In this document: positions 1 through 39,092 of the stretch, one piece after another
How the letters are laid out: every line of letters starts with the position of its first letter
Position numbering within the stretch: the first letter of the stretch is position 1
Sequence record: PZ452614.1
Direction: 5' to 3' (one strand)
Source: a phage
DNA length: 39,092 nt
Notes under the pieces: generated by a model
What the model was told of the DNA's origin: nothing
Database searches by the model: none
What the model saw: only the letters and a program-made list of their open reading frames with translations
Program-made: the position numbers and the translations under genes

Positions 1-962
1 AGACGTTTGCGGTACATACCGACAGTTATATGAAACACGTCATCCTGGCTGAAAGTACCCGCGCAATGAAGCAGGCAGTGATCGACCGTGACATACTTCC
101 GGTTCTTGGCAACAAAATGATGGCTGAAATTACCACATCGATGGTTCGTGATTTGTGTGACAGGATTGTCGAACGCGGTGGTCGGGCAACAGCAGTGCAG
201 GCCAGGGAGATCATCAGCAGCGTATACCGTCACGCCAATGACCGTGGTCATGGTTTGTTTAATCCTGCGGCTGACATTAAACCTTCGTCTATCGCCATAT
301 TTAAACCACGAGAGCGAACACTGACACCAGAAGAAATTGGCCTGTTCTTCCGCACGCTGGATGCCATTGGTGCTATGGGCACTATGAAAATGGCTTTAAA
401 GCTGGTGCTTATCACTATGGTTCGTAAAGGCGAATTCACCAACGCAACGTGGGATGAAATAGATTTTAAAAAATGGACATGGACAATTCCTTCAGACCGC
501 ATGAAGGGAAGCCGGGCGCACGTTATTTACCTGCCTAAACAGGCTCAGGATATATTGGTCGGGTTGCAGATGTGCGCTGGTGGAAGTGAATATCTGGTTC
601 CTGGTCGTTACAATTTCCGGAAGCCATTATCTAATGCCGCGCTGAACTCTCTGATCGACAGAACGGTGAAAATAATAAATGAAGATGGTGAGCATATTCA
701 GGGCTTCACCGTACACGATATGCGCCGTACAGCCAGTACGTTGTTGCATGAGGCTGGTTATCCTTCAGACTGGATTGAAAAGGCTCTGGCACATGAGCAG
801 AAAGGTGTGCGCGCCGTATATAACAAAGCGGAATACGCCAGACAGCGCGCCTACATGTTGCAGCAGTGGTCCGATATGATTGATTCCTGGATTAACGGGG
901 AGCATACGGATCTGATTCCGTTCTCCCCGTCGAAGTTTGAGAAGTGGATGGCGGGGGAATAA
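1..962 (+). CDS. int: Tyrosine integrase, P4/IntA-type, C-terminal part; continues in frame from 38804..39092 across the window junction
   Basis: No stop between position 3 and the ATG at 30; C-terminal catalytic region resembles P4-family integrases (…HDMRRTASTLLHEAGY…ALAHE…VRAVYNKAEY); frame matches the truncated ORF at the window end. Confidence 0.9.
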   Translation, partial: TFAVHTDSYMKHVILAESTRAMKQAVIDRDILPVLGNKMMAEITTSMVRDLCDRIVERGGRATAVQAREIISSVYRHANDRGHGLFNPAADIKPSSIAIFKPRERTLTPEEIGLFFRTLDAIGAMGTMKMALKLVLITMVRKGEFTNATWDEIDFKKWTWTIPSDRMKGSRAHVIYLPKQAQDILVGLQMCAGGSEYLVPGRYNFRKPLSNAALNSLIDRTVKIINEDGEHIQGFTVHDMRRTASTLLHEAGYPSDWIEKALAHEQKGVRAVYNKAEYARQRAYMLQQWSDMIDSWINGEHTDLIPFSPSKFEKWMAGE

Positions 963-965
963 CGT

Positions 966-1160
966 TTAATTATTCTGCTGATTTTCTTCCATCTCGGCTT
1001 CTGCTGCCAGTGATTCAATTTTATCTGCGAATATTGCTGACAGTGTTGCAAATTCAGCATCAGTGACAGCGGGAATTGGAACAAACCTTATCCCGCTGTG
1101 TGCAAGCATGTTTGCAGTTTCAAGGCATTTCCTTAAATCTGCTGGTGATGCCCTGTTCAT
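966..1160 (-). CDS. Hypothetical small protein (64 aa) with acidic C-terminus
   Basis: Internal ATG at 1160 overlaps the methyltransferase stop (ATGA overlap); no recognisable family. Confidence 0.45.
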   Translation of the reverse strand: MNRASPADLRKCLETANMLAHSGIRFVPIPAVTDAEFATLSAIFADKIESLAAEAEMEENQQNN

Positions 1161-1807
1161 GCTGCACGCTCCTGCCCCTGGTTGTCTGTTGGTGACAGCG
1201 GAGCATTGCTGAATGCATTTGTTAATCCGCCAATATCCAACGCGTATCCAGGGTGTAGTTGCACTGCCGGGTCTTCGCACTGATTACCCCAAACATCGAA
1301 GCCATGAGACGACTGGCGGGCGAACAGTTCAATGCGAGAAACATCGCCTAACAATTGCACAAGTTTTTCACGAACGACATCTGGTTTTCTTGAATGCTCA
1401 AGCCGCGGTGCGGTAAATGACTGAACGATCCCTGCATTAATGCGCGTAGGTAGTTTTCCCTTTACCGCAAACAGGCAATCTTCACTATTGGCGCGAGTCA
1501 TGTGCCCCATACCCATAACCAGTTTATCTGGTTGTCGACTACCACATTTTATCCACGTGAAGCCCTTCATCGTCATCAGACGAAATCCCCAGGCTTCAAC
1601 AACTTTTAGTGCTTCGAGTGGTTGTGTTGGCACCCACCACATGGCCAACAGACAGTTTTCATCGGCCAAATCCCACGCAGGAAGGCGGCAGATATCCAGC
1701 ACACTCATAACCGGATATTTAAAACCGGCACCGCGATTACCATCTGCGGCTTTGTCCCGGTATACCCAGGGTGGATCTGCATAGATTAGTGTGTATTTCT
1801 TAGTCAT
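1157..1807 (-). CDS. DNA N6-adenine methyltransferase, MT-A70-like
   Basis: YADPPW motif near N-terminus; GGGGTGG Shine-Dalgarno before ATG at 1807; roughly 216 aa. Confidence 0.8.
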   Translation of the reverse strand: MTKKYTLIYADPPWVYRDKAADGNRGAGFKYPVMSVLDICRLPAWDLADENCLLAMWWVPTQPLEALKVVEAWGFRLMTMKGFTWIKCGSRQPDKLVMGMGHMTRANSEDCLFAVKGKLPTRINAGIVQSFTAPRLEHSRKPDVVREKLVQLLGDVSRIELFARQSSHGFDVWGNQCEDPAVQLHPGYALDIGGLTNAFSNAPLSPTDNQGQERAA

Positions 1808-2099
1808 AAACCACCCCACAACATCCTATGCCGCTATAGTCGCCACGGCGAAGGCCGTTACCTTTTGTGATACATTGGTCCCTGCGAACCGCGATCCTTG
1901 CACGTTCAACATCACCAGAAGCAACATCCATACACTGAAGCCAAAGGTGAGCGGCAATGCGGAACTGCCCTTTTTTCTCTCTTTCAATCGCGCGTTTTTC
2001 GATCTCTATCGCCGCAGGAGTAACGGCGACAATCTTTGACGGACTGCGCATTGAAACCTTATTCATGTGATATTTTTCAAGTCGGCTTAACTTTCTCAC
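1800..2099 (-). CDS. Hypothetical protein (99 aa)
   Basis: ORF with GTG start preceded by AGAGGG; overlaps methyltransferase start by 8 bp, suggesting co-translation. Confidence 0.45.
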   Translation of the reverse strand: MRKLSRLEKYHMNKVSMRSPSKIVAVTPAAIEIEKRAIEREKKGQFRIAAHLWLQCMDVASGDVERARIAVRRDQCITKGNGLRRGDYSGIGCCGVVYD

Positions 2100-2208
2100 T
2101 TAATCCAACCCTCTCTGAAAATTAATGCCAGCAGATAAAGCCATGCTGAAACAGAGGCCAGGAATAAGTACCATCCTGACCATTTGCTCCAGTGCCTTAG
2201 CAGCGCAC

Positions 2209-2457
2209 TCATGCAGCGTTGCTCACGGGACGATATACACGTTGCTGAACAGGAGGTTTTTTACCCTGGAACTCTGCCGGGCTTGCTGCCTGACGTTCAT
2301 CAAGCCAACGCTCAACTTCGTCACGGTTCCATGCGCAGCGTTTGTCAGTGATATACCAGCGTTTAGGAAATTCCCCTGCGCGCTCCATACGGTCGATAGT
2401 GCTCCATGACAGTGGCACCACCGCCAGGAGTTCCTTCTTACCTAATGCACCTTTCAT
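2209..2457 (-). CDS. AlpA/Vis-like HTH excisionase/regulator
   Basis: 82 aa; …VPLSWSTIDRMERAGEFPKRWYITDKRCAWNRDEVERWL… matches the AlpA pattern; Shine-Dalgarno AGAGAGG upstream. Confidence 0.8.
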   Translation of the reverse strand: MKGALGKKELLAVVPLSWSTIDRMERAGEFPKRWYITDKRCAWNRDEVERWLDERQAASPAEFQGKKPPVQQRVYRPVSNAA

Positions 2458-2506
2458 AAATACCTCTCTTGGTTGCAGTGCGGCGCGTGTGGCGCCGCGG
2501 TGGTGG

Positions 2507-4267
2507 TTACATAGATGTTTCGTTTAATTCTTCCCGACGAACGCTGTAAACGTCGGTGGCTTTTGCCAGCAGTTCGTCATCATCTGAAAGTTTTTGTGCA
2601 ATGTATTTGTAAGCCTTATCCAGTTCGGAGACAGTGCTGTAATTCATCGCTGCGCTGGTAAAGGCCATCAGCATTTCTTCTGGATCACGGCTATCCGCTT
2701 TACGAGTTTGCTCATCAGGCTTTTTCACTGGTTTAGCGTTGATCAGACTGTTCATTCCCGCAGCAGTGGTCGTTTGCGGAGTAATGTCTCGCTCAACGCG
2801 CGGTGCCGTTTCCTGTAATTCGTCTGGTGTGTAGACGCCCATGATTACGTCAGGACAGTGCAAGCGAGACCAGCGTTTTGTCGCAAGGTATGCGAGTTGT
2901 TGTTTCGGATCACTGGCCCAAAGTGTGGAGTTTCTTACCTGTGCTTGAGACAGCATTAACTCAAGCACTCGAGGTTGATCCTCGCCCTTCATGGTTGCCC
3001 ATACGCGAACACCGCAGCCTTCTTCGTCTTTTAGAGTCCAGCCTGGTGCGATATATGGATTGCCGTTTTTGGATGTTTTCTCAACAAACTTACCGATCAC
3101 GCGTTCCCACGGCCCGAACCACTCGTAGTTGATGCGATCTTTTGTTGGCGACATCGTTGAGATAACTGCGTTTACTAATTGGGCTTCATAACCTAGCGTG
3201 CCGTTCACAACATGGGTTTTCTGAGCCACGGCAAACGGGTTCATTCCCCACTGCGCAGCCTGCATTGCCACGGCCATGCAATCAGCTGGTTTCCCGGCGA
3301 GGTGCGCCGGTACCGTTACGCGGCTTTGCGCCATTACCTCGGCGAATTTCATCAGTTGGTTCAAGCCGTCTGGGCTGAAAATAGTTGCAGCAGTTCCAGC
3401 GATTGCTGTGTCTACTGGTGCGTTGATGTTTGCGATGTCGTTGCTCATATGTACATATCCTGTTTTGCGTGCCCACTCAGGGCGTTTAATGATTTCCACA
3501 CCGCCCCATTCATCATTTATGCGGCATTCGTGATAGGTATTCAGATCCCGGCGGAACAGAGCGTGCCCGGCATCGACATCCGGCGCATCCAGCTCGAACA
3601 CGCGTACCGGATACCGACCACAATCAATGCTTTCGCTCACGGCAAGAAAGAAAAAACCATGCGGCTGACCAGTAACCCTCATTGCGCCTTCGCGGTACAT
3701 TGCGTCCTGCACGTGGTAGCGGAATTCCTCGATGTGGCGTGCAAAACGGTCCATATCTGCAACCTTTTTCACGTCGACGATCACGTTGTGCTCGTTCAGC
3801 CATTTGTCTGGACGAATGCGGCACAACTCACCAGTATCTTCATCATTCCAGTACATTGATGCTTCGCAGAAACCAGGTGCTTCCAGCATCCAGCGTGCCG
3901 CCGGGTGAGCCATTGCGCTATCACGCATCAGCTCCAGTTTCCGCCACTGCTCGGCATCAAGTACCGTAATCCCCATATCCGCTACATCACGAAGAAATGC
4001 TTCTTCGTCAGCTTTACCTTGTTTCGTCCGACGATCGAACTTCGGTGAAACAATGAAGCGTTTGTCGAATTCTCCAGGCTCCAGAAGCAGACAGTGCAAT
4101 GCGGTTCCAATATCCAGTGCAGACTTTTTCTCTTCGTCTTCTGGTGCTGCCTGGACCCATTTAAGAAGCGACGGATTCTTGGCAACCATGTCCAGTTGCG
4201 ACTTACTCACGCCGTCACCGGCGTGGTAGTCTTCGTTGCTGATGTCGAAATAAATTCCCGGTTTCAT
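2507..4267 (-). CDS. PD-(D/E)XK exonuclease (RecE/Exo VIII-like N-terminal domain) fused to a C-terminal domain of uncertain identity, possibly RecT-like annealase
   Basis: N-terminus DISNEDYHAGDGVSKSQL… typical of exodeoxyribonuclease VIII PDDEXK-like proteins; continuous 586-aa ORF. Confidence 0.7.
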   Translation of the reverse strand: MKPGIYFDISNEDYHAGDGVSKSQLDMVAKNPSLLKWVQAAPEDEEKKSALDIGTALHCLLLEPGEFDKRFIVSPKFDRRTKQGKADEEAFLRDVADMGITVLDAEQWRKLELMRDSAMAHPAARWMLEAPGFCEASMYWNDEDTGELCRIRPDKWLNEHNVIVDVKKVADMDRFARHIEEFRYHVQDAMYREGAMRVTGQPHGFFFLAVSESIDCGRYPVRVFELDAPDVDAGHALFRRDLNTYHECRINDEWGGVEIIKRPEWARKTGYVHMSNDIANINAPVDTAIAGTAATIFSPDGLNQLMKFAEVMAQSRVTVPAHLAGKPADCMAVAMQAAQWGMNPFAVAQKTHVVNGTLGYEAQLVNAVISTMSPTKDRINYEWFGPWERVIGKFVEKTSKNGNPYIAPGWTLKDEEGCGVRVWATMKGEDQPRVLELMLSQAQVRNSTLWASDPKQQLAYLATKRWSRLHCPDVIMGVYTPDELQETAPRVERDITPQTTTAAGMNSLINAKPVKKPDEQTRKADSRDPEEMLMAFTSAAMNYSTVSELDKAYKYIAQKLSDDDELLAKATDVYSVRREELNETSM

Positions 4268-4563
4268 GCCGCGTCCCTCTGTCCATCAAGCTGATCCGCC
4301 AGATCCCAGCGGGCGATAATTGCCATTGCCTCTCGCCGATAGGCATCCATCAGTTCTTCGAACTCAGGGCTGTCTTTAGCAGCCTCCAGTACTTCCTGAC
4401 GAACGCCTTTGCCTGTTACAACGTCAAAAGTTGAGGACAGTTGATGAAGTCGGATGCTCTCAATCAGTTCAACTTGTCGGTCATATAGCTGTTCTGACAG
4501 GCGGTAGTCCTTGTCGAATGCCAGCATGATTTTTTGAAGATTTTTCTGCTGATTAACGTTCAT
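4264..4563 (-). CDS. Hypothetical protein (about 99 aa), first sizeable gene of the leftward early operon
   Basis: ATG at 4563 preceded by GGAGGG; stop overlaps exonuclease start (ATGA). Confidence 0.5.
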   Translation of the reverse strand: MNVNQQKNLQKIMLAFDKDYRLSEQLYDRQVELIESIRLHQLSSTFDVVTGKGVRQEVLEAAKDSPEFEELMDAYRREAMAIIARWDLADQLDGQRDAA

Positions 4564-4565
4564 TA

Positions 4566-4718
4566 TCAGCCCTCCCATATCTCGTTATCGTTGGCTACAT
4601 CGCGAGCTTCTTTGCTGACGAAAGCCCACTTAATGCCTTCCTGTAAGGTGCGGAACTTCCAGCTCATGAATCCGCATGCAGTAACGCAGTACCAACCGTT
4701 GATGATTTTCCACTGCAT
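4566..4718 (-). CDS. Possible 50-aa leader ORF immediately downstream of the leftward promoter
   Basis: ATG at 4718 to stop at 4566; weak ribosome-binding site; not in the supplied track (under 60 aa). Confidence 0.25.
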   Translation of the reverse strand: MQWKIINGWYCVTACGFMSWKFRTLQEGIKWAFVSKEARDVANDNEIWEG

Positions 4719-4737
4719 AACTTGTTACCTCGGTCTG

Positions 4738-4814
4738 TTACCGTTGAGGTAATAATTATGCGTATCTGGTTTGATGTCAATAGATATGAGTTAAAAAAAT
4801 TACCCGTTAGGTAA
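4738..4814 (-). promoter_or_regulatory. Leftward early promoter (PL-like) with two flanking TTACC-N5-GGTAA operators
   Basis: Minus-strand -35 TTGACA (4780..4775), 16-bp spacer, -10 TAATTA (4758..4753); operators at 4738..4752 and 4800..4814. Confidence 0.55.
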
Positions 4815-4826
4815 TCGAATAGGCAA

Positions 4827-4850
4827 TAAAAAAGCCGCCATAAGGCGGCT
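4827..4850 (-). terminator. Rho-independent terminator downstream of the repressor gene
   Basis: Stem agccgcc/ggcggct with loop ataa; U-run on the minus strand (plus A-run 4827..4833). Confidence 0.6.
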
Positions 4851-4871
4851 TACTTACTGAAAAATATGATT

Positions 4872-5456
4872 TTATTGTTTGTTTTTTTCGTTCTGGTTGA
4901 TGACAAATTCAATGTAACTTTCGATCTTTGCCTTCTCTGTTTCAGGTAACAATGCGTAGCGCGAGCGGTCATAGTTGATAGTCGCGGGGTCGTGCGGGTG
5001 AATCAGTAATTCATATCCGTGACGCCCAAATGCGGATGCAACATTCTCCAGGGTGGAAATGGAAACGCTGACCTCATTGTTTAACAGGCGGCTGATTGTT
5101 ACCTGGGCGACGCCGGATGCGCGGTGAAGTTTTCCCTGCGTTGAAAGGTCGCGGCTTTCGCTCATCCAGCGTTCCAGGTTGTGAGCCGCCAGTTGACCAA
5201 TGTCGCTTGGTCCGACAGGCTGAAAACCTTCCTGAGAAAGCGAGCGATCGATATCAAGCCAGTTACGGGGTTTATTGGCGGCAGCTTCAATTTTTCGCGC
5301 AACCTGGTCGCCGATAACCTTCTTGCCAAGAGCCCAGCGGTTTACCAGATTTGCCTGAGTTCCAAGTTTTTCTGCCATCCGCGTCTGAACACCATTGAAT
5401 TCACGGTCGATCAAGTCGTTGAGATTTTGCCTGCGGACGTCCTGGATACTTTTCAT
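4872..5456 (-). CDS. CI-like phage repressor with two HTH regions and no S24 peptidase domain
   Basis: 194 aa; HTH-like segments near residues 25-45 and 115-135; divergent from a Cro-like gene; located between the leftward and rightward operator clusters. Confidence 0.75.
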   Translation of the reverse strand: MKSIQDVRRQNLNDLIDREFNGVQTRMAEKLGTQANLVNRWALGKKVIGDQVARKIEAAANKPRNWLDIDRSLSQEGFQPVGPSDIGQLAAHNLERWMSESRDLSTQGKLHRASGVAQVTISRLLNNEVSVSISTLENVASAFGRHGYELLIHPHDPATINYDRSRYALLPETEKAKIESYIEFVINQNEKNKQ

Positions 5457-5511
5457 TTTCTGGAAAATCGCCTCATATATGAATCAGTAGATGATTCAAT
5501 TTAAAGCAATA

Positions 5512-5578
5512 TTACCCAACAGGTAAATGCACCCCATAGGTAACTATCCTTGATTTTTGTTACCTTATGGGTGAATAT
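5512..5578. promoter_or_regulatory. Rightward operator cluster (three TTACC-N5-GGTAA-type sites) overlapping a candidate PR
   Basis: Sites 5512..5526 (perfect), 5529..5543 (GCACC half), 5560..5574 (GGTGA half); -35 TTGATT 5550..5555 and -10 GAATAT 5573..5578. Confidence 0.6.
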
Positions 5579-5610
5579 TTATTATCTGAAATAAATATCA
5601 GGCAATAGCT

Positions 5611-5841
5611 ATGAGCGATAACGGACATTTCGATTTCAAAAAGCACTGGCTTGCACTTACTCCGGATGAGCGTGAAGCCTTCGCACAGGAAGCCGGAACG
5701 ACGAGTCACTATATCCAGACTCACTTAACAGGTAAGCGCAAAATGCCAGGTAAGGTATTGATGAATGGGCTTTTTAAAGCCTGTAAAACAAGACAATGGC
5801 TGCGCTCAAAAGCAGAACTGGCATACTTCTTCTACTCATGA
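5611..5841 (+). CDS. Cro-like small HTH regulator
   Basis: 76 aa; HTH …EAFAQEAGTTSHYIQTHLTGKRKMP…; divergent from the repressor. Confidence 0.6.
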   Translation: MSDNGHFDFKKHWLALTPDEREAFAQEAGTTSHYIQTHLTGKRKMPGKVLMNGLFKACKTRQWLRSKAELAYFFYS

Positions 5842-5862
5842 TATCCAGCCACAACCCTCTGT

Positions 5863-5886
5863 AGACCGCCATCCGGCGGTCTTTTC
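5863..5886 (+). terminator. Weak terminator-like hairpin after the Cro-like gene
   Basis: Stem agaccgcc/ggcggtct, loop atcc, short T-run. Confidence 0.4.
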
Positions 5887-5991
5887 ATATCTATTCGTAC
5901 CTCAAAGGTAATAAAAAACCAAATATGGTTGATCTTTTTTTTGTGTCAGCACAAAATAACCGTAATCCCAATACTAATAACAGGGCTTACC

Positions 5992-6192
5992 ATGGAAATC
6001 ATTACACGTATTGATGCCGCAAAGCGCGGACTTAAACGCTATTACACCGGAAAACAATGTAAGCACGGACATGACAGTGAACGCTGGGTTTACAACGGAC
6101 ACTGTGTTGAGTGCACCATGGAATCAAACCGTCGCATCAGGGCAGAGATTAAGCAGATCATGATTAATTCCTCCCCACAACACTCAAGCTGA
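5992..6192 (+). CDS. Small putative zinc-binding protein in the cII-equivalent position
   Basis: ATG at 5992 (MEIITR…); C-K-H-G-H … C-V-E-C motif; preceded by operator-like site 5897..5911. Confidence 0.45.
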   Translation: MEIITRIDAAKRGLKRYYTGKQCKHGHDSERWVYNGHCVECTMESNRRIRAEIKQIMINSSPQHSS

Positions 6193-6207
6193 TAGCGGAG
6201 ATTAATC

Positions 6208-7023
6208 ATGAGCAGACATGCAACAGATTGGGCTTGGGAGACAGATCCAGGCAGCTCATCATTAAAGCTCATACTGCTCTCGATGGCTGACAGAGCCGAT
6301 GAATATAACCTCTGCTACCCCAGCATAGAACGCCTCGTTAAAGACACTTGCCTGAATAAAAAAACCGTGCAGGCCGGGCTTATATCGCTCATGAAAATGG
6401 GGCTTATTTCAGATACCGGAGAGAGAAAGGGAGCGACAAAAAGAGTGCGGGTTTTCTCTCTTAATATAACCAAAAACGGGAACATTAAAGGCAACCGAGA
6501 GGGGGTCAATGAACCCGAAAACGGTAATGTTACCGAAAACGGGAATATACCCAAAAACGGGATGTTGAATGATCCCAAAAACGGGATGTTGAATGATCCC
6601 AAAAACGGGATCCAGAACCAGTCATATAACCAGTCATTTAACCAAGAGAGGGAGAGCAGGACAAAAAACGGGGATTCTGTGCATCATGACCCCGGCGCAA
6701 ACAACGCCGTGATGAATAACTTTGTTCCTCTTGGTGGGCCAGGGCAATTAGGCAAATTTGTCATGCATGAACAATGGCAGCCATCAGATGACTTTCTTCG
6801 GAAAAGCTCATTGCAGGGGATCTACCTGGACAGTCTGCCAACGGCACAGGAACTTGCAGAGTTCAGAATTTACTGGATGGCTGAGGGTAAGGCATACCAT
6901 CAGGCACAGTGGGAGCAGAAGCTGGCAAGGCGGCTGCAGATTAGCAGACAGAAGCAATCAACATTACCTGATAACAACGTTCCGCACTGGAACAGCCCTG
7001 AAGCATGGGAGGATTTCTTGTGA
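6208..7023 (+). CDS. Replication initiator (lambda O-like role) with N-terminal HTH; ori iterons embedded in the coding sequence
   Basis: N-terminal …LKLILLSMADRADEYNLCYPSIERLVKDTCLNKKTVQAGLISLMKMGLI…; internal tandem repeats; translationally coupled to the P-like gene. Confidence 0.7.
   Translation: MSRHATDWAWETDPGSSSLKLILLSMADRADEYNLCYPSIERLVKDTCLNKKTVQAGLISLMKMGLISDTGERKGATKRVRVFSLNITKNGNIKGNREGVNEPENGNVTENGNIPKNGMLNDPKNGMLNDPKNGIQNQSYNQSFNQERESRTKNGDSVHHDPGANNAVMNNFVPLGGPGQLGKFVMHEQWQPSDDFLRKSSLQGIYLDSLPTAQELAEFRIYWMAEGKAYHQAQWEQKLARRLQISRQKQSTLPDNNVPHWNSPEAWEDFL
6514..6610. repeat. Candidate origin of replication: five iterons CC(C/G)AAAA(A)CGG(G/T)
   Basis: Repeats start at 6514, 6533, 6550, 6574, 6598; the last three on a 24-bp period with identical cccaaaaacgggatgttgaatgat units. 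Confidence 0.65.
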
Positions 7024-7805
7024 ACAACGTTTTTACCGCGATACAAAACCGTGACGGAGAAGCCCTTTCTCGCATGTCAGGTTATGAGCATCAGTACACC
7101 AACAATGACAACGTGGTGAACATGTCAGCAGAGAGGCTTGTTGATGCCCTTTTCAAACAGCTGAAACAACTGTTTCCGGCGGCAGTGGTAACCAACCTGA
7201 AGACGCCAGAGCAGGAAGTTGCTGCAAAACAGCAGTGGATTGCTGCGTTTGCCGAAGGGGGGATCCGAACCCGTGAACAGGTTTCTGCTGGTATGCGCCA
7301 CGCCCGCGCCAGTGAGTCTCCGTTCTGGCCGTCGCCAGGGCAATTCATCAAGTGGTGTAAAGACAGCAAGATGGTTCTTGGCGTCACCATTGACGATGTG
7401 ATGGCGGAGTTTCACCGGTACAGCAAGGAAAAAAGTTTATATCCTGGTGGTCCCGAAAGATTCCCGTGGCGGCATCCGGTTATGTACTGGGTCGTATGTG
7501 ATACCCGCCGTGCAATGTATCAGCGCCAGCTTAGCGAGATTGAGGTTGAGAAACACGCGCGCAGGCTGCTCGATGATTGGGCGAAAAAGGTGGCTTCCGG
7601 ACAGCAGATACCCGATCCGGTGATCAGCATACAGGCAAAGCCAGAACCCATGAGTACGCCTCCGGACACAGGGAGAGATGTTTACCATCCACCAGGGCGA
7701 AGTTTCGGGTGCATGCCTAACGCCGCCACCCTGGGGGGAATAACACCGGCGCAGTGGCTGATGGAGGAATACAGGCGAGGAAAGGCAGCAGGATTTATCA
7801 AGTAA
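7005..7805 (+). CDS. Lambda P-like replication protein (DnaB helicase loader)
   Basis: …RQWIAAFAEGGIRTREQVSAGMRHARASESPFWPSPGQFIKWCKDS… closely parallels lambda P as recalled; alternative GTG start at 7020 has a better Shine-Dalgarno (GGGAGGA). Confidence 0.85.
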   Translation: MGGFLVNNVFTAIQNRDGEALSRMSGYEHQYTNNDNVVNMSAERLVDALFKQLKQLFPAAVVTNLKTPEQEVAAKQQWIAAFAEGGIRTREQVSAGMRHARASESPFWPSPGQFIKWCKDSKMVLGVTIDDVMAEFHRYSKEKSLYPGGPERFPWRHPVMYWVVCDTRRAMYQRQLSEIEVEKHARRLLDDWAKKVASGQQIPDPVISIQAKPEPMSTPPDTGRDVYHPPGRSFGCMPNAATLGGITPAQWLMEEYRRGKAAGFIK

Positions 7806-7842
7806 TACCAGCGCGATAGCGCATTTTTTTACGCCTCAATAG

Positions 7843-7919
7843 TTACCTAATGGGTAACAAAATATTCTTAGATCTATTGATTTCGTGTCTTATGTGGTTT
7901 TTAATTACCTTAGAGGTAA
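7843..7919 (+). promoter_or_regulatory. Regulatory region with two perfect TTACC-N5-GGTAA sites and an ATGTGGTT motif
   Basis: Sites 7843..7857 and 7905..7919; ATGTGGTT at 7892..7899; ATG of the next gene at 7923. Confidence 0.5.
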
Positions 7920-7922
7920 ATC

Positions 7923-8267
7923 ATGAGAAAACAGATACAGGCTCTTGGTCGACTCAAAACAGGCCAGATGAACAAAACAGAATCTGCGTATTGCCAGCAC
8001 CTTGAGCAGCGTAAACGTGCAGGGGAAGTCGCCTGGTATCGGTTCGAGGGTATCAAGCTGCGGCTGGCTGACAACACGTTTTATACGCCCGATTTCGCTG
8101 TGATGCTCGCCACCGGAGAGATGGAACTGCACGAAGTGAAAGGTTTCTGGACCGACGACGCCAGGGTGAAAACCAAAGTCGCCGCAGATCAGTATCCGTT
8201 CCGAATCATCGGGGTAACGGTTAAACCAAAGAAAGCAGGTGGTGGCTGGAATATCGAAGAGTTCTGA
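7923..8267 (+). CDS. DUF1064-like phage protein (putative nuclease family)
   Basis: 114 aa; …FYTPDFAVML…ELHEVKGFWTDDARVKTKV… pattern recalled for DUF1064. Confidence 0.5.
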   Translation: MRKQIQALGRLKTGQMNKTESAYCQHLEQRKRAGEVAWYRFEGIKLRLADNTFYTPDFAVMLATGEMELHEVKGFWTDDARVKTKVAADQYPFRIIGVTVKPKKAGGGWNIEEF

Positions 8268-8328
8268 ATCGACGATCTTTTTAGTTATCAATGTAATCAA
8301 TAAGTTATGTGGATAAGCGAGGGTAAAG

Positions 8329-15454: not shown

Positions 15455-17134
15455 ATGGCGGAAACAACTAAAGAGCGATTGAACAAACAGTTCGCACAAC
15501 TTGAAAGCGAGCGTCAGTCGTTCGAGCCGCACTGGCGCGAGTTGAGTGATTACATCAACCCGCGTGGTTCCCGCTTTCTGACTTCTGAGGTCAACCGTAA
15601 CGATCGACGCAATACACGCATTATTGATTCGACCGGGACTATGGCGGCGCGCACTCTCGCCAGCGGCATGATGTCAGGCATCACAAGCCCCGCGCGTCCG
15701 TGGTTTCGCCTGGCTACGCCAGATCCTGAAATGATGGATTATGGCCCTGTTAAGTTGTGGCTTGAGGCGGTGCAGAACCGCATGAACGATATGTTCAATA
15801 AGTCGAATCTCTATCAGTCGCTGCCGCAGTTATACGGAAGCCTCGGCACATACAGCACTGGCGCAATGGCGGTGCTGGATGATGACGAGGACATCATTCG
15901 TACAATGCCATTCCCGATAGGCAGTTACTACCTGGCTAACTCACCTCGTGGCAGTGTGGACACCTGTTTTCGCAAGTTCTCTATGACTGTTCGTCAGCTT
16001 GTTCAGGAGTTCGGACTAAATAACGTCAGCGAATCCGTAAAAAGCATGTGGGAAAGCGGCACCTACGAGAAGTGGATTGAAGTGATGCATTCGGTTTACC
16101 CGAACATTGACCGCGATACATCGAAGCTGGATAGCAAGAACAAGCCATTCAAATCGGTTTATTACGAGGTTGGTGGCGATAACGACAAGTTGTTGCGTGA
16201 GTCCGGATTCGATGAGTTTCCAATTATGGCTCCGCGCTGGGAAGTTAATGGCGAAGATGTTTATGGATCATCATGCCCGGGTATGCTGGCGCTTGGACCT
16301 GTTAAGGCATTGCAGCTTCTCCAGAAGCGCAAGTCGCAGTTGATTGATAAAGCCACCAATCCGCCGATGGTTGCTCCGACTTCCCTCAAGAATCAGCGCG
16401 CCTCCCTTCTTCCTGGCGACATCACGTATATCGATCAGATTACTGGTCAGGATGGCTTCAGGCCTGCTTATCTGGTTAACCCCAGTACAGCAGATTTGGT
16501 AGCAGACATTCAGGACACTCGTCAAATCATTAACAGCGCCTACTTTGTCGATCTGTTCATGATGTTGCAGAACATCAATACCCGCTCAATGCCTGTTGAA
16601 GCGGTGATCGAAATGAAAGAAGAAAAACTTCTGATGTTGGGGCCGGTTCTGGAGCGCCTGAACGACGAATGTCTTAATCCTCTCATTGATCGCTCTTTCT
16701 CGATGATGGTGCGTAAAAACATGCTGCCGCCACCGCCAGACGTGATGGAAGGTATGCCCCTGAAGGTCGAATACATTTCCGTCATGGCTCAGGCGCAGAA
16801 GTCTATCGGCCTGTCCAGTCTGGCGTCTACGGTCAACTTCATTGGTCAACTTGCGCAAGTGAAACCAGAAGCTCTCGACAAACTCAACGTTGATCAGGCG
16901 ATCGATGCATTCGCTGATATGTCCGGAGTGTCTCCAACCGTCATTGTTCCGCAGGAACAGGTTGAGCAGGCTCGCCAGCAACGGGCACAGCAGCAACAGC
17001 AGCAACAAATGATGGCGATGGGGATGGCGGCGGCACAGGGGGTCAAGACGCTAAGCGAAGCTAAAACTTCGGATCCGAGTGTTTTGTCAGCTATGGCGAA
17101 TGCAGTTAGTGGTCAGGGTGGGCAATCACAATGA
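15455..17134 (+). CDS. Portal protein
   Basis: 559 aa; position after terminase and before scaffold/capsid; Gln-rich C-terminus. Confidence 0.75.
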   Translation: MAETTKERLNKQFAQLESERQSFEPHWRELSDYINPRGSRFLTSEVNRNDRRNTRIIDSTGTMAARTLASGMMSGITSPARPWFRLATPDPEMMDYGPVKLWLEAVQNRMNDMFNKSNLYQSLPQLYGSLGTYSTGAMAVLDDDEDIIRTMPFPIGSYYLANSPRGSVDTCFRKFSMTVRQLVQEFGLNNVSESVKSMWESGTYEKWIEVMHSVYPNIDRDTSKLDSKNKPFKSVYYEVGGDNDKLLRESGFDEFPIMAPRWEVNGEDVYGSSCPGMLALGPVKALQLLQKRKSQLIDKATNPPMVAPTSLKNQRASLLPGDITYIDQITGQDGFRPAYLVNPSTADLVADIQDTRQIINSAYFVDLFMMLQNINTRSMPVEAVIEMKEEKLLMLGPVLERLNDECLNPLIDRSFSMMVRKNMLPPPPDVMEGMPLKVEYISVMAQAQKSIGLSSLASTVNFIGQLAQVKPEALDKLNVDQAIDAFADMSGVSPTVIVPQEQVEQARQQRAQQQQQQQMMAMGMAAAQGVKTLSEAKTSDPSVLSAMANAVSGQGGQSQ

Positions 17135-17427
17135 CAGATTACGAAGACGATCAACTGAAAGAAGAAAACGCCCGTAAGCAACGTGACATGGCACAGCGTG
17201 AAATTGATGACATTCGCTTTGTCATGAGCTGTGAACAGGGGCGTCGGGTTGTCTGGTCGGTACTGGAGAAAGGCCGTGTGTTTTCCGCTATCTCGCCGAT
17301 GGACGCTATGGCAATGGCATTTAATGAGGGGCAACGCAATCTGGCGCTGGAACTGTTTCAGCGCGTTATGGCGCATTGCCCTGAACAGTATTTGAAGATG
17401 GCCAAAGAGGCCAGTGAACAGGAGTGA
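17131..17427 (+). CDS. Hypothetical protein (98 aa)
   Basis: ATGA-coupled to portal. Confidence 0.5.
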   Translation: MTDYEDDQLKEENARKQRDMAQREIDDIRFVMSCEQGRRVVWSVLEKGRVFSAISPMDAMAMAFNEGQRNLALELFQRVMAHCPEQYLKMAKEASEQE

Positions 17428-17429
17428 TC

Positions 17430-18125
17430 ATGAGTTTATTTGAGCGTTTGCTGTATCGCCGTCTTTGCAATGAGCAACCAGTCGATGGTGGAGTAGTTCC
17501 GGCTGCGTCAGAACCGTCAGCGCCTGCAGGTGATAACCCTGCTCCAGTTGGTGATCCATCACAACAGGAAGGTGATAAGCCACAACCTGTTGCTGATGGC
17601 GATAAACCTGCTGATGACAAAAAGTCTGAAAACGATAAGCAGGATGAAAAAAAGGACGGCGATAAACCAGAGGGTGCGCCTGAGAAGTACGAGTTTCAGG
17701 CTGCCGAAGGCGTAGAGCTGGATACAGAAGCGTTGAAGGAGTTCGAGCCGGTGGCTCGAGAACTAAACCTGACCAACGAGCAAGCGCAAAAGCTGGTTGA
17801 TGCTTATCCGAAGATTCTGGCAGGTGTTCAGCAGCGCCAGGCAGAAGCCTGGCAGAAAACAACCGAGCAGTGGGCTGCGGATATAAAAGCTGACAAAGAA
17901 ATCGGTGGCGACAAGTTGATTTCTAACCTTAGCGCCGCACAGCGTGCGCTTGACCAGTTCGGGACACCTGAACTCAAAGAATATCTGAACACCACCGGGC
18001 TGGGTAATCACCCTGATCTGGTCAAAACGTTCGTGAAAATCGGAAAGGCGATGTCTGAAGATGGCATGGTCACCGGTGGTAATGAAGGCCAGCGTAGTGC
18101 GGCCGAAGTGCTCTATGGCAAATAA
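17430..18125 (+). CDS. Scaffolding protein (putative)
   Basis: Acidic, low-complexity, helical protein directly upstream of the capsid gene; GGAG before ATG at 17430. Confidence 0.6.
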   Translation: MSLFERLLYRRLCNEQPVDGGVVPAASEPSAPAGDNPAPVGDPSQQEGDKPQPVADGDKPADDKKSENDKQDEKKDGDKPEGAPEKYEFQAAEGVELDTEALKEFEPVARELNLTNEQAQKLVDAYPKILAGVQQRQAEAWQKTTEQWAADIKADKEIGGDKLISNLSAAQRALDQFGTPELKEYLNTTGLGNHPDLVKTFVKIGKAMSEDGMVTGGNEGQRSAAEVLYGK

Positions 18126-18133
18126 GAGAGGAA

Positions 18134-19126
18134 ATGACAATGGCTGTTAAAGGCTTAACTGCGCTAACGCTGGCTGACTGGGGTAAGCGCGTCGATCCAA
18201 ACGGGAAAGTCGATAAGATTATCGAGCTTCTCGGTCAAACTAACCCGATCCTTCAGGATATGCCTTTTGTCGAAGGGAACCTTCCTACCGGACACCGAAC
18301 CACCATTCGTTCTGGTTTACCTTCAGCTACCTGGCGTTTGCTGAACTATGGTGTACAGCCAAGCAAATCAACCACAGTGCAGGTCACCGATTCCGTTGGC
18401 ATGCTGGAAACCTATGCTGAAGTCGATAAGTCACTGGCTGATTTGAACGGCAATACCGCCGAATTCCGCCTGTCTGAAGACCGCGCATTTATTGAAGCGA
18501 TGAATCAGCAGATGGCGCAGACGCTGTTTTATGGTGATTCCAGCGTTAACCCTCAGCAGTTTATGGGACTGTCCTCCCGCTATTCCAGTCTGTCTGCGGG
18601 TAATGCTCAGAACATCATTGATGCTGGTGGCACGGGTACAGATAACACCTCAATCTGGTTAGTGGTGTGGGGCGAAAACACCGTGCATGGCATCTTCCCG
18701 AAAGGGAAGAAGGCTGGCATCCAGATGGAAGATAAAGGCCAGGTGACACTGGAAGATGCTAATGGCGGCAAGTACGAAGGCTATCGCACCCATTACAAAT
18801 GGGACAACGGACTTGCTCTGCGTGACTGGCGTTATGTTGTTCGCATTGCAAACATCGATGTCAGCAATCTTTCAGAACCTTCCTCTGCCGCAAATATTGC
18901 GAAGTTGATGGTTAAAGCACTGCATCGCATTCCAAACCGTGGCATGGGCCGCCCGGTGTTCTACATGAACCGCACTGTAGGCCAGGCTCTTGATCTGCAG
19001 TCTCTGGAGAAAACATCTCTGGCTATCAGCGTAAAAGAGACTGAAGGCGAGTGGTGGACTTCATTCCGTGGTGTACCAATCCGTGAAACTGATGCGCTTC
19101 TGGAAACAGAAGCCCGCGTGGTGTAA
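18134..19126 (+). CDS. Major capsid protein (putative)
   Basis: 330 aa; follows scaffold; terminator-like hairpins downstream; alternative start at 18140. Confidence 0.65.
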   Translation: MTMAVKGLTALTLADWGKRVDPNGKVDKIIELLGQTNPILQDMPFVEGNLPTGHRTTIRSGLPSATWRLLNYGVQPSKSTTVQVTDSVGMLETYAEVDKSLADLNGNTAEFRLSEDRAFIEAMNQQMAQTLFYGDSSVNPQQFMGLSSRYSSLSAGNAQNIIDAGGTGTDNTSIWLVVWGENTVHGIFPKGKKAGIQMEDKGQVTLEDANGGKYEGYRTHYKWDNGLALRDWRYVVRIANIDVSNLSEPSSAANIAKLMVKALHRIPNRGMGRPVFYMNRTVGQALDLQSLEKTSLAISVKETEGEWWTSFRGVPIRETDALLETEARVV

Positions 19127-19177
19127 CGCCTGTTATTAACCTGTGGGTCGTAACAGACCCACTAATGGAGAAAGAAG

Positions 19178-19615
19178 ATGATCACCGACAAACTGTTGAT
19201 GTTCTCCGAAGCTCAGGCGGTTACGAATACCGCGGCTTCTACTGACGTAATCGATCTCGGTCCAATTGACGGAAAACGTCGTGATATCGGCGTGGGTTAC
19301 CCGCTTGAGTTTTGGGCGCTGGTTAACGAAGCCGCCACGGCAAGTGGTGAGGCAACTGTAAACATCCAGTTGCAGACGAGTGAGAATAACAGCTCATGGA
19401 CCACTATTTATGATAGTGGTGCACTGGCAAAGACCGCCCTGACAGCAGGTAAACGAGTTGTTTCTGCAAAGGTGCCTGCCGGTGTTCAGCGATATCTGCG
19501 TGTTAACTACTCCGTCGCAACTGGCCCACTAACGGCTGGCGAATTCACTGCTGGTATCAGTCTTGATGTTGATGCCAATACGCCGTATCCGATCCGCTCA
19601 AAAGTAACTGGTTAA
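19178..19615 (+). CDS. Hypothetical virion protein (145 aa)
   Basis: Shine-Dalgarno GGAG; position right after the capsid gene. Confidence 0.5.
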   Translation: MITDKLLMFSEAQAVTNTAASTDVIDLGPIDGKRRDIGVGYPLEFWALVNEAATASGEATVNIQLQTSENNSSWTTIYDSGALAKTALTAGKRVVSAKVPAGVQRYLRVNYSVATGPLTAGEFTAGISLDVDANTPYPIRSKVTG

Positions 19616-19625
19616 GGTGATATCG

Positions 19626-19961
19626 ATGTCAGGTGAGAAACCAAGATACCGCGTTCTGCGCCTCTCTCATATCCATAACACTCTGTGGCCGGAGGGGGCA
19701 GAAATCGAATACGAAGGTGAGCCTGGTAGCGCACTGGAACCTGTTAACGATGCAGCCAGACAGGCAAAAGCAAAGGTAGCAGGAAAGGTGTCAATGGCAG
19801 CAACCAGTACCAAAATCATCAACGATGTGTCAGATGATGGTGAGCTGGATAAGCTCCGTGAAGAGTACGAATTGCTCTTTAACGAGAAGCCACACCATAA
19901 CGCCAAAGCCGAAACGCTCCGCGAGAAGATCGCAGATAAGCGTAAAGAACTTGGCGTGTAA
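19626..19961 (+). CDS. Hypothetical protein (111 aa)
   Basis: ATG at 19626 after AGGTGA. Confidence 0.5.
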   Translation: MSGEKPRYRVLRLSHIHNTLWPEGAEIEYEGEPGSALEPVNDAARQAKAKVAGKVSMAATSTKIINDVSDDGELDKLREEYELLFNEKPHHNAKAETLREKIADKRKELGV

Positions 19962-19977
19962 GCCTCGCGGATCAGAC

Positions 19978-19999
19978 AAGGGGCTTCGGCCCCTTTATT
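19978..19999 (+). terminator. Terminator-like hairpin after the head gene block
   Basis: Stem aaggggc/gcccctt with loop ttcg, then TATTG. Confidence 0.5.
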
Positions 20000-20011
20000 G
20001 CAGGAGTGTAT

Positions 20012-20335
20012 ATGGAACTCGTAAACCTCAAAACCGGCACTGACAGCTACCAGGATGAGAGCGGAGAAACCAGAACTCGCGATGAATACCCGTGGGGGCT
20101 GTGCATCACTCTTAATAACGACACATTGAATAAGCTGAAGGCGCAACCTAAGGGCGTCGGAACGGAAGTGATGATAACTGCAAAGGCTGTTATTCGAGGC
20201 CTGTCTGCCAGAGAAACTAACGATGGCGTTAATCGCAGCGCCGATCTGCAGATCACTGATATGGCGATCGCTCCTGTTTCCGGGGATGTAGAAAAATCAG
20301 CGGCTGAAACTCTGTACGGTAACGGAGGTGAGTGA
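20012..20335 (+). CDS. Hypothetical virion protein (107 aa)
   Basis: ATG at 20012 after GGAG. Confidence 0.5.
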   Translation: MELVNLKTGTDSYQDESGETRTRDEYPWGLCITLNNDTLNKLKAQPKGVGTEVMITAKAVIRGLSARETNDGVNRSADLQITDMAIAPVSGDVEKSAAETLYGNGGE

Positions 20336-20940
20336 TGGCCTCTGTAGTAGAGATCTGTAATCGTGCGCTGTCCAATATTGGCAACAGCCGCAGCATTAAC
20401 AGCCTGACGGAAGCCAGCAAGGAAGCGGGGGAATGTTCGCTGCACTTTGAGGCCTGTCGTGATGCTGTGCTTTCTGATTTTGACTGGAACTTTGCTACCA
20501 AACGCGTGGCGCTTGCAGATACGAGCAATCCACCGCCTGACTGGGAATATGCGTACCAGTACCCGTCAGATTGTCTGCGCATTACTGAAATTATGCTTCC
20601 TGGTGTACGCAATCCAACAGCAGCAATGCGCGTTCAGTACGAAGTTGGTGCAGACACCAACGGAACAGGAAAGTTGATCTACACAGACCAGCCTCAGGCA
20701 TGGCTCAAGTATGTCTCTCGCGTTACAGATGTGAACATGTTTGATGCCATTTTTATGGAGGCGTTGGCCTGGCGTCTTGCGGCAGCTATTAACATGGCGC
20801 TGACTGGGAATGCAGACCTCGGTACGTTTGCCCTCAATATGTACAATCGCGTGATTCTTAGTGCTGGCTCGCATAGCCAGAATGAATCACAGGAACCACA
20901 GCCACCGGTTGATGAGTTTACCATTGCGAGGTTGTCCTGA
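20335..20940 (+). CDS. Putative head-tail adaptor / tail protein (201 aa)
   Basis: Position between head genes and the large tail protein; GGAGGTGA upstream. Confidence 0.45.
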   Translation: MASVVEICNRALSNIGNSRSINSLTEASKEAGECSLHFEACRDAVLSDFDWNFATKRVALADTSNPPPDWEYAYQYPSDCLRITEIMLPGVRNPTAAMRVQYEVGADTNGTGKLIYTDQPQAWLKYVSRVTDVNMFDAIFMEALAWRLAAAINMALTGNADLGTFALNMYNRVILSAGSHSQNESQEPQPPVDEFTIARLS

Positions 20941-23411
20941 TGGCTATCAGTTGGATCCAGCCCAGCTTTGCCGGTGGTGAGATTGGACCGTCGTTGTACG
21001 GGCGTATTGACATGGCGAAGTACCAGGTAGCATTGCGCAAGTGCGATAACTTTATCGTGCGGCAGTATGGCGGCGTTGAGAATCGACCTGGTACGCGTTT
21101 TGTCGGTGCCGCCAAATACCCAAATCGGAAATGCCGCCTGATCCCGTTCCAATTCTCGACGGTTCAGACTTATGCTCTGGAGTTCGGACACCAGTACATG
21201 CGCGTTATCAAAGATGGTGCGTTGGTGCTGAACAGCAGCAATGTTATTTATGAAATTGCCACGCCATATACTGAAGCCGATCTGTTCCGAATTAAATTCA
21301 CGCAAAGCGCCGACGTGCTTACGCTGGTTCACCCGGCATACCCGCCGAAAGAGCTGCGCCGCTATGCGCATGACAACTGGCAACTGGTTGATGTGGTAAC
21401 GAAGAACGGGCCATTTGAAGATATCAATATTGATGAGTCATTGACGGTTTATGCCAGCGCCAGCACCGGGACAATTACGTTAACGGCAAGCGCCTCTATT
21501 TTTGGCGCGGAGCAGGTAGGCAAATTGTTCTATCTGGAACAGCCTGCAGTGGATTCTGTGCCGGTATGGGAAACCAGTAAGAGTACGTCGATTGGCGATA
21601 TTCGCCGTGCAGACAGTAACTACTATCGCGCCGTTACAGCAGGCAAAACAGGCACTTTGCGCCCTTCGCATACAGAAGGCACATCATGGGATGGCTGGGG
21701 CGGATCCGGTGATGATGATACTGGCATTGAGTGGGAGTATCTGCACAGTGGTTTTGGCATTGCCCGTATAACTGCTGTAAATGGCACTACTGCAACTGCT
21801 GAGGTGATTTCCTATATCCCTTCGCAGGTCGTTGGCGAGGATAATGCCAGCTATAAATGGGCTAAATATGCCTGGAACAGTGTTAACGGTTATCCTGGCA
21901 CGGTTGTTTATTATCAACAACGTCTTTACTTCGCCGCATCGACAGCGTTCCCTCAGACTATCTGGGCCAGCCGTACTGGGGATTATAAGGATTTTGGCAA
22001 AAGCAATCCTACGCAGGATGACGACAGAATTATCTACACCTATGCCGGGCGTCAGGTTAATGAGATCCGCCACCTGATTGATGTCGGTTCGCTGGTGGCA
22101 CTGACTTCCGGAGGTGAGTACGTCATCACCGGCGACCAGAACAAAGTGTTAACCCCATCATCATTTGCATTCAGCTCTCAGGGATCAAATGGCTCAAGCA
22201 ACGTCCCACCAATTGCCGTGGCGAATATTGCTCTGTTCGTCCAGGAGAAAGGCAGTGTTGTCCGTGATCTGGCCTACTCATTCGATGTTGACGGCTATCA
22301 GGGGAACGACCTGACCATCCTTGCCAATCATCTTTTTCAGAAGCACAGCATTGTTGACTGGTGCTTCTCTATTGTCCCTTACTCCAGCGCCTTCTGCATT
22401 CGTGATGACGGTAAATTACTGGTGATGACCTATTTGCGTGATCAGCAGGTTTTTGCATGGGCACCACAATCCAGTACCGGAAAATATGAAAGCACATGCA
22501 GTATCAGCGAAGGAAATGAAGATGCGGTGTATTTCGTCGTTAACCGAACCGTTAACGGGCAAACAGTGAGATACATCGAGCGACTGTCCAGCCGTTTATT
22601 TACCAGCGATGAAGATGCTTTCTTTGTTGATTCTGGCCTTAGCTATGATGGAAGAAACACGTCTGACAGAACGATGACCATCACTGGTGGTTCTGGCGAA
22701 TGGGATTACCTCGCGGAATATACAATCAGTGTTTCTGGTGGTGCGTACTTCACCAGTAGTGATGTTGGTGCGCAACTACAGTTCCCTTATACCGGAGCTG
22801 ATCCTGATACTGGCTATGAAGTGTCAAAAGAATTACGTTGCGACATTATTTCTGTAACCAGCAATACCGCAGTAGTGGTTCGTGCTAACAGGAACGTCCC
22901 GCCATCCCTCAGGAATGTGGCCACCACGAACTGGCAGATGGCGCGCCGGACATTTGGCGGCTTGTCTCATCTTGAAGGCCAGACCGTAAACATCCTCTCT
23001 GATGCGAACGTGGAACCACAAAAAGTGGTTTCCGGAGGTGCCGTCACGCTGGAATCACCGGGGGCTGTTGTGCACATCGGCCTGCCAATAACTGCTGAAT
23101 TCGAAACACTGGATATCAACATTAACGGACAGGAAACGCTGCTGGACAAAAAACAGGTGATCCCGTCCGTTACTCTGGTTGTGAATGCCAGTCGCGGAAT
23201 CTGGGCGACTACGCCCGGCGGTAAATGGTACGAATATCCACAGCGTGAATTCGAGTTCTACGATGATCCTGTTGATGATGCTACCGGAAAAGTAGAAGTG
23301 AAACTGGACAGTAACTGGGGCAAAAACGGGCGTGTAAAAATCCGTCAGCTTGACCCGTTGCCGCTGTCTGTTCTTGCCGTTATTCCTCGCCTTACTGTTG
23401 GGGGATTCTGA
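20940..23411 (+). CDS. Large tail protein (823 aa; podovirus tail tube/nozzle-like)
   Basis: Size and position; ATGA coupling. Confidence 0.55.
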   Translation: MAISWIQPSFAGGEIGPSLYGRIDMAKYQVALRKCDNFIVRQYGGVENRPGTRFVGAAKYPNRKCRLIPFQFSTVQTYALEFGHQYMRVIKDGALVLNSSNVIYEIATPYTEADLFRIKFTQSADVLTLVHPAYPPKELRRYAHDNWQLVDVVTKNGPFEDINIDESLTVYASASTGTITLTASASIFGAEQVGKLFYLEQPAVDSVPVWETSKSTSIGDIRRADSNYYRAVTAGKTGTLRPSHTEGTSWDGWGGSGDDDTGIEWEYLHSGFGIARITAVNGTTATAEVISYIPSQVVGEDNASYKWAKYAWNSVNGYPGTVVYYQQRLYFAASTAFPQTIWASRTGDYKDFGKSNPTQDDDRIIYTYAGRQVNEIRHLIDVGSLVALTSGGEYVITGDQNKVLTPSSFAFSSQGSNGSSNVPPIAVANIALFVQEKGSVVRDLAYSFDVDGYQGNDLTILANHLFQKHSIVDWCFSIVPYSSAFCIRDDGKLLVMTYLRDQQVFAWAPQSSTGKYESTCSISEGNEDAVYFVVNRTVNGQTVRYIERLSSRLFTSDEDAFFVDSGLSYDGRNTSDRTMTITGGSGEWDYLAEYTISVSGGAYFTSSDVGAQLQFPYTGADPDTGYEVSKELRCDIISVTSNTAVVVRANRNVPPSLRNVATTNWQMARRTFGGLSHLEGQTVNILSDANVEPQKVVSGGAVTLESPGAVVHIGLPITAEFETLDININGQETLLDKKQVIPSVTLVVNASRGIWATTPGGKWYEYPQREFEFYDDPVDDATGKVEVKLDSNWGKNGRVKIRQLDPLPLSVLAVIPRLTVGGF

Positions 23412-23875
23412 TGATCTATGTTCAAATTATTCCCGCTACCGAAGAGCATCTTCAGATGATTTTGCCGGATGTTCGTCAGGCTGATATTGACGAACTGTAT
23501 GCGGTATCGCTGATGACTACCGAAGATGCGCTGCGCGTTGGTCTTCGCACTGCGACTATGGCCTGGTCAGGGTTCGCGAACGGAGAACTGGTAACCATGT
23601 TTGGTGTATCTCCGGCGTCAATGATCGGTGGCAATGGTACGCCCTGGCTGGTAGGAACCAGCCGTATTGAAAAATATCAGAAGACATTTCTGCGCCACTG
23701 CCGCCCTGTATTGCAGCAGATGCTGGCAGTTTATCCGCGCCTGGAAAACTACGTCGACGAGCGAAACCATGTTGCCAAAGCATGGCTGCACTGGCTTGGA
23801 TTCAGGCTTGAAGAAGCCGCGCCTTATGGTGCTCTTGGTCTTAATTTCCACAGATTTCACATGGAGAGAAAATAA
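23411..23875 (+). CDS. Hypothetical virion-associated protein (154 aa)
   Basis: ATGA-coupled; no confident family. Confidence 0.45.
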   Translation: MIYVQIIPATEEHLQMILPDVRQADIDELYAVSLMTTEDALRVGLRTATMAWSGFANGELVTMFGVSPASMIGGNGTPWLVGTSRIEKYQKTFLRHCRPVLQQMLAVYPRLENYVDERNHVAKAWLHWLGFRLEEAAPYGALGLNFHRFHMERK

Positions 23876-24420
23876 TGTGCGATCCGGTTATTGCTGGTGG
23901 CGCAATGCTCGCCATGAGTGGCATTCAGGCATACACCCAGTATCAACAGGGAAAGTATGCCTCGAAGGTTGCAGAAGCGAACGCAGATATAGCCACAGCT
24001 CAGGCAAATGATGCAATAAACAGAGGTAACGCTGAAGCTGAGCAACGACGCAGAGAGACCCGACAGCGGCTTGGTACACAGGCGGCGACAATGGGGGCTA
24101 CCGGCGCTGATTTATCTACAGGTAACGCGCTGGATATATTTGGCGACACTGCCCAGTTTGGCGCTCTTGATTCGCTGACGACGGTGAATAACGCGCAACG
24201 CGAGGCTTACGGTTATCAGGTCCAGGCTGCCAACTATAAAGCAGAAGCCAGTTCAGCCCGTAAACAGGGGAATGTGGGAGCAGCAACAACATTGCTCACT
24301 GCGCCTCTGAAGGCATACGGTGCGTACCAGATGTTTGGTGGGACGTGGAGTCCGTTTACTCAAAGCACTCCTGCGCCAATCGGGGCAGCAGCAGGAACCA
24401 GATTACCCGGAGGATTATAA
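23875..24420 (+). CDS. Putative internal virion protein (181 aa)
   Basis: Ala/Gln-rich; Shine-Dalgarno GGAGAG; position in the ejection-protein block. Confidence 0.5.
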   Translation: MCDPVIAGGAMLAMSGIQAYTQYQQGKYASKVAEANADIATAQANDAINRGNAEAEQRRRETRQRLGTQAATMGATGADLSTGNALDIFGDTAQFGALDSLTTVNNAQREAYGYQVQAANYKAEASSARKQGNVGAATTLLTAPLKAYGAYQMFGGTWSPFTQSTPAPIGAAAGTRLPGGL

Positions 24421-26933
24421 TGCCAGTCGTACCAACAGTATCCGGACGTCAGGTTGAGAGTCGTGGAGTTCAGTCAGCAGGCTTGCAGACGTTTTCTCAG
24501 CAAGGTATTGGTGATGCTTTTGTTCGGGCAGGGACAGAGGCAATTGATGTTTTGGGGCAGGCAAAACAGCGTGCCAATATCGCTCTGGCTCAGGAAGCAT
24601 CTCTTAACCTCAGTCAGATAAGCAGCGATCTGCTGAATAATCCTGAAACAGGATTGCTTAACCTGAAAGGGAAAAATGCTATTGGAAAAGGCCATGAGTA
24701 TACGCAGCAGTTTGATGCTCAGGTCGAACAACTGGCTATGTCGCTGCCGGATGAACAGGCTCGTAATGCTTTCATGCAGCAGGCGCAGCAGCAGCGCATT
24801 CAGTTCACTACGCAGGCCGGGCGACACGAGATAGGGCAAATTAATGCCTACGAAGAAGGCCAGTTTCAGGCGACACTGCTGAACAATGGTAAAAATGCCG
24901 CAGCATTGTATGGCGACAACGCCGCATACGTATTGGCTAACAAGCAAACTTTCCAGCAAATTGAGGAGTACGGTGTTGCACGTGGCTGGAGCAACGAGCA
25001 AATCCAGGCCAAGAAAATCGAGTTTAAAGAGAAGGTTGCTGATGCTGCATTGTCCCAGTGGTCGGCAAACAATGCGACCGCATTCATCCAAAGTAATGGC
25101 GAGTTAAGTGATACTGCTGCTGGAGCTCGCCGTGCTGTAGCAGATAGTGACTCTTCCGAGCGTGCCCGTGGCATACGCAACAATAACCCAGGAAATCTCG
25201 AATACAGCAAAACTAATCCGTGGGTAGGCCAGACCGGTGATGATGGTCGATTTGCTAAATTCGAAACACCTGAACACGGGATTCGTGCATTAGGGCGGAA
25301 CCTGATGTCGTATCAGAGGCAGGGTATTGATACCGTCAGCGAGATAATTAATCGCTGGGCACCGCCTGCTGATAAAAATGACACTATGTCGTATATCAAA
25401 GCAGTGTGCGAACAACTTGGCGTTTCTGCTGATGAGCCTCTCGATGCATCTAATCCTGATACCCTGAAGGCGCTTTGTGCAGCCATTATCCATCATGAGA
25501 ACGGTAGCCAGCCATACAGTGATCAGCAGTTAACTGCTGGTGTCAGTGCAGCACTTGGTTTATCAACAATTCCAACCAACACCAAACGCTATACCGGTAA
25601 TGCAGCATTCGATGCGGCATCTCCTGAGGCGCAGGCAAGTTTTATGCGACAGGCGGATCAACTGCGTCGGCAGCAGCAGGCTGAATATAAAACGATGATT
25701 GACAGCCAGGTTCGCGATGCGACAGCTGCGTATATGCGTGGCGTTGAATTTCCTAACCCACCTGGTGAGGCTGATTTTATTGCAGCTTATGGAGTAAGAG
25801 AAGGAAACCTGCGATATACCGAGTTCAGAAATACGCAAATCGCCGGACAGTATATAGGCTCTTTCCGCAACATGCCGACAAGCAGCATTACAGCATATGT
25901 TGAGCAATTACGCCCGGATACTGGTGAGACAGGGGAGGGTTATGCGGCACGAGCCGCTCTTTATGACAACGTTGTGTCGGCTGCAAGTCAGGTGATAAAG
26001 CAGCGACAGGCTGATCCTGTACAGTTCTCTCTTGCCGCCGGACAGGCAAAGCCTATCGACATGAGCAATAAGGATAACTTTGGACAGAGCGTTGCCTTGC
26101 GTGCTGCTCAGGTCAGTGACCTTGCTAAGTCATATGGCACTCCACTGACGTTCTTTTCCAAAGACGAGGCCAATCAGATCGGTGTTTTCTTTCGTGATGC
26201 GCCCGTTTCCCAACAGGCAGCATATCTCGATACCATCAGGCAGAGCACTGGTGGTGGGCAGGTGTATATGTCAGCACTACAGCAGATCAGTGCCAACGCT
26301 CCATCTGCTGCCGTTGCCGGGATACTGATGGATAAGCCAGGTGGTATTTTGGCAGAAAAAAACTGGTTTAATCCGGATGTTTCCGTGTCTCCAGAAACCG
26401 CTGCGCAGACAATTCTTGCTGGCGCGGCGGCTCGTAAAGGTACTGATGACGCGAAAGGTATTCCGATGCCTAAAGATGCTGATCTTCGCCTTGAGTTTTC
26501 TGACATGGTGAAGGATGCATTTGCTGGTGATGCTCAGGGGGCATCAATGGCATACGAGATCGCAAAGGACTATTACGCTGGTGTGATGGCGAAAAAAGGC
26601 GTGGTATCAGGCGAAATTGACAATGATATCTGGAAACAGGCTGTTAACGTAGCTACAGGTGGCGTGCATGACTATAACGGAATGGGGAATGTTCTTTTGC
26701 CGTGGGGAATGTCTGCAGAGCAATTCGATAAGCAGGTTAATCAGGCTTGGAATGAACAAGTTGTTGGCACAGGGATAAAAACACCGCCTGGTCAGTATGG
26801 TTTGCAAAGTTACGGCGATAGTCAGTACCTGGTGAAACTTGGTACTGGTTATCTGCTAAAAGATGATGGTTCTCCCGTTGTTCTTGATCTGACACAGAAG
26901 CGTCAGAGATTCTCCGGAGATATTCCGCAATGA
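24420..26933 (+). CDS. Internal virion / ejection protein (837 aa)
   Basis: ATG at 24420 after GGAGGA; large Ala/Gln-rich protein with a conserved-looking RGIRNNNPGN segment. Confidence 0.6.
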   Translation: MPVVPTVSGRQVESRGVQSAGLQTFSQQGIGDAFVRAGTEAIDVLGQAKQRANIALAQEASLNLSQISSDLLNNPETGLLNLKGKNAIGKGHEYTQQFDAQVEQLAMSLPDEQARNAFMQQAQQQRIQFTTQAGRHEIGQINAYEEGQFQATLLNNGKNAAALYGDNAAYVLANKQTFQQIEEYGVARGWSNEQIQAKKIEFKEKVADAALSQWSANNATAFIQSNGELSDTAAGARRAVADSDSSERARGIRNNNPGNLEYSKTNPWVGQTGDDGRFAKFETPEHGIRALGRNLMSYQRQGIDTVSEIINRWAPPADKNDTMSYIKAVCEQLGVSADEPLDASNPDTLKALCAAIIHHENGSQPYSDQQLTAGVSAALGLSTIPTNTKRYTGNAAFDAASPEAQASFMRQADQLRRQQQAEYKTMIDSQVRDATAAYMRGVEFPNPPGEADFIAAYGVREGNLRYTEFRNTQIAGQYIGSFRNMPTSSITAYVEQLRPDTGETGEGYAARAALYDNVVSAASQVIKQRQADPVQFSLAAGQAKPIDMSNKDNFGQSVALRAAQVSDLAKSYGTPLTFFSKDEANQIGVFFRDAPVSQQAAYLDTIRQSTGGGQVYMSALQQISANAPSAAVAGILMDKPGGILAEKNWFNPDVSVSPETAAQTILAGAAARKGTDDAKGIPMPKDADLRLEFSDMVKDAFAGDAQGASMAYEIAKDYYAGVMAKKGVVSGEIDNDIWKQAVNVATGGVHDYNGMGNVLLPWGMSAEQFDKQVNQAWNEQVVGTGIKTPPGQYGLQSYGDSQYLVKLGTGYLLKDDGSPVVLDLTQKRQRFSGDIPQ

Positions 26934-28732
26934 GTTACTTTGGCCTTAATCCAGTAAACCAGAATCAGCAGCTTGACGAAGCAGCATTAAATCCAGTTGG
27001 CTTTAACAGCGATGTTGGTTTTTTCGACAATGCTGTAGGAGCGGCATTGTCTGGTTTGTACTCCGGGCTGGTGGCAAAGCCAGATCAGTTGCTATGGGCA
27101 GGGATGGATAAAATCGTATCCCCGATTGCTCAGCTTGTTAACGAAAACACCTCGCTCAATGACACTTCAGTTTCATACATTGCTGAGCAGAGAAAACTAG
27201 CAGAGCAGCAGGTTAAGCGGCTGACGCCTGATGCCGCGACAACCGGAATCGCCGGGCAGGTCCTTTATGGGTTGTTCGATATGGGCGGGCAGGCTGTTGT
27301 CGGTACAACGCTCGGTGGTCCGGTCGGAGGTGCTGCGGCGGTAACTTCTCTACAGGGTTTTTCTGAGTTTGAACGGTTGACAGCACAGGGTGTTGATTTC
27401 AGGACGGCGCAGGAAGCGGGATTAGTGCAGGGTATTACTGCTGGTGCTGGAACACTGATCCCTATGAGCCTCGGGTTACGTGCTGGTGGTGCGCTGGCGG
27501 AAGGTGTGGCGGCTCAGCTTGCGCGGACGGGTGAAAGTTCAGTGCGACGCGCCGCAGCAACAGCAGTACGTGCAACGCCAGATATTGCCTATGCCGCAGG
27601 TACAAATATTGCGTTCGGTATGGCACAGCGTGGGCTTACTGCAAAAACGCTTCGTGATGGTGGCTATAGCGAAATGGCTAACCAGTATGATGTGTTGGAT
27701 CGACAGGCAATTGCTATTGATGCTGTTCTTGGGGTGGCGTTTGGTGGTGTCGGCAGATTTATTAACTCTCGAGGCGAGTCTACAAGCGCACCAAATTTTT
27801 CACCAGTTGATGTCGATGCTGCACTGGCGGCGAATGCCGCTCATCATGCTGAAATTGATATTGCTCCCGGCGTGCCGAGCAACGTGCTTTCGCGCAATTC
27901 TCACATTCAGGCTCTGCGAAAAGCTATGTCTGATGTTAGCCAGGGGAGACCTGTAGACGTTGCCAGCATTGTTGAGTCTGCATCTTTCAGTGAAATTCTA
28001 GGGCGCAAGAGTCTGCTGTCTCAGGCAGTTAATGAGGCTCTGTCATCTGTAGATGATGGAGTAACGGCGCGCGCTATAGAAAATCGGTTGCTTGAAGAAC
28101 AGGCCGCGCAGCTTTTGCCGCGTGGCGATAGACAGGTTTACCAGTCTGAAATCGCTAATAGCCAACGAATTATTGAAAATCTCACTGAACAGCGCGCACA
28201 AATTCTTGCAGAAGAGCCAACCGGTAGCGGTAAGGCTTTATCTCGTGCTCGATCAGATAAACAGGCCAGACTTCGCGATATTGACCAACGAATCCGGCAG
28301 GCACAAGAACGCCTGGAATTTTCTCGTAACGCGTTGGCACCGCATGAGCCTGGTGGTCAGTTTTTTGAAGCTCGAGCAGAACTGGCACGGCGACTGCAGG
28401 TAGAAAGTGAACTTAATGCTCAGGCTGTTTCATTCTATAAAACAGCAGATGTCAGGACGCCAGACGAAGTAGCTCCTTTTGAGCCTGATAAAATATTGCA
28501 ACAGGCAGAACAAAAAATGATGGCGGATCAGGCAGGAGATATTGATCTGCGCATAGCTGAAGACTCGCTGCTTGAATCACCTGACATGATAATTACCGTG
28601 CTGGATGATGATGGTAATCCACAATCGCGCAGCGCGCGTGAAGTACTGGATGAAGCGAACAGGGAAAGTGAGCAGGCAATACAGGATTCCAGCCTGTTTG
28701 ATGTCGCTGTGGCGTGTTTCTTGAGAGGTTAA
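26930..28732 (+). CDS. Internal virion / ejection protein (600 aa)
   Basis: ATGA coupling; Gly/Ala-rich N-terminal half and helical C-terminal half. Confidence 0.55.
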   Translation: MSYFGLNPVNQNQQLDEAALNPVGFNSDVGFFDNAVGAALSGLYSGLVAKPDQLLWAGMDKIVSPIAQLVNENTSLNDTSVSYIAEQRKLAEQQVKRLTPDAATTGIAGQVLYGLFDMGGQAVVGTTLGGPVGGAAAVTSLQGFSEFERLTAQGVDFRTAQEAGLVQGITAGAGTLIPMSLGLRAGGALAEGVAAQLARTGESSVRRAAATAVRATPDIAYAAGTNIAFGMAQRGLTAKTLRDGGYSEMANQYDVLDRQAIAIDAVLGVAFGGVGRFINSRGESTSAPNFSPVDVDAALAANAAHHAEIDIAPGVPSNVLSRNSHIQALRKAMSDVSQGRPVDVASIVESASFSEILGRKSLLSQAVNEALSSVDDGVTARAIENRLLEEQAAQLLPRGDRQVYQSEIANSQRIIENLTEQRAQILAEEPTGSGKALSRARSDKQARLRDIDQRIRQAQERLEFSRNALAPHEPGGQFFEARAELARRLQVESELNAQAVSFYKTADVRTPDEVAPFEPDKILQQAEQKMMADQAGDIDLRIAEDSLLESPDMIITVLDDDGNPQSRSAREVLDEANRESEQAIQDSSLFDVAVACFLRG

Positions 28733-28737
28733 ATTAA

Positions 28738-31212
28738 ATGAGACAGGAATGTATACAAGCGGTCCAGCAGGCGGCGCAGCGCACGTTAACAGCGCGAGAA
28801 ATACAGAACATTGAAGACCGCATTTATCGAAATATGCGCTCCATTGCTCGTGATGACCCGATGTCGTGGAGACAACTTTCCGAATCAGAGCGGCTATATC
28901 GTGCAGCACAATTGGCATCTGAAGAATTACAGCGAGAAGCGGCATTAAAGAAACGTCGTGTGGCCCTCACTATAGCCGCACGTCAGAGATTGGATAAATT
29001 TATCAATAGCTATCAAGGGGCTGATGGGAAACTTGGCGCTCTTAACCGTACTATTGCTTTTAATGCAGACGGTAAATCGAATTTCCTCTCTGTTGAGTCC
29101 AGAACAAAAGCCACTCGTGATTATGCATTGAGTCAATTGCAAGAGGCATTTGAAGCAGTTGATCCTCGCTTTTTTGGCCTGTTTGAAGATGAAGCTGGCG
29201 TGCGTGACCTGGTATATGAAATGCGAGGGCAAAATACTGGCAATGCTAAAGCAAGAAAAGGTGCTAAGGCGTGGAGAGAAGTGACAGATCTACTGCGCCG
29301 CCGGTTTAATGATGCTGGTGGGGACATTGGCTATCTCGAAAACTGGGGGATCCCTCAACATCATTCTATGGAAAAGGTTGGGGCGGTATCAAAGGATAAG
29401 TGGGTTAGCGATGTTATAGGTAAGCTGGATCGCAAATATTATATCCGAGCCGATGGACAACTGATGAACGATGCCGAGTTGTCTGCATTTCTTGGAGAGG
29501 CTTATAACACGATCGCTACTGGTGGGCTGAATAAGCTTACTGATACCGGAATGCGAATTTCCGGCGCACGTGCTAACCGTGGTAATGCATCACGACAGAT
29601 ACATTTCAAAGATGCAGATTCCTATCTGCAATATCAGCAACTTTATGGCGATCGCTCTCTATGGGAAATCATGGTCGGTCACTTGGAAGGTATCAGTAAA
29701 GATATTGCACTGGTGGAAACATATGGCCCAAACCCCGATCATGTTTTCCGCTCTCTTCTTGATCAGGTGAAGGCAGAAACGGCAACAGCTAACCCGAGTA
29801 AAACCGGTAAAGTCGAGCGGCTGGCGAACAACACAGAGAATCTGTACAACTTTATTTCCGGAAAGACACAGCCTGTAGCGAATCCGCACATCTCGCGATG
29901 GTCTGACAATATCCGCAACTGGCTGGTTGCCAGCAGACTCGGATCCGCGTTGCTGTCATCGTTCTCTGATCTTGGAACCATGTATCTGTCTGCGAAGGTT
30001 ACCAACCTTCCAATGAACCAGTTATTCCGCAACCAGCTTGAAGCTATGGACCCAACGAACCGTACAGAACTTGCGCGGGCGCGCCGCGCTGGTCTGGCGA
30101 TGGAATCTCTACTTGGCAGCGTTAACCGCTGGGCGATGGATAATATGGGGCCGTCAGTGTCTCGTTGGGCGGCAACGGCGGTAATGCGTGCCAGTGGGCT
30201 TACAGCATGGTCAGATGCGCACAAGCGCGCCTATGGCGTAACCATGATGGGAAGCCTGGGAGAAGTAGTGTCACGGACACCAGACCTTCGTAGCCTCGAT
30301 GATTCTGATTTTCGTATCCTGAAAAGCAAAGGGATTACTGACACAGACTGGAGCGTATGGAAGTTGGCGCAACAGGAGGACTGGGGGAACGGTAATAATA
30401 CGATGCTGACACCGGAAAGCATTATGCGTATCCCTGATTCAGCAGTTAAACATCTTGGTGAGCCTGAACGCGTGAAGTTTGAGGCAATGCGTAAACTGCT
30501 CGGTGCCGTAACTGAAGAAGTTGATATGGCTGTTATTACACCGGGAGCACGTGAGCAACTGATAACCGGTTCTGGTATTCAGCGTGGAACATGGAAAGGT
30601 GAATTAACGAGAAGTGTTTTCCTGTTTAAATCGTTCCCTATCTCGGTTGTTATGCGTCACTGGTCACGCGCTATGGGTATACCGTCTGCTGGTGGGCGTG
30701 CGGCATATATTGCGACGTTTATTGCCAGTACGACCATTCTTGGCGCTTTGTCGCAGCAACTTAACGACCTTGCGTCTGGTCGTAATCCTCGAGAGATGAC
30801 AGGAGGAGATGCCGCAAAATTCTGGCTTGGTGCTCTACTGAAAGGTGGTGGTCTTGGCCTTTACGGTGACTTTTTATTGTCAGATCACACTAGGTACGGA
30901 AGCGGCGCGCTGGCGTCGATGCTTGGCCCGGTAGCTGGTCTGGTTGATGACGTAGTGAAGATTGCTCAGGGCATACCGTTAAATGCTGTGGAAGGGAAGA
31001 ATGAGCAGACTGGTGGTGATCTGGTTAAGCTGGGGAAAGGTCTGATGCCAGGTGCGAATCTCTGGTACTTAAAGGCGGCTCTCGATCACATGATCTTTAA
31101 CCAGATGCAGGAGTATTTTTCACCAGGTTATTTGCGTAAAATGGAGCAACGTTCGAAGAAAGAGTTTAACCAGACATACTGGTGGCGACCACAGGATGTC
31201 ACTCCGCAATAA
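28738..31212 (+). CDS. Internal virion / ejection protein (824 aa)
   Basis: Size and position; Shine-Dalgarno GAGAGG. Confidence 0.55.
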   Translation: MRQECIQAVQQAAQRTLTAREIQNIEDRIYRNMRSIARDDPMSWRQLSESERLYRAAQLASEELQREAALKKRRVALTIAARQRLDKFINSYQGADGKLGALNRTIAFNADGKSNFLSVESRTKATRDYALSQLQEAFEAVDPRFFGLFEDEAGVRDLVYEMRGQNTGNAKARKGAKAWREVTDLLRRRFNDAGGDIGYLENWGIPQHHSMEKVGAVSKDKWVSDVIGKLDRKYYIRADGQLMNDAELSAFLGEAYNTIATGGLNKLTDTGMRISGARANRGNASRQIHFKDADSYLQYQQLYGDRSLWEIMVGHLEGISKDIALVETYGPNPDHVFRSLLDQVKAETATANPSKTGKVERLANNTENLYNFISGKTQPVANPHISRWSDNIRNWLVASRLGSALLSSFSDLGTMYLSAKVTNLPMNQLFRNQLEAMDPTNRTELARARRAGLAMESLLGSVNRWAMDNMGPSVSRWAATAVMRASGLTAWSDAHKRAYGVTMMGSLGEVVSRTPDLRSLDDSDFRILKSKGITDTDWSVWKLAQQEDWGNGNNTMLTPESIMRIPDSAVKHLGEPERVKFEAMRKLLGAVTEEVDMAVITPGAREQLITGSGIQRGTWKGELTRSVFLFKSFPISVVMRHWSRAMGIPSAGGRAAYIATFIASTTILGALSQQLNDLASGRNPREMTGGDAAKFWLGALLKGGGLGLYGDFLLSDHTRYGSGALASMLGPVAGLVDDVVKIAQGIPLNAVEGKNEQTGGDLVKLGKGLMPGANLWYLKAALDHMIFNQMQEYFSPGYLRKMEQRSKKEFNQTYWWRPQDVTPQ

Positions 31213-31221
31213 GGATGAGAA

Positions 31222-31362
31222 ATGATTGCTTTTATTCTTGTTGTGTTTGCGCTTGTTGCACTTGGCGTTATGAACCGTAAATGTATCATTGACTATGGCG
31301 AATTTGCTGTTGCAGTTATTTTGATATTATCTGGTGTAGCAGGGTACATAGGCTTGTCATAA
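31222..31362 (+). CDS. Small hydrophobic protein (46 aa, two predicted membrane helices)
   Basis: ATG after AAGGATGAGAA; followed by a palindrome and terminator; not in the supplied track. Confidence 0.4.
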   Translation: MIAFILVVFALVALGVMNRKCIIDYGEFAVAVILILSGVAGYIGLS

Positions 31363-31381
31363 CGTGAGCGTGACATGTCAC

Positions 31382-31406
31382 AGGCCGCTTTCGCGGCCTT
31401 GTTTTT
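31382..31406 (+). terminator. Rho-independent terminator ending the structural operon
   Basis: Stem aggccgc/gcggcct with loop tttc, then TGTTTTT. Confidence 0.65.
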
Positions 31407-31522
31407 AACGAATGCCGCCTCCGCCCGTCAGAAGAACCCTGCCTTGTCGTTGATGTACTCCGCGTGCGTCTGGATATCACGCAGGCATTTGCTCACACCG
31501 ACGATGTAGCAGAACATGGTGG

Positions 31523-32107
31523 TCAGCTCCGCCGCCGCGCCTGATACATCATGCCCGTCGTCCTGTTCATCAGCAGTGAGTGCTCCGTCAGGCCGAGAAC
31601 ACCAGACGGCGAATGAATCAGGCTACGGTAGCCGGGCTTCAGTGGGGCACTGTAGGTTTTGTTCTCTATCTTCATCGCCTGCATTACTGCTGACGCCGTG
31701 GCGTTGGCTACCTGGTCGGCAACCATCTTTATGCGTTCTTCCTGCGGGAGCGAGTTTTTAATGTAACTTCCGGTGCGGCGGATCTGAGGAAGAACCTCAC
31801 CTGTAACCCATTTACGAAAGCGGTAGGGGATAGTGCCTGGTGTCACCGCATCGCGGCAGCGGAGGATCAGTGTGTAGAGTCCTGACTCGGAGATGATGAT
31901 CGATTCTTGCTCACCGCCAGGGGTGTCGGTTGAAGCGACACCCTTCTCATCATCATCAAGTTTTCGAACAGCATCTCGATGGTTTGCTATGCCTATAGCC
32001 CGACAAACATCTGAAGCGATAAACCATGGCTCACCATTAATGACGATTACCCGTATATCGGCTTGGGATTCGAAAGAAAAAATGGACGTGCTTTTTGTAG
32101 CTGTCAT
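31523..32107 (-). CDS. Antirepressor with Bro-N domain
   Basis: …FSFESQADIRVIVINGEPWFIASDVCRAIGIANHRDAVRKLDDDEKGV… matches the Bro-N pattern; Shine-Dalgarno AAGGTAA. Confidence 0.8.
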   Translation of the reverse strand: MTATKSTSIFSFESQADIRVIVINGEPWFIASDVCRAIGIANHRDAVRKLDDDEKGVASTDTPGGEQESIIISESGLYTLILRCRDAVTPGTIPYRFRKWVTGEVLPQIRRTGSYIKNSLPQEERIKMVADQVANATASAVMQAMKIENKTYSAPLKPGYRSLIHSPSGVLGLTEHSLLMNRTTGMMYQARRRS

Positions 32108-32263
32108 AGTGGTTACCTTTTAGTCTGGTTAATCACCACTACCTACGCCAATCGGTTGGTGGTGAACTGTGCAGGGTTGGCGTAACCGGCTAAAAGGACC
32201 CGGCGCACCTTTCGGTGCCCCCACACAGCCCACCATAATACGAATGTGACCGTGCTATACGCA

Positions 32264-32284
32264 TAAAAAAACCGCTTGCGCGGT
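32264..32284 (-). terminator. Terminator-like hairpin inside the antirepressor operon spacer
   Basis: Stem accgc/gcggt with loop ttgc, followed on the minus strand by a 7-nt U-run. Confidence 0.45.
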
Positions 32285-32360
32285 GAATGCGCCTTTTAGT
32301 AACCCGGGACGCCAATCCCGGCACTGGATTTTGCCAGTGCCCGATTACTATGGCACAATA

Positions 32361-32401
32361 GGAGTGCTTATATTTACCTTTGCGGTAAATATAAGCACTC
32401 C
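32361..32401. repeat. 41-bp perfect palindrome (18-bp arms, 5-nt centre) with a TTACC-N5-GGTAA core
   Basis: GGAGTGCTTATATTTACC TTTGC GGTAAATATAAGCACTCC read directly. Confidence 0.9.
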
Positions 32402-32419
32402 ACTTGGTAATTGCAAACC

Positions 32420-32677
32420 TTATCTGGTTTGTTTTCGTAATTGTTCGGCACAATAGTCGAGATGTGTTTGCAGATCCCGCATGGACATCTGTGAGCTGGT
32501 GACGTAGTTAATCAGTGCAGTCAGTTCGGCAAGTGGGCCATCGACATTAAATCCATCCTTATCGAGATCCCGGAGTAATTTCATCAAGTGCGATCCCTCC
32601 ACCAGTGACCTGACGCCTCCCGGCGTGTGAATCCTTTCGGTAAATCCGTCTTCCAGTGGATAGTGATACTGCGGCAT
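32420..32677 (-). CDS. Hypothetical protein (85 aa), first gene of the LexA-box-controlled operon
   Basis: ATG at 32677 after GGAGAAG; LexA-like box 22 to 37 nt upstream. Confidence 0.55.
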   Translation of the reverse strand: MPQYHYPLEDGFTERIHTPGGVRSLVEGSHLMKLLRDLDKDGFNVDGPLAELTALINYVTSSQMSMRDLQTHLDYCAEQLRKQTR

Positions 32678-32696
32678 CTTATCTTCTCCATGCAAT

Positions 32697-32716
32697 AACT
32701 GTATAAATACACAGTA
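32697..32716. promoter_or_regulatory. Candidate LexA (SOS) box
   Basis: aaCTGTataaatacACAGta: CTGT-N8-ACAG, 17/20 match to the consensus TACTGTATATATATACAGTA. Confidence 0.7.
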
Positions 32717-32753
32717 GCAAATAATTTGTTTGCTATCCAGCACGTTTTGCGAA

Positions 32754-32820
32754 TCACCTGAAAGGTAATATCTGTTCGTATTTATGTGTTATCTATCCAT
32801 ATGTGGTTTTTCAGGTAATA
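32754..32820. promoter_or_regulatory. Divergent regulatory region: operator-like site and ATGTGGTT / GGTAATA motif before the tailspike
   Basis: TCACC-TGAAA-GGTAA 32754..32768; ATGTGGTT 32801..32808; GGTAATA 32814..32820. Confidence 0.5.
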
Positions 32821-32872
32821 GAATAACCGGATATGCGGCGCAACGGGTGCTGCGACTATCTGGAGATTTAAC

Positions 32873-35500
32873 ATGACGGTCTCAACCGAAGTTAACCACA
32901 ACGAATACACCGGTAACGGTGTTACGACATCATTTCCGTATACCTTTAGGGTTTTCAAGGAATCTGATCTGGTAGTACAGGTTGTTGACCTGAACGATAA
33001 CATCACTGTTCTGACGCTGGATACTGACTACACAGTAACCGGCGCAGGGGGATATGAAGGTGGTAATGTAATACTTGCAACAGCTCTGGCTAATGGTTAC
33101 CAGATTTCCATATCACGTGAACTGTCGGTTACGCAGGAAACAGATCTCCGTAACCAGGGGAAGTTCTTTGCTGAGGTGCATGAGGATGCGTTTGATAAGC
33201 TGACAATGTTGATTCAGCAGGTTCGTAGTTGGTTTAGTCTGGCGCTACGTAAGCCGTCATTTGTTGCTAACTATTACGACGCAATGGACAACTATATTCG
33301 TAACCTTCGTGACCCTGTAAGACCGCAGGATGCGGCTACAAAAAAATATGTTGATGGGGTCGCAGAAACAAACCTGAGCAGAACGCTACGAACCCCTGAG
33401 CCGATACCAGCATTGCCGGGAATTGAGCAACGTAAGAATAAGATTGTTGCAATGGATGATACTGGAAATCCGATAATGGTTTTGCCTGAATCTGGTTCGG
33501 CTACTGATGTAATGATCCAGTTAGCGGCAAATGATGGATTTAAGTTTATTGGTCAGTGCCCTGATATATTGACACTAAGAACAATAGAACCTGAAAAAAA
33601 TGGTCAAAGGATCACGTTGCGACAGCATACGATCGGAACTGGGCTTGGTGGAGGGGTATTCAGAGCTGTACTTGATGGAACTGGCTATACCGATGATGAT
33701 GGTGTTGTAATAAAAACAGCAGGTGGTTCTGTATGGTTACGGGTTAATGCAGATAAGGTTAATCCGTTTATGTTTGGGGCCACTGGCGTGGCTGATGATA
33801 CAGCAGCACTGCAAAAGATGCTTGAATGTGGCAGGGCGGCTGAGCTTGGCACAAATGTCTGGAAAGCATCTAATCTTGAGCTAAATAACAAGTCGTGTTC
33901 ACTATCTGGGTCTGGTCTACACGTTTCCAGGATAGAGCAAATATCTGGGGCAACAGGCGCGTTACTGACAATTACTCAGGATTGCAGCCTGATTTATTTG
34001 TCCGATTGTGGCCTGTATGGGGATGGAATAACTGCGGGAACAAGCGGGGTAACGATGGAGACAGGAAACCCAGGTGGGGCACCAAGCTATCCATTCAATA
34101 CCGCCCCTGACGTTCGTAGGGATCTTTACATTAGCAATGTTCACATTACAGGATTTGACGAGTTAGGATTTGATTATCCTGAAACGAATTTTTCCGTCTC
34201 AACGCATGGATTATTCATAAGAAACATTAAAAAAACCGGGGCTAAGATCGGAACTACCGATTTTACATGGACAAACCTTCAAATTGATACGTGTGGGCAG
34301 GAATGCTTAGTGCTTGATGGTGCTGGTAATTGCAGAATTATAGGTGCCAAATTAATTTGGGCTGGTTCAGAAAATGAAACACCATATTCAGGATTACGTA
34401 TTTCTAATTCACAAAATGTAAACATGACAGGAGTTGAGTTACAGGACTGTGCATACGATGGATTGTATATTAAAAATTCAACTGTTGCTATCAGTGGGTT
34501 GAATACTAACAGAAATAGTGCATCATCAAATCTGTCATACCATAATATGGTTTTTGAAAACAGTATAGTAACTGTAGATGGTTATGTTTGCCGTAACTAT
34601 GCTGCTACATCGCTATATGATCTAAATTCACAAGCCGGAAATGTGAGGTGTATTGGTTCCGATAGTACCGTATTGATAAATGGTATTTACGAGTCAGAAG
34701 TAAACAGCGAACGACTCATGGGTGACAATAATCTTATTCAGCCATATTCTGGTGATTTAATAATAAATGGCCTAAAAAACTATTATACATATACAGGAAG
34801 CGTAAAAAACAATATTCCTACATTTGACGGAGTCGTTACAACCGCAACATATGTAAGCGCTCCTTCGATACTAGGGCAAGGAAACATGCTTAAGTTAACG
34901 CAATCAAACAAGGATAAGTTATTATTTTCTGATAAAGTATCGAGACATGGGTGTACAATCGGCCTTGTTCTAATCCCGTCATTTACGGGTGCAACAACTA
35001 TGACAGCTTTCACTCTGGGGAGTGGATATTCGCCCTCTGGAAACTCTGCTGTTATGCAATTTATAGTTAACTCCAGTGGTGTGCAGACTATAGCAATATT
35101 ATTATCCGGTGATGGTATAACTCAAACGTTAACAAGCGATCTGACAACGGAGCAAGCGTTAGCTTCAGGAGGCGTATATCATTTTGCGATGGGATTCGCT
35201 CCAGGCCGATTATGGTGGTCTATTATTGATATAAATACCGGAAGGCGTATACGACGGGCGTACAGACAACCAGATCTTCACGCCGCATTTAATAGCATAT
35301 TCAACAGCGGAACATCTTCTATCACCGCATTTTCAGGACCATTAGCAGGTGATATTGCATGTGAAGGGGCAGGTTCGCATGTTTATGTTGGCGGTTTCTC
35401 ATCTGAGTCAGACTACGCAGCGAGCAGAATGTACGGATTATTTACCCCAGTAGACCTGGATAAACAATACTCATTCCGCACGCTGAACGGAAATATTTAA
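32873..35500 (+). CDS. Tailspike protein
   Basis: 875 aa; conserved-looking N-terminal domain, then repetitive Gly/Asn/Ser-rich beta-helix-like C-terminal part with lower GC. Confidence 0.8.
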   Translation: MTVSTEVNHNEYTGNGVTTSFPYTFRVFKESDLVVQVVDLNDNITVLTLDTDYTVTGAGGYEGGNVILATALANGYQISISRELSVTQETDLRNQGKFFAEVHEDAFDKLTMLIQQVRSWFSLALRKPSFVANYYDAMDNYIRNLRDPVRPQDAATKKYVDGVAETNLSRTLRTPEPIPALPGIEQRKNKIVAMDDTGNPIMVLPESGSATDVMIQLAANDGFKFIGQCPDILTLRTIEPEKNGQRITLRQHTIGTGLGGGVFRAVLDGTGYTDDDGVVIKTAGGSVWLRVNADKVNPFMFGATGVADDTAALQKMLECGRAAELGTNVWKASNLELNNKSCSLSGSGLHVSRIEQISGATGALLTITQDCSLIYLSDCGLYGDGITAGTSGVTMETGNPGGAPSYPFNTAPDVRRDLYISNVHITGFDELGFDYPETNFSVSTHGLFIRNIKKTGAKIGTTDFTWTNLQIDTCGQECLVLDGAGNCRIIGAKLIWAGSENETPYSGLRISNSQNVNMTGVELQDCAYDGLYIKNSTVAISGLNTNRNSASSNLSYHNMVFENSIVTVDGYVCRNYAATSLYDLNSQAGNVRCIGSDSTVLINGIYESEVNSERLMGDNNLIQPYSGDLIINGLKNYYTYTGSVKNNIPTFDGVVTTATYVSAPSILGQGNMLKLTQSNKDKLLFSDKVSRHGCTIGLVLIPSFTGATTMTAFTLGSGYSPSGNSAVMQFIVNSSGVQTIAILLSGDGITQTLTSDLTTEQALASGGVYHFAMGFAPGRLWWSIIDINTGRRIRRAYRQPDLHAAFNSIFNSGTSSITAFSGPLAGDIACEGAGSHVYVGGFSSESDYAASRMYGLFTPVDLDKQYSFRTLNGNI

Positions 35501-35507
35501 TATAGTT

Positions 35508-35532
35508 GGTTGTCATATTACACGTGACAACC
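35508..35532. terminator. Hairpin between convergent tailspike and acyltransferase genes
   Basis: 8-bp stem ggttgtca/tgacaacc, 9-nt loop, AT-rich flanks on both sides. Confidence 0.45.
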
Positions 35533-36529
35533 CAAATTTTCTTAAAAAAACTACGATGGCTAATGAAATTAAGAACACGATAAAAGAAAGAGGAATAACG
35601 ATAAACATCTCTGGATGGATCGAATATTTATCAAGCAAAAATCTCCTGAGTATGTCAATGATTAATGGATGGACAAGATAAATCCCTAGTGTGCAGGGAG
35701 AAATAAATTTCACTATGTGTAATATCGTTTTGTTTTTAACAGGGGTGTTTATCATGAACACCATAAAACATATTGCAGACATGGCAATAAACAAAGACGA
35801 GTTATCATAAAACATCTGGTTTACCGGTCCCCTGTAAACAGAAATATTCTTTGTTATAAAAGCGGTCGCAAACGTACATGCAGTCAGCATAATGGTTAAC
35901 ATTATTTTTGTTGAGTTTGTCATGTTAACTTGATTATCTAAAATTATCTTCCCTAGAAGCAAGTACACAGCAAGGCTGGAAAATATACTAACTTGAAATA
36001 GATTGTTGATATTTAAATTCAATCCAAGATATACATTTAATAAACTAAAGAATAAAAGAAGCATCCATAACCATACTAAAATTACAACATCTATTTTATT
36101 TGAGTGTAAATAGAATTTACTAAGTAATGGCATAATGATAACGAATCCAATGGCTGCATATAAGTACCACATATGATAGAATATCTGCGATCGAAAAAAT
36201 AAATTAAAAAATGATTTCACATCTATGGGGAAACTATTTACATGTGAACGATATAAGTAATATATCGCCGACCAGAAAAGTAGAATAATGAATAGCCGAT
36301 TTGCTCGTTTTAATGACGAATTCATATTTGTACTTTCTTTAATAAGCAAAGCCCCAGAAATCATAATGAATAACGGTACAGATATTCTGGTAAAAGATTC
36401 TATTATATTTAATATATCCCATCCTGATGAGCCTGTTTCATTCATACCTATAATTACAGAATGAAGAACAACCACCAAAAAGCAAGCAGCCACTCTAATC
36501 AACTCAATATTCAAATTCTTATCTTTCAT
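35513..36529 (-). CDS. Acyltransferase family 3 membrane protein (putative O-antigen acetylase, serotype conversion)
   Basis: 338 aa, multi-pass hydrophobic; N-terminal …ELIRVAACFLVVVLH… motif; markedly low GC. Confidence 0.85.
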   Translation of the reverse strand: MKDKNLNIELIRVAACFLVVVLHSVIIGMNETGSSGWDILNIIESFTRISVPLFIMISGALLIKESTNMNSSLKRANRLFIILLFWSAIYYLYRSHVNSFPIDVKSFFNLFFRSQIFYHMWYLYAAIGFVIIMPLLSKFYLHSNKIDVVILVWLWMLLLFFSLLNVYLGLNLNINNLFQVSIFSSLAVYLLLGKIILDNQVNMTNSTKIMLTIMLTACTFATAFITKNISVYRGPVNQMFYDNSSLFIAMSAICFMVFMINTPVKNKTILHIVKFISPCTLGIYLVHPLIIDILRRFLLDKYSIHPEMFIVIPLSFIVFLISLAIVVFLRKFGLSRVI

Positions 36530-36568
36530 GACCAGGTACGTTAAGCTGTATTATTTCAATAAATAATA

Positions 36569-36639
36569 TCACCTATCGGGTAATTTCGATAGGATCAATT
36601 CTAAGTTATTTTAACCATATATGGTTTATTGTGTATAAT
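36569..36639. promoter_or_regulatory. Divergent control region: operator-like site near the acyltransferase start and an extended -10 promoter for the lysis genes
   Basis: TCACC-TATCG-GGTAA 36569..36583; ATATGGTT 36621..36628; TGTGTATAAT 36630..36639. Confidence 0.5.
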
Positions 36640-36688
36640 GGACTCACCAACTAAGGGGGTTCTTTATGCACAGTAAACGGTGGTAATT

Positions 36689-37093
36689 ATGTCAGCAGGG
36701 CTAACCAGTGAGTCATTAAATCAGTGGCTTAGCATGGGGTCTCTTGCTGCAGTAATTGCAGGTGTTCCGCCAGAAGTTGCGCTTGGTGCTCTGGCTGGTG
36801 CGGTAATCTTTGTTACCTCGGCAGTTGAGTATCCAATCCGTCGCCGCGTGCTCCTGTCGTTGCTCAGCTTCCTCTGCGGCCTTCTCTTCTACAAACCCAC
36901 AGCGTCGATCCTTATCGGCTTTGCCAGCCTGATCCCTACCATCACTCAGGACTCTTTCGAGAAAGGGATCGTCTTCTCTGCTGGCGCATTCGTGTCAGCA
37001 ATAGTCGCAGTGCGCATTGGCATCTGGCTCTATCACCGTTCTGACAATCCACGCGAGTTAATTCCGGGGAGAAAAGACGATGACAACTCATGA
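36689..37093 (+). CDS. Holin (putative)
   Basis: Hydrophobic segments; ATG at 36689 after GGTGG; first gene of the lysis cassette. Confidence 0.6.
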   Translation: MSAGLTSESLNQWLSMGSLAAVIAGVPPEVALGALAGAVIFVTSAVEYPIRRRVLLSLLSFLCGLLFYKPTASILIGFASLIPTITQDSFEKGIVFSAGAFVSAIVAVRIGIWLYHRSDNPRELIPGRKDDDNS

Positions 37094-37388
37094 GCTGCTT
37101 TTGCTTATTGCTAATGCGGTTATCTGTTCATGTATAGCGATCCGCGTCGGTACGTTCCGGCGTAACGGTTCACAACATCGCAGATGGGGAGGGTGGATCG
37201 CTTACTTCCTCATTGTGGCCGCTGCCAGCATCCCGGTACGTGCCGCGTACGCTTTCTGGTACCACACGCCAATGACCGACGATCTTTCGGAGGTTGTCAT
37301 CAACGCTGTCATGCTTGCCGCCGTTCTGAAAACCCGCGGTAACGTCGTGCAGATTTTCAAAATAACGAGGTCTCAACATGGAGATTAA
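37080..37388 (+). CDS. Second holin-like membrane protein
   Basis: 102 aa with two or three hydrophobic segments; overlaps the holin stop. Confidence 0.5.
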   Translation: MTTHELLLLIANAVICSCIAIRVGTFRRNGSQHRRWGGWIAYFLIVAAASIPVRAAYAFWYHTPMTDDLSEVVINAVMLAAVLKTRGNVVQIFKITRSQHGD

Positions 37389-38007
37389 ACAATTCCAGCG
37401 AGCTGCTGGTATTAGCGAGGCGCTGGCCGCACGCTGGTTCTCGCATATAACTTCTGCGATGAAAGAGTTTGGTATCAGCAAAGCTGAAGATCAGGCAATG
37501 TTTATTGCTCAGGTCGGGCATGAGTCTGGTGGTTTCATCCGGTTGCAGGAGAATTTCAACTACAGTGTCACCGGACTGGCTAACTTCGTTCGGGCTGGGC
37601 GTCTCGCTCAGGGACAGGCCAACGCATTGGGTCGCCGCGCAGGCGAACCTCCATTGCCACTCGAGCGCCAGAGAGCGATCGCCAATCTGGTGTACAGCAA
37701 ACGCATGGGTAACAATGCTCCCGGCGATGGCTGGAATTACCGTGGGCGCGGGCTTATCCAGATTACCGGTTTGAATAACTATCGTGATTGCGGAAACGGT
37801 CTGAAGGTTGACCTGCTGGAGAGCCCTGAATTGCTGGCGCATGACGAATATGCGGCTCGTAGCGCAGCGTGGTTCTTTGCCAGCAAAGGATGCATGAAGT
37901 ATACCGGCGATATTGCACGTGTAACTCTGATTATCAATGGTGGCCGGAACGGCATCGACGACCGGCGCGCGCGGTACATCACTGCCAGTAAGGTGCTGGC
38001 GGTATGA
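37378..38007 (+). CDS. Endolysin, glycoside hydrolase family 19
   Basis: …FIAQVGHESGGF… and …NYRGRGLIQITG… GH19 motifs. Confidence 0.88.
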   Translation: MEIKQFQRAAGISEALAARWFSHITSAMKEFGISKAEDQAMFIAQVGHESGGFIRLQENFNYSVTGLANFVRAGRLAQGQANALGRRAGEPPLPLERQRAIANLVYSKRMGNNAPGDGWNYRGRGLIQITGLNNYRDCGNGLKVDLLESPELLAHDEYAARSAAWFFASKGCMKYTGDIARVTLIINGGRNGIDDRRARYITASKVLAV

Positions 38008-38486
38008 TCTGGGCATTCGCAAAAGCATACTGGAAACAGTTAATTATCGTGGTGATGCTTGCTGTTCTGGTCATATCCGGAATTGTTGCTTGGAATGTGC
38101 ACGGTAGCCGTCAGTACGACGCCGGGTATGTGCAGGCGAAGGAAGAGCGCAAAGCCGAAGATGAGAAAGTTCGTCAGCACTACGAACAGGAGAAAGCGAT
38201 CAATGAACGTGAAGCGCAGCAGAGGATCGACCAGGCGCGCAATGATGCTCTTGATGCTGCCGCTCGCGCTGGCCGGTTGCAGAAACAGCTCGTTGCCATC
38301 CGTGAGCAGCTCAGGCAGTATAACGCCATTGTCGGCGCTGGGACGTCAGCCGCAGACACCGGAGTTTTGCTTGCCGACGTGCTCAGCAAATCTCTCGAGA
38401 GAAACAGACAACTGGCAGAGTATGCTGACCGGGCAGCCGAAGCCGGAAGAGTCTGCGAAAAACAGTATGACACCCTGACAAGATAG
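38004..38486 (+). CDS. i-spanin (Rz-like)
   Basis: N-terminal membrane helix, coiled-coil periplasmic domain; follows the endolysin. Confidence 0.65.
   Translation: MIWAFAKAYWKQLIIVVMLAVLVISGIVAWNVHGSRQYDAGYVQAKEERKAEDEKVRQHYEQEKAINEREAQQRIDQARNDALDAAARAGRLQKQLVAIREQLRQYNAIVGAGTSAADTGVLLADVLSKSLERNRQLAEYADRAAEAGRVCEKQYDTLTR
38242..38478 (+). CDS. o-spanin (Rz1-like) embedded in the +1 frame of the i-spanin gene
   Basis: MMLLMLPLALAGC lipobox signal; Pro/Ser-rich mature part. Confidence 0.6.
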   Translation: MMLLMLPLALAGCRNSSLPSVSSSGSITPLSALGRQPQTPEFCLPTCSANLSRETDNWQSMLTGQPKPEESAKNSMTP

Positions 38487-38659
38487 CATGGCATTTTTCA
38501 TGGTACTGATTTCCGGTGACGGTATATAAAACGGTACTAAAAAAATGAAGTTTTGGAAAAATGTTATCACTCAATTGGTTATGGTTGCCGTAAATAATTG
38601 AGTGGGAATGATTAACAGCTAACTCATAGCAACTCATTCCTATTCAGATACTAATTTAA

Positions 38660-38690
38660 CCCTCTGTTTTTACAGAGGGTTTTTGTTTTT
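38660..38690 (+). terminator. Rho-independent terminator after the lysis cassette
   Basis: Stem ccctctg/cagaggg with loop ttttta, then TTTTTGTTTTT. Confidence 0.7.
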
Positions 38691-38746
38691 ATGTATTCAT
38701 TTCTATTCACTCTACACCATATTTTTCGGCGGTACAGGTGACGGTA

Positions 38747-38761
38747 TTACCTTAAAGGTAT
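38747..38761. promoter_or_regulatory. Operator-like site upstream of the integrase gene
   Basis: TTACC-TTAAA-GGTAT (one mismatch), 43 bp before the integrase start. Confidence 0.4.
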
Positions 38762-38803
38762 ACTCTCATACCGTCATGAAAATGGTTTTTATACGGGTGA
38801 ATT

Positions 38804-39092
38804 GTGCTTACCGATACAAAATTAAAAAACCTCAAGCCACAGGACAAACTGTACAAAGTTTCCGATCGTGACGGGCTGTATGTAGCTGTGCTTACGTCAG
38901 GTACGGTCTCGTTTCGCTATGACTACCGTATCAACGGTCGCCGCGAAACACTGGTAATCGGGCAGTATGGGCGTGACGGTATCAGCCTGGCAGAAGCGCG
39001 AGAAGAACTGATTGCTGCAAAGAAGCTGCTTAAAGCAGGCCAGTCACCGGCTGCGGCTAAACGTGACGGTATCAAAAAGATTCGTGGTGCCG
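38804..39092 (+). CDS. int: Tyrosine integrase, N-terminal part (runs off the window end; continues at 1..962)
   Basis: GTG start; …LTDTKLKNLKPQDKLYKVSDRDGLYVAV… matches the P4/IntA-family N-terminus; 96 codons plus 1 nt, which completes a codon with positions 1-2. Confidence 0.85.
   Translation, partial: MLTDTKLKNLKPQDKLYKVSDRDGLYVAVLTSGTVSFRYDYRINGRRETLVIGQYGRDGISLAEAREELIAAKKLLKAGQSPAAAKRDGIKKIRGA

Follow-up and report, generated by a model that had tools for sequence, protein, structure and literature searches.

Genes and domains at the tailspike-oac locus

We analysed a 39,092-nt stretch of DNA (sequence record PZ452614.1), referred to here as the window. Its identity was established directly: the window is phage phiV10 (Uetakevirus), with 100% identity to NC_007804.2 over positions 32500-37200. 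There were zero sequence differences across the region, and the genes, their orientation and the reported function were the same; the window is circularly permuted relative to that record and is without its last 12 nt. The features are listed in Table 1. The low-GC region is the published receptor module of this E. coli O157:H7 phage and was already known; the new observation is the en-bloc sharing of the tailspike receptor-binding module (RBD) and oac with P22-like and Uetakevirus Salmonella prophages.

Table 1. Features of the tailspike-oac region of phage phiV10, in positions of the window
Feature	Position	Strand	Evidence
Tailspike gene PhiV10p25, 875 aa	32873..35500	+	ORF; NC_007804.2 annotation tail fiber protein; PHROG 4818 tail fiber
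Uetakevirus anchor (particle-binding) domain, aa 1-205, backbone DNA	32873..33487	+	Homology end; GC3; PMC10408124
Block in common with Salmonella enterica Uetakevirus prophage L002, 98.7% identity	33134..36670		Mismatch profile; dS
Receptor-binding/O157-glycosidase module (RBD), aa 221-875, homologous to CBA120 TSP2	33533..35500	+	phmmer; blastn junction; GC3 0.324
Codons D463, E522, D525, R547, Y576, equivalent to TSP2 active-site D506, E568, D571, R594, Y623	34259..34600	+	Residue-by-residue alignment; first GC trough
Recombinant patch, tailspike aa 710-845, GC ~0.45	35000..35407	+	Identity and dS vs. P22-like prophage L006
Terminator-like hairpin and T-run, tailspike transcript, overlapping the oac 3' end	35508..35532	+	Consensus scan; RNA fold -12 kcal/mol, z = -3.1
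oac, PhiV10p26, 338 aa, AT3-only integral-membrane O-antigen O-acetyltransferase	35513..36529	-	Pfam; PHROG; motifs; GenBank annotation
Operator-like palindrome ATCACCTATCGGGTAAT, backbone element	36568..36584		One mismatch to ATTACC-N5-GGTAAT
Promoter-like TTAACC-17-TATAAT facing the lysis cassette	36611..36639	+	Scan; contains perfect palindrome AACCATATATGGTT at 36613-36626

The tailspike is composed of two parts. DNA homology to phages epsilon15, Tyrion, SPN1S, phiv142-3 and EC.W1-9 stops between 33307 and 33516, close to the end of the anchor as delimited in a previous work (first 205 aa; PMC10408124). The N-terminal domain had been described in the first-pass annotation as backbone-like in composition, and the anchor is indeed backbone DNA, homologous to the other Uetakeviruses (GC3 of aa 1-220, 0.427). 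Past the anchor, phmmer matched aa 201-874 to PDB entries 6w4q and 5w6p with E about 1e-198 (6w4q: E = 4.9e-198), and the homology spans the D3', beta-helix and C-terminal domains of the O157-specific TSP2 of Kuttervirus CBA120 (ORF211), which places the RBD in the TSP2 type. In amino acid comparisons, a Kuttervirus TSP2 shares 57% identity with the RBD, and the tailspike of the P22-like prophage L006 shares 88-89%. All five TSP2 active-site residues are identical in the phiV10 tailspike; mutagenesis of TSP2 identified Asp506 and Asp571 as catalytic, with Glu568, Tyr623 and Arg594 (PMC7506556). The chloride-binding Asn565 of TSP2 reads as Thr519 in the phiV10 alignment, and the N-terminal attachment region of TSP2, part of a myovirus branched TSP complex, differs from that of phiV10. 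The O157 specificity of the phiV10 receptor-binding protein is given as experimentally verified (PMC10408124). In the lytic Kuttervirus phage 241, the one such locus examined, TSP2 is preceded by another tail fiber gene and followed by a long hypothetical ORF, and an acetyltransferase is absent.

The product of oac was assigned to its family directly. It scores 124.6 bits with Pfam profile PF01757 (Acyl_transf_3; E = 5.8e-36), above the curated cut-off of 31, with residues 6-327 aligned to positions 2-322 of the 326-position profile, and it also matches PHROG 3333 'O-acetyltransferase' (E = 1.8e-54). Both AT3 motifs listed in PMC9558356 were found: R/K-X10-H of TM1 as R12-X10-H23 (RVAACFLVVVLH), and RXXR of the first cytoplasmic loop as R75-A-N-R78. 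Hydropathy analysis (Kyte-Doolittle, window 19) gave twelve peaks above 1.6 that merge to ~9-10 hydrophobic segments, a crude estimate of the transmembrane segments. The 338-aa protein has no room for a fused SGNH domain, in contrast to the 624-aa cargo protein of Tyrion. By profile, motif and membrane prediction, Oac belongs to the AT3-only O-antigen O-acetyltransferases. The GenBank note on 35513-36529 (minus strand) reads 'acetylates the host O-antigen; functions in superinfection immunity'. As cited in PMC11854483 and PMC9558356, Perry et al. (2009) reported that cloned oac alters the O157 antigen and that phiV10 plaques no longer form. These experiments, as described by the two citing papers, and the GenBank note agree with the earlier proposal that the acyltransferase is a serotype-conversion and superinfection-exclusion gene; acetylation and immunity are taken here from that literature, reached through the citing papers and the note.

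The oac gene fills the lysogenic-conversion slot of Uetakeviruses, on the minus strand, bounded by the tailspike stop and by the conserved spacer with its gp23-holin-endolysin cassette. The minus-strand cargo of this slot is an AT3-SGNH acetylase in Tyrion and acetylase fragments plus GtrA in SPN1S; cargo is absent in phiv142-3 and EC.W1-9. In Salmonella phage epsilon15 (same genus), gp21 and gp22 lie in this slot on the same strand, flanked by the tailspike and the gp23/holin lysis cassette and next to the same conserved regulatory spacer, and serve the same purpose of altering the O-antigen recognised by the tailspike. Their products are a Wzy-like O-antigen polymerase and a small polymerase inhibitor instead of an acyltransferase, and the epsilon15 RBD is unrelated to that of phiV10 past the anchor. 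A similar layout is found in Shigella phage Sf6 (Lederbergvirus), where the tailspike is followed by an annotated terminator, at the position equivalent to the phiV10 hairpin, and by a convergent AT3-only O-acetyltransferase of ~335 aa. It was reported that O-antigen acetylation by Sf6 hinders its own tailspike and confers superinfection immunity (PMC9558356). The two acetyltransferases are remote (31% identity over 96 N-terminal residues, pairwise E = 5e-4; no tblastn match at 1e-5). Sf6 also differs in its substrate (rhamnose of the S. flexneri O-antigen), in its tailspike enzyme (an endorhamnosidase) and in having oac next to int, whereas phiV10 oac adjoins the lysis cassette.

Palindromes and promoter-like elements right of oac

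An operator-like site at 36569-36583 had been attributed to the acyltransferase as its own. The site is operator-like and of a strongly enriched type: the motif ATTACC-N5-GGTAAT, which the epsilon15 record labels a repressor-binding site, was found at 15 sites in the genome with up to two mismatches against 0.92 expected, and none of 100 shuffles reached 15. However, it lies outside the imported DNA, and it is kept at the same position in Tyrion and SPN1S, and in more divergent form in epsilon15, all of which carry other cargo.

The second palindrome, AACCATATATGGTT, has 5 sites with up to two mismatches (0.11 expected), each located 21-54 bp right of an ATTACC-type site, and its core CCATA-N2-TGGTTTAT is invariant across the aligned Uetakeviruses. 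Besides the copy right of oac, the genome has four more of the bipartite unit, which consists of an ATTACC-type site, the second palindrome and a -10-like TAAT. Three stand immediately before plus-strand genes (the tailspike gene, p06 and p42), and a further one is at 32373. Because the 36568-36584 site is conserved beside different cargo and recurs ahead of plus-strand genes, we do not regard it as the acyltransferase's own. It appears to belong to a conserved backbone promoter module facing the lysis genes, and geometry and recurrence ahead of plus-strand operons suggest that the predicted operator serves the lysis-side promoter, which is itself a putative assignment. The best minus-strand promoter-like match was TATACA-18-TAAAAT (36637-36608). 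If this promoter is real, the operator-like site would be in the oac leader, a poor fit to constitutive expression in the lysogen.

The alternative, that the phage repressor or another regulator controls oac at this site, is unlikely. The site is 39 bp upstream of the oac ATG, its single mismatch is to a motif annotated as repressor-binding, and an equivalent site lies ~42 bp upstream of epsilon15 gp22, so that every cargo gene of the slot is placed beside such a site. On the other hand, DNA in common with the P22-like oac cassettes ends at 36426-36514, short of the site, and SPN1S and Tyrion align with the backbone again from 36549/36560 onwards, with the site included. The site is also the left half of the bipartite unit that stands ahead of the lysis genes as it does ahead of the plus-strand genes named above. 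The exact TTACC-N5-GGTAA was not found in the P22-like loci, a weak argument given that the phiV10 site is itself mismatched.

Exchange and base composition of the RBD-oac module

The junctions of the module were observed directly. Alignment by blastn with P22-like Salmonella prophages starts at a junction at 33532/33533 and covers the RBD and oac in a single contiguous match, 33533-36426; in four P22-like loci it is uninterrupted over both genes and the 12-nt spacer between them. Uetakevirus homology resumes at 36549-36615, right of oac. The P22-like prophages (S. enterica and Citrobacter braakii) carry the same RBD subtype at 76-89% amino acid identity and a convergent Oac of the same clade at 49-55%, located 12-18 nt from the tailspike. 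They differ in having a P22-type backbone, with a P22-type head-binding domain fused to the RBD, and oac flanked by int instead of lysis genes. The C. braakii locus has kept oac together with a tailspike remnant.

A more recent exchange can be read from the Uetakevirus prophage L002. Mismatches to phiV10 were ~25 per 100 bp up to 33133, ~1 up to ~36670 and 4-18 beyond, and dS was 0.39 in the anchor against 0.03 in the RBD and oac. The L002 backbone is about 80% identical to phiV10, and the flanks of the block are about 75-80% identical. A block at 98.7% identity inside such a backbone argues that the RBD/oac pair moves as a block, and the 3.5-kb segment, comprising the RBD, oac and the regulatory spacer, is the most recent exchange unit.

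The module itself is a mosaic. Compared with the P22-like L006, amino acid identity is 88% in the RBD, 98% in tailspike aa 710-845 and 55% in Oac. At the nucleotide level the patch is 96-99% identical, the upstream tailspike 77-88% and oac 48-68%; dS rises from 0.04 in the patch to about 1.0 in the adjacent tailspike segments and to 1.78 in oac, and dN to the P22-like copies is 0.07 for the RBD and 0.36 for Oac. Since the divergence of RBD and Oac is so unequal, the pair can strictly be called one unit only for the recent Uetakevirus-to-Uetakevirus exchange. The proposal that the beta-helix part and the acyltransferase were acquired horizontally thus stands as to joint acquisition, which the comparisons support, but not as one homogeneous import.

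We lean slightly towards a joint reading, in which the RBD and a matching Oac form a self-contained 'key plus lock-changer' module. The module would be passed en bloc, by recombination in conserved flanks, between unrelated lineages of temperate podoviruses (Uetakevirus and P22-like) and between hosts with the same O-polysaccharide, E. coli O157, Salmonella (presumably O30) and Citrobacter, with Oac changing about five times faster than the RBD at non-synonymous sites; the two-palindrome promoter module of the spacer might tie cargo expression to the phage regulatory circuit. The O157 polysaccharide is identical in structure to those of Salmonella O30 and Citrobacter sedlakii 6070 (PMC6562859). 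A scenario of separate capture of the RBD and oac, in which the position after the tailspike serves O-antigen modifiers in general as a landing pad and later selection produced the pairing, seems to us distinctly unlikely. The unrelated or missing slot cargo of the other Uetakeviruses and the unequal divergence from the P22-like copy fit independent capture; so do the 98%-identical tailspike patch, which indicates that recombination can break within the module, and the distant Oac relatives in Proteus, located behind a different tailspike. The unbroken alignment across both genes in the P22-like loci and the inclusion of both in the L002 block speak against it. Moreover, when a collection of 5.8 billion protein sequences was searched, the nearest relatives of Oac below the 99% cluster all adjoined the same RBD subtype or a remnant of it, and the pairwise identity ranking of three lineages is congruent between RBD and Oac.

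The first-pass annotation had estimated by eye that GC drops from about 45-50% to about 30-36% over 34100-36583, and this was accurate on computation. The GC content is 0.490 for the whole window, 0.500 for the backbone outside 32873-36679 and 0.360 for 34100-36583; none of 608 backbone windows of equal length was as low (mean 0.501, sd 0.014, z = -9.8). An unsupervised maximum-likelihood fit of three segments to 30000-39092 placed the change-points at 34125 and 36725 (segment GC 0.357), almost exactly at the proposed limits. The models with the best BIC have 5-6 segments, with a break at 32350, one segment of 0.428 over 32350-35499 and 0.309 over 35500-36649. Two troughs are present inside the island, one in the tailspike beta-helix (34100-34999, GC 0.372, z = -5.7) and one in oac (GC 0.309, z = -8.9). 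Between them the tailspike rises again to 0.445 (35000-35500), inside the backbone spread, and the intergenic 36530-36679 has 0.333.

The shift is present at synonymous positions too: GC3 is 0.324 in tailspike aa 221-875 and 0.322 in oac, against 0.512 +/- 0.054 in backbone genes of at least 100 aa. Tailspike aa 221-410 (33533-34102) already have a GC3 of 0.358 despite a total GC of 0.463; the compositional foreignness therefore begins ~570 bp left of the total-GC edge. Because GC3 and the homology breakpoints agree, the left edge of the foreign module is the anchor/RBD junction at ~33533 (tailspike aa 221). Low total GC does start at ~34.1 kb as proposed, but the module does not start there. 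That low GC reflects protein make-up (an Ile/Leu/Phe/Asn-rich membrane protein and an Asn/Ser-rich beta-helix) and not foreign origin is very improbable: Oac is 14.5% Leu, 13.6% Ile and 8.9% Phe with very low GC1 (0.319) and GC2 (0.286), and the dip at tailspike aa 501-650 is repeated at aligned positions of P22-like and Kuttervirus homologues (0.30-0.41), so part of the profile travels with the protein sequence, but GC3 is low in both genes, the phage membrane proteins gp27 and holin have GC of 0.53 and 0.52, and the compositional edges fall on sharp homology breakpoints against relatives.

Proposed role in host recognition and lysogenic conversion

The region as a whole is very probably a host-recognition and lysogenic-conversion module of the temperate podovirus phiV10, and the earlier interpretation of the tailspike and acyltransferase as a receptor-recognition and receptor-modification pair holds in the main, with acetylation and immunity by oac reported in the literature. 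In the tailspike, a genus-conserved anchor (aa 1 to ~205) is fused to an imported beta-helix glycosidase of CBA120-TSP2 type (aa 221-875), which in the proposed mechanism would bind and cleave the E. coli O157 O-antigen. The convergent oac directly downstream encodes an AT3-only inner-membrane acyltransferase. In the lysogen, Oac would add O-acetyl groups to the O157 repeat unit; the acetylated antigen would no longer serve the phage's own tailspike as receptor, and the outcome would be serotype modification and exclusion of superinfecting phiV10. Acetylation may act at tailspike binding or cleavage, as a steric block, rather than at a later step. The low-GC two-gene module occupies the slot from the anchor to the lysis cassette, in which other Uetakeviruses carry other O-antigen modifiers. 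We infer that homologous recombination in conserved flanks exchanges the module, the left flank being the DNA that encodes the anchor and the right flank the regulatory spacer and lysis genes. The predicted transcription signals beside oac belong to the backbone spacer and not to the module.

Phage phiV10 is in use as an O157:H7 reporter and typing phage. The receptor module and oac immunity matter for false negatives in phiV10 assays: O157 strains with a phiV10 prophage or oac would evade detection, and the same strains might also evade TSP2-type Kuttervirus cocktails. The practical value of the added observations is modest, and the current understanding of lysogenic conversion is unchanged. 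The module was found in only 2 of 5,426 complete E. coli genomes, which, together with the Salmonella and Citrobacter prophages, suggests that escape by acetylation is now rare in E. coli, with a reservoir in other genera.

Composition and published standing of the tailspike-oac region

Megablast of the segment 32500-37200 gave 100% identity over its full length to phiV10 (DQ126339.2 / NC_007804.2), and the same 100% identity to two O157 typing phages. The window is the 39,104-bp phiV10 record circularly permuted, with record position 27216 at window position 1 and the last 12 nt of the record missing. The feature is already known: it is a lysogenic-conversion module that has been published and characterised by experiment. 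The statements on function and operators made here are based on citing papers and GenBank notes. As reported there, the O157 antigen is modified by the phiV10 O-acetyltransferase and expression of oac in wild-type O157:H7 abolished plaque formation (PMC11854483, citing Perry et al. 2009); an AT3-protein review describes the enzyme as a serotype-converting acetylase whose acetylated sugar position was unidentified (PMC9558356). The first-pass annotation, which read the tailspike and acyltransferase as a receptor-recognition, serotype-conversion and superinfection-exclusion cassette, was thus correct on a point already established, according to the papers citing Perry et al. 2009. Our small additions are evidence of en-bloc exchange and a recurring two-palindrome module.

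The large drop in GC that had been noticed by eye at 34100-36583 was confirmed (0.360 vs. 0.500 in the backbone, z = -9.8; 0 of 608 equal-length backbone windows were as low). Three-segment maximum-likelihood segmentation of 30000-39092 placed breaks at 34125 and 36725, which are essentially the coordinates first proposed. Low GC was concentrated in two troughs, one in the tailspike gene (34100-34999, 0.372) and one in oac (0.309) plus the regulatory spacer to its right (0.333), split by 35000-35500 at 0.445. GC3 was 0.512 ± 0.054 in backbone genes, 0.324 in tailspike aa 221-875 and 0.322 in oac. In tailspike aa 221-410 GC3 was already 0.358, and total GC stays at 0.463 there because of Gly/Ala/Thr-rich GC2. 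Therefore the foreign composition begins near 33533 and not at 34100. The other membrane proteins of phiV10 are encoded at a GC of 0.52-0.53, so the composition of oac is not explained by its membrane-protein nature alone.

Features of the tailspike-oac region, the bipartite palindrome units and the corresponding slot in related phages
Feature	Coordinates	Strand	Remark
PhiV10p25, 'tail fiber protein'	32873-35500	+	phiV10 record
PhiV10p26, oac, O-acetyltransferase	35513-36529	-	record note: acetylates host O-antigen, superinfection immunity
AACCATATATGGTT unit	5917		paired ATTACC-type site at 5896
AACCATATATGGTT unit	15182		paired ATTACC-type site at 15128
AACCATATATGGTT unit	32416		paired ATTACC-type site at 32373
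AACCATATATGGTT unit	32795		paired ATTACC-type site at 32753
AACCATATATGGTT unit	36613		paired ATTACC-type site at 36568
epsilon15 slot		-	Wzy-like protein and polymerase inhibitor
Tyrion slot		-	624-aa acetylase
SPN1S slot		-	acetylase fragments and GtrA
phiv142-3 and EC.W1-9 slot		+	small ORF only

Evidence for joint exchange of the receptor-binding part and oac

Three lines of evidence indicate, with qualifications, that the receptor-binding part of the tailspike (RBD, aa 221-875) and oac are a co-transferred pair. Outside a cluster of 99% identity, the closest Oac homologues in a 5.8-billion-sequence protein collection were 51-55% identical and came from Salmonella enterica and Citrobacter braakii. 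All of them lie in P22-like prophages, adjoining int and convergent with a tailspike, which either bears the P22 head-binding domain or is reduced to a remnant. Residues 122-776 of the P22-like tailspike and 221-875 of the phiV10 tailspike show 89% identity, and one blastn alignment to these prophages spans 33533 to 36426 with the spacer between the genes included. One of these loci, in Citrobacter braakii (GCA_002918575.1, 8001-9826), carries the oac homologue (51% aa identity) beside int, the matching tailspike reduced to a 260-aa C-terminal remnant and no other called phage genes. The locus has apparently decayed from a P22-like prophage and retained the acetyltransferase.

The 99% cluster represents a phiV10-like prophage in Salmonella; the loci concerned (Salmonella enterica GCA_010755495.1 and two Logan assemblies) are Uetakevirus prophages. 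Their structural genes are ∼80% identical to those of phiV10, and the stretch from 33134 to ∼36670 is 98.7% identical (46 differences in 3,361 bp at 33300-36660), with sharp edges. The dS was 0.39 in the N-terminal tailspike anchor and 0.03 in the RBD and oac. Judged from these alignments, the whole block 33134-36670 has evidently been exchanged recently through conserved flanks. The Bro-N/C4/isrK region of phiV10 (∼31300-32430) had no counterpart in this prophage.

Pairwise identities ranked three lineages alike for the two proteins (RBD 88, 79, and 76%; Oac 55, 53, and 49%). Divergence was much greater in Oac (dN 0.36) than in the RBD (dN 0.07). A patch of the tailspike gene, aa 710-845 (35000-35407), is 98% identical in protein and 96-99% in nucleotide sequence to the copy in a P22-like Salmonella prophage (dS 0.04). 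It lies between tailspike segments with dS ∼1, and oac has dS 1.78; breakpoints of recombination therefore fall within the module too. GC is back at ∼0.45 in this same patch, which points to a recent gene conversion within the tailspike C-terminal domain.

The O157, Salmonella O30 and Citrobacter sedlakii 6070 polysaccharides were reported to have an identical structure (PMC6562859), which fits the spread of the pair over Salmonella and Citrobacter hosts. Among 5,426 complete E. coli genomes the RBD-oac block was present in two, both O157:H7 (TT12A and TT12B).

No support was found for a host O-antigen locus as the source of oac, comparison with such loci having been proposed initially: every close homologue was prophage-borne and behind a tailspike, and even the distant relatives in Proteus (38%) and Aeromonas (33%) were in prophages or prophage remnants. 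In a tblastn search of the phage collection (E ≤ 1e-5), full-length matches at 99-100% were confined to phiV10-type records and the other six matches were 24-32% identical.

The two proteins and their slot in related phages

Oac is a full-length Acyl_transf_3 protein (Pfam, E = 5.8e-36) that matches PHROG 3333, 'O-acetyltransferase'. It has ∼9-10 hydrophobic segments, lacks an SGNH domain and contains both the R-X10-H and the RXXR motifs described for AT3 proteins; a comparison with the PDB gave no relative at E ≤ 0.1. The first ∼200 residues of the tailspike are similar to the N-terminal part of PDB 28lx (Dpo31/Dpo36), and the first 205 were taken as the Uetakevirus anchor in a 2023 study (PMC10408124). 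At the DNA level the 5' end of the gene is common to other Uetakeviruses only up to 33307-33516. Residues 201-874 match TSP2, the O157-specific tailspike of Kuttervirus CBA120 (PDB 6w4q/5w6p, E ∼1e-198), with 57% identity to the crystal structure. The TSP2 catalytic and auxiliary residues determined by mutagenesis, D506, D571, E568, Y623, and R594 (PMC7506556), are all identical in phiV10 (D463, D525, E522, Y576, and R547, respectively), and their codons fall within the first GC trough. The DNA match to Kuttervirus TSP2 is limited to 263 bp (33524-33786) at 74.5%, and the relationship is therefore old.

In relatives, the slot between the tailspike and the gp23/holin/endolysin lysis cassette holds other O-antigen modifiers, or a small ORF only. 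Backbone homology restarts at 36549 (SPN1S), 36560 (Tyrion) and 36613-36615 (epsilon15, phiv142-3, and EC.W1-9), 20-85 bp ahead of the oac start codon. A hairpin with a T-run after it (35508-35532) extends over the oac stop codon and resembles a terminator for the tailspike gene. Phage Sf6 has the same layout of tailspike, terminator and convergent oac, but its Oac is only a remote relative of the phiV10 protein.

The operator-like site and neighboring elements

The sequence ATCACCTATCGGGTAAT at 36568-36584 has one mismatch to ATTACC-N5-GGTAAT, which is marked as a repressor-binding site upstream of the tail fiber gene in the epsilon15 record. Fifteen sites with ≤2 mismatches occur in the window (0.92 expected), most of them intergenic, including either side of the repressor gene, PhiV10p40, and upstream of the tailspike and integrase genes. 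A second palindrome, AACCATATATGGTT, occupies 36613-36626 and occurs five times (0.11 expected). Every copy has an ATTACC-type site 21-54 bp to its left and a -10-like TAAT after it. Of the four other copies, at least three are directly ahead of plus-strand genes (tailspike, p06, and p42), as are at least 4 of the 5 bipartite units; from sequence, the unit looks like a phage-specific class of regulated promoter. The copy at 36613-36626 lies within a promoter-like TTAACC-17-TATAAT facing the lysis cassette.

Tyrion and SPN1S have the site of 36568-36584 conserved at the corresponding position, and epsilon15 has it in a more divergent form. The first-pass annotation had assigned it to the acyltransferase. 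The enrichment bears out the palindrome itself, but the site is outside the DNA that phiV10 shares with the P22-like cassettes. It is, by its sequence context, a backbone element of genuinely regulatory appearance, and the simplest reading makes it part of a putative lysis-side promoter module. A hairpin, CCTATCG-N8-CGATAGG (36572-36593; -9.4 kcal/mol, z = -2.5), weighed as a possible terminator or attenuator on the minus strand, in the leader of oac, was set aside because its left arm and loop fall inside the operator-type palindrome and because the right arm is conserved in Tyrion and the pairing bases of the left arm are not.

The interval from the Rz/Rz1 terminator to the integrase gene has a second short low-GC segment (38525-38824, 0.33), which contains an ATTACC-type site at 38746 and is presumably the attP region. 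Plus-strand RNA from 36600-36690 is predicted to form a long hairpin (-32.1 kcal/mol, z = -6.1) that buries a Shine-Dalgarno sequence (AAGGGGG) and a 6-codon mini-ORF, ATGCACAGTAAACGGTGGTAA (36667-36687), just before the gp27 start at 36689. This stretch is almost invariant among Uetakeviruses, and its epsilon15 homolog is marked as an RNase III site in the record. On the minus strand, gathering-score Rfam matches to C4 antisense RNA (32155-32240, 77.7 bits) and isrK (32265-32340, 75.9 bits) lie directly upstream of a Bro-N/antirepressor ORF (31523-32107, minus strand), an arrangement that suggests control of the antirepressor by an antisense-RNA immunity circuit in the style of P1/P7. Rfam also detected a tRNA gene (14733-14806, minus strand, 73.3 bits) in the gap that the record leaves between PhiV10p04 and p06.

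Follow-up and report, generated by a model that had tools for sequence, protein, structure and literature searches.

Several described integration systems stand close to the locus analysed here. In the Uetakevirus phages phiV10, epsilon15 and vB_EcoP_ZX5 the phage attachment site attP has the core attgagtgggaatgatt ~190 bp upstream of the integrase gene int, and the bacterial attachment site attB lies at the 3' end of the host gene guaA (PMC9782041). The same guaA position is used by GIsul2, a mobilisable resistance island that has the experimentally supported core GAGTGGGA and carries a module of int and alpA (PMC9376610). In the element KplE1 (CPS-53), which encodes IntS and TorI and has the tRNA gene argW as its target, attL overlaps the int promoter, and negative autoregulation by Int together with the excision factor has been demonstrated (PMC2951348). 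Lambda-type heterobivalent attP sites are recognised by an integrase with a separate N-terminal arm-binding domain and consist of a short core flanked on both sides by repeats unrelated to it, with IHF sites between arm and core and a small DNA-binding protein encoded nearby. P4-like integrases whose att sites lie in tRNA genes use the 3' end of a tRNA or tmRNA gene as attB, and attP holds a duplicate of it.

The window, by which we mean the whole stretch of 39,092 bp that was analysed, is the phage phiV10 (Uetakevirus), with 100% identity to DQ126339.2 over 38300-39092 and over 25 kb, and it shows no sequence difference from the Uetakevirus guaA attP. It is a circular permutation in which int leaves the right end and resumes at bases 1-962; when 38804-39092 and 1-962 are joined, an unbroken ORF of 1,251 nt and 416 codons results, which has the length of phiV10 int. 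The original prediction, made without knowledge of the source, proposed a candidate attP and integrase control region in the noncoding gap upstream of int. This gap does exist, reaching from the Rz stop at 38486 to the GTG of int at 38804, and on the 5' side of attP are genes for a tailspike, an O-acetyltransferase, two holins, an endolysin and Rz. Like lambda-type sites, the locus has an integrase with an N-terminal arm-binding domain, arm-type-like repeats on both sides of a short core, unrelated to the core and conserved along with the integrase, and a gene for a small DNA-binding protein nearby; the IHF-like matches between arm and core may be another shared trait. In contrast to lambda-type sites, attP here precedes int, whose transcription leads away from the core; phiV10 integrates at the end of a protein-coding gene, its candidate sites cover ~590 bp and reach into the int frame, and its arm domain belongs to the P4-like Arm-DNA-bind_3 family. 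As in KplE1, int adjoins attL and points away from the core, the P' sites are directly upstream of the start codon, and the excision-factor gene (in phiV10 a candidate) is uncoupled from int; KplE1 differs in its tRNA target, in its arm motif and in that promoter and regulation were mapped experimentally. GIsul2 is alike in target and gene module, but it is not a phage. The features around the core are as follows.

38804..39092, + strand: 5' part of int, with a GTG start
1..962, + strand: 3' part of int, separated from the 5' part by the circular permutation of the window
38597..38613, + strand: attP core ATTGAGTGGGAATGATT, the segment identical with attB (attP = attL = attR)
38600..38606, + strand: GAGTGGG, probably the 7-bp overlap region in which strands are exchanged, between AATAATT (38593-38599) and AATGATT (38607-38613), as judged from sequence symmetry
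38658..38691, + strand: intrinsic terminator with a 10-bp stem AACCCTCTGT/ACAGAGGGTT and a T tract behind it; the phiV10 and epsilon15 records annotate it
38634..38646, + strand: copy 1 of a second repeat family, TCATTCCTATTCA, conserved in seven phages
38697..38709, + strand: copy 2 of the second repeat family, TCATTTCTATTCA, a direct repeat
38565-38577 (+), 38569-38581 (+) and 38591-38603 (-): three one-mismatch matches to the IHF consensus between the P arm and the core

The region is the attP of phiV10, which inserts at the end of host guaA, and this site has already been published. In the lysogen E. coli O157:H7 TT12B, 17 bp are common to attP, attL and attR; in a base-by-base comparison attL diverges from attP leftwards from 38596 and attR diverges rightwards from 38614. 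Recombination was thereby shown to fall within the 17-bp core, which is identical to the guaA 3' end. The core reads ATT GAG TGG GAA TGA plus TT, i.e., the last four guaA codons, the stop codon and TT, and therefore integration restores the last four codons and the stop of guaA. In TT12B the guaA coding sequence terminates within the core match and int comes after it, while the opposite prophage end adjoins yfgI. The identical 17-mer was published as the attP/attB core of vB_EcoP_ZX5 and was stated to be that of phiV10 and epsilon15 as well (PMC9782041). Thus, the attP reading of the original prediction holds: attL and attR share 38597-38613 with the phage, and the published core is the same. 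Its remark that no core could be identified is superseded, since the comparison with lysogen junctions that it had itself proposed as a check located the core. It had also named two outcomes that would speak against it, an attP elsewhere on the genome and an absence of the repeats from related phages; attP maps here, and the repeats were present in every related phage and prophage examined.

A tRNA or tmRNA fragment as attB was considered and rejected, as there is no tRNA in or near the region and the target is guaA. That no tRNA fragment is visible is due to the target being the end of a protein-coding gene, in which phiV10 departs from the P4-like integrases mentioned above. The Rfam search of 38000-39092 returned only sub-threshold matches (MicX with 28.6 bits versus a gathering score of 75) spanning the region with the terminator hairpin. 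The phage encodes one tRNA, the sole one in the window, a tRNA-Arg (anticodon TCT) at 14730-14806 on the - strand.

The region was matched in 569 of 5,426 complete E. coli genomes, and among the matches listed most alignments begin at window position 38597, overlapping the guaA end; the listed prophages sit at guaA. The empty attB rebuilt from both bacterial flanks is found with 100% identity in other O157:H7 genomes and is uninterrupted in 4,570 of the 5,426 genomes. In five E. coli chromosomes the intact Rz-attP-int junction is present with three matching places per record (e.g., E. coli 97-3250, L196, NZ_CP027599.1, 2500-3300), as expected for two tandem epsilon15-like prophages at guaA; in E. 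coli 97-3250 the second of these putative tandem prophages has a different gene after int. Moreover, an intact attP is present on two circular “plasmids” of 41,027 bp from the duck E. coli strains HL15 and SF10. The one of HL15, pHL15EC-2 (NZ_CP079771.1), has the Rz-attP-int layout of an epsilon15-like phage, and both look like unintegrated phage genomes that were assembled as replicons.

Within the core, the symmetry of the two AATNATT elements marks the GAGTGGG between them as the probable overlap region. Three betaproteobacterial relatives integrated at guaA also have GAGTGGG at the end of that gene, apart from a single substitution in one of them, a Burkholderiales MAG with GAATGGG. The GIsul2 core GAGTGGGA is present at window 38600-38607, and this core as well as a junction in the autotransporter gene bigA are consistent with a GAGTGGG overlap. 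The latter belongs to a prophage of this family that interrupts bigA instead of guaA in E. coli A_5 (L195, NZ_CP195580.1, 1160-1260). There, the junction GATAATGCAGTGGGAATGATT resembles the attP core region and phage sequence starts at AGTGGG, and the insertion looks like the use of a secondary attachment site.

Between the core and int, the stem of the terminator is conserved among seven free-phage attP regions and is identical to the stem of the native guaA terminator to the right of attB (AAAACCCTCTGTTACTACAGAGGGTTTTTT, on the attR side in TT12B). In the lysogen guaA is followed by the phage-borne terminator (38658-38681) in place of the native one, and with both the core and the terminator stem identical, the phage swaps the guaA stop and terminator for look-alikes. 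The lysogen order guaA, core, terminator, P' arm, int means that int is cut off from the phage early promoters and insulated from guaA read-through. The second repeat family has the form TCATnnCTAnTCA, with one copy on each side of the terminator and positions that are mostly, not all, invariant; in an extended block of copy 2, CTATTCACTCTA, 10 of 12 positions are invariant in 15 sequences. As TCATYYCTATTCA the repeat, located between core and P' arm, is conserved throughout the enterobacterial relatives, and Buttiauxella has a similar pair. It is a candidate site for an excision factor of the AlpA family or for another accessory protein. The cluster of IHF matches at 38565-38603 is weak evidence, since the IHF consensus is not enriched genome-wide (42 matches versus 38 expected); of three IHF sites marked in the att region of the epsilon15 record AY150271.2, two correspond in position to this cluster.

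The repeats on the two sides of the core share the 9-mer TGACGGTAT, which has seven exact matches in the window versus 0.13 expected from dinucleotide-preserving shuffles (n = 100); 0 of 100 shuffles reached seven. Six of the seven lie within ~800 bp around the int start (38517+, 38739+, 38768-, 38974+, 39064+, and 224-). The seventh is an isolated copy in the structural gene region, 25330-25338 (-), far from attP. All coordinates given for the repeats by the original prediction are correct, i.e., GGTGACGGTAT at 38515-38525 and 38737-38747, ATACCGTCA at 38768-38776, and the 13-mer CGTGACGGTATCA within int at 38972-38984 and 39062-39074; its inventory was incomplete and missed the copies at 224-232 and 16-24, the degenerate tandem copies at 38529, 38727, and 38753, and the isolated copy at 25330. 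The intergenic copies are listed here.

38516..38525, + strand: predicted P-arm arm-type site P1, GTGACGGTAT, an exact copy; the homologous position is an annotated integrase site in epsilon15
38529..38537, + strand: P2, AAACGGTAC, a degenerate tandem copy 12 bp after P1 and a candidate P-arm site
38727..38735, + strand: P'1, CGGCGGTAC, a degenerate copy and candidate P'-arm site
38738..38747, + strand: predicted P'-arm site P'2, GTGACGGTAT, the best conserved copy; an annotated integrase site in epsilon15
38753..38761, + strand: P'3, TAAAGGTAT, a degenerate copy and candidate P'-arm site
38768..38777, - strand: P'4, the inverted P'-arm copy, ATACCGTCAT on the + strand

Part of this is already known: AY150271.2 holds protein_bind features named “integrase”, which are predictions, at the homologues of 38516-38525, 38738-47, 38973-82, and 39063-72, so that four direct copies, including two inside int, were already predicted as integrase-binding in epsilon15. 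Conservation was compared in an alignment of seven free-phage attP regions (phiV10, epsilon15, SPN1S, 65FD, Enterobacter BUCT554, Klebsiella BUCT711, and the circular pHL15EC-2), which have a mean column identity of 86%. A set of 15 sequences, in which eight prophages from other enterobacterial genera are added to the seven free phages, gives the same picture, with 86-88% overall identity in the region. In the P arm, the 24-nt block CCrGTGACGGTATATAAAACGGTA with its two tandem copies 12 bp apart is invariant in all seven free phages; at P2 the ACGGTA is invariant and most of the seven have AAACGGTAT. The core with its phage-side flank, GTAAATAATTGAGTGGGAATGAT, forms another conserved block of the seven attP regions. 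The P' arm follows the pattern CGGTA..TGACGGTATTACC...GGTATA, and then comes the less conserved inverted copy. The CGGTA of P'1, the TGACGGTATTACC of P'2 and the GGTATA of P'3 are each invariant in 15 of 15 sequences, and P'4 is present but drifting among relatives, with no compensating change in the direct copy. In Klebsiella, P'1 is an exact TGACGGTAT and P'3 is TTACGGTAT, which gives TGACGGTAT acc TGACGGTAT tacca TTACGGTAT with the 12-bp tandem spacing of the P arm. Because the flanking copies are exact or nearly exact there, the P' arm is best read as three tandem sites and one inverted site.

The comparison was extended to distant relatives by a scan of one genome per species. The same integrase family was found at the guaA 3' end in many enterobacterial genera and also in Chromobacterium, Aquitalea and a Burkholderiales MAG, whose Int proteins have 51-58% amino-acid identity. 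All three betaproteobacterial elements keep TGACGGTAT, with the first P' copy exactly +142 bp from the core start, which is also the spacing from the core start to P'2 in the enterics, and each carries a terminator hairpin of its own behind the core. When IMG/VR was scanned with the integrases of phiV10 and Chromobacterium, most matches were E. coli prophage predictions of 99% identity that break off where int starts; they were uninformative on arm conservation, and the betaproteobacterial P arm was not recovered from them. A tblastn of Int against plasmids, aimed at GIsul2, gave only matches of ~35% identity. In Buttiauxella sp. B2 (L094, 2080-2500) the integrase is 62% identical and is not at guaA; four TGACGGTAT-type copies upstream of int and the CTATTNAC repeats are kept, which suggests that the core target was switched and the arm specificity was not. 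The integrase of a Tepidiphilus MAG (L098, 2080-2500) is 37% identical, and ahead of its start CATGGGCACAA occurs at least six times, in direct as well as inverted orientation.

By Pfam, phiV10 Int consists of the domains Arm-DNA-bind_3 (72 bits), Phage_int_M and Phage_integrase. Residues 1-55, within Arm-DNA-bind_3, are 84-85% identical in the relatives that keep the motif, and the remainder is ~50% identical. The Tepidiphilus Int, which goes along with the different repeat CATGGGCACAA, has 42% identity in the arm-binding domain, and it is likely that arm-site specificity changed there together with the N-terminal domain. It is mainly because the motif co-varies with the conserved N-terminal domain that this domain is assumed to read the motif, and the arm-binding domain of Int most likely docks at the (G)TGACGGTAT words. 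The view of the original prediction that the repeats are arm-type sites thus gains support from comparison between genomes.

Taken together, we read the region as the attP of phiV10, served by a heterobivalent integrase of the lambda type, with the TGACGGTAT words as predicted arm-type sites, Int bound at the P' arm as repressor of its own gene and the copies inside int as extra sites, and we assign this joint reading a probability of about 0.75. According to it, strand exchange would take place across GAGTGGG, between two core-type half-sites AATNATT, while the N-terminal domain of Int would hold the (G)TGACGGTAT sites of the P arm, with two tandem copies ~80-90 bp left of the core, and of the P' arm, with three tandem copies and one inverted copy 120-170 bp right of the core. 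The IHF-like sites between the P arm and the core may bend the DNA to allow formation of the intasome. Located 28-77 bp ahead of the int start codon, the P' block would remain with int in the prophage (attL). As int is cut off from the phage early promoters and from guaA read-through in the lysogen, it would have to use a promoter within or adjoining the P' arm; a sigma-70 promoter scan of 38400-39092 with a simple consensus found no site. By analogy with KplE1 IntS, Int bound at the P' block probably represses its own gene, and the “control region” of the original prediction could likewise correspond to P' sites that overlap the int promoter and to int autoregulation. Finally, three conserved copies in the first 310 nt of int would probably be bound by Int in addition, to act as a transcriptional roadblock or as auxiliary arm sites. 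The copies inside int are the following.

38973..38982, + strand: GTGACGGTAT at codons 57-60 (R-D-G-I), an annotated integrase site in epsilon15
39063..39072, + strand: GTGACGGTAT at codons 87-90 (R-D-G-I), an annotated integrase site in epsilon15
16..24, - strand: inverted one-mismatch copy, ATACCGACA on the + strand, int nt 304-312, conserved
224..233, - strand: exact inverted copy, at int nt 512 after circle closure, not conserved

These in-gene copies leave room for a more restricted reading, in which only the intergenic copies are functional and those inside int are by-products of coding, with R-D-G-I occurring twice in the protein and no function at the DNA level. It agrees with both exact direct copies encoding RDGI in frame, with the protein sequence being conserved at the in-gene copies, with the lack of the copies at +170 and +260 in betaproteobacterial int genes and with the copy at 224-232, which is clearly not conserved. 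However, it does not account for the synonymous positions. In a comparison of 16 enterobacterial int genes, whose mean pairwise nucleotide identity is 81%, variation was seen at almost all third codon positions, and yet, within the first 570 nt, GTGACGGTATCA (nt 169-180), GACGGTAT (nt 261-268) and ATACCGAC (nt 304-311) stand out as the longest runs free of any change. The GACGGTAT beneath the copy at 39063..39072 is invariant in 16 of 16 homologues, as is the ATACCGAC of the inverted one-mismatch copy (window 16-23), and over the full gene in 15 enterobacterial homologues the longest invariant run is CGTGACGGTATCA. When degenerate codons with a conserved amino acid were considered, 8 of 10 were synonymously invariant under the motif versus 11 of 137 elsewhere (Fisher p = 6.6e-7), and all four codons 57-60 belong to the invariant ones. 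Since other Gly, Asp and Ile codons of int vary freely, codon preference is not the cause. With the synonymous positions frozen under three conserved copies in this way, the by-product explanation appears rather unlikely, although it keeps some weight. A third R-D-G stretch of Int (DRDGLY) is encoded by CGTGACGGGCT at 38866-38876, a two-mismatch relative of the motif whose GACGG is invariant across the 16 homologues.

Tentatively, and at somewhat less than even odds, we propose that the arm-type sites of Int reach ~500 bp away from the core and enter the first 310 nt of int, partly within the segment encoding the arm-binding domain, and are held by selection at synonymous sites; binding of Int within its own gene may then belong to an unusually long P' arm or may serve as a transcriptional roadblock which limits Int in the lysogen. 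The exact copy at 224-232 shows ordinary third-position variation, is exact in 2 of the 16 homologues including the window, and is probably fortuitous. As the int genes of the betaproteobacterial relatives do not have the copies at +170 and +260, sites inside int would be a feature of a lineage and not a requirement of the family; copies at +326 and +559 are restricted to the Chromobacterium/Aquitalea group. A literature search at title and abstract level for arm-type sites inside an integrase reading frame found no clear precedent.

Besides Int, another phage protein might read the repeats, namely an AlpA-family excision factor or some other regulator that controls directionality or int transcription, in which case they would not be Int arm sites. 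A gene for such a protein is present in the phage.

2209..2457, - strand: small DNA-binding protein of the AlpA family (Pfam Phage_AlpA, 24.2 bits versus a cut-off of 21), a candidate excision (directionality) factor

A homologue with 42% identity directly follows int in the motif-keeping Chromobacterium and Aquitalea, i.e., it travels with int into the Betaproteobacteria, and TorI, the excision factor of KplE1, occupies repeated sites in attL and acts as a repressor of int (PMC2951348). The word is conserved at 9 of 9 positions, which fits the N-terminal domain of Int with its 84-85% identity better than an AlpA-family protein with 42%, and in the Burkholderiales MAG the +142 copy is retained although a search of the 2.3 kb behind int detected no AlpA homologue. 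Moreover, as arm sites do, TGACGGTAT copies occur in each of the two arms and at a large distance from the core, whereas the separate conserved repeat TCATYYCTATTCA, with two copies nearer the core, is the better candidate for an excision-factor site. A reading of the TGACGGTAT words by the AlpA-family protein is thus improbable.

Likewise improbable is an action of the copies as RNA, by which 38739-38747 would pair with 38768-38776 in an int leader hairpin for RNase III processing or translation control and the in-gene copies would serve as alternative pairings. AY150271.2 does annotate an RNase III site over the homologous inverted repeat, the 106-nt leader folds moderately better than shuffles (z = -2.5) and the 9-bp stem can pair in 94.7% of alignment cells. 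In a covariation test, however, no pair changes on both sides, all variation falls in the 3' copy with the 5' copy invariant, and in five of nine stem pairs the only departures are unpaired cells. Core and terminator also stand between the P-arm copy and the remaining ones, pairing of the conserved in-gene inverted copy ATACCGACA with the direct copies would contain an A-A mismatch, and copy numbers and orientations differ in the betaproteobacterial relatives. Two independent protein sites of unequal importance fit the hairpin region at least as well.

Returning to the Int arm-site reading, attP and arm repeats were thus correctly recognised by the original prediction but were largely known, as the phiV10 attP had been published and the repeats had been predicted in epsilon15, and that finding alone neither settles nor opens any question. 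What the comparison adds are the fixed +142 spacing into the Betaproteobacteria, the apparent link between motif and Int N-terminal domain, the candidate degenerate tandem copies, the conserved inverted copy inside int and the synonymous-site constraint. The last of these is a modest new lead, and the possibility that Int binds its own reading frame is the only partly novel element. phiV10 serves as a reporter phage for E. coli O157:H7, its integrase family is common, and the GIsul2 resistance islands share the guaA target (GAGTGGGA). For those who build integration vectors, an attP defined by core, arms and terminator tells how much DNA has to be carried, and the comparison suggests that the minimal functional site may need sequence that reaches into int.

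Follow-up and report, generated by a model that had tools for sequence, protein, structure and literature searches.

A 39.1-kb phage sequence opened inside its integrase gene is very probably the complete, rotated genome of phage phiV10

The stretch of phage DNA analysed here, 39,092 nucleotides in length and called the window below, is almost certainly the complete genome of the published E. coli O157 temperate podophage phiV10 (Uetakevirus, epsilon15-like), rotated by 27,215 bp: a linear string taken from a circular map, with an arbitrary break in codon 97 of the integrase gene. The integrase reading frame that runs off one end of the window and resumes at the other results from the point chosen for opening the circular map and is not new biology, and the phage, its integrase, its attP core and its integration site at guaA are all already published. 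The value of the result is one of bookkeeping only: the window represents a phage genome that is whole and correctly closed, and its integrase is intact; annotation pipelines should therefore join its ends before gene calling.

Results

The initial annotation had described an open reading frame that starts at GTG 38804 and leaves the window after 96 codons plus 1 nt, and a frame at the window start that completes the broken codon as GAG. Both descriptions hold when the frame is read. The 289 nt from 38804 to the last base, 39092, make up 96 codons and one further nucleotide, and an in-frame TGA at 38798-38800, two codons ahead of the GTG, means that no start further upstream is possible. Base 39092 (G) together with bases 1-2 (AG) gives GAG, which is Glu97 of the joined integrase, and the frame then stays open to the TAA at 960-962. 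One of the three frames is open across the end-to-start joint, and the other two are rich in stops. The joined product, which had been put at about 416 aa, is exactly 416 aa, and the same sequence is found uninterrupted in phiV10, where the annotated integrase (26927-28177) corresponds exactly to window 38804..962.

The joint itself recurs in sequences other than the window. A 1,200-nt query that spans it is 100% identical to the contiguous internal stretch 26616-27815 of phiV10, and the same identity is seen with the O157 typing phages 9 and 10. A 100-mer across the joint is present in a prophage of E. coli O157:H7 TT12B (NZ_CP038494.1), where an integrase gene of 1,251 bp (416 aa) is annotated, and more than 119 IMG/VR contigs contain an intact 38-mer across it. 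The identity of the joint in many independent records rules out a chance open frame, and the continuity of the frame across the window ends is not an accident; with the ends joined, the integrase is intact. Direct terminal repeats of at least 8 bp between the window ends were searched for as a sign of circularity, and none was found, so that any such sign would have been trimmed off.

The joined protein has the domain order expected of an arm-binding tyrosine integrase. Pfam PF13356 (Arm-DNA-bind_3) matches residues 2-87 with 72 bits against a cut-off of 27; the stretch at the window's 3' end codes for this arm domain. It is followed by PF22022 (Phage_int_M) at residues 113-190 and PF00589 (Phage_integrase) at residues 204-375, both above their curated cut-offs. 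A search of the PDB matched the N-terminus to the CP4-like integrase N-domain structures 3ju0 (E 3e-12) and 3jtz (E 4e-11), and the middle part to 2kj8, the core-binding domain of the CPS-53 integrase. These matches uphold the earlier description of a P4/IntA-like N-terminal domain followed by a catalytic domain in the normal order. The same search returned the WD-40 protein 2ymu, a match that we rejected as an artefact of summing over repeats, with no significant single stretch.

In an alignment to lambda Int (1z1b), residues R238, K265, H335, R338 and H361 fall on the lambda catalytic residues R212, K235, H308, R311 and H333. Y370 lies just past the end of the printed alignment, nine residues after H361, which is the spacing of lambda Y342 after H333. 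The P4-like integrase model of NCBIfam, PRK09692, matches residues 2-392 with 146.6 bits against a cut-off of 434, which indicates that the joined integrase is related to this model and is not a member of it. Judged by its domains and residues, the joined product is an intact arm-binding tyrosine integrase with arm-binding, core-binding and catalytic domains in their normal order.

Beyond the integrase, every one of the 39,092 bases of the window aligns to phiV10, and the window contains no host DNA. Window 11878-39092 equals phiV10 1-27215 at 100% identity; window 1-11877 equals phiV10 27216-39104 with 0 substitutions and one 12-bp gap. The gap, the sole difference between the two sequences, is one copy fewer of AACCAGTCATAT at 6616-6644, in the repeat region of the replication gene. 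Near-identical nucleotide sequence over the full length, by which a genome is placed in the species Uetakevirus phiV10, is thus what we observe, and the full colinearity with phiV10 bears out the initial view that the window is a whole phage genome. The term "circularly permuted", which that view also included, can be applied here solely to the linear string, as a rotated form of the reference map.

The state of the attachment site shows which configuration of the phage was recorded. When identity to the TT12B prophage is walked from each side, agreement with the attR side ends at 38613 and agreement with the attL side reaches back to 38597; the two stretches overlap by 17 bp, and ATTGAGTGGGAATGATT is therefore the att core. 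The core has the same sequence as the end of host guaA, its last four codons and stop (IEWE*), together with the 2 nt that follow, and in attL it forms exactly that end of the gene. In the window, the lysis-gene side lies to the left of the core and the int side to its right, so the window holds attP, whereas in the integrated TT12B copy the two flanks are about 39 kb apart as attR and attL, adjoining yfgI and guaA. The attL and attR of TT12B share the core, in keeping with integration of this species at the guaA 3' end through ATTGAGTGGGAATGATT. An empty attB was also reconstructed, and 4,571 of 5,426 complete E. coli genomes contain it; these sequences lend indirect support to recombination between attP and attB. 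The same 17-mer has been published as the attP of phiV10, epsilon15 and ZX5, and the guaA 3' end as the integration site (PMC9782041). In ZX5, whose integrase is 98% identical, the core likewise lies 190 bp upstream of int, and evidence from PCR and Sanger sequencing points to the same reaction (PMC9782041).

Features surrounding the core are collected in Table 1. The arm repeats coincide with the Int-binding sites annotated in epsilon15 and show no change between the two phages, in a region whose overall identity is 88%; binding of Int to them would be expected from this comparison. The stem of the hairpin between the core and int, CCCTCTGT TTTT ACAGAGGG, differs little from the stem of the host's guaA terminator just right of attB, CCCTCTGT TACT ACAGAGGG. 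The phage thus appears to carry homology to the region downstream of guaA beyond the 17-bp core, with unrelated sequence in between (38658-38690 compared with the host). Comparison of attP, attL and attR shows that integration leaves the guaA coding sequence unchanged and places the look-alike terminator behind it, while the native terminator shifts to the attR side. The hairpin may accordingly be suspected of functioning as a terminator that would replace that of guaA after integration. The small AlpA-like protein listed in Table 1 is the candidate excisionase, and probably the directionality factor for excision.

Table 1. Features of the integrase gene, attachment site and other loci, in window coordinates
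Feature	Coordinates	Strand	Remarks
Integrase gene, 5' part	38804..39092	+	GTG start, codons 1-96 and first base of codon 97; arm-type DNA-binding domain; equals phiV10 int 26927-27215
Integrase gene, 3' part	1..962	+	last two bases of codon 97 to TAA 960-962; core-binding and catalytic domains with R238, K265, H335, R338, H361, Y370; equals phiV10 int 27216-28177
attP core ATTGAGTGGGAATGATT, 17 bp	38597..38613	+	once in window, 190 bp upstream of int; breakpoints relative to TT12B attL/attR fall here
Putative arm-type integrase-binding repeat GGTGACGGTAT, P arm	38515..38525	+	direct repeat D2; homologous to "integrase" protein_bind feature of epsilon15
Putative arm-type integrase-binding repeat GGTGACGGTAT, P' arm	38737..38747	+	direct repeat D2; matches epsilon15 feature
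Inverted copy ATACCGTCA of putative arm-type repeat, P' arm	38768..38776	-	inverted repeats I5 and I6; conserved in epsilon15
Predicted intrinsic terminator hairpin AACCCTCTGT/ACAGAGGGTT with T run	38658..38690	+	between core and int; inverted repeat I4; phiV10 annotates terminator at 26781-26813
AlpA-family small DNA-binding protein, 82 aa	2209..2457	-	Pfam PF05930, E 3e-5; phiV10p36 annotated as AlpA family
Iteron-like tandem repeats in replication initiator gene (6208-7023)	6513..6644	+	12-bp difference from phiV10 lies here
Start point of phiV10 record and terminase genes	11878..14064	+	small terminase 11918-12592, large terminase 12589-14064; conventional opening of the map

The replication initiator gene, which carries HTH/DnaT domains, contains an array made of an 18-nt unit (2.8 copies), the 24-nt unit CCCAAAAACGGGATGTTGAATGAT (2.6 copies) and the 12-nt unit AACCAGTCATAT (2.4 copies), and this iteron-like array is probably the origin. 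Its copy number varies by isolate and always in frame, the window being 12 bp shorter than phiV10 and 18 bp shorter than the TT12B prophage. Both ends of the typing phage 10 record in GenBank fall within this array and carry a terminal duplication of 130 bp (window 6508-6637).

Among the packaging genes, the small terminase belongs to PF03592, and the phiV10 record notes a similarity of the large terminase to P1 PacB; these are at most indirect hints of headful packaging with permuted virion DNA. A Pfam scan gave no match for the large terminase, and a literature search brought up nothing usable on how epsilon15 and phiV10 package their DNA. Separating the terminase genes from the portal gene is a phage-encoded tRNA-Arg (anticodon TCT; 14730-14806, minus strand), which the annotations of typing phage 10 and of the prophages include and the RefSeq feature table of phiV10 does not. 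The O-antigen O-acetyltransferase gene (Acyl_transf_3; 35513-36529, minus strand) is the serotype-converting and superinfection-immunity gene of phiV10. It is oriented opposite to the flanking tailspike and lysis genes, and one O157 contig holds a truncated form of 219 aa. The tailspike protein is found in many assemblies (254 collection blocks), and the locations listed for it were all on large contigs of chromosomal origin.

Two further genes differ in length between the window and the TT12B prophage. The minus-strand reading frame 2507-4267 (586 aa) has, near 3463, a run of four A on the coding strand in the window and phiV10 against three in TT12B; the extra homopolymer base fuses the frames of a PD-(D/E)XK nuclease and RecT, annotated in phiV10 as a "RecE-RecT fusion". 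In TT12B and in E. coli FDAARGOS_1301 the nuclease and RecT are two overlapping genes, and the fusion could be real or a sequencing error that was carried over. The Bro-N (antirepressor-like) gene at 31523-32107 on the minus strand encodes 194 aa in the window and phiV10 and 231 aa in TT12B and other O157 contigs, because of a 16-bp deletion (TAACTGGTTCAGCAGA) in the window, seen as a difference at 31565. Five consecutive substitutions are found at 32379-32383, in the intergenic region upstream of the tailspike gene, where the window reads TTTGC and TT12B reads GCAAA, although the genomes are otherwise 99.9% identical; the two are mutual reverse complements, as a tiny inversion would give.

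Discussion

Our data indicate that the window records the circular, attP configuration of the phage and not a single integrated prophage. An intact attP has phage DNA on both sides, host DNA is absent from the ends, and continuity across the joint is found in independent sequences, which is what a complete circular genome should display. All that speaks for a single prophage, in which the continuous frame would be a coincidence or an artefact of assembly, is the general expectation that temperate phage sequences in genome data are mostly prophages. On the other side, the window holds attP, neither attL nor attR, and no host sequence; in the integrated state, as seen in TT12B, int is intact and adjoins guaA; and the joint is the same in many independent records. 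The presence of attP in place of attL and attR refutes a single integrated prophage, whose probability we consider negligible, and agrees with the argument of the initial annotation that such a prophage would have int at one end only, next to attL.

Two other origins would also yield lysis genes, attP and int in an unbroken row. One is a slice of exactly unit length from a chromosomal tandem double or multiple lysogen, in which the middle joint reads lysis-attP-int and the slice starts and ends inside int in frame. Such arrays do exist: E. coli FDAARGOS_1301 has the order guaA-int...lysis-attP-int...lysis-yfgI, with two copies of a related K1-specific phage, and a contiguous chromosomal lysis-attP-int stretch occurs in 6 of 5,426 E. 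coli genomes. To produce the window, however, the cut would have to be of exactly 39,092 bp, with neither overlap nor host DNA, at an arbitrary codon of int, and such a cut is expected from a circularised contig or a rotated record and not from a prophage caller. Prophage calls in IMG/VR mostly begin at the start of int, and the joint is found at 272-309 in many loci. The window is moreover 100% identical to phiV10, which was derived from virions, whereas the nearest chromosomal copy, that of TT12B, differs by 15 substitutions and 3 indels. We regard the tandem slice as highly improbable. The other origin is a free circular phage episome in the host cell, either excised or replicating DNA or a plasmid-like carrier state, in place of virion DNA or a rotated entry. 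Related Uetakevirus genomes are present as 41,027-bp circular "plasmids" with lysis-attP-int order in two complete E. coli assemblies, the longest contig carrying the tailspike gene is 20-50 kb in 89 collection blocks, and ZX5 lysogens spontaneously release 10^7 PFU/mL of phage (PMC9782041). An episome is nevertheless a special case of the best explanation, which the sequence by itself cannot separate from circularly assembled virion DNA, and in the phiV10 annotation we saw no genes for plasmid partition or maintenance. We consider this origin unlikely, although less so than the tandem slice. A more specific proposal is somewhat less likely than an episome in general: a phiV10-type phage would persist in its host as a plasmid-like circular episome, as pHL15EC-2 would, and the 12-bp unit lost beside the iterons would perhaps be linked to such a lifestyle.

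The sequences that came up in this comparison have features of their own. The circular records pHL15EC-2 and its twin (NZ_CP079771.1 and NZ_CP079768.1) come from ducks and were entered as plasmids of E. coli; the label probably hides phage DNA that had been excised or was replicating. Closed circles of related phages with the lysis-attP-int order of the window are thus on record. The FDAARGOS_1301 array (NZ_CP070111.1, 4835373-4917666) is a double lysogen, located between guaA and yfgI, of a related Uetakevirus with an endosialidase (K1-specific). The head peptidase gene is frameshifted in one copy, IS2 has inserted into the other, and these differing lesions imply either divergence since the duplication or an array that is stabilised by mutual complementation.

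Taking the window as the rotated phiV10 genome, the recombination that it reflects can be proposed by analogy with lambda- and P4-type integrases. The N-terminal domain of Int would bind the arm repeats, and the central and catalytic domains would bind the core, so that Int could bridge arm and core sites and swap strands inside the 17-bp identity. After recombination of attP with attB, int would adjoin guaA at attL and the lysis genes would adjoin yfgI at attR, and the guaA coding sequence and a terminator would stay intact. A circle in which attP is restored would arise by excision, in which the AlpA-like protein probably assists, or when virion DNA circularises after injection, and this circle would be the configuration that the window records.

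The closest known system is phiV10 itself (NC_007804.2/DQ126339.2; Uetakevirus phiV10; 39,104 bp), with the same genome, gene content and order, integrase, attP and O-acetyltransferase. The two differ in length by the single AACCAGTCATAT copy and in the point at which the map is opened, the phiV10 record starting 40 bp upstream of the small terminase gene and the window at phiV10 27216, inside int. Typing phage 10 is 99.96-100% identical to the window. The TT12B prophage, located between guaA and yfgI, is 99.87% identical over 38.6 kb and has an intact 416-aa integrase; it is opened at att, whereas the window is opened inside int, and it has separate nuclease and RecT genes, a longer Bro-N gene and 18 extra bases in the iteron region. 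Salmonella phage epsilon15 (AY150271.2) is about 82% identical in nucleotide sequence over the joint region. It shares the 17-bp core, the position of the terminator, the GTG-started integrase and the arm-type sites, where GTGACGGTAT is annotated as integrase binding, but differs from the window phage in host, tailspike and serotype-conversion genes. The likeness to lambda Int and to P4-type (CP4-57 IntA-like) integrases lies in the three domains, the catalytic residues and an attP with arm-type and core-type sites. The sequence similarity to lambda Int is distant (E about 1e-4), and a further difference is that the window phage integrates not into a tRNA gene but at the 3' end of guaA, which codes for a protein.
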